From the NCBI GenBank assembly GCA_000320545.1, contig ADNK01000094.1, positions 42,545-106,544 of the forward strand: DNA of 64,000 bases. Direction: 5' to 3'. This stretch comes from Bigelowiella natans CCMP2755. Taxonomy: Eukaryota; Protista; Cercozoa. Positions 1-64,000 of the stretch are shown here, piece after piece; position 1 is the first letter of the stretch; every line of letters begins with the position of its first letter. Made by a program: the position numbers and the translations under genes. The notes beneath the pieces were generated by a model. That model searched no databases, was not told where the DNA came from, and was given only the letters and a program-made list of their open reading frames with translations.

Positions 1-50
1 CGCCGAGGAAGAGATCGCAGAACAGGAGCTTGCGGAAGCGGCAGCGCACC

Positions 51-2215
51 ATGGAAGAAGGCGGTGCATATAACCCGATGGCTATGATGGAACAGATGAG
101 GCAGATGGGGCTGGACCCGGATTCGCTCGACCCTTCGAACCTGGCGCTCGCATGCAGTTAAAGTCAACATGCCCAGGACGTCCTTCCAACCTGCTCCCCA
201 CGCATCAGGTCTGTACGCGTTCACGTCTGTGCTTATGATTCAGAGAGAATATCGATTCGGAGGATGTGTATATCGGAACACGAGTTGGGTTCAAGGGGTT
301 GGAGGAGGGAAAGAAATATGTAGCCGCAATAATCATAAGGACATGGAGACGTCGTTATTGAATTTTCACACAACCGACAGGCTGTTCGGAAACAACTTAC
401 GACTGGGCTCAGTCGACGGGTTTTACTACGTTTTATCTCCCTGTTCCCAAGAATACACGCGGCAGAGAAATCAATTGCATCATCAAACCAGGCCACTTCA
501 CTTTCGGCATGAAGGGGTGATATCGCCATCCTAACCCATGCGAGACAGATGCTCGTTACATGATATCTGGCTGTTGATACGCAGGCAAGATCATTATATT
601 CATGGGGAGCTCGGAGGATTAGTGGATGTGAGTTTGAGCACATGGGAATTGATAGACGGTACGAATTCCAACCACCTTCGACGTGAGAACCTAAAAAAGG
701 TCATAATCTGATAACGAGCAGGTGTAGTCGAGGTTTCTCTCGCCAAAAAGGAGCACAGGTTCGGCATTCTAAGATATCGATATCGGAAATGATATATAAA
801 ACTCATTTGAGTGTCAATTTTCTATTCTATTTCTAAATAGAGAATGGTCCTTCGCTGTGAAGCCGTCTAAAGAAACGAAAGCAAACTCACGCGCAAGACC
901 TTACAAGAAACATTCTGGGGAGGTAAAGTCCAATCCAGTAGTTGGCAGGGACAACGACACAAGAAGGATCGAAAACAAATCAAAGTCGAAAGATTCTAAA
1001 TCTTGGGCCAGTGAAAAGTATAAGTACGCGCCGAAGAGAATTGCCGACGATTCCAAGGACGCTGCTAGCAGCGGTGCACGGAAACCTACAAGTTCCTCAT
1101 CATCATCCAAATGGGACAAGTTCGACGCAGACCAGGTATTGATCTTATATTGTTTGAGAATTAGGAGAGGTAAATTATCTATTCTGCAATCATTATAAGG
1201 CTCTGGCAGATCTTGAAAATGAAGACAATCCAGAGAACCATTCATGGAGGTTTGTAAAGCATCCTGATGCTTCTAGCGAAAGAACAACAATGCATAGTTT
1301 CTCTTCGCTCTCTCACCCCCCCTCTTCACCCCCCCCTCTCTCAGAGTATCCAAGGATCCTGGTGTAGCTACCGTCGATTGTGTTGGATATCAAAAGTCGA
1401 AAGAAGAGGTAGTAGCCTATTCTTGTATCATTACTACCTAGTGCTATCTATCCCATGTTGTAAACACGACGACGATACCACATCAGGTTGCCTTGGACAC
1501 TGATTTAGCAGCAGGCGTGAAACGAATGAAATCAATGCTGAGGATACGTTTGGCAAATGCACAGCAGTGCAAACAGAATGGAAACGATCTCGTTAAATCC
1601 AAAAACTGGGCTGAAGCTCTCAGTAATTATCTCGACCTATTTATGCCGCGCTGCTAAGCCTGCCATATCTAGCTCAGCTCACTCAATCATCTGTTTTCTG
1701 TGAACGAACTAGGATTTTATGAAGACGGATCGGAACAGCTGGGAGTAGCTAAGGCCGCTGCGCCGTTGATGTCAGGTATTGAATGATATTCATTCGAATG
1801 CAAAAAGTGTTCGCATACCAATAGATACGCTCTTCTTCAGAGTCGCTAGGAAAAAGAGTGAGGGAATTGAGCACCGCTCTAATCAATAATGCGTCCCTTT
1901 GTCATTTGAAGCTGGGACAATATAAGGCAGCACATGAATGCTCAAAGGAAGTTCTGAAGGTGACTTTGACTTAAGTTAAAACCCGGTAGACTATGTGTAT
2001 TGAGGGTCGGCTGATTAATCGAATACGGATAATTAATGCAGGAGGACAGTGCAAATATAAAGGCACTTTGCAGGAATGCCGCAGCACTAATTGAGCTTGG
2101 AAAAGATCAGCTAGCAAAAACTGCCCTTGATAAAGTTCAGAAATTATCACCATCGTCTAAACAGGTGGCACAGTTAATGGCAAGGCTTGAAGAAAAAAAA
2201 AAGATAGAGGGTTAG
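51..2215 (+). CDS. CS (p23/NudC-like) domain + C-terminal TPR co-chaperone, multi-exon; may start upstream of the window
   Basis: Spliced translation gives a CS fold (EINCIIKPGHFTFGMK..QDHYIHGELGGLVDVSLSTWELIDG..VVEVSLAKKEH..EWSFAVK), then SKWDKFDADQ, then TPR helices AQQCKQNGNDLVKSKNWAEAL, LINNASLCHLKLGQYKAAHECSKEVLK and NIKALCRNAAALIELGKDQLAKTALDKVQKLSP. Stop TAG at 2213-2215. Confidence 0.8.
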
Positions 2216-2299
2216 CCTTTGTTAGTTCTTCGTTTAATTGTTGTCACATCATCACCACATATTGTTACTCTATGCTAAGCCTCAAAATGTTGCGCGCGA

Positions 2300-2700
2300 A
2301 CATTTTGCCGCCATGAATATTTGTACACTTGGCGTTTGCCACCTATGTAACAAGTGTAGAGACTTGTTCAATGCAAACAACAAATGCATCATGATGAAAT
2401 AAATAAAGAAACGGCTATAGTGACAGCATACGTGCATGCACAGTATCGTACGTGCTGCTCATTAGCAATAAGCAAATGCGCGATCGATACAACGTACAGT
2501 GACACACTATAACGTACTACTTGTTATTGCGCACATAGCTAGATAGCCCCAGCAATCAATAACAACATGCCAATACACAATCCACAATGACTTTGCCCAT
2601 GCAATATTCCAGGTCACAATGTAGATTGCTGCATTAAATCGACTATGCTCAGAAGCAATATGTGATAAGCTTTCGATCAATGCGTTTAACGCACCTTGCA
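2300..2700. other. TG/CA-rich intergenic island 1 (convergent junction)
   Basis: Dense tgca/catg/gcat/agcta motifs between a + gene end and a - gene end. Confidence 0.5.
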
Positions 2701-3107
2701 GAAGGCTGCTATTGAAATATTCCTTCCAGATAATGGCAAGGTATACTCAGACTAAGTACTATGAAGATATCGTGGCTTAGGAACCAAAGTTTAAGATCAG
2801 AGCTTAGTTATTACTTACTATACCAGCAAGTTTTGACGACTGGTAATCGTCCCGAATCCGTCAATATATTCCATGGCAATATAGGATGACTAAGTATCAC
2901 ACCTCGCACGCCGAAGTCACTAAGGGGTGTCTGTACAAGTGGTTGAAACTCCGCGACGCACGTACCACGCACCGTGAGTACTTGCAGAAAAGCTATTTCG
3001 TTGTCCACACCCTCGGAACTTCAAGTATTATTTAAGAACCAAAGTGCGGCTTTTCTGCCCGAGGGAAGTACTCGCCGTCTATATTATCGAGAAATACTAA
3101 GCAGCAG

Positions 3108-3506
3108 CTACTGTGGTGACCTAGGCTTTGGGAAAATCCCGTTTAGCTTCCGCCTATACCTGTAATGTGAGAAGGAACACCGAATGAGAATAGCAGACTC
3201 AGGTGCGCTGCCAGGTGTGCACTACCACGCTCGAAGATCGGTGAAGACATTCCTCTCTGGTATTGGGCTTCCCGGTCTATTGAAATCTGCATGGAACACC
3301 TACCAATTCGCGACCGTTAGACATAAGAAATTGTCAAGCCCTCTACAGCTTGGATTTGGTCATACCAAATAAAATGCCATGGCCCCGGTCACCGCAAAGG
3401 TAGCGCCTCGCATTGCTCGTCTCCATGGAGCTCGGAACTCCTCTGAAAATCTTTTCTCCGCAAAGTTTGAGCGATCCGAGTCCAAGCGGCGTTTCGGGGG
3501 TGCCAT
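3108..3506 (-). CDS. Small (~88 aa) single-pass membrane protein, 3 exons
   Basis: MAPPKRRLDSDRSNFAEKRFSEEFRAPWRRAMRGATFAVTGAMAFYL|VFHADFNRPGSPIPERNVFTDLRAW|YRRKLNGIFPKPRSPQ*. Two in-phase GT-AG introns. Confidence 0.7.
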
Positions 3507-3923
3507 GTTCTGTCTCGCTTGCGGTGACGTTCGAATCCGGTGCGTGGGGTTCAGCTCGGTCAGGCAGGGAGAACAGGACATAAATCAAGCGATAAATATC
3601 TACTATGTTATACAGAAAAACAGTATGGATTCCTCCTTACCATCGATGGCGTCGTCGTCGTATATGGGTCAAATTCGAAGGAAAAGTGGATGTTTTGTCG
3701 ATCAGAAGTAGACAGCCAAGTCGAACCCGCACAGCATCAATCTGCAAACAAGTCATAGCAAGTGAGAACTCTTCTTTTCGATGTTTCTCCCACATAAAAT
3801 GACAATTTAGGCTGAGATAGATATTCGGTAGCGACTTAGATATTTGCGGGGTAACTTTCTGCCCTAAAACCCGAATGTCTCGGAGGTGAATGGGGCCGGA
3901 CGAGCAGTTGCTGTGCTCTAGTG

Positions 3924-6900
3924 ATGGAGCGTTCCAGGCGTACATACACTCTCCTTCGTCGCTCCAGCAGCTTGGAAAGGAGGACTACATGCAGGAGGCT
4001 AGCTGGGATCTTACTTTTGGTATTATCCCTGGCAACGTTGATTGTGGTCGACTTAAAGCCAGATGCAGTTGTTCAACAGCAACGAAGCGGCATGCTTCAG
4101 GTAACGATGTAAGCATAAGTGACGCACCTGAGATTATTAGCCATGGGCACGTGCTCATCAGGTACCCTCGGACTTCTCCCACAGCAGTGGTGACGATGGG
4201 ATGGAAGTGGTAAAGCAGTCGAAGAAGCAGATGCTGTGGGGGGGGGCACTGTCCAAGTTCTCGACAGCGCTCGCTGCTGCAATGATGGCGACCACAGTTT
4301 CTCATCGGCCCGCTCGTGCACTAAACAGATGGCAGAGGTAGTAGTAATGTCACTATATTTCTCTAACTATGGGTGCAACAGCGAGTGGAAAGGAGCGAGC
4401 CATAAGACGCGAGATAATGAACCGGCGTAACAACGATACTCAATATAGTGACCACCGAACCTGAGCTCTTTCGGTTTGGGGGGGAGCAGAAATCCCGTGC
4501 GAAATATTTGTAATTAGTACTGAAGTATATATGCTGCTTCTACGCTTCAGCGACTCCGACGACGAGGATGGCTTGCAGGATATCCATGTAAATAACTTCG
4601 CACCACGAACTGCAAATCCCCTTTGCTACATCATACTGTCAAATCCTCTCCTAATTTTCATCTTCATTCTACTTCGCAGGCAGGTCTCCCGGTCTTACCT
4701 CAGCGGACATCTTTTGTGCCTTACCCGGTAATCCATGTTGATGGCTGCTGATGATGATGACTCGACTGTATTCGATGGACGAAGATGAAGCGAACGATAT
4801 CATCGAAGAATAAATATTGATCAATGTCGCGAGGAAGTCAAAGTCTTTGTTTTCTCTAATGATGCATCACGCAGTTCATATTGACGCGCATGTAGTCTCA
4901 TCCCCCCACCCCCCCACCCCCCTGCCCCCCTCCCAAACCCATTCTCTTCGCTCGTTGTTAATTCATTTACTCTTAAGACCGTGAGTGAAGCAGTTGAGGG
5001 AGGGGGCAACATAGCAACGTCCGAAAGAGTCCATCGCCTCACGCCGAACTTGTGGAGATACTCGAAGGATTTCCCTATCAAGGATGACGACGGCGGTTCG
5101 GAGCTGAGAGATCGTGGAGCAGAGCGCGAGACAGCAAGGGTACAGCAGAATGCAGTATAGTCGATCATCCTCTTTCTCTAGCTCAGAACCGCAAGTTCAA
5201 CACCCCGTCCCTTGCACTCATACACAGTATGCACAATTCTAGATGCCTGCTTTGGACGCCAACCCTGGATACTATACCAAGCACTTCTCTATCGACGACG
5301 AATGGAAATGCGGTGACTTACAACCGAATGCATCCATTGTTTTTTTATGATGCCCGCCTGCCTTCTTTATTAACCCACTTTCAAACGCCACTGCAAGGAC
5401 TTCGAGAGGAGGATCTTGAGGAAGGCCTTGAGGAAGGCCTTAAGAAAGGCAACATGCTTGGAATTCCGGGTGCAACGGACCAGATTATGCTATCGCTTAA
5501 GGGAAGAAACATCGGAAACATTAGCGTTTGGATTAATAATGTCGCTCTCACAAAGTCCTCTTCAGCTTCGTCAAGGGTATCACCATCATCACCATCACCA
5601 TCATCACCACCATCATCGTCATCATCATCATCATCACCATCTTAGCCCTTCTGCAGTCGGCTGATGACAAATTTGATCGCTATTTTCGCTTTGCCGTGTA
5701 TCCCTTACAACTGTGATTGATTGAGCTGCTTTTCCAATCTTTCACTCAACTATACCAGCTACAGCAGCAGCAGCAGCATCTGGGCGTCGAGTTCCTCATT
5801 ACCAAATATGCAAAGCTCGATTCCATCAACAACATCACGTTTAAGGTCCCCGAATCAATGGCACTCTCCCCTAGTAGAGTAGACCGGGAGAAGAGTGCGG
5901 CGCAATTATTGGAGTAGTGTTCTCCACAATCCTCATACCCTCGACTGACGACAAGAAATGCGAGAGGAAAGGAGAGGGACACGCAGGGGGAGAAAAGTCA
6001 GTGGTGAGTCAACGAGTGTAATGCTTGCCCTTTGCGCACTATCAGATCCACGATGAAGGAGAACGAAGTAAAAGAAACTTCATTGAAGACATCTTCCTCA
6101 CTCTCCGGCCGGCGGCGTTTCTGCTGGATTTTCATGTGAAAGCCGACATAGCAAGTACGTCGAGATAGCAATTGGACTGCTGAAGGCCACCCCATCCCCC
6201 ATCCCCGCAACATACCGAACGTGCTTTCGCAGATATCATCAGCATCATCATAGTTGTCATCATCTTAGGCGCGCAGAACGTCGGAGTCACGCAGGGTCTT
6301 ATCAGCGTGGAAGCGCATGTCGCCTATCCTGATGGCCCTCCGTAAGCATGATCAACTTTACCAATCAAAATGCGTGCACACCCGCACATTAAGACACACA
6401 GAGGAAGTGGGGGAGCGGGGGGGGGCGGGGGGGGGGTGATTCAGAATATTTAAATAAATTATTTAATTTCACGGCAAATACCACTGCGATTCTGGGGCTG
6501 AATTTTGGGAATGAAAAGTTGATAATTCAATACCCAAAACAGTATCCTGAAGGACGTTGGGGTACATGTCTCGTGCATCGATGAAAGAGGTCTGCTCATG
6601 ATGATTTCTCGGCGCGAAAGAAAGTGTTTTCTCATTGCCACCCCGCCCCTCCCCCTTTCACGTAGAGTTGGACGCCGAAGGAAGGATTTGCAAGGTCATG
6701 GAGCAAGGGTAAGGACCGCAGCGTAGTCATTCAGTATATATACACAGCTTACGTACGATATACGACGTGATGCTATTGTATCGTATAGACAAATATGCAA
6801 CGTTCCTACAATAAGTTAAAGGGACTAGAAGCGAAAGGACAAAATGCATTTTGCAAAAGCAACGTCGTGTTCCCTACTTGCTCTTCCTGCTGGCTCTCCC

Positions 6901-9373
6901 CCCTGCCCCCGCTTCAGAACGTATTTACTAACTCAATGCTCACCACCCAGGCACCCTATCAGTCACTTGAAGAGGGGAAAAGGTATAAGTCTATAATGGT
7001 GGCATGTTCTCATTCAGATGAGAGAATCGTAGCCAATGACATGCTCAATGATCAAAATTGCAGATGTTCTCCGGCACATACACGCTTATTTTTCAATTTT
7101 CTTTTCAAATTCCCGTAGGACTGATCCGCATAAGTTGGGTGTCATCGCATGTATTGCATGATTTGAGGATATTTGCTGTGAAGCTTTGTTCCGTGACTTC
7201 CCCAAAATCTGCTACTAGCTCATTTGCGTTGTTCTTCCAGGCTACGTGATCAATCACAAAGCTGCAATCTTCCGACCGAAGCGATATTCATGTAAATCTA
7301 CTCAAACGACAGTGTGGTGTGTGGTGGTGTGCGTCATCATACGCCTCTTAACGGAGCAGAAGAAGATCAACAGCGATTAATGTTCCCTTCGGTCGACGTG
7401 TTTGTGCCCCTTAATCATGATTATATTCCAGCATATCTCTATTAGCATTAACGACTCACTAAGACAGCATTTTCCGCCTTTCAGACGATCAGCTTTGCCC
7501 GTACTTCCCCCCTCTCCCCCTCCAGGCGAAGTGCCGTATCTATATACAGTATTGGTGTCGCTGGTGAATTCGTTCGGTGCAAACATGGAGACGATTACAT
7601 TTCCCATAGGCTTTCGCACGATCGATTTACGGGTACTGGCTGTATTTTAGTCCCATATCCCCCCCCCCCCCCATCATACCTATCATCGTCCTCGTCATCA
7701 CTTTCAAAGCCGGCGTCGTATTGGTTCTCTTAGGGAGGACAACTGACGCTGAACAAAGCATCTCTTCGCCTTTTCGGTGTGCTGCTTAAGCCCCTCGCGC
7801 ATACATATATGCTATGACCTTTTGCATGGGTGGGGTCAAAAGGAATGGCGGTGTCCTTTCTTTCCTTTTCCTTATGCGCGACGGGGGATTTCTGCTGTAA
7901 GAACCAATGAAACAAAAATGCGGCTGCAGGTGGTGTAAGCATATAGCCACCGTCTCATCAACAGGGAGAGGGGAGAAATGCAATGCAAGGGGATGGGATA
8001 GGGAGAGAAGGGGTGAGGAGGGGCACTTCCTCCGTTTATCTCGCTGACCGATCTTTAATAAAGGTACATACGCAAAAAGCGCCCACAAACTAGCGGCAGA
8101 GGCGGCAATGAGAAAAAGAGAAATATCCAATGAAAATGAAGACACGGCTCTTGTTTCACAACTAGAAACATCGCTGAAAATAAGCGACCAAAGGGGCGGT
8201 CCTTCATCTGCTCCAGCTTCAAATCTTACTAGCAGCAGCTACCCAGACATGATCCCTTCCTCCTCCTCCTCCCCCCTCTCCTCGTCCCTCCATTATGAGC
8301 GGGAGGAAGTGCATCGAGAGCTAGAGAAGTACCTACAGTATATCAAGGTAGTGTGTGTGTGTGTGTGTGTGGAGAGAAGAGAGAGAAAAAGAGGGGGGAT
8401 GGGAGGGAAAGATTATATTCTGCTAAGATTATTTCACTCGTAAATACGTTCGTGGTTTGGGTAAGGCAAGAATACCATCAAACCGATTGATCTATTTATC
8501 ACAATCACCTTTTCACCGTTCACAACATCACGATGGATGCTGGTTGCTAGGGTGACGACTTCAATGCAGTCCTTGCGAGGCCAGAGGAATGCCCGGAAGA
8601 GATGTACAGACTTTGTACGGATCTAGGCATCTATGTCATCGATATGGTAGAGTTGGACGATCTACAGCATGCTGACGTCGAAGCAATACTCCAGCGTTTC
8701 ACCCAAGTGTACGTCCCCCCCCCCCCCCCCCCCCATAAACAACCACCATACCACCTATAAGCAGCACGAACAAGTAAAAAGATGCAAGCTCTGCTGTACC
8801 GCTTTCCATGTTCTCCCCTCTACCCTGCCTCCTTCCGGTGAAAAATCTAACAATTTTCGTTGTGCTTTGTCTTCGTTCCCCTGCCTACCCTCAAACCGCC
8901 ATCACCCCGCTGTAGTCATCTGCGCAACCGCAACCATCCATGTGTGGTTGGAATGTGCGTTAAGCTTCCAAAGAACGCTCCACAGTGCCTTCACCAGCTC
9001 ATCTATAGCCATCTCAAATCCCTCGACGATGAGCGCTTTGTCGTATCTCTTCTCCCCCCCCGCCTCTGCCTACGGAAGCGAAGAAGAGAGGTCACCTCGA
9101 CTTCTACGAGCTGGGGGCGATCATGGCGCGGGGTGGAAGGGGGGGGGCTGCAGATAGACCCACAGCCCACTTTTCATATGAGAACAAGACATATCCGGGA
9201 GACATTGCCATGCTGGAAGGTGTTCCTGCAGCTCTCTCATCGCCATACGCGGTAGTACCTCTTCAACTTGTGATCAATGACACAATGAAGAAGATCACGA
9301 AGGAGTAGTATAGAGTGCTACTAGTAGTGGTGGTGGTGGTGGTGGTAGTGATAATAATAGCAGAGATGCCGTT

Positions 9374-9414
<41 letters not shown>

Positions 9415-10295
9415 GTATATTTCTATATATTTCTATATGTATTCATGTAAACATATCAGCGGAAACTCATGATATTCGCACATGACTTCTCTCCGATGTA
9501 ATCAGGTACCAGCAATGTATAGTGAAATTTGTCTCAGTGCCTGGAAGAGTGGGCTCAAGATGGTGGGAAGCTTCTCGCGGATAATGAACACGTCGGAGCT
9601 TGCAAAATCATCGTCATCCTCCTCATCCTCACTCTCATCCTCCTCCCCATCGATGTTACATCGGCGAGTGCTGTCGTGCATAAATATCCAAGTTGCAGAT
9701 GTCTCAAATGGAAGAGTCACTTTGGAGGTTCTAACAACAGAAAATTAAAGAAACATATGCAAGTGCATGTACGCATGTAAATGTTTGTGTATACCCGTTC
9801 GTGTGTTAGCATCTTAGTGCAACAATTCTTTGTTGCGTATATCCGCTTAAGTTCTGTTCCTTTTCCCCATCATCAATTTTGCTGTGTCTCCACATTGGTT
9901 AGATCTGCAATCGGAATTTCTTCAAGAGACTGGATATTTATAATGTTTACTACCAAATCTTAGAAAACGACTCCCCAATCCCCCCACCTCTCGACCCTTC
10001 TCTTAACCGAAGGGACTCGTCAGATGCACAATCAGCGTCATTATCATCATTGTCGTCGTTGTTATCATCCGAGCACCTCTTCCCGCCACTGGTCTTATCA
10101 AAGCTACGAATAAAGCCAAGGCAATGTGAGAAAGTAACCCTTGATGCAGTGCCAATATTATTCCGTCCTATCCCAGGAGCGAAATATCACATCAACATTA
10201 CCATCGTGTTGAATAGAGATGGCTTAGTCCTTCCACGCGGCGCAGTATATAGAAAGTTTAAACTACCCCTCATTCTGAAGAACAATATTCGATAG
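3924..10295 (+). CDS. GH2 beta-galactosidase (LacZ)-like protein, catalytically degenerate, lacking domain 5; hydrophobic N-terminal leader; many exons
   Basis: LacZ-colinear motifs in successive exons: LPVLPQRTSFVPYP; PYLYTVLVSLVNSFGANMETITFPIGFRTIDLR|GGQLTLNKASLRLFG; DFNAVLARPEECPEEMYRLCTDLGIYVID; RNRNHPCVVGMCVKLP..LIYSHLKSLDDERFV; ICNRNFFKRLDIYNVYYQILEND; IKPRQCEKVTL..YHINITIVL. Stop at 10293-10295. Confidence 0.8.
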
Positions 10296-10309
10296 TGAAA
10301 CTCCGCCGA

Positions 10310-10780
10310 TAATAGACATCATATGCAAACCCATCCTAAACATACATAAGCATGTACCTACAGCTGCTATGCACACGTAGTAGGCATAGCCTAGCTAGCT
10401 AACTGTACAGATGCACGTACGTATGCGAGAGATCCTTGAGTCGATTTCCAGTTCCCATGCCGCGAGTCTCGCTCAGCGTGCTTAGATTTTGCCCGCAGCG
10501 CGTGTCCTTATTCCACGTGACTTTTCCATGCGAGTGCGCTGGGGACTAGGAGTGGCGCTGCGTTTTAGCACACGAACACATGTCCAGGAACGCGCCTACC
10601 TACGCATGCCTAGGCGAGCATGTTACATTGTCATGTGCATGTTTGGTGGCTATTTCAGCTTTGTTCAACAACTACAAACAGAGTGGCAAATAGCGGTTCA
10701 CAGCCCATTCAATGATTCTACGATGCTCATTCAAGGCAACACACTCCCTTTTCCATGTCATAATTTCGTAAGTTCTCTAT
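10310..10780. other. TG/CA-rich intergenic island 2 (convergent junction)
   Basis: gcctagctagcta, atgcac, gcatgcctagg, tcatgtgcatg. Confidence 0.55.
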
Positions 10781-10910
10781 CCCACAATAGTCTCCCTTCC
10801 TTTGAGATAGTCGCAAAGAATTAACAGGGAGTTCCTCGGGATAATTTTTACTTCCAACAAGATCTACCTTGGTTTGTAAGGATTGAACAAATGTACGACT
10901 GATGTAATTA

Positions 10911-13704
10911 TCAAAACGGCGAGGATATCAGAGAAGATTGTTCTGACGATGAGGATACAAATATCCATAACAGCCCTGCATTCATTCCCACTATTCCTCC
11001 GATCAGAAACATGCTTCTATGTTGCATGTGCCGTTCTAAATAATCATCAAATAGTCCAATATAACCCACTGGGTTAAGGAGTGGGTATTCAAGTTGATAT
11101 TCTTGAGCAATCTTTGTTCCAACCATTGTTGAATTTAAGTCGTTCTTTGAACGGTTGAAATTCGATTGACTTGGCCGTAGACTAACACCGTTTGACTCTT
11201 TCAGCTTAATTTCACTCTCTAATAAATTGTTCTCGATGGATGCTTTCATCGATTTATCAGTTCGCGACCGTAGGAAGGTGGTACATCTATCATCTAAACT
11301 AAAATTTTCGTCTTGAATAAACGATTTCATACTCAGATGTTCGTTAGTCTGTTCATTGTTTTCTTTCCCGTGAGAAATAGACGATGTTTCGTCTTTGTGG
11401 TCAAAAGACGTGTAATTGTGGGTTCTAAAATCAATGTCAACACCATATTCGTCCCGAATGTCAAGATCGAATTCATTTCGGTCTGGCTCTACGTTGGGTA
11501 GCGTAGCTGTCTTTTTGACAGAGTTCGGGTCATTCGTATCACCAAAATCCGATAGCCTCTTCTGATCGGAATCCAGGGCTGATGCATTTATGCGTATCCT
11601 GTCCATTCTTCTATTCAAAAGCGTATTTCCTAACCAGCTTGTGAGAACTGTCATCGCAAGAGCAATAGTATAGCCAATCATGTAACCTTCAAGCTTAGAA
11701 TTTTCCTACCATATTTTCAGTGAGCCAAATACAATTAAGTTCGCTATCAAATTATGTTCTCTTATATCTTATATCTTTGTGAGAAAAGGAAGATGTGACA
11801 AATCACCTTCAGATTTTTTGAGCTCTTTATCAACGTGAACCCAATTTTGTCCCCAAAGGTGTATTCGGCCAAAAGCTATCCAAAAAGATAAAGATAATAG
11901 AGCATAAAATTGATCTTCGTCTTAGAGTTGAATTAGTAGTGTCAAAAGGTACCATCAAGAGTAGAAGAGGGGTCACAAAGCCTTGTGCAAAAACTTTTTG
12001 TCGAATAAACTGATACTTCTTTGCCATATAAATCGCCATCCTAAATGTTCGTCAAACGTTCTCTCATCGAAATTCGCAATTAAAATATAGGTGAATTACC
12101 CAAGAGATGATTTATCAGACTTCATGAATCTATAATAATTCTCGTATAAAATGCCACTTTTCACCAAAATGTCGTTGAATGCAATGATGAGAAGAATTAT
12201 GATATAGCCGGTGGAAAGGAAATCAACAAAGAGAAGCTGCGAATGGACGGCGAACTCCTAAATGTGGACAAATTAGTTTGTTATTTAGCCTATATGTTTC
12301 TCAATATGTTGCCTGGAAAAATTGAAGGGAGAAAAGAGGGAGTTCAAAAACGCCACGATGTCTTTTACGAATGATAGAAACGAGCTCCCAAACTAAGACA
12401 GTTGCAAAGGAGGTCGCTGCGTAATTGAAAAGTAACCCCACCGTAGCTACCGACTCTCTGAAAATTAAAAAATACTAAATATAATTGACCAAAATTCCTT
12501 CACTTAAATGCGTTCTTACCTGCCTACTGCATGGCGGACATAACTCCAAAAGTACACGATTCCAATGGAGCCGTTTCCAACCGTTGTGACACAAGTAAGA
12601 ACCAGAGGAAAGTCTGTACCTCCATATGTTTTAATGCTCAACTTGAAGTACTTGATGAAAGCGAGATTTGAAATTGTTAACATCATCAAGTATAATGCTT
12701 CAGTTAGCTGTTGTACAAAAAATTACATTCAATATGCGAAAGTTTTCATGTGAAGTAAAGGATAATTACCAGCAAGATGTGTTGTACATTGTGATCAAAA
12801 TCTTGGAAAATTAGAGAAGTAAAGTGTAGTGCTGATGTAAAAAATCATAAGTTCAGCCTTAAAGTCGTCGCAAAATATTTCAATACAAACAACCTGGGAA
12901 AATGATGAGTCCCCAAACAAACATGTGACGTCTTGAAAATCGAGGCCATGCTTCGTAGGTTTTAAAGTAAACAATAGATGGATATACATATGCAGTGAAT
13001 ACGCAAATTGCCGCGTTGATACAGACAATAACTGCCTTTGCTGACCGAGGAAGAGTCATCACCTCCTCCGAGGCAGATATGAAGATTGCTCCCCCACAAA
13101 TAAGAGAGAATCCCAGCACGTACAGCGCAAATCGTGAACCTTCCCAAGCTTTCGGAGCAAAGATTCGCCAAGTCAAATATCCATAAGAAATCGTGAAAGT
13201 AGTCGATGTTGATAGATAAACGGAAGTTCTCTCATAAGCACCACTGTTAACTGCTATAGCTATTAAAAGGTATAATCCAAATCCTCCCAGCAAAATTAAA
13301 GGACCATCCGAAAGATATACGGCGGCCCATCCTGGAACATTGCAACACTTCAATGTGCTATTAATGACATCAAAGATATTAACTTTGCTTTCGGAGGTCT
13401 GCATAAGGATAGAGTAGAACTTAAGTTGTAAATTATGCAATGGAACATTTAAAATTGAACACTGAGCATTGAACTGCGCTTGTAACATGACGATGCATCG
13501 AAGATCAAAATGGGCTTAAATTCTCATGGGCACTCATTATTCTCATAATGATGTCTTTTTCCAAGCTATTAGCAACACCTTTATGAATGGTTGGTCCAAG
13601 GAATTCGGATTCGTTTCGTTAGATCCTCCATTCTGCTGTTCGATCGCACCTTGGTTCTTTGAGTTCGCCTTGCTCAAAGGTACTTCCGAGTAGGACGCAG
13701 CCAT
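10911..13704 (-). CDS. Multipass membrane protein of unknown function
   Basis: Long exons 12880-13488 and 10911-11681 plus small exons encode many hydrophobic helices (e.g. PLILLGGFGLYLLIAIAV, FALYVLGFSLICGGAIFI, AVIVCINAAICVFTAYVYP, IGYTIALAMTVLTSWL, MFLIGGIVGMNAGLLWIFV). Probable first exon MAASYSEVPLSK. Confidence 0.65.
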
Positions 13705-13799
13705 TGAAGCTCCGAGGTCTAACGAACACAGAGCATTTTGAGAGCGCGACATCATCAAACTGGATTTCTCGAATTTTAGTTTGCCGGTCACTTGTTTTT

Positions 13800-14260
13800 G
13801 TTGTGTTGGTGTTTCTCATTGCTCATTCATGGGTGTAAGCCCTGTGTTGCCCATGTTTCCTCACGGCAGCATGTCTAGATTTGCACGCACCGCCATGCAC
13901 ATCTCAGCTAATGCTATTCAAACAGCAATGGCAACAGGGCATCAAAATTCATCCTTGCTTGTGGCCATTTCTTTGAGTGGATCGTTGCCCCAACACCATC
14001 AAGGCAGAGAAAGACGAGGACACGCGCCATTGATGTTGCTTCTAGTCATGTCAACTTGCCACGCCAGACAGCCATGCAGCGCAGCATGGTTGTCATGCAT
14101 TTGTTCCACGTCCCGCGCATTGAGAATGCTTCATGCAAATGAGAACGTTTCATTGATGTGTCATGTGCGCACGTTTTCTTGCAATTTTTGTGCATGGATT
14201 CTCACTGCGCTAGTGGAACAACCATTGAATTACTGTTTTAGTAACAAATGCAAGATCTAG
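13800..14260. other. TG/CA-rich, TpA-poor island 3 (tandem junction)
   Basis: Very dense catg/tgca; most remaining TA is in ctag/cta/tag. Confidence 0.65.
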
Positions 14261-15796
14261 TCACGTGATGTGACCGACAGCTTTGGCGAGCGCCTTCTGT
14301 TTCATTTTGAGCTTGTGCCGCTTGTTTCGCTCCCTCCGAGTCGCTTTTGACTTCTCGCAAATCTCGATGAGTTCAGGTGTCACCGCCGCCGATGTTGCGG
14401 AAAGAACCTATGTAATTGTGGATCCGATGTGAAACAAGCCTACTCACTGTTCGGATTTTCCCTTCATCTTATCACCTGGGCGAGCTTTTCTGCGATCATT
14501 AAATCGTTGACAGTGACAAGCGAGTACGCCAAACCGCGCCTCCCCGCGCGCCCTGTTCTGCCGATGCGATGAACATATTGTTCGATGGTTTGCGGCATTT
14601 CATAGTTGACAACTACAGAGATGCCTGGGATGTCTAACCCCCTCGCTGCGATGTCCTGTTTTTTATCGACAGGGTAGCATTGGTAGAAGATAAGAAATTA
14701 CTCGTCTAGTTCAGCAGCATGGACGTGCATCATGAGTGGGGGTATGCCTCATCGACGAAGCTTAAAAAAAGCACCAAATACACAAACACATACACACACT
14801 CGCGACAGCTTGCAAATGTGATAGACTCGATTCCCTTATACTGCTATATGTACCGTTGCCACAAGCACGGCCTTTCTGTCTGTTCTGAAAGCATTTAGGG
14901 CCTCAAGGCGTGCCTCCTGAGTCAAATCGCCGTGCATCGCATGCACCGCTTCATATCCCATCACAACCAGCAGCTCCCGCACGTACTCAGCAGCCTTTTT
15001 TGTCTGTTATTACAAATTCTTACTGTTACCTACCAACCAACACTTTTATTACTCCCTCCAAATCTCAAGTACTCCTCGCGATCATCATCAAAATACTTGT
15101 ATGGTGCGTACGCACTTACGCACACAAATGCTCGCAAACACCTTGACGAACACGAGTACTCTGTTGTTTCGTCCATTGTGCGCCTCCTGTAGCACATCGA
15201 GAAGGAGCTGCGCACGTCCCTCGGTTGTGCAAACTCTTACGATTTGTTCGATGCTGTCAGGAGCTTCCGAGGCACGTCGAGATTGCTGCTTCCCAACCTA
15301 GAGATATGGGAACTACAGTTGTCTTTCATATATATATTTTATATTGCTGCAATCCTCCCCCCCCCCCCCTCCCCCTCCCCCTTCTCTCGTTCCTCCCCCC
15401 TAGTCCTTTTTGTAACGACGGCATTAGGGTTGGGGGATGAAGAATATGCTTAATCATCGAGACCTTAATATACACAGGGTGCGACTTGAGAACCTTCCTC
15501 GAGAACTCGTCCATTGAAGGAGGCCATGTCGCGCTTAGGAGCAGGCTCTGACGATCTTTGTGAAGATAGCTAAGACGGTGAGATGGGGTGGGTAGTAGTA
15601 GAAGGATTAGAACAAAAGTCAAATTCTACATAAAACCATGCATATAGAAGCGCGAGCATAATGCCAGAAAGCAGCATGGCAGTAGCCGCAAAGAAAACGA
15701 GTGTATTGGGGCAGAGTATGTGATACTTTACCTTATAATCTCCAGTACCTCTTCTCGAAACCCCATTGACATTAGTCTTCACGGCACGATGAAGAG

Positions 15797-15838
<42 letters not shown>

Positions 15839-16178
15839 AGCACAAAGCAATGATAGATTATGAGAGACCACGAGACGCAGCAAGTCATCAGAAAGACAAA
15901 TTGGGGAAGAATGTAAGGTGGAATCACAGTGGCACCGAATCCTACGGCTGGCATCATAATACCATGGTCGCTGCCGTCATCATCAGTAAAGAACATGCTA
16001 AGATGATTAGTATCTTGTTTCTTTGCGTACCGATCAGCCTCATCCAGTACAAGAAAGCGTGTATCTGATAGGTTTAAAGCCCCTGTGTAGTTCTTCATCA
16101 CGTCCAAGATCTGTATTTCATAACACAAAAACACTTCGATTCAAACGGGATGGTAAGCTCTTACGAATGTATGGTGAG

Positions 16179-16216
<38 letters not shown>

Positions 16217-17223
16217 AGTCAAAGGGGAGAGGTGGGGTCTGGGGGGGGAAACATACTCGCATGAAACACACGCATTTTATATAATTCCTCTAGTGTTCGA
16301 ATATCATCTCATTGCTCTCTCCTCCTCATTTCTAGTGACCCCGAAGTACTACCACCCATAGATACCCTTCCAGGCGTGGTGACAATTACGTCAGAGCCCG
16401 CGCTGATTGCTTCTATCTGCTTGCGAATGCCACTTCCGCCATACAACGCCCCGACACTCTTTTATGTGGAAGAAGATTGAATTGTAGATCATCTTCGTTA
16501 TCATCATCACCACCACCACCATCACATCGGCCCATATATTTCAGCAGGCCAACAGCAGCAACTAAACAGGAGCACAAAAACGCGCACGCCTTTCCTAGTG
16601 CTACGTTGCAACTTCAACTGAACTCTTAATCTACGGGTGATGGACGGTGCGCCACCTTTTGATGAGGTAGGAGGAATTTCGAAGCTACTTGGAAGATCTG
16701 AAGCGCTAGCTCTCTCGTCGGAGCAATTACCAACCCGCTCGGTCGGCATGTCACAGCAAAGGAAGACTGAACTTGAGCTGCAAATGAGGACAAGGAGGAG
16801 GAAGACGAAGAGACGGATAATGTCGACCTCCCCTTCCTTTTTTTCCTTTTCCAGGGCGATTTGTCCGAGAAGGGAGAGGGCAATAGGCTCCGCGCCGCTG
16901 CTGCTCCGTTGTATGGAAGAACAAAGGATTAGAAGTAGGACGGGACGAAAATAAAGCTGATATTGCATCGGTGTCATCATCGTCGCCATCATCCATCATC
17001 ATCATGATTATTATCGCAGGAATGAGAGATTGATATCAGTGAAGAATAGTACACACCACCTTGCAGTTGATGCTGCTGCTGATCAATGCCGTCCTCTGGC
17101 CGCCTTGCAAGTATATGGGCTAGCATAGGAACGAGATATCCAAGGGTTTTCCCCGATCCTTTTGTTTGGCAAGTGTGCGAGTGTGATTGTATGAGCGCAT
17201 ATGTGTAGTATATGTGTAATGTG

Positions 17224-17285
<62 letters not shown>

Positions 17286-18378
17286 TGTGTGTGTCAAAAT
17301 AAGCTCTGTTATACGTGTGCTGCTACCAGTTTCTGCCGTGGCTAAGATGTCCCTTCCGCTTAACCCCACCGACCAGCACCACATCTTTCCACAAAAAAGG
17401 AGCGGGGGCGTTTGTTGGGATAATAGCGTTGATTTTGTGGTGAGTGGTGTAATTCATTCAAAGCAGCCATGCAGCAATAAATCGGAGCGAGAGCAGCAAG
17501 AGATCTGCCTGTGTTCGACGCATTCTTTTCATATCTCTTTCTTGCGCTGTACCTGTATTGGGGTAGGGGCGACAAAAGCCTTCGGGAATCCTGCCTTCAC
17601 CTTGTCGTAGGGGAGCAAATGCCCGAGCTCCCTCAGAGAACGAACCTGAGGAAGGTTAAGACTTTAATGTGAATGCTGAATCAATTTCTCCTAGGGGAAA
17701 TATATGGAACATTTTGGCCAAGATGAACCCTGTAAGCTCACAACCAATACGAAGGTAAGGTCTATTTAGTGGCATTTCTATGATTACTGCTATAATCATT
17801 ACAATTTGGACGATTTTTTGTAAATATGCATGCAGCATCACCACTATCGCCCACCCATCATCAAATCGATGTAAAACCCCCCTCCCCAGCATCAAATCAT
17901 CGATGTCTCTCCTTCTATTTTCTGGCCCCCTCGGTGTTCGTGTTTCTGCTCGCCTATCATCCCTCCGAAGTTACCGGTTTCCACTTCTGACGACGTGCGT
18001 GCGTGGCGTTGGCGGAGCTCATGTTATCAACTTTGGCAGCTTCATCGGTGTCATTAAGATTTAAGCGGTCGACAATAACAACGGGGGTACTAACAGTATT
18101 CCCAGCAGCAGTGCAGTCAGCAGCAGCTGCATCAACATCTCCCGTGATTCCTTGGCCTTTTACTTTGTTTGCTTGCTCATGCCTTTGGCGTAGTAGCGTT
18201 TGTTTCTTCCTCAACCGTTTTAAAAGAAACGAGGAGGCAGGAGCCTCCCTCCGCACATCATCGTCAACCTATGGTGAAAGAGAAGAGGTATGATATGCGT
18301 CGCTCATCGTTGCTAAAATTGGGATCAAGATCAGTAGCAGGGCGGGCTTCTGCTCGACAACTATGTGCAAGCTTGCGT

Positions 18379-18416
<38 letters not shown>

Positions 18417-18810
18417 AAAATAGGGATAGGAGAGGAGTGGGAGAACGGTAGGAAACGTCGCTGCGCTGACTGCGTCTATTTCTTTTTATAACTAACACCA
18501 ATGAAGGTTGAGCCAGATATTCATACATTCCATTTTTATGTTGCACTTCCCAACGCGTAGAGGAGAGCTGTCAGTTCTGAGCGCTCACACACGAAATGAT
18601 TCATCACCTCTTCCGGGAGGTCGCTCGATGTGTCATCGTCCTGGTGCTTTCGCAGGCGTTTCTCGCTATCTTTCTTGGGCTGGAGAATACAATGTCAAAT
18701 AGATGCAAGAATAGGAATAAATAATGACTTTTGTAGATAGATGGCGTTTGTCGCCTCTGCGTGCGTGTTCTGGCACAGGACGATGGGATTTCTCTCTCTC
18801 CCCACCTCAT
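14261..18810 (-). CDS. DEAD-box RNA helicase (DBP2/DDX5-like superfamily member), multi-exon
   Basis: Q motif APTPIQ; [10 protein letters not shown]|[11 protein letters not shown]; [11 protein letters not shown]; YGG..IVTTPG; LVLDEADR; LSATWP; [36 protein letters not shown]. Stop TGA at 14261-14263. Start approximate. Confidence 0.92.
17226..17293. repeat. Compound microsatellite (CT)n(GT)n, intronic
   Basis: Read directly from sequence. Confidence 0.95.
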
Positions 18811-19039
18811 GAGAGTTCCGTTGCTTAGATGCTACATCTGTAGGGGCGGAAGCGTCTGGGTAATCCTGTACAATTTAGAAACATAAATTTTAAAGTTGAT
18901 CCCCACTATTTTCTTAGTTTCACGAATAGGATGGAAAGATTATGCTGCGGCGATTTTTGTGTAACAGGGTTTTAATGTAATAAGGTGGCGGTCGCTCGAG
19001 GTCAGTCAATCACCCTCAATCAATTAAGCAAGCAACTAA

Positions 19040-20334
19040 TTAATAAAGCACCATTGAAATACGCCTTGCGACGGCAGCTACAAGTTTCGAAGCCATGGAG
19101 GTTTCCATCCCTAGACTTTCCAAAAAATGTTGGTCTAGCTGAGCAAGAGTCTTTCCGTCCACCTAGATGTTATTCGAGAAGAAATTCAGAGTGTGACTGA
19201 CGGAGAAGATGCGCAAATACGTGGATTGATTCGGTTTATTTATTTCCACCCCTTGCTCAGCCAGCAGGGCTCCCCATTCTTGCCATGAGGGATTGTCGTC
19301 GTCATCATGACTTTCGGCCCTATCGCCTTCTGCACTTCGATCACCCTGCCACAACTCCGCAACAAATCCCCTGACATGATTCTGATCCCAATCCAAAAGG
19401 CATCCTCCTCCATTCCGATGGCTGTTATCTCTCCTTGCAACGCCAAGTCGTTGCGCGCGGTCTGGAGCAAGCCGGCTACGTAGCTTATCTCTCCGCCGCC
19501 GAACGTCATCCCTTAGCACCTGGCTCTTCGTAATCGGCGCAGTATCGGACTGAAGCGAATCAATCATCGAAAGACACATTTTGAATTTACACTCAATATT
19601 GAATTATTGTGAACTGTTAAACGAACTAGAGACGCATGATTTCAGTTCGTTCTTACTCGAGTGTCGCAGCAGTCGAGGTTATTCTTCTGATCCTCGCTGC
19701 TGCCTATGCTTGCAGCGCCATTTGAGAGCATCACATTTAAGGGCGAAGATTCAGACAGCGATGCCCCGATTGAAGTTCCATTGCCCCTGGGTAGCGTTAA
19801 AACTAAAGATCATACCAAGACAACAAAAATAATCAGAACACACACGAACACAATACAACACGCACGTGAACACACGCACGCACGCACATATCCGCCTTGG
19901 CTAGGAAAGGTAGGATGGATGGAGGTAAGAATGGAGTGTGAGTCGTTCGCACATACGATTGAGGAGCGCACTGAAAATGAGAAGTGCGCGCATCCACACT
20001 CTAGAGCCCCGATGAATCTCCTCCGTCGCAGCCAGGTCAGAACGCTCTTCCCGAACCGACGCGACCATACGATCAGGCTCTTACACACTACTGCGAGGCA
20101 TCAGATACTCATCACACATCTGATTTTCATGCAGCAGCGCACTCAGTCGTAGCTCTGGGCAAAGTAGCTCATCGGCTCGGCCGACCTATTTCCTGAGGAA
20201 CATCCGAGCTCACCTACCCGTACCGCACGAATGCAATTCAATGGCGTTTCCCAATATCGACAAAGTATTTTCATGTCGCACCTATAAAAACGATACATAC
20301 TCGCATTTCGTTCGAAACGGATTTCATATTCCAT
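19040..20334 (-). CDS. Protein with C-terminal SAM domain
   Basis: LLDWDQNHVRGFVAELW...WQEWGALLAEQG|VDGKTLAQLDQHFLESLGMETSMASKLVAAV fits the SAM pattern W..EDV..W/F..Y...F....IDG..LL.L....L..LG. Stop at 19040-19042. 5' exons uncertain. Confidence 0.65.
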
Positions 20335-20468
20335 TGCCAGAAGTCTCTGCCAAGAATCTGATTTAGGCGAATTCGCCAGTTCTAGGAAAGAAATCCCCCC
20401 TATTTACCATCATTTTCCTTCCAATTCTCCTAAAATTAAACAAATTCCCGGGTAGGGTGCCGAAGTTT

Positions 20469-22179
20469 ATGAGCTACAAATCTGAGTTTACAAATGAACC
20501 AGTTCGGGTAGAAAAAGGCATTGGGAAGGGGGGAGGGCATCATTCCAATGAACATGTGAAGAACCTTCTGCATTATTTATTTTACACGGTTCTAGAAATG
20601 TGTACCTCTATCTTAGACTCTATAGACCATTTCGCAAACCAACTGGGGGGTAGATGCGGCGGGATTACTTACTTTTCCACCTTCTGTTTTAGGCCTCCGA
20701 ACGATCGTCTTCCGCTTGTTCAACCAGTACCGTCACTTAATCCATTTTTCAAAAGATTCGAAATGTTAACCGCGATCAATATACTGACTTCCCTCATGAA
20801 CGTAATCTCGAAGTACTCGAGTTGAAGGGGTTGTCATTAGTATATGTAAAGTCCTAAGGAGCTGTGTATCTGAAAAACTAGGCGAATAGTAGAGCCAGGG
20901 CCCTATATTTGAAAAACCTCGACAGTCATGAAGTGGGAGAGAGGATCCATGAAAATAATAGAGGAAGAGTACAATACAACCTGTTCAAGGATTCTGGAGT
21001 AGCAGGGGAGCCCGTTACAGGTGAATAAAGTAGTAGTAGACGTGTGGTAGTAGGTGATCACCTTCACGGAGTAGAACTTGAGTGAATTTTGTCCTAGGGT
21101 TCATGAAACGCAAGTCTTCCTCGAATCCGAACAAGAGTAGCTACGAAATGAATTCCAACTTCCACGATACCCAGTACGAGACTCCTCTCAGTTGTATTCC
21201 TGGACTGCGGAAAAATCCAGTTTTACATGAGGTGGGCACCCCAAAAAATCAAAACATTCACGATGCATTGAATGATCCATGCATGGTTCGTATAAGAATT
21301 CATGTCTGAGAGTAATATGTAGCTGCCGAGACGTCATCTCTTGTACACATTTGGGAGTACTTCGACCTTCTTAAGTGAAAATATATGCATTCTCTCTTTT
21401 ATGACTTTCGAAGTGGAGGAAGGGAAACAATCTGATGCGTAAAGTAGCAAGATCGAAAAGATCGCCAGATAGATCTCCCCTCGCGAGAAATGCCGAGATT
21501 AACATGTTTACTGGATACGTAAAGGATGGGCCGGTAAGTGAAAGAAGAACCTGCTAACCAATTATAATAGCATGCTGCGAATAGAGTGTAGACATGCATA
21601 CTATAATGCCCTTGAATTGTATGCATGGACCTGGTGTGTCACCCTCGAAAGGTAAGGGAACGACGTGCTGTTCGCTCATAGATCGCTCATGTTTACCTAG
21701 TAAGTGTAACTTGCCCGTCATCGGTTTATCATTCAGGCTGGCATCGATAACAAGGAGGTTATGACTTTGAGGAAACTTGGCGTGATGGTCCCAGGATCAA
21801 AGATAGCTGTGAGGAGAAGAGTCAATGGAGTCTTGTCAGTGATACCTAATCCATTTCTTCTTACCTCTAAAAGTAGAAGTTCAAGAATTTTATCCGAGCT
21901 GTTGCCATGGTATTACGATTCATCACCTTTTCGTAATCATCAGTGACGGCGGAGAGAGGCCAAATGTGAATATACAGGGGAAAACGGTATCCCCTAAACA
22001 GAAGACTGCTGCGCCTTGGGACGTCATCGACAGCAGACAGTAAGTGAACATGCGAAAGATAAAAAGAATGAAGTTAGTAATACTCTGACTCTTTGTTGTT
22101 TGTTATTCTTTTCTTTGTTCAATTTTTAATCTGATCTCCCAGCCCACTTTTTCGTCTCGTTGTGTGTATGGTGTGAATG

Positions 22180-22272
<93 letters not shown>

Positions 22273-23051
22273 CGTGTATGTACGGGCTATGACCGTGTAT
22301 GTGCCATCTTATCAGGGAAGCCAGAGATATTTTTAAGAAAAATCAGTTCCAAAGATTCCATGCTGATGATCTGGTAAAGTATGAGCTAGTACTACCTCCC
22401 ACAGCAGCAAGAAGAAGAGAATGGATGGTTTGCTGTGAATAAAGAGAATATAGACTGGTGCTTAGCTATTATCGTATGATGATCATGAAAGGGGAAGATA
22501 TAGCTACTACCTACTACTACTACTTTGCTGAGAAACAACACCAATATGTGTTATTATGCGTACAACAGAAGGCTGGAGCTCCATGGAACAAGACACCTAG
22601 ATCAGATGGAAGGAATCTCCAGTCATATCTTACACTCACCTCGTTTACTTGCAGCTTGAATATACGTGACCTTAGGAGTCTCATTTGCGTACTACTACAT
22701 GTGTTGCGATGTCTTCTGTGGTATTAAAGGATGAGAATAGCCACGAAGGCACCATGGTTGAAAACACCAAAGTCAAGTATGGGAAAGAAAATGTACGTAC
22801 TTACCCGCATAATTAATTACTAAGACACCATGGTGTTATATTCTCCTCGGTTCTTCTTCCGTGACCATATTTTTCCTTGCTACTGTTTCAAAGTGCGTGA
22901 ACTAGCTGTGGAATCGTTGTCATGATCTTATTCATAGCTCAATTAAGATTTCGATATGCCGACTATGTATCACCTCGAGCCCGAGTAATCTCGGTGCAAC
23001 TGAGAGGGGGGCTTGATTTCACCCTTAACTTCTACTGTGTAGGTTCAGTGA
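20469..23051 (+). CDS. Hypothetical basic protein with repeated APW motifs, many short exons
   Basis: In-phase GT-AG exons: AGIDNKEVMTLRKLGVMVPGSKIA; KQKTAAPWDVIDSRQ; EARDIFKKNQFQRFHADDL; KAGAPWNKTPRSDG; QMRIATKAPWLKTPKSS; FRYADYVSPRAR|VQ*. Confidence 0.6.
22181..22270. repeat. Compound microsatellite (GT)n(GA)n(GT)n(GC)n, intronic
   Basis: Read directly from sequence. Confidence 0.95.
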
Positions 23052-23119
23052 TGACGAAACCGATTTCCTGAGAAAAAGTGCGCCTATCTAGCCAAGTCTT
23101 ATTTTGCTTCATTATTCTT

Positions 23120-23622
23120 ACTTCAGCATTGCATCCCAAACGGATGTACGTACTGTACCGTAGTGTGCGAATGCGTATTTAGAGTATTCATGCCATGCGA
23201 ATGTGAATTATTATCATATGCATGTTGATCGGCATTTAGGGAATTCCAATTGCAAAGTTGCGCATGATAAAGATAAATACTCTTTTTCGTTCCAACTATC
23301 ATCCAATCCGATGTGCAATAGCTTTAATCGCAGCTGATTAATAGCTGCTTGCTGCCTTATGTTACGAATAAATACACTTTATTTGTATGGTATTACTACC
23401 ACACTTACATGTACGTGCACGCAAAGAATATGCATGCGACAGACCATATTATATGTGAAGTACGTAGCCATATTCTACTGTTACGTTGTGATAAGCAATG
23501 TTCGCATGGCTATATGTACATGTCTCATCAAGGCGCTGAGCCGTTCACGTTCTCACGGAGCGTGGTCGATTGGAGACAAATGTTGAATGTGTAAGGGTAT
23601 GTGTGCGCATATGCATGACTGT

Positions 23623-23659
<37 letters not shown>

Positions 23660-24340
23660 GTGTACGACATGTGCGCGCATCTATGCCTCTTAAAATTCAT
23701 GTTTGGTGTGACCGACATTGCAATGAATGGTAGCCACCTGCAGCTACAACGCTACGAAACGTAGTTAAATGTATTATTATTAACGACTCCTATGGATATT
23801 CAATGCATTCGCTACGCTGATAGCATATTCTAATTAAGGGCCTATCTAGCTTTGCACAGGATTAGCGATGTAGCCGCGATTAGTTGCGATTGCATAATGC
23901 CATCAAACTTATCATCATGCTCGCCATTTATAACATGTGAGACGTATATATTTATGCGCGCCATCTGTGGTGTTGGCAACATTGGAACTTTTTTGCTGTC
24001 CAGAGGACAACGCACAAAATTGGAAGCAATGTGCGACACATGCAACACATTGCAAGACATGGACCACATTCTGCAATGCAGAAAATACGGACCACAGAGA
24101 CTCAGAATCAACAAATAACTGACGGCCATCATGGATCGCAACGATAAGACTACGCGTCTCACTACCGCGGAAAAAACAACTCGCAAAGCTGCGCGCAAAG
24201 CACGACATGCTAGACCAAATCATGATGCATTTTCATGCATGCAACATGTGACCAAGGAAACAAACAGACACAATTTAAGCGCTGTAGCCGCTGCATTGCA
24301 TAGCTACATTAGGATGACCATTGAAAAAATTTAAACATTT
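23120..24340. other. TG/CA-rich intergenic island 4 (convergent junction), contains LINE relic
   Basis: catgccatgcg, atgcatgttg, gcatatgcatg, catgatgcattttcatgcatgcaacatgtg. Confidence 0.6.
23890..24334 (+). mobile_element. Degenerate 3' fragment of a non-LTR retrotransposon (LINE) ORF2
   Basis: FMRAICGVGNIGTFLL..CDTCNTLQDMDHILQCRKYGPQRLRI matches the C-terminal CX2CX7HX3C zinc knuckle plus Y...R of LINE ORF2. In-frame TAA at 24116-24118, then the frame continues to 24334. No RT domain visible. Confidence 0.65.
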
Positions 24341-24415
24341 CATTACATCCGTCTCATATATTTATATAAGAGAGAAGCCAGAGAGAAAGTATTGAAAGCA
24401 TCTGGAATGAGATCA

Positions 24416-26991
24416 TCAAATTTGCTCTTTCTTGCAGCTGGTTCTTACGTCTTCTTTAGTGCTGCTTCTTCCATCATTATTATCCATTTTTGCATCAAAC
24501 GCTTGAAATTGCCTTCGCTCGTCATCGTCGAATTCCTGTATAAAATGAAAATGTCAGTCGTGTTGAGGGTTTCATATCACACAGCTGCCCACAGAGAATG
24601 CATAAAGACACCGACGTCTCGTTTTCCCCGGAGCATGTTGGTTAGCAAGTGTTGTGTCACTTTCTCACAGCTGCTGCTGGAATGAACGTACCTGTTCATC
24701 CAGATCTCGGCTAGTAGAATACCCTATTTTCTCCTTTGTAATGACCTATAGTAATGCAGAAATAGAAGAGAGGGTGGGCGGAAGTGAATTTAAGCGATCT
24801 GACAGCGGGGAAGATTCTGGAGTGATGTTTGATGTAGATAGCGAGGGGAGGGGGGAGGAGGGGGGAGCAAGACTATTGGTTTTGAGGGAGTAGCAATGAT
24901 ACCTAAAGAAGGAGAAGAAAGAAAGAATAAATGAATGCATGAAGAAATGGACTAGAATGCTGCAATACGTCGGCCTTGAGAATAAAATAAACACAGGCGG
25001 TGCTGCTGTGAGAACGGATAGAATAACACACCTTTTCTTTCAGCCGATATTGCTGAGCGGAAAGAATTTTTCTCTTCACATCTACAACAGAGAAATGACA
25101 CGAAGGAGTGCACGCACAGAGCAATCTCAATTGCCATTATAATTGATACAAATCTATTGGATTAGCGATGTAGAGAGAAAAGCATGCAGATGAAAGTGAG
25201 CATGTGATCGTCTACTTGGATCTTGCTGTCGTTCTGCCCATAGTGTACGAAAGTAGTTTCTTGCTTCTATATCTTTGTTCCTTGCTCTATTGAAGTGGTG
25301 TAAAGGAGGAAGAGGGAGAGAGACAGAAGAGGATGTAGCTTTCATAACCACATCAAGGCATGCTATCAGCAACACCCCACTACTGCCTTTCACCGCCATC
25401 ATCTACAGAAAATCCAAAAACCTCTTCGCTCCTACTACTTCTTTTCTTCAAATAGCACAGCTATTGTGTCCTACTGCTGCTTACGTGTTGATCCAAGAGC
25501 GGATGAGGGGAATCGCGTTGTACCCAAGCGCATAGGTCAGCAAATAGGGGAATAGATCCTTCATCACCAAAGACAACTGCGGGGGCCATAATGCAGACAT
25601 CAGGATATGAACAGTAAGGGACAGCAATCTCATCAGAACTACTATTCACACTATTCGTTTCTTCTTTGCAAATAGCGAGATTCTCAATTAGTGGCGCTTC
25701 GATTGTTGTCATATTGACTTGAAAGGCTGGCAAGACGACGAGGAAGAGGAAGAGGAAGAAGAACAACATTCCGCTCTCTACTTCCATCACTTCCATCACC
25801 TGTGGGCCGACTTTGTACGGAAGACTTGGATCCCGTAGCAATGTTCCCAAGTATCTTCGTGAGGAGGAAAGGATGCAGGTTATTAGTTACTGTAAGCTCC
25901 GAAGAGAGGCCATCATTCTCAATGGAGTTCATATGCACTGGATATGATGCGATAATGATGGTTTTAATAGCAAACTTAGGGAGGAGGAGGAGAAGGGGGG
26001 AAGGTAATGAAAGAAATTTTCAGAAAGTTGAATCAGAATCATCATAATTTCTATGATATATGTGTGTGGGTGTGTATGGACTTGTATAGGGAGTTTTCTC
26101 TTCTGTTTCATCTCCAACTTTATTTTTTCCTCCTTCTTCTTACATACATTGCTCCTACAAGGTTGATCACACCCAACGCTCCAGAAAGGAACTTATTTGT
26201 ATCAGAGGCCAGAGAGAATGGAATAGCTTCCTCAGGGAGTATCTTTGGAGAGGAGGGAGAGTGCAGATTAGACGTCTCCCCTCGTGACTGTTGCCCTGTG
26301 ATTCGTAACAACTCATCGAAAGCACCATCCTCGCTACCACCATCATCGTTGTCATATGATCTGCAAGCAGTCAAACGTAATGTTGTGATGGAAAGGAGAA
26401 GGAGGAGGAGGGGGAGGGGGAGGAGGAGGAGATCGTGAGGTGCATTCAATTCACATGTTGTTTGTACTAATAGCTGTCACTGAGAATTGCTCTTACAGAA
26501 TCAAGTACTTGATGATAAATGCAAACAACGGAGCTCGTATTTCAAACGATGAACGGAAAGAATAATCTTCCTATTACTCTGCAACTTGAGCTGTGATGGA
26601 AAGATCTGGAAACACGTACACAAGCTCGCCCCGATCAGTGACCTAAGTAGAGCCACGCACCACACATAGCAGCATGGAGAGTAAAGACCCCACAGCAGCA
26701 TTCGAGTAATCGTTGTGCAAAGCGACGACAGTTCCTACAAAACTACTGAAATATATGCGCTTTCAGGCAAGACATAGCAAGTACACGTACACCTCTGGTG
26801 CTCCATTCAGTGCTACCAGCACATCAAGAACGAAGCTTTCGTCTACATAGATGCTATCACTGCTGCCATCAGGAGGAGGCTGCTCGGGTGAGAGAAGAGG
26901 GGCTAACTGCTCTGCCGTCACAACCCCGTAGTTATCTCGTATCAATCGTGCAGCAGCCCTAAATAAGAGGTGCAAAACATTAGTGAAGACA

Positions 26992-27025
<34 letters not shown>

Positions 27026-29331
27026 TGCAATGCAACACAGAGAAGAAACGATGAGAGGAATTATATATAGTGTCTTAAGAATCAATCGATGAAGCTGTCA
27101 TCAATGCATTTAGTAATTCGTTACGACAACGACGCCCGACAATGATGTGCCTCCTTCTCCTCCTCCTCCTCCTCCTCCTCCCCCTCCTTCCATGTACCTT
27201 AGGCTTTCTTCTTTTCTCCTTCGATTGGGATCGCCATCTCCAAACACGTAGCTAAACACAGACTCCAAGAACCCCATTCGTTCTCCTTCTCCATACTGAG
27301 AAATAGTCAAATTCGTGTTATTTTCCTTGAATCGTAAGTCATCAGTATCATCGACAATCTACTTGCATATATACATGTGTGTGTGCGTCTCTTTATTTGG
27401 TGCTGTCATCGATGGCAGCTTTTATCAATGCAGTGAAGTACGTAAGATATGCAACGACATCATGTTGGGGCATTTCCCTTCTTCTTCTTGTTCTTCTTTC
27501 TCTTCCTTGTAGTCAGTCATACTACCGGGGCATAATAGCCATAAGGCCGATACGAAAAAGCATTGAATATATTTCCAAACGGATTGAAGTCGATAAAGAC
27601 GGATGGGCCTCTTTGGTCATAGTAGCCGCCATTGGTATAAGAGCTAAAGCCACTACTTCCTCCGAAGCCACGATCCCCCCCTCTCCTTTTTTAAGATAAT
27701 AACACACACTCACACGTCTACACGATGCTCACAATACCGAACAACAACAACAACAACATCAGCCAGCCAACACATGTGATAAAGGCTCTCAGCTCACTAC
27801 TATTAGGTACGTATTCTCACCATTTACTGTGATTTGGTGCGTGTGACAAAGAGCAGCTACCTGGTGCTCCTTCCATCATCATCAGAGGAGGAGGATGAAG
27901 ATAATATCACCCCTATTGCTCCGTAGACAACAGCTAGAGACACGAATATAGCTGATATATGTAGGCACACAACAACAAGGTTATCCCTATTTCAGCAGTT
28001 CTCCAATGGATGTGTTTGCAGCCAGCTTCGACATGGTTATTGTGATCAATACTAAGACTATTCGTTGAATTAATGGGTTCACTCACCAACGCCGAAGCTT
28101 ATTTTCGTGAGATAAAACAGTACTGGCCTTTCAATATTAATGATAACAATAATAAATGTGACCGACACTTCATTAGGGTGAGAGGATTTCTACTGGACGA
28201 AGGGGTCAAATTAAACCCCGCTATCACAAATAAACGACTAATCTTCTTCCTCCGACGATAGTAGCCTAGAGACGAGCAGAGGACTAATGGACAAAACACT
28301 GACCATACGGCTTGGAAAGCGTCTCTTGCTCTGAGGCCAACTGATCGTGATGCTAAACTTGTTCGCACATTGGGACCAAACTCGTAAACAATATCACCTT
28401 CTTTGGATACCTATCAGGAATTGTCAACCACGGTTGCGGCTTCGGAATATTTCTTCTCTTGACACTTATCTCCTCCTCTCCCTCGACCATCGTTTCAGAA
28501 CAATTTTGTACGCATACAGTGTCACAACAGGGGTGTGCCGCATACGACTAGCAGCAACATTGTCATAGTCATTAGTAGCGATGTACGTATTCAGCAGCTA
28601 GCCTAGCGAAGCCAATATTCCAATACTACCTCCAGATTTCCATCTGTGTAAGATGCTAGTAAGTTTAAGTCCCTGGTGGCATCGGATAGCTGTTATATAA
28701 ATAAGCTTTTATTGAGTCTTTCAACCAACTTCAGAAGAAACAGCAACAGCAGATCAATCCTGCTCGTTCTCTAATAATAACGAATATTTTCATCTTTACC
28801 TTGATGCCAGCTGATCTGGCAACATCACTGGCTGTTACCCTGCCGTTCTCTGTCAGATACAACAAGACCGCTGATAAGACAAGATGTGGTCGCCAATAGG
28901 GCTTTATTCGGAGAATCAAACTAGACTAACCACCTTTCGAGTCCACAGCTGCAATAACGCTTTCGCGGGGTAAATCAAACGTTCGCTAATCGCATAACAT
29001 CGACATAAAAAATCAAGGAACAAAAGAATGAGGAGGAGGAGGAATGTTGGTACTCCACCTTTGCAAACTTCTCAATACGGTCAGATGCAGCTGAGTGCAC
29101 AGTGAGACCTCGGGTAGAAGAAGAAGAAGAAGAAGAAGAAGAAGAAGGAGACGGTCTGCTGAATCGAGGAGGGTGGTTATACGCACTAATCCTTTTCTCC
29201 CCCGCGCGTCGAAAGAGAGTGAGTGACGCCGGGACTCCTTCTCTCCTCAGGGTGCTGGCTTTGATGAGAGAAGAACCGTCGGTCGGAGTGCAAAGCAGGG
29301 CCAGGATGCGTATTGCTATAGCTGAAAGCAT
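24416..29331 (-). CDS. Homolog of Arabidopsis At5g03900-type conserved plastid/cyanobacterial membrane protein, with bipartite-like leader
   Basis: GRVTASDVARSAG; MGFLESVFSYVFGDGDPN; GVVTAEQLAPLL..DESFVLDVLVALNGAPEV; FSLASDTNKFLSGALGVINLVGA; RNKDIEARN; KIGYSTSRDLDEQ. The N-terminus MLSAIAIRILALLCT is followed by an S/R-rich transit-like segment. Confidence 0.85.
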
Positions 29332-29440
29332 AGCGAACGGAAATCAGGGTGTGATTTTGCGAAGGATTTCGTCTTTTCGTCGTTTTTGAGGTGAATTATC
29401 TGGTGGGGGGGGGGGGCGGCGGGTCGTCGGGTGGATCTCT

Positions 29441-29481
29441 CTTCGGTTCGGTTCTGTTCTGTTCGGTTCTGTTCCGTTCGG
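29441..29481. repeat. Pentamer repeat (GTTCG/GTTCT)n in divergent intergenic region
   Basis: ttcggttcggttctgttctgttcggttctgttccgttcgg. Confidence 0.85.
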
Positions 29482-29840
29482 CTTGCGTTGATGATGAGTA
29501 TCCAAAAAATCAGCATTATCGCTAACCAAGATTGCACGGGAAACATCGATATAATTACTCGTGCGACATGAATACAGCCTTGTCGCAGGACGAAGATGAC
29601 AGGTGTTTGTTTGTGGAAGCTTTGATCCGATAACTGTGGGACTGCGACAGACGACCGAGGTGACAGAACTGCTCGTATACGGAGTGCATTATTCATCAGA
29701 TCGCTCGCACCTAATACTCCGCTGTGCTTAGTAGCTCTCCCTGTAGAGAGAGGGAGAGAGAGAAATAGAGAGATAAAAAAAAAAAAAAGGAATAGGAAGA
29801 AAGGAAGAAAGGAAGGAAGGAAGGAGCACCTCGGAGTCTT

Positions 29841-30608
29841 ATGGCGTCAAGAGTGGCACGTCGTCTTGTTGATTCAGGTGCTTTTGCCAGCAGCCCTTAT
29901 CATCATCATCATCATCACCATCATCGTCGTCGCGGATATTACGTCTACCTTCGTACTGAAATTATTGCAAATCAGGCAAGCTTCTCCATTCATGGCTGCT
30001 GCACGTAACCGCCCCTCAGGATCCCGTCTCGTACTCTGCATATCGTCGGTGTCCATATAGTCGCAGATTTACCCCTTTCGATCAAATGTAGGAGAGGGAG
30101 GCAGCGGGGGAAAGAGTAGTGGAAGGGATGAGGATGAAATCGCCAGAATTCTTCGATTACTGACGGGTTGATTGGATGTTTTTAGTCTTTTCTCAGCTTG
30201 AATCACGTATTTCCTCTGAATTCGATGGGCTTTCTCAACACAGAGTAATACTACCTATCATGCTATCCACCATCCCGTTTTCAGATTTGAATGTTAAATT
30301 TTCCTATCGTGCACACGTAGAAGATATCTCCGAAATTTGTCGAAGCAATGGAAGAATATGAAAGATCGATCAAGAGATGCCTGCAGGTAAATCGCCACAA
30401 TATGTCCAGGCTTCTGTCACCAACACCCCAGCCAGAAAGGTAAACAATACTGTAGTATAACTGTTTTGGGATCTTCGATTCAATAAGGGGCCCTAAAGCA
30501 TGAATTTCTAATGATGTTACATGTCGATTGTGGTAAACACAAAACAGAGGATTTTTTGGAGCTCAAGAGGAGGAGCAAATTGCCCTCAAGGAACGTAAGT
30601 TACCAATG

Positions 30609-30689
<81 letters not shown>

Positions 30690-31445
30690 AACACACACAC
30701 ATACGTACAACTTAAAGACATAGAATCTCTGTCGTCGTTTAACTCTATTACGATATGTATGGTAGGTGTGACGCCAGTACAGTACTATGGATCCTTTCTG
30801 GGAGGTGCCTACGGGTACTAGAACCACAGCCAACGCAACGCCTGCTTAACCATATAAATATAGTACAAGAGGATGATAGCGCGGAAGAAAATAGACAAGT
30901 ATTAAGGGATTCAAATCGTAAGACTAGGCATCTCTCTCCTTCAACGGCTTGTTCGATAGACACAGCAGCCTTTAAATTGTGATTTGTAATTGCACGTCAC
31001 AGAGTCTTGATTCGGTGATGGTGTTGTTGTTGTGGTTGGCCATGGAAAGATCAAATGATAGCCTCATGAGCCACGTTGCAAAGGTAGGATAGTAGAGCAA
31101 GATTCTCCGGAAATGATAAGAGAGTGTTATCCCAGCATCGATCGTCTAAACACAAATGAAAATATGTCGGTATGCTGCACTATCGAAAGGACTGGTCAAC
31201 CATGCGACCCGAGGCATGGACACGAGCTCATCAGAGGATCATAGAGCGGCTCGAGAAAAGCCTGAGAGACGAAGATAAGTCTCCATTAGAACCCAATGAA
31301 TCTCCAGTAAGCAGCTGAATGCTAACGGAAACATGCTACCCAATTTATCCAATGAGAGGAGCACATAACCATAATTTGAAAAATGCTTCTTCTTCTTCTT
31401 CTTCTTCTTCTTCTTCTTCTACTGCTGCTGCTGCTGCTGCTGCTG

Positions 31446-31491
<46 letters not shown>

Positions 31492-32076
31492 CCTACCTCG
31501 ATAAATACACCTGTTGGTAACGATCTATCTAGTCGATCTTAGTTCCTGGATGTGGGGTCGGTCGATTGGTACTATCACCATCATTTAGTAGTAGTAGTAG
31601 TAGTAGTGGAGTATTAACAGGCCTGCTTATGAGGATGGTGATGATGATGATGGTGATGATGATGATGCTAGTCAAAAAGCAAAGAAGGCACTGACGTTGT
31701 GGTTCCTTTTGCCATCGTCAACGGCAGCATCATGAGCAAGTTTTCCACTACATGACGTATTGCTTTAGAGACCCATAATATCAGAAGCTACTGCACTACT
31801 TACAGCGTTTATCTATTCAAAATTTGTGCTACCGTGTTGTTTCGGCCGCCTTGCATCCGATTGATTCATTCTTCCAAGAATAATGACATCTGCTGCTATC
31901 AATCATCGCTAGGTTTTTGATATTGGAGAAGCTCTGAGCACCGACGGTATGTATTCCCCTCCTCTCAGTAGAACACATAGTAGAAGTGAGATGATGTGGA
32001 GGGGGGGGAGGGGGGGGCAGTCGTGATCAGTAGTAATAGCAGATGTATGTTTACTAGATATGCAAAGTCGATCTGT

Positions 32077-32115
<39 letters not shown>

Positions 32116-32307
32116 ATATCTCTCATCCTAAGGCGAAGAGTCTTTCAATGAATGGAAAGAACAAGACGAAGATGACGTTGGAGTAAATTCATATCTGGAA
32201 GGTAGTGCTGCCGCTGACGATGTTGTTGCTTGTTGGTGGGGTACAAGAGCTATTACAATACGATATTGTTTGGTGAAGTAGAAACAGTAATAGCGGCAGT
32301 AGTAGTG

Positions 32308-32341
<34 letters not shown>

Positions 32342-32430
32342 GTGTAGCAGCAGTAGGAGTAGTTAGTAGTGGTAGCAATGATTCATTTTCCATAGCACCC
32401 AATGGCTGCTATCACTGATGGATTTATGTC

Positions 32431-32461
<31 letters not shown>

Positions 32462-33741
32462 CCCATCAACAAATCAAACGGTATCTATGCTTGGCTACTA
32501 CTACCACTACTACAAAGGAAATAGCAAAGCGACGAACGAAGGTGATGGCTGAAGAAGAGGAAGAAAAATGAATGCAGTGTAGTTGTGTAGGAGCTTTCTT
32601 TGAGCTGTGGTTTTGTCGTTCCTTCGCACCTTCATTCAGGGGTAGCGGTGTTCGTCCATGGAACAGAATCATCGATGGCATGTTTGCGGTATAAAACTAT
32701 GGTTAAAATTGTAACTATAATAATAATAATAATAATAATAATGATAGAAATTATAAAAATGCAGCCTATTTTCGGTGCCAATATATACAATCCACTATTA
32801 CGAAACTCATCAATTACTCAGGGTAATTGACAAATTATTCAACACGGAATGGAGGGGGGAAGCAGGGAATGGAGACTTTGATGAAGAACAAGATTTCAGC
32901 ATTTACCCTTTTATAGGTCATACAAAAGAAGATGACGTGGAGGGAGGGAGGGAGGGGGGTTATAGATATTTTTGTTGTCAGTGCGGTATTGTCGTTTTTG
33001 ACGTCAGCTAACTATGATACGATGATGATGATGATCATCACGCAGGTGATAAGAAAAACAATTACACCCGCGACTCAAGACTCGCTGAAGCCACGGTTCT
33101 AAATGCAGGATTAGTTGTAGTATAAGTTGTAGTAGTGTAGTAGTAGTGACATTAAGAAAATAAGAATGGCTGCTGTAGTAGCAGTAGTGGTAGTTGTTGT
33201 TGTTGTTGTAGTGGTAGTTGTAGAAATAATAATGAAATGTTAATTGGGGATTAGTTGTGCAAAACACTTTCTATGAAGCTGTTTTTGTCTCTCTTAATAT
33301 ATGAATTCAATGTGACACATCCATCCATCCTATGCTAGCATAGAAACTGGCCATTAAAAGGCCTGATTTGGCGGTTCTCCATGCATTTATTCAAGCATGC
33401 AGGGAAATGAAAGAACGATATTTGTCTATTTTGTTACTGCTACCATTCACTCCTCAGGGGCCTTCTCCAATTCCGAGGAGGCAGTTGGGATTGGGGAGGG
33501 CAGATATTTCATTTTCTGCCATGTCTCTTGCTGAAATGGATCGACAACCGGTGGGTGGGATACCATCATCATGGGCTATGATCATGATAACTACGCACAA
33601 TGACGACGACAATAACAACAATAACAACAACAACAACAACAACAACAACAGCAATAACTACAGCGACCTCGTTTTTCGTTAGAGCATTTGTCTATTTGGA
33701 AGTGGGTGGACCATATAATTGCTATGGAGATTTTTTAAAGC

Positions 33742-33779
<38 letters not shown>

Positions 33780-34571
33780 AGTTATATCACATACTAATAT
33801 ATTTTTCGCATAGGAACAAGACGCAGTGGTTACTTGCTTCTATCTTGATTGCCACCGCTCGCCACTCGAGGCCATAGAGCTGATTTACCAATCATTGCGT
33901 CCTGGGGGAGTGTGGATTAACCTTGGGCCCCTCTCGTAATAATATATTATGATAGTGGATATTTCCTTTTGTGCAGTCTCTGAAACAATGAACTAAAAAC
34001 TCATGCTTATGTAAAATATCGACACTCTGGAACAATGGCGTGTTTACTGATGCTCGATGTTTTTGGCATTTGATTTAATGGTAACGTTTTCCCAACCGGT
34101 TTGGTATGCTAGGTATCATCACCCTGATGGCTTAGCGCCAACGTCGAAGGAGCTCTCAATTGCGGTCATTTCAAAGCCGCCTTCGTTACTGCTGTTGCTT
34201 GCTATTGTCGACATCATAAATTCGATTCTGATGATTTTCATTTATTGGAAAACACGCATGCATCCAGGAAAACGTATGCAGTTAGAGCTCTGTTTGTTTG
34301 TTTTTTCTCATGGTCAAGCCGGAGTCTGTTACCGATATTATCGTGTGTCTATTAAATTAGATTGAAGAGAAAGGTTTTGTCCTTGATGAAGATGGTATAA
34401 CGTCCTGGGAAGAAGACCTTCCTTATTACATCAGGCCGAAAGCGACCTTAAAAGAGCAAGTAACACTATAATCTCCTTGAGATGTAATCGTCACCTGTTT
34501 GACATCCTTATTTATTCATTGCAATTCGTTTAGGTTTGGCGTCCAATTTTCTTCGTTGCTCGTCGAAAATA
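29841..34571 (+). CDS. Carnosine N-methyltransferase (CARNMT1/N2227)-like SAM-dependent methyltransferase, divergent
   Basis: VPGCGVGRL (motif I); DAVVTCFYLDCHRSPLEAIELIYQSLRPGGVWINLGPL; IEEKGFVL; VWRPIFFVARRK*. Compare CARNMT1 VPGAGLGRL, TCFFID and LKPGGIWINLGPL. Confidence 0.8.
30613..30683. repeat. Compound microsatellite (CT)n(GT)n, intronic
   Basis: Read directly from sequence. Confidence 0.95.
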
Positions 34572-34579
34572 GATTTTAT

Positions 34580-35600
34580 CGCGTTGCAAACGCATGATAC
34601 AATGCAATCGTTGATGTGTATGCATGCTTATGTAAGCTAAAATACACATTATTAACAGGCGCGCCACACCAGTTCGACTTGACGCTGTCATTTCAAAAAC
34701 ATTGTTACTGAGCGATGAGAATAACTCACTCGCAACGCCAGCCCGCCAGCCCGCAGCTAGCCACTACATCATCGCTGTTATGTCACCCAACAACTGCGCT
34801 AAGTAATATCCGATGTGTTGATCTGTAAGTATTACTGATAATCAGTACTACTGATAACCATTGCTTAGACAGTTACGTTTGTCCCCTTTCCTCGTACGCT
34901 AGTACGTACAACGAGTGTTTGCTGTCCTGTCTTGCTCAATTAATGCTAGAATGGTGCGGCTTAGAGAGAGCTCTATCACCGTTTAGCTGTACGTCTAGCT
35001 GTGCCAAATGATGAAATGAAATAGACGGAACAGGTCGTCATGCACGCATCTCTGGATCTAGACATGTCTAGATGTGGGCCAGAATTGCTAGTAGATTGAC
35101 TGTACTCGCCAAATATATTGTCGATCACATCGATCAGTGGACAACGCCCTTGCCACGCGTGCAATTATTGCATCACATATATGCGTGCGCGTTAATAGTT
35201 GCCGCAAATGTATCACGTCGTCGCTGTGCAGTAACTCTAAAACTGCACGAAATGCAGTGTCAGCATCATGTACGTGATTGAACTCAACCCCTTTTTTTCC
35301 AACGGTAATCCTGATCTAGTGATGTAGCTGTGCAAAGCTGCGTCTATCGCTGGCGATGTTGTATTTGTTTGTTTCTGCTGTGATGTCATTCATGTTGCAA
35401 ATGTTTTGTGTGGTGCCATCTAGCCATGCGCGCGATTGCGTCCGCGACTCGCTGTGCACATGTTCATTTTACGCGCGCGTGCGTGTGTCGCATGCCAAAA
35501 TCTTACAAATAATTATGCATTGCGTGAATTACATGCAACGCCATAGAAAATAAAGTGGAAACAACTCGACATGTGTTTTTTAATGGATCGTTTGACCAAA
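34580..35600. other. TG/CA-rich intergenic island 5 (convergent junction)
   Basis: gcatg/atgca-rich; perfect palindrome tctagacatgtctaga at about 35057-35072. Confidence 0.6.
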
Positions 35601-35718
35601 TATGATCCGTTCATTATGCGGACACTGTAGTATCTGATACAAAGGAATGCCTAGATAGATGAAATGCTAGAAGATTGAACACCTTCGCCACCTCTTTCTT
35701 CCTATGTCGTTTTGCTTA

Positions 35719-36986
35719 CTACATGTGCTGGCATTGTACTCCTCCCTGCCCATCTTCTTCGTCGTCTTCATCATAGCTACTACCTCCACCTGCTGCTGCT
35801 GCAGGTGTTTTCTTCGGCTTTCCTACAACCTATATTGAACATCATTAAAAAATTAAATAATCAGGGTACCAACACCGCATTTACGTTGCTATGTCCCCTC
35901 TCTTATATTGTTAATCACCTTCTCCATATGGACGACTTCCTCTTCCAATTCTCTGGGCTGAAATAATGACCATATATTTTGTTATTGTTGGGGTACTTGG
36001 CTATGGCACAGCAGCGTATATATCTAATAACGTTGAAATACATTCATAGCATGCACCAGATGACTGCTAGTACGTACTTCTTCGCCCTCATCTGCATCAA
36101 GCTCAGCTGCTTGTTTCTCTGCCGCTTTGGCCTAGAAACAACGACAACAACAACAATAACAACAATGCTATCATCAGCCACTCCTCCACTAGAACAAAGA
36201 GATGATGGGTATAAAGATTAAAACTACACCACAAGCAACATTGATTACATAGATAACAAACGACTACAACGATGACAACATCATTGTCAAGTAGTAACTA
36301 TGAACACAATAAGCAAAGACCACATATTGTCCGCGTAACAAAACTCACCGCTTTCTCCGCCTTCTTCCGGTTTTTCCTGTGCTCGATTTTGAGGCAGTTT
36401 TCAGGTACAGCCACTTTCTTACCTGAGGCAGCCAGCTCAACGTACCATCGACCTTGATTTGCCGACTCAGAAATAATGCGTCCTGTTTTGCCATTGAATT
36501 GCGTGCTACCCAGATTCACCTAGGGGGAGGGGGGGGATGGGGGGGGGGGAAGGAGGAGCAATACATGAGACGAAGAGAGAAAGGAAATATGCTGTGAGGA
36601 TAATCCAGCAAGCAAGTAACTCTATCGAATAGTGAGGACAGCAACTTGTAATATGATTGTTGCTTCGTTAGAGTAATGGAAGATTCCCCTCAAGTAGTTA
36701 TTGTTCTTGTTCTTATTCTATTTGTACTCGTCGTTTCGTTGGGTATGTTCAAACAGGGATTACCAGCTTGACGTGCACACCCATTCCAAGAGTTAGTTTG
36801 ACTTCTTCCTCCTGAGCAGTAAGTATGATGATTAAGTGGTAGTAGTACCATAATGTGGGTGGCGCCAACAGCTATGGCACGCACCACTCACTAACTCATA
36901 TTGGTTGGAACACACACGCGCACACACGCACACGCACACACACACACGCACACGCACACGCACACACACACACGCACACACACACA

Positions 36987-37020
<34 letters not shown>

Positions 37021-37117
37021 GACCTACCTACCTTAGGGAATTCTAACTTATCCAGGATCTTTAGAATCGACTTGCGTTCTTCGTCAGGGAACTTGCCTTC
37101 CACAGGAAAGAGAACCT

Positions 37118-37154
<37 letters not shown>

Positions 37155-37237
37155 GAGGAGGAGGAGGAGGAGGAGGAGGAGGAGGAGAGAAGGGCCGAAG
37201 AGGGAAATCAGCATTACACACACACACACACACATAT

Positions 37238-37277
<40 letters not shown>

Positions 37278-37353
37278 CAAGCTGTGTGTGAGTTCGATAT
37301 TCTAATTTATTTTCTTTTTGATACACATCCTATTCATGACAGGAGAGAATTCA

Positions 37354-37385
<32 letters not shown>

Positions 37386-40300
37386 CCTCAAATCGGATGA
37401 GAAGGTTTCCTGTGACATCATAGGCACCTGTAGAAGTAATAGTAGTAATGGTGCTAAGGGCTACAGTGATTGTAGATCATGATGATGATGATGATGATGA
37501 TGATGAAAAAAGGTGGCAGTGGGATAAAGTGTCTACTACTACTACAACTACTACCAGCAGTGCTGCCACTACGTCTATCGTGTCGTCGTAGTCGTGATCT
37601 ATCTACTACTACAAATATTAGTACAATAGTACCCTTCTGTGGGAGACCCCAACCAGTGATTCTTTTTAAGGCTCCAGGGGTGATTACCTAACAAGTTATT
37701 ATTGTTCTTGATAAAGCTGCTGCAGAACACAATTATCACTACTACTACTACTAGTAGTAGTAAAAAGAAGAGATGTGGTAGCAGCATTCACTACCAAAAA
37801 CTTGATTAACGACTAAACGCAGACATTATTATGCATCTTTTGGACATCACCATCTGCGTATTTGTATGTGTGTGTGTGTGTGTGTGTGTGGACACCTCTC
37901 CAGGTTTCGACTTGACGGTAAGAACAGTACCGGAAGGATGATTGATTTTGAACTCAAATCCACACAGAGCCTATGTGTGTGTGCATTCGAGGGAGTGTTC
38001 GTTGGATGTTTGTGCAGCACGTGTGTTAAAAAGCGAGGGCAAAATATGCGAATTCTAACCAGGGGTGTGTGAAAAATAGGATATACTCTTCACATGGACA
38101 AAGTCAACGATTTATATATCTTCAAAAGTACAACAATTCTTACCGCCTTATCGATCTATCCATTCCTCACCGTCTTCACCATTACCACTGCTACTACTAC
38201 TAGTTACTATTAAGACCTCTTTCAGGGTAATTTGTTTTTTGTATGCCAGATCGGCACCAATCCGATTGAAATTGGGATCCTAAGCAGCACCAAAATAATA
38301 TTACTGTCATCATTATTATTGTTACTCTCATATAATTATCCCCGTTATTATTGTGAATCGTATTCGCAGCAGTGGAAAGTAGCTCATACGAGAAGACAAA
38401 GGAGATAGTGCTGCTTACTACCTTGGCGACACGGAGATTGATAATCACATCCCCCGGCTCCATTCCTGGTAGGCTGTGTCCGTCTCCGGAAAGTTTTACC
38501 TAACATTAATCATCAGATCGATCAACAAACAATTCACGGGCACGAGAGAATTTGATCGAAGAGTTTGAGAGGAAGATACATTACCACCATATTATTATCA
38601 TAAGTATGGGCATAAGCATGAGCATGAGCACCTTATCTCCTGTCTTAGATCCTTTCGGGATAAGGGCTTCCTTGGTTATGGAGACCTGAGAGAGGTAGGT
38701 ATACCATCATTATCATCATCATTATCATCGCCATCATTATCAACTAATATGAAGAGGGGCAGCACTAACTAATACTCATCAATTCTGCTACATGAAGGGC
38801 ATTGGGAGAGGCCGACGACGACGACGATGATGATGATTGTGATAATAAGGCGAAGAAAGATCATTGTAGCTGTTGAGACTCTTGATTAGCACGACTAACT
38901 GAACGACTTCCTACCGTTTTTTCGTCCTCATATGAAGTTCCCCTACCTTGGCAGACAGGACATTTCTGCTGAGCCTTTTTAAGAAGGAAGAGTGTTTGAA
39001 TATTGATGGTGGGGCTGGATCAGAGAGAACAAACAGCAGCTTACGCATGCTTCTACTGCTGCTACCTGCATAACCATGCCTGGCCCCATCTGCACAAGAC
39101 GGACAGTCGTTCCTTGGCCTGTAATTTTGACAACGATCGAAAAAGACGAAGATAACAATAATCGCAATAATCTTTTTGATGGATTACAGCGTAATAGTAA
39201 TGGGTGGTGGAAACGACGTGTGCATACCGCGACACTCCGAACAAACAGTCTTCTTCGTAGCTTGCCGAATCTGTAACGCGGAAGAAGATATTTAGACGAT
39301 TGGCCGACAATATATTAATTGCAATGATCATACGATTGGTTATTAACTGCTGCTGTTATCTCGTGCGTTCATGGCGATAATGAAGATAGTATCGGCAGAG
39401 GCAAAAATGACAAAAAAGACCAAAGTGACGACAAAATACCTCGAAGCTCATAGGTTTCTTTGCTCCTTTCCACACCTAAAACATATTTTATTTGCTGCAT
39501 AAGCATGATTGTCCATAGATATGCTATGGATTGCATAAACTTTGAATATCAATAAATCAATAAATTCATTTGATTGCTGTTCATTCGTTTGCTTGGAAAA
39601 TTATTTCTCTTTTCTGGCTGTTCTTACATCGGTGAGAGTAAGATCGACTGACAGCGTAATATTTTCTGGACGAGGCGCCCTACGACGACCTGTCACACCA
39701 AATAGAAGATTGTTAGGGATACGGAATATATCTGATAAGAAAGCACAGTGGTTTGATGAATATATTACTCATGCGACCCCCTCCTGATCCGGCACGCTCA
39801 ACGCCCTTCAGTCCCATCCTATGGTCGAAAATATATCACTAATCATAATACAATTTCGAAGAGGGGACATCAAGTTACCCATTACCACGCCCTGTTTTCA
39901 CCATCATGACTAATATTCCAAAATCCAGCATGTTGTTTATTGACCCCTTTCCTTCCGCCACACACCCCAAATCTAACTTGTTGCTATATGTATTCGGTAG
40001 GCATACCTATCATATATCTTTCGCTTCTCTTCATCGCCGAGAATTTCATGAGCTTTCTGAATTTCCCTTGTAAACAAAGCAAAACATTTAGAATATTTTC
40101 GGCAATCCTCAAAGCGATTAATCTTGTACTTGAATTTCTCTTCGTCTCCTCCTCGATCGGGATGGTGAACTCTACGATAAGTGAAAATTTCTTTTCAGGC
40201 CTAGTAATTTAGTGACAAAAGTTCGATTTCAGACCTTGCGAGTTTGAAATAAGCTTTCCGGATCTCTGATTTTGACGCATCCTTTGAAACTCCAAGAACG

Positions 40301-40478
40301 TCGTCTGTAGGTAGAAAAATAGATTACCATTATCTTGATTTAATTTTAAATCTTTCTTTGAGAGATATTAGGTTAACTTACACATCTTTTGGGTATCTGC
40401 CTCCTCTTCGTCCATATCACCACCCATACCGGGCATACCACCGAATGGCATTCCTCCAAAGAAGCCGCCGCGAAACAT
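35719..40478 (-). CDS. DNAJA/Ydj1-type Hsp40 J-protein with C-terminal CaaX
   Basis: DVLGVSKDASKSEIRKAYFKLAR|VHHPDRGGDEEKFK|EIQKAHEILGDEEKRKIYDR; CSECRGQG..QMGPGMVMQ..CPVCQGRG; GHSLPGMEPGDVII; LCGFEFKINHPSG; VITPGALKRITGWGLP; ends YDEDDEEDGQGGVQCQHM*. Confidence 0.92.
36909..37020. repeat. Long interrupted (CA)n/(CACG) microsatellite, intronic
   Basis: Read directly from sequence. Confidence 0.95.
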
Positions 40479-41446
40479 TACTTGCTGTCTGACAATGCGA
40501 AGAATTTAAGGAGCTGCCATGGCTAGATTACACGTACATTAAGAAGAAATAAGTATCATAAACTTCTTACAACACCTAAAGGATCCTCAGTCCTTCTTTG
40601 TGTTGTACTACTTGGTCGAGGGGAGAAGGGTTCGTGGTAACCTTCCAGGCGCTCTCTCAAATTATTGAGTCTACGTGCGTGGCTGTATAAGTGGAAATGC
40701 TCTATGAACTTTTAGTACGACATAAAAAAATTGACAGGTTCGAGAGAAATTATCCATTTTCGCCAGTTCACACGAGGCTGCAAGCGGACCCGCTGAAATT
40801 TCAGCTCAGTGTTACTTTTCATGGTTGATGTCCAGTGGAATATTACTCCTAAAATAATAGTATTATGATGTCGTAGGGATATTATATATGTAATAATATG
40901 GGAAAGCGAAACTAGATGTAAACAACAGACTGAAAAACTTTCTGGAAATTATCTGGCTTCCCTGGGGCTTTCTGGACGCTTTCGAGAATCAGTGTTGAAA
41001 ATGTTATTTTTAGCCGATTTCGGAAGGTCTCACGTAGAGAATGTTCTGCGAAAGGAACTGAAATGAGGAGCTACGCATGCACGAACACAAAGGTAATACC
41101 CAGGGCATTCGAAACATGATGCAAAGGGAATATCTTATCGACTTCCAAATCGCCCAAAGCATGAGTCTGCTATAGAAGTTTTCCCGGTTGTAAACCACAT
41201 TTCAATCGGTCCCTGATCCAAAATCATGAACCCTATCAGCAGCATTTTCGAACGATTTTCCGGAATCTAAATGTTAGATGTTTTGCGTTATTTATTTTTC
41301 GTTATCATGTCCCTGTCATACATGCAGATCTAGCAAACCCACACCCGAAAATGCTGCCCTGAATTCCAACTACATGCGTTCATTCCGGCAAAACTCTGAC
41401 ACGCATGCTTGGATGATTGCTTTGCTCCTAGGAAGGAGAAAACCAC

Positions 41447-43722
41447 ATGGCCCAAAGAAAACGAAAGGTACTTCTTACTCCCCTTCTTGGGATATTTCGT
41501 TTGTAGCTCTCACAGACTTCTTCATGTGTGTTTGAACGCAGAGACGTAACTACGAGGAACCGAACTGGTCCCGCCCCCCCGCAGACAGCTTCAAGCTCCT
41601 CGTGTTTGGCAACAAGGAACTCTTGGAAGAGATAGACATTGGTGTGTCGTCATGCTATACCATGGGCAGATCCGGTTCTCTATGTGATATAAAGGTCTCT
41701 GTCTGTCCTGTCTGAGTGTACAAATAAATGCAGAACAATGCAACGGCCAATTCATTTTTTTTTAAATTTGAATAACCAGGTTTGCCACGAGAGCGTATCC
41801 CGACAGCATGCTATTCTCCAGTACAACTTCTGATAAGCCTAAGAATATATTCTTTATCTTTCATTTGAACCAACATTCAAAGTGTTAAATTCATGTCGTC
41901 CTTAATTCGTATAGACATGGTACTTCGGGTATCCATAGTGCACAGAAACCGCTTCCAATTCATATCTATGACATTGGCTCTACACACGGGACGCGCATCA
42001 ACAATAGGTAGAATATCTCTTTGAGAGAAATCCCTGTATTCATTTATTTGGTCTCTCCCAAGGTTGATTTCCGCAAAGAGCTACATACCTCTGCGAGTCG
42101 GAGACGTGATAGAGTTTGGAAGCTTGCCTAATCGCTATGTGGTGACTGATCCAGAAAATTATGAAAGTTTACTCGCGGCAAGCGGTGCATACCAACCTGA
42201 CATTGACGGGAAGGAGAAGGCGGTCTCGGCCACTCATCCAACCACAATAAATCTTTCGAAACTCCCACAGCCGTCGACAATCGAAGAACTGACAAAGAAC
42301 CCGTATGAAAGAATTTCATCGGACATCACCCAAACTCTCTCGGCAAAAAGTGGTGGGATATTCCAGGACGAATCCTCCTCTGAAGAAGACGATGAATCTC
42401 CCGGTCTCCAGAGGAAGGGCGCGAAGAGCATTTTTGAAAGCGTGGCATTTGTTCAAGAAGGACAGGATCGAAGTTGCAGGGGAAATTCGCGTGAGCTTCC
42501 TCTCGAAATTTTTAATGATGACGAACCATCATCATCTCAGGTTCAACAGTCGTCCCCTTCGCCGTACATCTCCTCTTCCTCCGATAGTGTGCGCAACAGC
42601 ATGAATTATTTCGGTCGCTGGCAGAAGCATACTAAAGGTTTCGGCCTGAAAATGCTCCAGAAGTTCGGTTACGTTCGAGGCCATGGACTTGGCGTCAAAG
42701 AGAGGCGTGGTATATTGCACCCAGTGATTCCTGTCATGTGCGTTCCCGGAGCCAGCTTAGATTGCATTGTGGACGAAAGTATAGAGTCTGACGCAAAGCT
42801 AGACGAGAGGTCTCGCAAGATCGCACGAAGGCTAAGAGAGATTCGACGGCGGATGATTACAGGAGAGAAAGTCGATGTGGTCGCAGAGGCGGAGAATAAA
42901 CAGTTGCAGAAGATCGTCGCGGGACAGACTGCAAGCTTTGAGAAAATCAACAGAATAAAGTATGCCACCGACACCAAAGGTAGCAATTTCGTGACCATTT
43001 CTTGCCTTTATACGTCCAAGATTGAGATAATTACATTCCCGTGTTATATCCTCCCCACCTTCCTAGTATTCGATGCTCTCAATCAGCACACAACTCGGGC
43101 CTTGCATTATACTGATGCGTCGGAAAACGTGGAGACCGAGGCCCAAATGTTGAAAAGGGCGGAGGAAGAAGCCCTTGGATACAGAAAAAAGTGAGTACGC
43201 GTATACTATGTTGTTTGGTCTAAGTCTGAGAGCAAACTTTGCGTGGCAACAATTCTACTCTGTGTTTTGTACAGCCGAGACCTTGTTGATTTGCGGCGAA
43301 GGCTCATGAGAGTGCGGACAGAGAGAGAGACCTGGAGACAGAGATTGCAGACTCTCAGTGGTCAATCTCGCGAATTTGAACAGACAGAGGGAACACAGCG
43401 ACAGGTGTGTGGGTGAAGCGTTGTTTCTATGCTAGTGCTATCTTAACGCAATGAAGCGAGTTTGTGGAGATGAAAGTGCGCATTTATCACTTTAGTTCCA
43501 AGAGCACGTTAAGATGGCGACGACGGATAATCTTCTACAAGCTAGGCAAATGTATAGATACCTTTCCTTCCAGGTACCACAAAACTATTGATATTTCTTT
43601 ATTGTTGCTGTATAAGCTCGTTCGATTTATACTTATGCATTCAGGAAAACACCTTAACAAATCGAATCGAATCTGTCGACGCAAAGAATGTTCGCAAGAA
43701 AAGATTAAAGAAGATATTCTAG
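41447..43722 (+). CDS. FHA domain + G-patch (ZGPAT-like C-terminal half) protein; further 5' exons likely
   Basis: FHA: [21 protein letters not shown]|[40 protein letters not shown]-patch: [41 protein letters not shown]. Then VFDALN, a coiled coil, and KKRLKKIF*. Confidence 0.85.
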
Positions 43723-43739
43723 TTGCATTCACGATCATA

Positions 43740-44280
43740 TCTGCAACTCTGTCAATGGGCATGTTTAGCTAGATGCATGTCCGTTTGCAAGGGCTCTGCA
43801 AAGTAGCTTTCTTGTATCGACCGAAGTTAGGTCACTTCAGCATCGCTAGATCGCAACGCCTGTACATCTAGACATGCTGCACGAAGTTTGAAAATCGCTT
43901 GCAAGCAGCTAGAGCAATCACTAGATCAGTCATTTCAGACAGTCGATCAATGCACACAATTTCTCAATTTCCAGCAGCTAGATGCAAAGTGCAACTGACG
44001 GGAATCTTCCCGCGTTCAGCCAAGCGCAAACGCGCACGCAGTTTACATGCAGCACCCGCTCAGTTCCATGTTAGTCATGCTGCGAGCTAGCTAGATTGCA
44101 AGGAAAATGCAAATGATGCAGCATCACAGTGTGTGTGCACCATGCCCACGAGGCATTCGATGCTTGTTCATATTGCATGTCTATCATGCTCTGTCATTTG
44201 CTAGTCAGTTTTTAGTACATGTAGCCATGTATGGCTGTACAGGTGGACGATCGATCTCGCGATGAACGCGGTGCATAGAC
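43740..44280. other. TG/CA-rich, TpA-poor island 6 (convergent junction)
   Basis: agctagatgcatg, gcagctagatgcaaagtgcaa, gagctagctagattgcaa; TA mostly in CTA/TAG. Confidence 0.7.
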
Positions 44281-44392
44281 GACAAAACCTTCAATGAAAT
44301 AAATACACTGTCCACCGCACCGTTTTCTAACCTACTGATGGATGAAGCTCAGTGCGCGTAGCCCCCGCCCGCTCGAGCCCACTACTAAATCT

Positions 44393-44900
44393 TCAGATTT
44401 TGCCGTGGGAGAGCGCGTCGATAGCAAAGCGGATCTGCTTCATGTGAAGACCGGTCTGAGTGGCGTAGTCTAACCCCGTTTCACCGTAGGCGTCCCAGCA
44501 TGCCTTTGTGCCCGTATTACCCCAATCGGGGTGCGCAGAGCCTAGTCGGGGGTTCGCTGGATTTATAGGGTACAGCACCACGATTTTGTTGGTAGCCGCC
44601 CACACGTGGAAGTTGCTCGTTAAGAGTCTCGCGTCCTTGCGCGCGTATCCCATCTCGTCGAGGGGGTTGTGCGGGGCGTCGTGGCAGCCGTAAAGGTGGA
44701 CGTGCAGGCGGCAGCGCGCGCCCTTCCTGCAATCCCGAGGAATGAAGGCGTAGAAGGTGTTGTCCTGCCCCGTGTACCCGTGACGTGCCGGTACCTCAAC
44801 TCGGGCGTGGAGGTGATACTGTGATAGCCAATCCGTCGGTATCTTGGTCTGGAATGGAATGGGGGGGGGTTGAGGGAGTGGTATCAGCGGAAATGAAAAC

Positions 44901-44944
<44 letters not shown>

Positions 44945-45982
44945 GGGGAGGTGAAGGTGAGAACGAGGGGAGGGGTTTATGCGTGTGTGAAGGCTTGTGC
45001 AGGGCTATGGGCTGATATCAACTGGTAGTTCGTTCGTGTGAATGGAAGTGATGATAGATAGTGGGAGAATAGGGGGTGTACATGTAGCAGCAGCAGCAGC
45101 AGTAGTAGTGGCAGTAGTAGTAGTACTAACAGCAAACAGCAGCAGCATGGTACCAGCATAAGCAGTTATAGCGATGGTTGTTTTAAAATGCCGATGCTTC
45201 TATCGATGAGCAGGATAAGATATAGTACCTGATACCATGCATTCCACACGAAAGGGTCCTTGAGCCTCTTACCACCGCCACCATTACCACCACCATGGTC
45301 ATCGTCGTACATCCAACGCATACACTCCCCTGCCCCGTCCATTGGCGGGCCCTCGCATGGGCGGATTTGATGTGCCCACGCTGTATCGAGAGACTCGCCG
45401 TTGAATGTGTTGCCGCGGCACATCCAAGGCATTGGCGTTGTGTGGCCGATCCTGATATAGTCGTTCAGCTTTAGCTGTCTTCCAGGGTTTCGAGCCCAGC
45501 GCTTGAACAACTGCAGCGAGTTTTTGCACACGCCCTTGCGATGAGAGCTGTCATATTGCCCCCTGAAGCCGTAGGCGCGAGCTCCCGGTAGGTTCTGATC
45601 CGCATCATCAATGCATCCAGGAATCTGATCGTGCCACGAACGGTTTTGCGCGCAAACCGGCGTAGCACGCACCACCTGCTCCAGCTCTCCGACTTTCACC
45701 GCAGATGGGAAGAACTTACAGTGATCGTACCTCAGTGTCAGGTTCGCACCGCACACCGCGCCGCTCGCGTCTACGCAATGGGGGACCGCCATACCGACAT
45801 CGTATGGGGCCGCGCAGTCGTACGCCTCACAGCTCTCGTTTCTCCGAACGAGGGTCTCGTTGCTGAAGTGCGTGATCGCACATCGGTACGGTTGGCCCGT
45901 GAAGCCGCACGACCCCGACACGATGCGGGAGTAGGCAACGTGGAACTGAACCTGCATATTTTTATTATCATTGTTAATAATA

Positions 45983-46014
<32 letters not shown>

Positions 46015-47265
46015 TGTCATTGTTGTTCAGATCCAAGGATTTGAATATGATAATGACCGATTTTCTGTTTCCTTACAAATCGGAATAAGGCCGGTTCAGA
46101 GAATGTGATTATAATCATTGATGGGCAGAGCAGGCAGGCGAGGCTCACACAAGGCCTTACACCCCCCCTAACCTTCCACACATCTGCTACTACTATCGTT
46201 GCTCTTTGCCCGAAAACAAAAATCAGCACTTAACTGCCATGTCGCCGCCAGCTGAAGAGCCGCTGATGGTAAGCGTTGGCTCGAGATCGAGATGGGGTAT
46301 GGTGTCAAGGTTTACGACACATGATCTTCCTTCAAGGAGGGCAACAACGCTGTACCATACTACAGACGCCAGGAGCCAGTAAAACAGCACTATCCCGACA
46401 GCTGAAGTCATGCTGACATACGGCCACATCGCTTTGCGGAACGAGCAGTGCTCTTTCTCTGCACGCTGATCCTCCGCTGCCCCTCCGATTTTCTCTTCCT
46501 CTTCGTTGAGGATGCCATCCTTTGAATCGGCCTCACAGTCCGGGTCCAACCCCCTAGGCGACGACGGCGTTGACATCTCCATCATCGACACCCCGTCCAC
46601 CGTCGAGGAGGCTTCGGAGTTGTTCAGCCCGTTTGGATTTCCCGACGCGCTGCCTAGGTGAGAGTAGTGGGCTCTTCGGTGAAGGAGGTTCTGGTAAAGT
46701 GTGCCAAAATGGTCGCAAATTTGGCGGTAGATACCCGGGTCGTCGTGCCGTAGATAGCGTGCCTGTGCAAAACCTACAAGGAACACAAACGCCAAGACTT
46801 CCAGCGACTCTTTCAATATCTGTTTCACGAGTATCCCAGTGGCGCATTCAAATTGCGCAGCTGTATAGCCCATAGTCATCGCCACGATCGTCGTAAGAGC
46901 GTGGTAAATGAGTGCCCTCCACAACGGAGTGGCATTTACGTTACCCACGCGCTTTGGATGGCAGCACCTCACGAGAACTCGTAGCGTGGTAGCCACGATG
47001 AAAAGGCAGGTCAAGGTCACCACCCCGGCAATAGGGTTATCCACCGCCTCCCATGTCAGGTAGAACATGGCGCCGGAGACCTTCTCCTCCACTCCGAGCA
47101 CCTCTAACGAAATATTAATGTGGGCACGCGAGGCATTTTCCTGAAAAAGCAGAGGCGTTTTTAAGCTGCGACATCTTTTGTTCTTAAAATAGTAGATCTA
47201 GATCTAATACAGCAAACACCCAGGATAATCTCAGTATTTACCCTACAGTCAGTCGGGGAAGCCAT
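44393..47265 (-). CDS. Fungal-type poly(3-hydroxybutyrate) depolymerase-like serine esterase fused to an N-terminal multi-TM domain
   Basis: LTISGSSAGGDMA|VQFHVAYSRIVSGSCGFTGQPYRCA (lipase box); RGQYDS (Asp); IGHTTP (His); FIPRDCRKGARCRLHVHLYGC; WAATNKIVVLYP; ACWDAYG..YATQTGLHMKQI. The upstream in-frame exon 46223-47101 encodes about four TM helices. Confidence 0.85.
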
Positions 47266-47313
47266 TCCCGAGCACGAGCCGCTAATTCATTTTTTTATCT
47301 GGCCAGGAGAGCA

Positions 47314-48307
47314 ATGGATAGAGCGACGTATGAAAGGATGAGGGCGACGGAGCTGCGAAATGTCCTACGCAGCAAGCAGCTTGACACAAAGGGTAAGAAG
47401 GCGGAGTTGATTGAAACACGCCAGCCGACTTGGAAGGAACAATGGAGCGACAACTAGAGCCCCTTACGAAAGAATGCGAGTGACAGAACTGCGCGAGCTT
47501 CTGGATAGCAAAAAGCTAGAGACAAAGGGTAAGAAGGTGGAACTCATCGATAGGCTTATGAAGCACTCTCAGAAAAAAAAAGATCGGAAAAGAAAGGAGC
47601 ATGCCGACGATTCTCCTTCACCCTCCAAAAAAACAAGGGGGGACTCCGAATCATCAAAGATGAGCGAAGAATCTGTTACTGCCGGCCTAAGAGGGGCCTT
47701 ACTGGACCCGACGAAGGCAAATGCATGCATTGCTCTCCCTTTGAAACAGTATCTGCCTGTGATGACAGTGACAAAATTAGTCTTAGAATACGCACCTTCG
47801 GCCCTGGCTCGGCTGCACGAATCCACTTCGCTTTTACAACACCCTCTTGTCCTTGATAGAACTAGATGTACGACACCCGAAGCATGTTTGTTCCTCCTGC
47901 TCTTGAAGGAGGCCACGCACTACAGACCTAAAAAGAAGAAGAAGAAGAAGAAGAAGAAGAAGGGGAAGACAGGGGAGAGCAATACAAAACCACCTAGGGC
48001 TCGTGGATGGGGGTTCAAGACTCTTTATGGAGGTCTTAGAGGCTCTCGAGCAGAGGCTGTCCGTAAGTCGGGAGTTGTTGCAACTTTGGGATGGGGAAGA
48101 CATCTACCAGAACAGTTTTGGAGGAAAATGTGTACATTATTGGAAAGGAAAAACTTCATATCTCCGAGGCTGTGTAGATTTATGTACGGATCCGGAATTT
48201 CATACACCCTTTCAGAGCAAGGGGAACGTCTTATAGCTGAATTAGCATCTAGAACGGGAGGAGGTGTGGGGGTGGTTACAAGTATTATCAAGGAAGACAT
48301 GGTTTAG
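47314..48307 (+). CDS. Intronless SAP-repeat + RQC (RecQ winged-helix)-like protein; first SAP is out of frame
   Basis: SAP1 YERMRATELRNVLRSKQLDTKGKKAELI and SAP2 YERMRVTELRELLDSKKLETKGKKVELIDRL. C-terminal EACLFLLLL..WGFKTLYGGLRGSR..LGWGRHLPEQFWRKMCTLLERKNFI..YTLSEQGERLI fits the RQC pattern. Confidence 0.7.
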
Positions 48308-48649
48308 ATCACCATCAGAGCATAGTTTAACCGCGAGACAAATGCAAGATAAATAGTTATCACTCAGCCATCAAGACCTTATTTCACGTCTCTATTTTTA
48401 TGTGAATATATTTCGAAAGAAGTTTGTAAACATTGTGCATAGACAGAAGTGCAACAAATTTCAATTTGAACATGGGCTGGTACCAACCGGTTTACATATG
48501 AAAATAGACTAGGCAATTTAGTGTGAATTAGTCTAGTAGTGTGAAAATTAATTTCAAATCGTTTGTAGAATATGATCGTACATAGTTTACATACTATAAA
48601 AAGTGAGCAATCACATGCAGAAGATATATTATTTGTTACTCTAGTTGCC

Positions 48650-49430
48650 TCTAATATGTACAATTATGCAGCCTCTGCCAGACTGATAATGCGTATTGCT
48701 AGATTGCTTCAGTGTCATGTTACTAAAATTGCAAACTAGTAAATCTTACAATGCACATCGATCTAGCTAGCTAGACATATAGTTTAGATGTTTTGACAGA
48801 TCATGTTCGCTGAGTCGACATGCCTCGCTTGTAGTCCATCTCTAACTAGCTAGATCTGTCAGTTTGCATCGTGCATGTAGCGAAAAGTGTGAGAAGCAAT
48901 GCTATAATCTAGTAATTGCTGCAAACAATGGTTGCAGATGTTTGCATGTGTCTCGGTGTGTGTGTGTGTGTGTGTGATCATGAGGCAACAACAAAATTAG
49001 TTCAGGCACTCTAGCTGACATATGGGAACAAAATAGCACATGACACGTTGCAATGCGCCCACACAGTGCTAGAGTGTGCAAATTGCATGCTTGCAGGGGA
49101 TTTTCATTTCAAATGCAATTGCCATCTTGCCGAATTTGTTGGGCTCAAGATGATATCCCATGCCCAGATGTCAAAGTTCACATCATTTGACAAGCCATTG
49201 CTCTAGATTCCTGAGTGGAACTTGTTGATTTTCCCTCAAATGATGATGCAAGCAACAACGATCTGCATTGTATCAATGCTACAGTAAGTCACCATTTTGA
49301 ATGCTCACCAACTTTCACAATGAGTTGGTGTTCAGACCCAAACCCTTTTTGCACACATTAGGCTATTGAAAATTATTGACCAGAGCCGTCACATTTGTTA
49401 TTTCTATGTTTTGCATCGTTGAATTGAATG
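48650..49430. other. TG/CA-rich, TpA-poor island 7 (convergent junction)
   Basis: atctagctagctaga, ttgcatcgtgcatg, gtgcaaattgcatgcttgca. Confidence 0.7.
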
Positions 49431-49440
49431 CTAGATAAGT

Positions 49441-49930
49441 TTACTCTTTCCATTCCTTCGAACCAAGAACAGATACGTTCATTCCGACTTGGCACCAAAG
49501 CGTCTTCCCATTCACGATGATAGGAATCTGACGATTAGAATGATAACTATTAGTGGACATAGAATGGGGACTTTACATTGTGCTTTTTTTGAACATAGTT
49601 GTATACCTTCCCTCCTAGATACCAGCCGCTGGACCCACTGGAGAAAGCCCGAGCATCACCAGAGAATTTGCTGCCCTCTAACTCGAACCTTAGTTCCTTT
49701 GCTGCTTCAATGAACTCCTCCTTCGTCATACAAGACTTTTGATCCTTTGGTATTTTTGCTGGCGCTTTTATACCATCCACAGGGAAGCAGCAATGATGTT
49801 TTTCTGTCTTTGGTTTCTTGGTACATACAGGTTCCTCGTCGCTGAGTGAAAACTCATCAGATTTGGAGTCATTTAACTCTGTTGGAGAGTCCAAGATATG
49901 TTTGCGCTTGCGGTTCGTTCTTCGAGGCAT
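49441..49930 (-). CDS. Small 2-exon protein with basic NLS-like N-terminus and a C-terminal FSSGSSGW..GK..QVGMN..V.GSK domain
   Basis: MTKEEFIEAAKELRFELEGSKFSGDARAFSSGSSGWYLGGK|IPIIVNGKTLWCQVGMNVSVLGSKEWKE*. GT-AG intron at about 49531-49603. Confidence 0.75.
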
Positions 49931-50250
49931 CGTGGCAGATAAGAGATCTCTTGTCCCAGGTTACAGGGGCTAGTGTTTCGTTTACGAGGTTGCGGCGGGG
50001 TTTGGATTGTGATCAGCTTCGGAAAAAGAAAGTTCGATGTATTGAAAGAGAACGGATCTGTGCTGCAGCGTCTAGAATTAAAAGCAGCAGCAGCATAGAT
50101 ACAAATCAAAGTAGCAATTTCTTCTCTCGGGTGTGCTGCCGAGAGAAGAAACGCAGCTCACCCCATGCGCTGCCACAATCCGCTTTTCAGCTTTTCGTAA
50201 CAAGAACGACTTACATATTTTGTAGATATACCCAGTGTTCATGTTGTCGC

Positions 50251-51385
50251 ATGGTGAAAACCAAGTCCATATTTGATTCTTGTATGCGTTGTCGTAGGGT
50301 AGAAATCAAATCTTTTATTATTGTAAAGATCAAATTTTTTGTGTTGTCGCAGAGTGAAAATGTATCCCATGTTATATTTGTTTGTGCGAGCACTATTGTT
50401 AGGAGAATCCTCAGAATCCGAATACGAAATCATGGATGAATACTGCTTCCCTCCACCCCCACTATAGTTTTTACAACAGGAGGAGAACAAGGATACCTTA
50501 GTCAAACATAAAACATTTGGACGACATTGCATAAACGACCCTTTGGGCCGCAGTGGATGCACCAAACAGCTGGCATGAATTTGCTGTTCCAGCAACAAAT
50601 AGCAATGCTGATGACAAAAACCATAATTTTCAACAGAGCCACGGAGACGCGTGGGGGTGATGCGAGGTCATCAGTTCAGGTCACGATCAACGGCTGGGGA
50701 ACGTCGGAGATCACCATCGTCAGTGTCAAGGCAACCACCATGGTAAATCAGTCGAGTGCAAACGCATTATTTTATCCCGAAAATCATGAGCAGCCAAGGC
50801 AACTAGATCATTGCAACATTGAAGAAATACACGCCGCCTTTCTTTCTTTCCCACCCATCCTCGTCTACACACACACACACACACACATATATACATACAC
50901 ACGATCATGGAAATTAGGAGAAGGGCTGTGGAGTTTTGTCTGCGAGAGTCCGAATATCCTGGAGCGAGAAAGCTTTCAGCAGTGCTCTTAGCATCCTCAC
51001 GGTGTATTTAAACTATTGATCGTGTATGACTCTATCCTCATAGTTGTTGCTATAACTAGTGCCTCTGGATGGTCTGCAAGCTTGGATATTCTACGTCACT
51101 TTCCACAGGTCATTCTTAGCTGCTGCTGCTGCTGCCGTACATGTGGGAATGGCTACATTCTTCCCCTTTTGCAAACACACACACACATACACATACACAT
51201 ACATAATACTCATCCATACACAGCCACATTTTCTCAACAACTAAGCAGCTAATCAACAGAGACTGTCACCTGTAATTGGAAACACCTTTTAGCTCCAGAT
51301 AAAACTACCATTTTGCTGGAAACACTATTGGCCAATGAAATATGAGCTATGAGCACATATGTAAATGTGCAAATGGTGTTATGCT

Positions 51386-51465
<80 letters not shown>

Positions 51466-51706
51466 TATTTCCGTTTTTTTACTAATCGTTTCACTGTTAT
51501 TGATGCAATTCCTTCCTTCCCAGTGGGAGAACGACAGCTTTCCTCTTCGAGTAGAAGAAACATCCTCGTCCCTCTCAGAGCCTACTCCAACAAATTTAAA
51601 TAATACTACGATGAAAGCATCCCAACGCCTTCTCTCTTTAGTCATGCAAACGTATCGAAAGGGCTCGCAGTGGGAACGTGCAGTGGAGTGCTTTTATAGA
51701 GCAAGG

Positions 51707-51737
<31 letters not shown>

Positions 51738-54051
51738 ATTGCTTAATATATTTCAATTTATAATAAGCATAGCCAGATGATGTAGTAGTACTGAGTCCAT
51801 AGGATCGATGTATATTATCAGCCTCATAACCCTACCAAACAATCCTACCTTCATCCTTTGACTGCTGTCGCATTGATCGTCGCATCGTGATGTGAAGATG
51901 TTCATTTGCCATAATAGGTCAAAGAGGCTAGAAGCCAACTCCATTCTATACTCTAACCTGCTATCGTGCGCGGTTTGTGAGGAGGAGGAGGAAGAGGAGG
52001 AGGAGGAGAAAAGAGTCAATCTTTATTTGCATGATGATAAAAAAACTCAAAATCTCGGTATATAGAGTAGTATGGGCAATTTGGAGAGAGTAGTAACATG
52101 GTGATGATGACAAGAATGTTCAACATTATGATGTGATTGCTGTAATCATCATTGACAAACGTCAAATGTATAATAATACATTTAATTTTGAAACCAAAGT
52201 TATTCAGCACTTGTATATCATCGTTTTCTTCGAGATTTCAGCTTTTCAGGAGAGATCGTCGTCGTTATCCCTTGTTTGAAGTTAATACAGTTGAACATAA
52301 TTAATATCAGCAGCCCGGTGCCCATTATTTCAGCGTATAATAAAGGAGATAATTGAGGAGGAAGAGAAAGCCAACGAGGAATCTGGTGACAATGATGATG
52401 ACGGATGTTTCAAATTGAAAGATCCAGTGTTACGGCGGCAGATATTAAGAGCATACGACAAAGCAGTACTATGGCAGGAAGCCCTCGGAATGCTGTTTTT
52501 AAACAAGAACAACAAGAAAAATAGTCTCACTGTTACGAAAACTAATCGATCTACCTGCGAGGTTGGTGTGTTTAGAGAGGGAAATGGCAGTTTTGGCAGT
52601 TCTTCAAGCATCAGAATGGCGTCATCATCAACATCATCATCATCATCACCATCATCATCCTTCCTCAAAAACCCTAAATATGAACATTATGATCCACGTG
52701 TACTCAACTACCAAGCGGATTTCGACGGAATTTGCAACGGCTCTGCGCTTGATCTTGTGGTATAAGATCCTTATGATATCCCAGCTGATAATGCGAATAA
52801 TAGCGGTATTCTTTCACATGGGGCCCCAAAAACCTGAATCAAAATTGTTATATATTGATCAATAACCATGTAGGCGCGACTAGCTACCAATGGATTTGAA
52901 GAAATAGCGCGAAAGGTGGTGTCTGGAAAGTTGGTGCTGCTGAAAATATTGGCAGCAATGATAATGATGACGATGATGAATTATTATGATGATTTCTTTG
53001 TAAGAGTAGGAAGAGGAAGAATATTGTTAATGTCGATCTCATTATCGTTTGGTTCATCTCATCTGATGCTCCTTTTGCTAATCATTTCAACACTTTCCTA
53101 CTTTGTAGTGCCTCGAAATGCTACTTTTCAATAGGAGGCACCACCAGCAGCAGCAGCAGGAGGAGGAGGAGGATAACATACGGTCTTCTTCCATTAGAAG
53201 TCAATCCCCTTTGTTTATTTGGCTATTTATTCCTGTTCTTCACCCGTAATAATGCATGGCTTGTTTGCAGCTATTATTAAGTTATTGGTTGCAGCTGGAG
53301 TGTTAACGATAATATGACGATGGTGTTGACAGTGTTAACGATAATATGACGATGGTGTTGACAGAGAGAAGGGAGGAGGAGGAGGAGGAGGAGGAGGAGG
53401 AGGAGCCGTTTGCAGCACATTTCCAACCAATCTTCAAGTAGGGTTGCTGATCCGCAGCTTCTCAAAGTCACGGCATAAAATACACGTGGGGAATGTTATG
53501 ATGTCATTAATTCCTGACAGCTTTGCAGAACAACCTGTAGAAGAGGACTCGTCGTCATCGTCCTCTTCCTCACAAAAATATCATCGACTACTAGCAGTAA
53601 AGCCAGCAGTAGACCATGAATTCTTCCCCATAGACGACGACCTCACGCCTCCTTCAACTCCTCATGAGAACTATGGTATTGTTGAATATCGATCGAAGGA
53701 AGAGAAAGGGTTAGGAGGCACGATCAAGAGATGTAGAGAAGATTTTATTGTGACGGAGATCGATGGTCATAATGGCAATGCAGTACGCCTGCAACATCCT
53801 TTTTTGTGTAAGAAGAAGAAGAAGAAGAAGGAAAACAACAACAACAACAACTCTTCACTGTCACAGCTACTACTACTACAACCCACCAGAGGGCAGCAAA
53901 GAAAGGGTAGATTTCGCAACACCATTGGCGACAATACATACGTCAGAATGGTTGTGTCAAAGCGAGGCCTTTCCACATTCGAAGCGGTATATCCCAGAAC
54001 TTTCATCCAAACATCATCTAAAATAAATCTGCAGACTTCAGCACAATCACA

Positions 54052-54088
<37 letters not shown>

Positions 54089-54833
54089 TGTAAATATGCG
54101 TATATCGTTTGATGCAGGCGGAAAGGATAGGCAGGGCACTCGGAGTAGACGTAAAGTACATTCGATTTGCTGGTTTAAAGGATGCATATGCCACCACCGT
54201 TCAGCAGATGACGGCCCCCCTCTCGCAGCTACCAGAGCAATTTCTCGTCGTCAGTGACAGGGGGAGGATGCTGCAAGGGAACGTAGACAAAATTAGCAGA
54301 AGCAAGCTAGGGTTGTATGATTGATATCTCTATTATACCATACATACGAATGGATGATGGCGATAAATCTGTTTTGCCACCATCTTGCTGCTGTGTGTGC
54401 ACCAACAGCTAAGCTTCTGATTTGACATAAATTATATCTTCTAAATGATGACACAGTCTGCAGCAATGAATAGCCTTACGATATATTCTGAAGGAATGTT
54501 GTTTTTAAGATAAGCGTGCATGGACGATGCTGCAGCAATCGACCTTGTTTTAATTGACGATGTTTTCTAAATGTTTCCTTTTCTAAATTAGATTTGGCCT
54601 GTACTCACATGAACAAATCCTTGGAAAAGTTGCTTCTGGTTCTTGTTCTTCTTGTCTTTATTTTTCTAAAAGGATCATCATATAAAATATTTGCAAATAT
54701 TAGCTCTTCGAATTGGATTGAAGGAAGGAAAAGCTGGCCTTTGTGTCGGGGATTTAGAAATGGTGGATCATGAGCTCAATCTTCATGCTGGGATCTCGCA
54801 TGGAAATAGATTTGAATTGGTGGGCAGGGATTA

Positions 54834-54865
<32 letters not shown>

Positions 54866-57009
54866 AAAGTAATAGAATTAGAATTACGAGAAGGTAAAAA
54901 CTACTACACTGGTGTCGCGATCATAATCTATAAAGAAGTGCGTATGGCGGCGTACTTAATTACTCAACTACTACGTATATCCAGAACTCTCTTCCTCCTC
55001 CTCCTGCTGCTGATGCTGCTGATGCCATATTACATTCAATCATCAGTTGTCTTCCCTATTACTTATTGTAAAATCATGTGGCCAGATTCTCCACAATTCA
55101 GAGCCATCTACATCAATAGAGACACCCCATTCTTGCAACGATGGCTCATGCACGAGAAGTGAAATGCTTGCTCTTGAAAAGCAAATTCGTGATCGACTTA
55201 TCGTCGTCAGTAAATCCATTACCAAAAATGGGTTTATAAACTACTACGGACCCCAGCGTTTCACTGGAGTGTAAGGAGACAAACTAACCAAACGACACTA
55301 CACACAAAGCAAAAACACAATCACTCATTATACTTTTACCGATGATATTGGTTGGCGATATGTTTTCTGTCGCGTATGGGTGTTTATAACTGAGTGCGCT
55401 ATTTACTTCGTTCAAAGGCTTTCCGGACATCAAGCATGCATAGCTTCACTGAGACGTGACTATAAAAAGGCTTGTCTGGCACTATTACAGCCTACCCGCC
55501 CTCCTGATGACTTACCATGGAGGTAGTAATGGCTATAGTGTACATATATGCATGGTGATATGTCCATGCATAAGAGATGATATGTCCATGCATAAGAGAG
55601 AGAGAGAGGGGGGGGGGGGGGGGGGGGAGAAGAGATGTTTTCTTGTGTGTTTTATATTTACATGTAGTCGCTGATTCTTCATAATTATTCATTGAAAGGT
55701 CTGTGTGGAAGGCTACAAAGGACCCTCAACGAACACTTCACTCTATGCCTGTACGCGGCTTTACGTTTGAAAAAATTATACTGAGACAGCTTTTGAAGTT
55801 GTCAAAGTTGACTAAAAATGAAGTTCTCACTCCTACCAAGTATGTACGGCGAGAGGCATGGTTTGATAAAGGAGATGAAGATCACGAAACAAAGGTGACG
55901 ATGGCATCTAAAATTACGGCTGGAATCACCACCGCCACCACCACCAGCAGTAGTCCGGTTGCTCATCTCCAGTGGAGGAGTATCTTTCTGGCCATTCCAT
56001 TTTCTCAGCGATTGCTAATAGTAAGGGCATATCAAAGTCGGCTATGGAATTGCGCTGCTACAGAAAGGGTGAAGCGGTGAGTTAGTAGGGACTATATACA
56101 ACATGAATGAGATGCTACCAATTATAAATAAAAACAAATTCAAAATCGTCGCTGAAACATTTACAATTTTCTCCTAAACAAATCGATTTCCATCGGTAAA
56201 AGGAAGGGTTAGGGTTGGGGAGAGATGATCTTTCAAGCTTACATATTGATGATACATGCGGATCCTGAATGTTATAGACACGTTGGTATGTGGTGGCTGC
56301 CTTGACTGTATTATACTGAGCGACGATTAGCAGAAGTACACTTTGCAACAACATAATGATTTGATAGGTTCGGGTTCGACATTGTGAAGGGCGATTTGCT
56401 TCTCGGAGGGTATGGAAAAGAAGGTACTGAATATTTTTAGTGGAAGATAACATTCTAGATTATGGTTGGTTCATATTACAATGGCCCCTCACTCTGAATA
56501 CTACTAATGTAACAGAGGCATTTGCAGCAAATCCGGTAGTTTTTGGCTACGAGACGTCATCATCATCATCATCATCATCATCGGGGAGCGAGAAACTAAG
56601 GAGAGGAAGGAACATGATTTCCAACATCGTCTTGCCTTTGTTCGGTTGCGGAGTCAGGAAGCCTAGGAACATCATCGGTTCAATGATGAGAAGACATCTA
56701 CAGCACCACGGGCTGCTTGGTACTACTCTCACCATAGAGATTCAAGATTCCGGAGCATTGATGGAACCAAGGCAAGAACCAATTGTTGACAAGGAGGCTG
56801 TTCATACTAATCGATTTGCTCGCCACCATCGTATACTGACTGCGATAAGAGAGGGAAAGGCAAGTCGGAGGAAATGGCCGAAGATGAAACGCCAGAAGCA
56901 ATTCACAACTGACGATGAAGTTGTGCACGTCATTCTTGGCTCGTATCGACATTTAATTGCTTATCCACAAAATTTCAGTTGCACAGTCGTTGCCTCTCCT
57001 TTATCATAG
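50251..57009 (+). CDS. TruD/PUS7-family pseudouridine synthase with long N-terminal extension containing PPR-like helices
   Basis: YGIVEYRS..GLGGTIKRCREDFIVTEID; KRGLSTFEA; IRFAGLKDAYATTVQ (catalytic Asp); GNRFEL; GFINYYGPQRF; LIVRAYQSRLWN; IVLPLFG; GSYRHLI. Start approximate. Confidence 0.88.
51388..51462. repeat. Compound microsatellite (CT)n..(GT)n, intronic
   Basis: Read directly from sequence. Confidence 0.95.
53299..53364. repeat. Perfect 32-bp tandem duplication
   Basis: agtgttaacgataatatgacgatggtgttgac x2. Confidence 0.95.
55556..55599. repeat. Perfect 22-bp tandem duplication (intronic)
   Basis: tgatatgtccatgcataagaga x2. Confidence 0.9.
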
Positions 57010-57039
57010 GCTGTAGAGTACGCTACATAAGGAGCAGAA

Positions 57040-57720
57040 TGTGCATTCAAATGTATACAAATAACAATGATGAATAAAAACGAGCATTGCAAGATGCGAT
57101 TGCATGCAATGGCGAGCTAAGTCACACCACACTCACATAGCCCCCTAGAGTACACAAATGGCGAGGCCTGACGTCATCAATGCAGGAGTGACGTGGGCGC
57201 ACGTCGAGCCGTATTCACTGCGCATACACGCACATGCATGCCACATGTGAGTGACTTCTGAAGCAATGTGGAAAACTTTAGCTATCAATTGCACAGCGGG
57301 TATGGTCCATCTCGTTGATTGAGCTGAATCACTAAATGAATGAAAGTCATGAAGTCAAGAAGTGCTAGAGTGAGGCAACTATACATCATGCATGCAAAAA
57401 CGAGCTAGCTGCTAGAAGCGATACTATGTGCTAGTTGTTGCTTGCATGCTTGCATGTTTGCTGTTGCAGTATGTGTCCTAGCACGCTGGTCATTGGACAG
57501 ATCGAACTAGGGTGAACACTACATGCCAAAAGATCACCAGGCCATGCTAGTATGTGTGCTTAGACGCACGCAACTGATCGACGATACAAATGTTGCACGT
57601 TTGAAGGCCCCTGGCTGATCCAAATGTGTCATTTTGCATCGATTGTCGCAATGCGATTTAATGAGGGCTAAATAGTGCAGCGATTCCATGCTGGTAAACG
57701 ATTGTTGGAACTTAGCAGGA
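57040..57720. other. TG/CA-rich, TpA-poor island 8 (convergent junction)
   Basis: attgcatgcaat, cacatgcatgccacatgtg, gagctagctgctag, cttgcatgcttgcatg. Confidence 0.7.
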
Positions 57721-57813
57721 ACCAGACATTTTGTTATCAGATTCAAAAAATACGTTCACTTCCACACCTTCTATCGTAGGAATATGCACGTATATTTACT
57801 TAAGTAGAGCTAT

Positions 57814-57864
<51 letters not shown>

Positions 57865-58482
57865 TATGAATACAACACAGAGTATTTTTTACTACAACTT
57901 ACTGGCACTGTGACGTGCGAATGTGAACATCGTAGTATATAGACACATGATAGCACTTTCACTGCCGTGGTTGCTTTGGGTTGATGTAAAACAACCCTTT
58001 ACTAAATTCTCTGCAACTCACTCATATTTAGGGTAGAATTGGAATCATCATGTACGGTAGTAACAGGATAGGAGTAGTATGGGACTTTCTATCTATATAT
58101 CTATCTACATCTCTGCACTAGATGATCTTGAGAAATGACAAGTGTAATAAAAGTGGATCATAGAATTGTATTCTTTCTTCGGACGGCTAGGTAACTCTTT
58201 CGTCCTTTTTGCTCATCTGCTGGGTCGTGGGCGGAAAAGGGGGAGGAGAAATGAAGAGTAATCTTCTTCATAGGTGCATTCTGGTAGGAATCGTAAATGG
58301 AGATGATGATGACGATGATGATGATGATGATGATGATGGTGGTGGTGGCAATAGAAAAGAATCTCCATTATTATTTTCCTTAAATGGGTGGCTTGGCTTT
58401 GATCTTTCATCCATAGCTCGATTAATCTTAGAGATTGAAATCAAGGAAGCTACCGTTCTTCTTGGTCTCTTTTGCCTAACTT

Positions 58483-59216
58483 CTATTCGTCTAAAGATAT
58501 TCGAAGACGCTTTGCTTCTCTTTTCTCCGGTGACAGCGTCTTGTTTAAAATTGATAACTTTGTTTTCGTAGTTTGTATTGTTATCATCATAACCTTTGCG
58601 GTCTTAAATGGGAACGACGACGACCATCGTTTTCTATCGATAGCAGATACCCTCCCCTTCTCTCTGTTGTCTGTCATTGCAGGTGATTTGATCATTGAAG
58701 GAGAGTTGGGGTTTGTCTCCTCGGAACACACCGGTTGTGATGCAGCAGCAGCTGCAATATTTGTTGTTGATATTGTTGCAATAGATGGAGTACTAATTCC
58801 TATGGATGGATGATGATCAAATTTATTGTCGTATAAATGGGAGGGTGATAACCGAGTATTAGTCACTAAGCACTGGTGTTGCCTTTTGGGTTTATTCTCA
58901 TGATGATAAGAGGAGGCAGCACTTGAGGTAGATGAAGAAGCAACAGCGGTTCGTTTCTCGAAATCTAATCTAGCCTGGACATGTCTTTTGAGCTCTAATT
59001 CCCTCTGCATTAGCAGCTGTTGTCGCTCTTTCTGATGCTGAAGAAGTCTTCGCTGTTCTTCACGAAGTTGCCGGAGTTCTTCCTGCATGCGATGTTGCTG
59101 CAGATCAAATTCAGCAATAATGTTGTTCCCACTATCATTTACTTTGATCTTCTCCTGCATTGATTGATCTTTGTTATTCGGCATTATTGTCACTGGTTGT
59201 GACTGAGACACTTGGG

Positions 59217-59250
<34 letters not shown>

Positions 59251-60682
59251 CTTCTTCTTCTTCTTCGTACTAGTCGTCACTCGGAGCAATTGTTGCTGTG
59301 CTGCTTTTGTGTGCAACTGTGGTGGTGATTGATGAGAAGAAAAGTCATTAAGAGCGATGTTTGAGGTCGACATTGAGGATATTGGTGGTGGTAATACTAG
59401 TGGCAGATTGTGGGGCTGCTGGTGGTAAGCCAGATCCCTTAAAAGAAGAGATGATATACCAGCATGTAGACCAGTAGTAGGAGATTCTCTGCAGCAGCTA
59501 CTCTGGCCTGGGTGTTTTTGTTGCAACCCCCCTGACTTTGCTATCCTACTTGGTCCTACTCTCCCTGACCTTAACACCGGGGTTGGAGGGGTCATCGTTG
59601 ATAGAAGCCGAAGTCTCTCCATATCAACCGAATTTGGACGATTGTAACAATTTACAAGGTAATCATTTATCTTAGAACTTTGTTGAAAATCAATTGAAAT
59701 TTCTTGCGAAGATGATGGTCCTGGAATATTCTTCTCTGAAAATACGAAGTTTTTATTTTGAAGAATTTCACGTAATGTAGGGCCTTGCACAATTCCTGGC
59801 ACGATCTTCCTCTTCTTGCCTTTTTTTTGGGTCAAGCTACTGTAGCTATTTGCCGATTTTTGGGATTGCTTCGAGACTTTGGCGTTGGCTATGTTGTGAT
59901 GGAACATGGCCGATAATTCATTTCCTCCAAAATGGCTTAATCTTTCTTCGGAGAAGGGATCAAAATCCAACTTGAAAGTTACAGCTGGTTCTGGTGCAGC
60001 CCTCTTCTTTCGGCATCTCCGTGCTGCTTTTATCTGTTTATTATTAGAGGTAAGGAAGTTCTTCATGCCTTCTAAATATCGTTTTTGCTCTGCATTATAG
60101 CGACTCTGGTCTTTTGTGGCAAGATGTTGAAAGACCTAAGAAAATCAGATTTAAGTAACCAGCTAATAAATGCAAATTCATTTTCTCACCTCCTTTTCGC
60201 TCTCGGACATTTTTTCCCATACATCGCGGATAATCCTGGAGATTCGTTGGGTATGCCGAGTCGCCTGAGTTACAAATACTCTCTACTATCGGGATGTAAT
60301 GTGATGTGTGACTACATAACTTCTAGAATCTGAGAATGATAAAACTATTTTGATGCAATACCGAGTTCTTTTCGACATGGCGGCTCTGAATTCTGGTATG
60401 GGCGTAAAGCTGGAAGAAGTTGAATGCATTTCGTGCACGCCTAAGATAAAGGAGAGGAAAGATTCAGTGAAACAGCTGTATCAGTCTATGACCGATCTCC
60501 CCGTATTGCGAGGAAGATTCAGGCTGTTAAACTAATGTGTTCTTAGCACAAAATCAGCCACTTTTTTGTTTGCCTTTCCGCCCCGTTCAGAGGATTGGGG
60601 GGAGCGTTAGGGTAGCCAAAGTAGGGTTAGAAGTGTACAAAAAGTTACTTGGGGCGGACGAGCGTTGTGGACACTCCATCAT
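58483..60682 (-). CDS. HMG-box DNA-binding protein with long low-complexity/coiled-coil C-terminus
   Basis: MMECPQRSSAPK|RARNAFNFFQLYAHTRIQSRHVEKNS|ATRHTQRISRIIRDVWEKMSESEKE|VFQHLATKDQSRYNAEQKRY runs in frame into the 527-aa ORF. 3' end may extend further. Confidence 0.85.
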
Positions 60683-61079
60683 GCATAATGCGAGGGTGTG
60701 ACATTAGCCCAGCTCGCGCAAGCATCTGATTCCCTGAACATCCTAGGATTCCATTTTACTTCGAATTCTGTCGATTGTCCTTGTCGTCATTGATTTATCA
60801 CCTTGTATTGTTATTTTTGGACCGGAGACGTAGTGTGAACATTATTACAAGCAGTAACAAGTGGGTACTTTTTTATTACTTCCTTCCTGTTGCATAGTAC
60901 TACTACAATCCTGGTAACAATGCATGATGCATGTCGTACGAAATATCCTAATAGAGTCTATGTAAATTTAAGGCCCGACTTTTTTTTAAAAATTCATAAC
61001 ACCTAGATCTACATGTAAACATAAACAACGTTAGGCACATCTCACAAAACCGCGAAATCAGGAAATCAGGAAATACAAA

Positions 61080-61240
61080 ATTTTATTTTTTCGGCCAGCT
61101 CGGAATGTGATCGAAATTCTAGGAAATTGCAGATTTCTATTCTAGAATCGAGGAATCCCATAGGGAATCCTTTACACCTGTAGGGAATCCTGGAATCCGG
61201 ATTTTTGAGTTCTATTTTCCTGGGAATTCCCAGATCTAGT
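61080..61240. promoter_or_regulatory. Cluster of GGAATCC/GGAATTCC motifs in a divergent promoter region
   Basis: aggaatccc, gggaatcct x2, tggaatccgg and palindrome ctgggaattcccag within 160 bp. Confidence 0.4.
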
Positions 61241-61451
61241 TTTAGAGGAGGAAGAGGATACTCCCAACAAATATTCCATCATCATTGGTTTATCTCATGA
61301 CAACTCCTGACATGGTGCGCTCGGTTGTGAGATTAGTAAAGAGAACTAATGCGAAATGCGTGTTGCGGCAACATGATTCCTCTTGTCGCATCTCCAGAAA
61401 TAACAATAGTAAGTACATGTAGGAGAGTCGGAACCGAAGTTCGAAGCGTCA

Positions 61452-62087
61452 ATGGGTTGCAAGCTTTCTCGATTCACTAACCCCTACCCCAATCTTGGTG
61501 AGCGAGGGAAGATCGTCTCGACTGATGACAAGAGGGCCCAGGTGTTGTACAATTCTAACTAAAGAAATTAGTCGAATCATATTTTCCCAGCAGCAGCAGC
61601 AGTAGCAGCAGCATTTGTTTAACCCATTGATCGGTTTAGATGTGGTTTAACCGTGGATTAATGTGGCTTTATGGATACAACCACGAAGAAGCAATCCGCT
61701 GCTTTGAGAATGCGTTGAAATATGACTCAAGTTTGGCTATGGCGTACTGGGGCATTGGGTCAACATCAATCAACCATGCGCAAAAACATAAAACAAACAA
61801 ATCTTATTGATTGCTGAGGCCGCATAAAATGTTATATTCGCTAGCACCCAAAGAAGGGAGGAGATCTATCTCTAGATAAGGTAGGACAGATCATGATGTT
61901 TCATGTACTCAGATATGCACATGGAACCAACTACAACATGCCGATGATCCTCAATCCCAAAGCTGCTTATGAGGTCAGACGTACCACAGAAAGCTTTAAA
62001 GAATCATTGCTGGAAACCTTTATAGCATTTAGTAAGGACTGAAATAGATTTAAAACAACTGGTTGTTATCATCTAAATGGTAGCAGT

Positions 62088-62125
<38 letters not shown>

Positions 62126-62311
62126 TAGTGTAGTGGCTAAGAGGTTCTTCCTTGTTTAGGCTGCACAAAAAGCTGTACAGGTCGCTGACACAGCGGGACT
62201 CAAAAGCGGCTTAGAACGAGATTTAATTGAAGCATTAACGAGAAGGTTTTCGTCTTATTTATAGCAATACATAGGCTTTGACAGTGCGTGAATGCGTAGT
62301 ACCAAATGCAG

Positions 62312-62344
<33 letters not shown>

Positions 62345-62417
62345 TGTAGTAAGCGGTTGGGTAAATTACAAAAACGAAATACATTGGTTGAGTAAATATG
62401 TTTGTGATGTTGGGGAA

Positions 62418-62469
<52 letters not shown>

Positions 62470-62474
62470 GTTTT

Positions 62475-62511
<37 letters not shown>

Positions 62512-64000
62512 TAAAAAAAAATCAAAGAGAATACAATTTAGGTATGAAGAGAATATGCACGATTTCAATGAAAAACCAAAGGAAGCCACGGGTCATTCTT
62601 CAACAACACCTTATTCCTGACATTTGTTACATGTCGGATGATCTCAATATTAAATCACTTTAATTTTACCTCAAGAACAATATGCGCGGCTTCAAAAGGA
62701 CTATGCAGAAGCTATGGCGATTGTGTAATCTCTATATATCATTACGTACAATTATATACCATTACGAACAAGGAAACATATTCTTGCCCAAAAGCGGTTC
62801 TTGTGTTACTGCTTGGACATTCATTATTCGCAAATTCTGACTTCTCATACCCTACGATTCAATCGGGCGGATTTTCCACCTTTCTTCTTCAGATACGAAA
62901 AGCAATGTGAATCTAAGGAAGATCCAGACTCTGATGTGGCCTCGTTGTACGCAGAAGCACTAATGAATAGAAAACCTTGGCAGCTTTGGGTTTGTATAGT
63001 ATAGTATAACCAACAGACGGATAGATCATAGCCATAACAAGGCAATCCGTGTGTGTATGTGTATGTGTGTGTATGGGAGGAGGAGAAGAAGAAAGACGAC
63101 TAAATATCAGTGTAGTAATCAATCCGTGGAAAAGAGTGTATGTGCTTTTAGCCTGCTGCTATTCGTTCCAAATGTTCCTCTGTGCCATGTATTATTAATT
63201 ATCAGCATTACCATGATCGTTATAGTTGGCATCTCTATCTCCTACGCACTTAACAAATAATACCCTCCTTTCCTTTCCGTACTTTCTCTCCCCCCGCCTC
63301 ATTACTATTTGTTCCCCCATTCCCTGGTCATCGTCGTCGTTGTCGATTGGGTGATGATACGTTAGGTTCCTGATGAAAAGAGTGGCAAGATACATCCTTT
63401 CACGGAGAAAGCTCAAGAGGTATTAGAGAAATATCTCCAGATAGACCCAAGGCACCCTGCGTTGTGTCATCTCTATATTCACTTAATGGAATTATCTTCC
63501 GACCCCAAAAAGGTAGGTAGATATTAGAGGTAGGTAGAGCTTGGTAGATGATGGCACTACTAAGTACTACTACTAGTAGCAGTAGCAGCACAAAGGAAGA
63601 GCTTCTGTGCATGATTAATAGTCAGAAATAGAGAGAGGGGGGAGGGGGGGAGGGGTTAGGTCTCAACCGACTCATCAGTAGTTTTTTGATTAATATAGTG
63701 GTCGTGGTGGTGGTGATGATGATGGCAACGATGGTTATAATATTACGCACTACTACTGCTACTACTACTACTACTACTACTATGATGCCTACTACTACTA
63801 CTACCAGGCATTGGGGAGCAGCCGATATGTTGCTTTGAGGGAGATCATGGACTAGTTCCAGGATCAGGGGTACTTACTACTACTAGCAGTACTAGTAGTT
63901 TAGTAGTAGTAATACTTAATGAGCATAATTACAGTAATAAATGATATCTGGGGTCGAACAAAAATATATTTCTATTGTAAGATATTGGTGTGAATGTGTG
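61452..64000 (+). CDS. TPR protein of the bacterial/fungal GFNHEEA..AMAYWG..GPNYN family; truncated by window end
   Basis: MGCKLSRFTNPYPNLG..AQ|MWFNRGLMWLYGYNHEEAIRCFENALKYDSSLAMAYWGIG|YAHGTNYN; LERDLIEAL; DVASLYAEALMNRKPWQLW; DPRHPALCHLYIHLMELS; LVPGSG. Confidence 0.85.

Follow-up and report, generated by a model that had tools for sequence, protein, structure and literature searches.

Gene junctions and the eight islands

The window analysed here, a 64-kb stretch of Bigelowiella natans DNA, carries eight islands of unusual word content, all of them located at gene ends (Table 1). When TGCA, CATG, ATGC, and GCAT are counted in 300-nt sliding steps, the eight top peaks of the window are exactly the eight islands delimited in an earlier note, with 70-97 words per kb at the peaks vs a window mean of 21.7. 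The saturation in TG/CA tetranucleotides described there holds as well. Compared with equal-length non-island windows, the density of the four words lies at or above the 99.8th percentile in 8/8 islands and the observed/expected (obs/exp) ratio of the GC step at or above the 99.1st percentile in 8/8; TG+CA reaches at least the 99.3rd percentile in seven, with island 2 at 91.7. A weaker peak (63 per kb in the same count) is present in the divergent spacer 40943-41606, and large islands are mostly absent from the tandem junctions of the window.

Spliced RNA contigs together with reads show converging genes at islands 2, 4, 6, and 8; introns at these RNA-supported junctions read GT..AG to the left and CT..AC to the right. 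Convergence at island 7 is based on a reading of the minus-strand frame and stop, and at islands 1 and 5 solely on a noisy codon-bias map. The junction at island 3 looks like a head-to-tail arrangement.

At their edges, the islands consist of 3' UTR sequence. Loose ends carrying poly(A) or a T-run map to 57086, 24315, and 24360. RNA contig depth is low or zero in bins 13505-14171 (0), 23510-24176 (0), and 48672-49338 (a minimum, at 1.3, 2.5, and 0), which cover islands 3, 4, and 7, respectively; as 667-nt bins of assembled contigs, they are weak evidence of silence. The plus-strand gene at island 4 has GT..AG introns up to 22792-23043 and a contig end at 23395, with an AATAAA at 23368, and the T-run loose end at 24315 is the poly(A) site of the minus-strand gene. 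At island 8, the poly(A) loose end of the plus-strand gene (57086, three raw reads) is accompanied by an AATAAA at 57072, and minus-strand tags lie within 57343-58676. Island 6, the focal island, is flanked by GT..AG introns on the left and a minus-strand ORF on the right. Contigs of its plus-strand gene from X15, X16, and X18 each extend 424 nt past the exon end at 43190, which by arithmetic places their ends near 43860, and a variant contig of X16 from the minus-strand gene ends near 44207.

Table 1. Features of the 64-kb window (positions in the window; TA, TG+CA, and GG as obs/exp).
Feature	Position	Strand	Description
Island 1	2300-2700		TGCA-cycle words at 99.9th percentile; TA 0.94; 1 CTAG only
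Island 2	10310-10780		Flanked by plus-strand gene (GT..AG intron 9725-9901; contig end at 10330) and minus-strand ORF 10914-11705
Island 3	13800-14260		Downstream of minus-strand helicase gene, probably upstream of another minus-strand gene
Island 4	23120-24340		Plus-strand gene 3' UTR to ~23395, contig-free spacer, then LINE fragment
LINE (non-LTR retrotransposon) 3' end, 5'-truncated	23951-24360	+	tblastn to P0004; multi-copy in transcriptome
Island 5	34580-35600		TA 0.86, TG+CA 1.44, GG 0.29, 9 CTAG; flanking strands from codon bias only
Old diverged copy of the island-4 LINE 3' end	35294-35399	-	blastn; inside island 5
Island 6 (focal)	43740-44280		Spacer and 3' UTR ends between plus-strand G-patch gene and minus-strand gene
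Island 6 core	43861-44206		Between RNA contig ends of both converging genes; contig ends are a proxy for RNA ends
Island 7	48650-49430		Between plus-strand SAP-domain gene (ORF to 48304) and minus-strand gene, stop read at ~49443
Island 8	57040-57720		Downstream of poly(A) site of plus-strand gene and of minus-strand gene 58486-60135
Intact (AT)25 array	57817-57867		~100 nt past island 8; TRF: 25 copies, 96% matches

No RNA gene was detected within the 64-kb window by ARAGORN or by Rfam (gathering thresholds), and Pfam searches of 239 stop-to-stop ORFs of at least 70 aa plus 12 long ORFs gave no domain in any island ORF. A 550-aa ORF yielded no usable match in a protein-atlas search and no match in a homologue search, and metagenome scans with the protein adjoining island 6 and with a 23-nt repeat stretch gave no match. 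No perfect heat-shock-element trimer was found, and TTCnnGAA is not enriched window-wide.

Composition of the islands

TpA depletion, proposed earlier as the hallmark of the islands, is not a trait common to them. Pooled TA obs/exp is 0.77-0.78 in the islands and 0.81 in the rest of the window; RNA-supported introns have 0.87 and exons with such support 0.67. TA lies above the window median in 4/8 islands, at obs/exp 0.86-1.03 (percentiles for islands 1-8: 81.8, 91.1, 0.1, 80.6, 75.2, 13.9, 5.2, and 25.0). Island 3 is the sole strongly TA-poor island (TA 0.31, TG+CA 1.82), with TA-free runs of 168 and 128 nt. In island 7, TA falls from ~1.0 at 48401-48800 to 0.37-0.42 at 48901-49300; island 8 has TA 0.71 and TG+CA 1.66, and island 2 has TA 1.03, TG+CA 1.33, and GC step 1.54. 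The focal island 6 combines TA 0.65 with TG+CA 1.56, GC step 1.76, GG 0.44, CC 0.43, and 83 TGCA-cycle words per kb (100th percentile). The original observation is therefore partly confirmed: the existence and coordinates of the islands hold, and TpA depletion as a general trait does not.

All eight islands instead alternate in excess between purines and pyrimidines, are raised in TG, CA, and GC steps and in CTAG, and are lowered in GG and CC. With simple repeats masked, alternation is 0.593 in islands vs 0.480 outside, the excess being present in every island; pooled steps are TG 1.59-1.61, CA 1.52-1.53, and GC 1.66-1.68, with GG at 0.47-0.48 and CC at 0.65-0.66. CTAG occurs 48 times in 5.6 kb of island DNA vs 122 times in 58 kb outside, a 4.1-fold difference, and at 4.2 times the islands' own first-order Markov expectation (1.5 times CTA x TAG / TA). 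The tetranucleotide is thus enriched, not merely spared as had been assumed. Nine copies lie in the 541 nt of island 6, eight in island 8, and 11 in island 7, among them CTAGCTAGCTAG. Surviving TA in islands 3, 6, 7, and 8 is mostly within CTA or TAG, as first noticed (69/111 vs 38% outside).

CpG decay via cytosine methylation does not account for the TG/CA excess, in agreement with the earlier reasoning. CpG is still present in the islands (CG obs/exp 0.91 pooled, range 0.44-1.23, vs 0.84 outside), is lower solely in the TA-poor ones (0.44-0.85), and has a deficit of ~20 vs a TG+CA excess of ~374. TG+CA makes up 19.1% of steps in islands vs 13.5% outside; combining the shares seen outside with the pyrimidine-purine fraction of the islands gives 16.8%. 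By arithmetic, alternation supplies ~3.3 of the 5.6 points of excess, and the other 2.3 reflect a move away from TA (share 20.5% vs 26.0% outside) and CG (15.1% vs 17.6%). G+C does not rise as TA falls across islands (r -0.22). Alternating runs of at least 8 nt hold 13.6% of island bases vs 10.6% in a uniform chain of equal alternation, which argues that the alternation is diffuse and not array-like.

The islands could be native functional sequence, namely DNA under selection between converging genes as a two-way terminator, as an insulator, or for favouring nucleosomes, in which low TA is a by-product and TGCA/CATG, (A)GCTAG(A/C), and TTGCA are binding or structural elements. Consistent with such a role, which we nevertheless judge somewhat unlikely, all eight islands lie at gene ends and their composition begins directly past mapped 3' ends. 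AGCTAGAT occurs 5+2 times inside islands vs 0+1 outside, CTAGCTAG five times inside vs 0 outside, and GCTAGAT(T)GCA is present in islands 6 and 7; deformable CA/TG steps are raised, homopurine runs are nearly absent, and two-way terminators are known from yeast (PMC5499651). However, word content varies between islands, islands 1 and 4 not being CTAG-rich, and tandem junctions mostly lack large islands. Dyad symmetry stops at 4-mers (152 palindromes observed vs 154.5 expected), inverted repeats are short and imperfect, and a palindrome or hairpin origin was rejected. A GU-rich downstream element or other strand-specific signal was likewise rejected because TG and CA show no left/right asymmetry (255/219 vs 244/256, p 0.12). 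No 10-11 nt periodicity is seen in the islands and no tandem or satellite structure in islands 6 and 7. An apicomplexan-type AP2 motif (GCTAGC, TGCATGCA) was dropped as a guess because the source is a chlorarachniophyte.

LINE fragments and simple repeats

Islands 4 and 5 each contain a fragment of the same LINE family. In tblastn, positions 23951-24331 match residues 1032-1158 of P0004, an intact 1158-aa ORF2 protein with PF00078 (RVT_1) and PF14529 (Exo_endo_phos_2), at 88% identity over 127 aa (E 4e-66); identity to two jgi/Bigna1 gene models is 87.5% and 80%. Ten to 11 RNA contigs of mixed variants cover 24185-24360; their flanks diverge at 24356-24362, next to the poly(A) loose end at 24360. 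The fragment thus combines homology to an endonuclease plus reverse-transcriptase ORF2 with 5' truncation, a common 3' end, and multiple copies. A stop interrupts its frame at a site that is Gln in relatives, and no genomic A-run is present at the LINE end at 24360, the poly(A) being on the reads only. Copies that retain only the 3' end are the usual outcome of abortive reverse transcription.

The islands had been described as sharing no alignable repeat. Islands 4 and 5 are the exception: in blastn, 24240-24329 aligns with 35399-35294 at 68.9% identity over 106 nt (E 3.7e-6), and the two LINE ends have 17 differences in 73 aligned positions, including eight transversions and three TA<->CA. 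For the other six islands, the focal one among them, no relative was detected within the 64-kb window; weak tblastn matches to the LINE protein (islands 3 and 5, E 7.9 and 0.69) are not significant alone. Mobile-element DNA is accordingly identified in parts of 2/8 islands only, amounting to ~0.5 kb out of 5.6 kb in total.

The island-4 fragment has the composition of an island (TA 0.52, TG 1.81, CA 1.53, GC step 1.71, alternation 0.58), from which eight host exons differ (alternation 0.40-0.55, GC step 0.79-1.12). Since a retrotransposon coding fragment shares the signature, the latter is not specific to terminators, which counts against native function.

Simple repeats are a further potential source. 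The islands would then be neutral graveyards of pyrimidine-purine microsatellites ((TA)n, (TG)n, and (CA)n) and of self-complementary units ((TGCA)n, (CTAG)n, and (GTAC)n), whose arrays were scrambled by a transition-biased spectrum that keeps the alternation. Microsatellites abound in the window (107 TRF rows in 64 kb), islands 4, 6, and 7 contain live (GT)n arrays, and scrambled alternating runs of 17-23 nt are composed of TG, CA, TA, and CG units. Identity is raised at lags 4, 8, and 12 (0.285, 0.274, and 0.267 vs 0.253-0.254 expected), short tandem CTAG and TGCA units are found in islands only, and the ordinary B. natans genome has a transition/transversion ratio of 7 (bioRxiv 10.64898/2026.01.13.699255). 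We consider an origin from simple repeats as such unlikely, however, given the diffuse alternation and a LINE fragment that has the same signature and is not derivable from microsatellites. In addition, (CT)n and (AGG)n, the commonest types outside, leave no trace in the islands (CTCTCT, 0 vs 109) and would need a separate explanation.

The TpA mutator and the origin of the islands

TpA>TpG/CpA hypermutation has been measured in mutation-accumulation lines of B. natans (Mettrop et al., bioRxiv 10.64898/2026.01.13.699255). The preprint reports 231/302 new mutations in two integrated viral regions, all but one at TpA, a transcriptionally silent NCLDV (giant-virus) region, and an enrichment of low-TpA coding sequences for reverse transcriptase. 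Its 5% cut-offs are a Rho of at most 0.43 for TpA and of at least 1.52 for CpA+TpG, and its clusters span three or more adjacent 1-kb windows, each beyond the two thresholds.

Applied to whole islands, the TpA cut-off is passed by island 3 only and failed by the focal island, and the CpA+TpG cut-off is passed by 6/8, including the focal island, with islands 2 and 5 failing. Among 500-nt windows, only 13651-14450 (island 3) and 48851-49500 (island 7) pass both in 64 kb; no 1-kb window does, and no three-window cluster is present. Inside islands, TA is inversely related to TG+CA with a slope of -0.57 to -0.75 (r -0.78, p 1e-4, 18 sub-windows), where 1:1 conversion predicts -0.63; outside, the slope is ~0. 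Because four pyrimidine-purine steps compete in alternating sequence, this trade-off is partly forced, and the line has no direction. The TA share in R-Y-R-Y context, 29.5% outside, drops to 17.7% and 10.3% in turn. Outside CTAG, islands 3, 6, 7, and 8 have lost TA about two-fold, and the loss is alike in RTAR, RTAY, and YTAY contexts, so it is not specific to RTAY, the context initially proposed for the mutator.

TA>TG/CA changes were simulated forward on TA-rich DNA of the window. Conversion of 50-70% matches G+C, TA, TG, CA, and CC. The simulation misses the GC step (1.15 simulated vs 1.66 observed), GG (0.76-0.80 vs 0.47), TGC (20-24 vs 38 per kb), and CTAG (0.5 vs 8.6 per kb), as well as TGA/TGG.

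Substitutions between copies and alleles are few. Variants from DNA runs were left out, as shared-word fractions of 0.95-0.97 predict too small a number of differences over 0.5-1 kb. A divergent allele or strain contig at 44248-44390 differs by nine transitions, unpolarised, with five CpG<->TpG/CpA and one TpA<->CpA among them; 3/17 differences fall inside island 6. LINE variants in RNA reads include 4/6 transitions of the TA<->CA/TG type, a small and unpolarised count. Compared with the intact ORF2, the LINE copy of the window has one TpA-type vs five G:C>A:T-type changes, including CAA>TAA (again a small count), and family copy P0005 has 19 A:T>G:C-type vs 7 G:C>A:T-type replacements, with 3/4 aligned Tyr residues changed to His, His, and Cys. 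The tally that the earlier note had envisaged yields few comparable changes, unpolarised at the DNA level; on these small counts they do not appear TpA-dominated.

In its strongest form, the mutator interpretation holds that a TpA-specific T:A>C:G process aimed at termination zones makes the whole signature from ordinary spacer, with CTAG spared. Such a process exists in B. natans (bioRxiv 10.64898/2026.01.13.699255), the TA-poor cores of junctions 7 and 8 border on transcribed flanks that are rich in TA, poor in GC, and equal in their TA+TG+CA pool, and the simulated conversion fits the base and step frequencies listed above. Yet transitions keep purine/pyrimidine class, so no transition-only process creates excess alternation or lifts it from 0.48 to 0.59. 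A TpA mutator therefore cannot be the origin of the islands, and as their sole cause, which we regard as highly improbable, it is contradicted. The four islands with TA at 0.86-1.03 also speak against it, as does the four-fold enrichment of CTAG, which TpA-limited changes cannot make. TGC is up by ~19-26 per kb in every island class, but TAC outside amounts to only 14 per kb, and RTGY is up by 24 per kb in islands without RTAY loss. Finally, the (AT)25 array near island 8 is intact and its flank is TA-rich (GC 0.31; TA obs/exp 1.27-1.5 in windows 57601-58100), arguing that TpA is not being erased just outside this island. The mutator interpretation is thus partly supported: a process opposite in direction to RIP exists in the organism and two sub-regions pass its cut-offs, but the alternation, the islands that are not TA-poor, and the misfit of the simulation limit its share.

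We tentatively favour a composite origin, in which the islands may be little-transcribed spacers and 3'-UTR ends made of silent mobile-element and simple-repeat debris, some of them pushed further to TG/CA by the TpA mutator; the CTAG enrichment and the high GC steps lie outside the reach of this model. Roughly two fifths of the TG+CA excess might be due to the mutator, a portion that would represent TA (and CG) turned into TG/CA in place. The remainder would reflect more pyrimidine-purine steps, beyond the reach of transitions. On this composite model, the islands other than 4 and 5 would also be old debris, and debris would gather at converging gene ends because insertions there strike no promoter. 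The mutator likely sharpens the make-up of some islands and cannot alone create them.

A broader proposal, which we find doubtful, is that the Bigelowiella mutator is aimed at any transcriptionally silent DNA, not foreign DNA as such, including convergent spacers perhaps marked by dsRNA from overlapping read-through, and leaves CTAG untouched. If so, each convergent gene pair would be a small natural reporter of the mutator and CTAG a clue to the specificity of the enzyme or of a protector. Were the mutator to act on host spacers, its target would be silence or a chromatin state rather than foreignness, and its sequence context (CTAG) could be read from hundreds of small loci. If the composition proves general at convergent junctions, the reading of the preprint's genome-wide scan would be affected, as some high-CpA+TpG windows would then represent spacer DNA, with alternation rather than TpA loss behind most of the excess. 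If neither is the case, what remains is a very regular kind of sequence, as yet undescribed, at the gene ends of a compact, intron-rich genome; literature searches found nothing published on a TG/CA-rich, alternation-rich class at such positions.

Among known systems, the closest is the hypermutation of viral DNA in B. natans itself, which resembles the islands in raised TG+CA, in having reverse-transcriptase DNA among the affected classes, and, if low contig depth reflects silence, in affecting silent DNA. The preprint (bioRxiv 10.64898/2026.01.13.699255) deals with new mutations, regions of 25-186 kb, and clusters of at least 3 kb, whereas the islands are 0.4-1.2 kb long, lie between host genes, are mostly not TA-poor, and are characterized by composition and unpolarised comparisons only. 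The available text of the preprint mentions no tetranucleotide context, CTAG, GC-step or GG/CC effect, or link to gene orientation. Two-way terminators and convergent intergenic regions of yeast (PMC5499651) are likened to the islands by their position between converging genes alone. The parallel to 5'-truncated LINE insertions in gene-poor niches lies in the 3' ends of a single family present in islands 4 and 5.

Repeat-induced point mutation (RIP) in fungi is comparable in that it marks silent or repeated DNA with transitions specific to a dinucleotide. It is a process of ascomycetes tied to duplication, whereas the islands belong to a rhizarian alga. RIP (C>T at CpA) raises TpA/ApT and lowers (CpA+TpG)/(ApC+GpT). 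The islands show the opposite, with TpA/ApT at 0.65 compared with 0.76 outside and (CpA+TpG)/(ApC+GpT) at 1.58 compared with 1.26.

Islands at gene ends

In a sliding count of TGCA, CATG, ATGC and GCAT, the eight highest peaks (70–97 per kb, the window mean being 21.7) are the eight islands singled out in the earlier note, which are therefore real (Table). Set against non-island windows matched in length, every island reaches at least the 99.8th percentile for TGCA-cycle words and at least the 99.1st for the GC step. They lie at gene ends, as proposed: genes converge in RNA at four islands and a stop codon is read at one, contig ends being only a proxy for RNA ends, while the strands beside islands 1 and 5 come from a noisy codon-bias map. 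Weaker peaks (60–63 per kb) occur in one divergent spacer (40943-41606), in introns (21086-21872) and at 55267-55865.

Table. Islands and associated features (window coordinates)
Feature	Position	TA percentile	Observation
Island 1	2300..2700	81.8	flanking strands taken from noisy codon-bias map only
Island 2	10310..10780	91.1	genes converge (RNA); contigs stop near 10330
Island 3	13800..14260	0.1	looks like a head-to-tail junction
Island 4	23120..24340	80.6	genes converge (RNA); contigs stop near 23395; T-run in raw reads at 24315
LINE end in island 4	23951-24331		C-terminal 127 residues of a non-LTR retrotransposon ORF2, 88% identity to P0004
Island 5	34580..35600	75.2	flanking strands taken from noisy codon-bias map only
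Island 6 (focal)	43740..44280	13.9	genes converge (RNA); contigs stop near 43860 in three assemblies
Core of island 6	43861-44206		~346 nt, between ~120 nt of + gene 3' UTR and ~75 nt of - gene 3' UTR
Island 7	48650..49430	5.2	minus-strand frame read through to stop at ~49443
Island 8	57040..57720	25.0	genes converge (RNA); poly(A) in raw reads at 57086

The window is eukaryotic, with closely packed genes and many short introns; the GT..AG introns seen in spliced RNA contigs measure 55–330 nt and have a consensus barely beyond AG|GT...AG, and G+C is ~0.44. This is consistent with the 45% GC, 7.8 introns per gene and mean intron of 184 nt given for Bigelowiella natans in Table 1 of PMC12730881. 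Perfect microsatellites are packed very densely (107 TRF rows in 64 kb); among them are compound arrays such as (TC)21(TG)13 at 17226-17294 and homopolymer runs of 20 C or 20 G. Homopurine types abound outside the islands, with none inside. For a host gene adjoining the focal island, the sole relative is a hypothetical protein (56% identity, 19% of query) of the chlorarachniophyte Amorphochlora amoebiformis. Together with the jgi/Bigna1 matches of island 4 described below, these results suggest that the window comes from B. natans or a close relative. A variant of the - strand gene at 44248-46938, present in RNA assembly X16 and partly in X15 and X18, shows ~1.5% coding differences and ~12% in the 3' UTR (17 in 143 nt), and could represent a diverged allele or strain, or else a paralogue.

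Of the 20 TTCnnGAA units in the window, 3 lie in the divergent spacer at 40780-41340, between a DnaJ-domain gene (-) and a G-patch gene (+). With its further imperfect units this spacer resembles heat-shock elements; it has no perfect trimer, and TTCnnGAA is not enriched window-wide. Non-coding DNA at 61050-61250, with clustered GGAAT/GAAAT/TTCTAGAA-like words (ggaaatcag twice, ttctagaatcgaggaatccc, gggaatcc three times), may be a further promoter in which factor sites recur. Directly upstream of a + strand gene, 55556-55627 comprises a perfect 22-nt tandem duplication (TGATATGTCCATGCATAAGAGA twice), then (GA)n and a 20-nt G run; one of the lower TGCA-word peaks, at a head-to-tail junction, lies beside it. 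Many RNA contigs converge at 51119-51137 with flanks differing on both sides and loose ends in 3–7 contigs per run, which suggests that several transcripts have in common a short coding motif of low complexity or repeated sequence.

Composition of the islands and of LINE debris

TpA depletion, proposed as the defining trait, is not common to all islands: pooled TA obs/exp is 0.77–0.78, and elsewhere in the window it is 0.81; RNA-supported introns have 0.87, supported exons 0.67, and island percentiles run from 0.1 to 91.1. All eight share raised TG (obs/exp 1.6), CA (1.5), GC step (1.66) and AT (1.2), lowered GG (0.47) and CC (0.66), and an excess of purine-pyrimidine alternation (0.593 versus 0.480). 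In the islands the transition probabilities trace a T>G>C>A>T cycle, and identity at lags 4, 8 and 12 is weakly raised; that the islands are neutral fossil microsatellites nevertheless seems unlikely to us. TGCA and CATG stand at 1.18 and 1.43 times first-order expectation, so that their excess mostly follows from dinucleotide content. CTAG, by contrast, exceeds what island dinucleotides account for (48 observed, 11.4 expected to first order); at 4.1 times the outside density it is enriched and not merely spared, and it occurs as (A/T)GCTAG(A/C), sometimes GCTAGAT(T)GCA, and in short tandems exclusive to islands. Within islands we found neither dyad symmetry beyond 4-mers (152 palindromic 6-mers, 154.5 expected) nor left/right asymmetry of TG versus CA. 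A 172-codon open frame across TA-poor island 3 (13742-14257) encodes an abundance of Cys, His, Met and Ala, as TG/CA/ATG/GCA words would predict; Pfam gives no match, and the frame is most likely a by-product of scarce stop codons, not a gene.

P0004, the reference for the LINE end in island 4, is an intact protein of 1158 aa that carries RVT_1 and Exo_endo_phos_2 domains. The island 4 frame is interrupted by TAA where relatives have Gln, and the ORF shares 89% and 78% identity with two jgi/Bigna1 gene models; an old, inverted copy of this end lies in island 5 (69% identity over 106 nt, E 3.7e-6). The last 175 nt (24185-24360) are multi-copy in RNA (10–11 contigs, mixed variants), with flanks parting at 24356-24362 and poly(A) at 24360. 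RNA depth there is very high on both strands and most reads differ from the window base at several sites, which implies several expressed paralogues within other transcripts, in both orientations. The fragment has TA 0.52, TG 1.81, CA 1.53, GC step 1.71 and alternation 0.58, compared with alternation of 0.40–0.55 and GC step of 0.79–1.12 in eight host exons. Coding-derived DNA thus carries the island signature, which is common to at least one mobile-element family and not terminator-specific; this argues against selected terminator or insulator sequence, a reading we consider somewhat unlikely.

Proposed TpA-directed mutation

The earlier note ascribed the islands to a T:A-to-C:G mutator acting on TpA. 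Transitions keep purines purine and pyrimidines pyrimidine, so no transition-only process can lift alternation from 0.48 to 0.59. TG+CA make up 19.1% of island steps against 13.5% outside; of these 5.6 points, ~3.3 come from more pyrimidine-purine steps overall and ~2.3 from a within-class shift out of TA (20.5% versus 26.0% of pyrimidine-purine steps) and CG (15.1% versus 17.6%). TGC is up 19–26 per kb in every island class, more than its only TpA precursor, TAC, could supply at 14 per kb outside, and RTGY is up 24 per kb in those islands that have kept their RTAY; both agree with the case against a pure mutator. A forward simulation in which TAs are converted, starting from TA-rich non-coding DNA of this window, matches G+C, TA, TG, CA and CC, but misses GC step (1.15 versus 1.66 observed), GG (0.76–0.80 versus 0.47), TGC, TGA/TGG and CTAG (0.5 versus 8.6 per kb). 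Nor is RTAY the special target that had been suggested, since islands 3, 6, 7 and 8 show a roughly two-fold loss of TA whether the context is RTAR, RTAY or YTAY. That such a mutator alone made the islands is thus very improbable.

Other results favour a contribution. A preprint on mutation-accumulation lines of B. natans assigns 231 of 302 new single-nucleotide mutations to two integrated viral regions, the larger transcriptionally silent; all but one of the 231 were A>G or T>C, and these were all at TpA (bioRxiv 10.64898/2026.01.13.699255). The genome-wide 5% cut-offs of that preprint (Rho_TpA <=0.43, Rho_CpA+TpG >=1.52) are both passed in 500-nt windows only at 13651-14450 (island 3) and 48851-49500 (right part of island 7), and by no 1-kb window here. 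TA trades off against TG+CA across the eight islands (slope -0.57, r -0.84) and in 18 sub-windows (slope -0.59, p 1e-4), near our own estimate of -0.63 for 1:1 TA conversion and against ~0 outside, a relation partly forced by alternation and carrying no direction. G+C is no higher where island TA is lower (r -0.22). TA-poor islands also have less CG, which suggests that TA and CG alike drain into TG/CA. The TA-poor cores of junctions 7 and 8 border TA-rich flanks (G+C 0.31–0.33) whose TA+TG+CA pool is the same.

Substitution tallies, all small counts, gave no instance of the mutator at work inside an island. The window LINE copy differs from intact ORF2 by 1 A:T>G:C-type (Tyr>His) and 5 G:C>A:T-type replacements; the LINE ends of islands 4 and 5 disagree at 17 of 73 positions, with 8 transversions, 3 TA<->CA and 1 CG<->CA, and RNA reads over the repeat show TA<->CA/TG in 4 of 6 variable transitions. 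A divergent contig at 44248-44390 (right edge of the focal island and adjoining 3' UTR) has 17 differences, of which 9 are transitions (5 CpG-type, 1 TpA-type). Among other family copies, P0003 is even (10 of each type) and P0005 has 19 A:T>G:C-type and 7 G:C>A:T-type replacements, with 3 of 4 aligned Tyr replaced by His, His and Cys.

Origin of the islands and relation to known hypermutation

We tentatively favour, at somewhat less than even confidence, silent gene-end spacers composed, at least in part, of debris from retrotransposons and simple repeats. Such spacers would hold debris where genes end and inherit from it their alternating, TG-, CA- and GC-step-rich composition; islands 3, 7 and perhaps 6 and 8 would likely have been sharpened through CpG decay and the known TpA-directed process combined. 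This debris origin leaves the CTAG enrichment, GC-step excess and GG/CC deficit unaccounted for. The original observation is thus confirmed, and its interpretation supported, in part.

We found no published account of such gene-end islands in the literature searched; the TpA mutator itself is already described. The B. natans preprint (10.64898/2026.01.13.699255) gives no tetranucleotide context and is silent on gene orientation, and reports TpA-poor coding sequences enriched for reverse transcriptase and endonuclease-reverse transcriptase. The LINE replacements at the level of the family fit that account.
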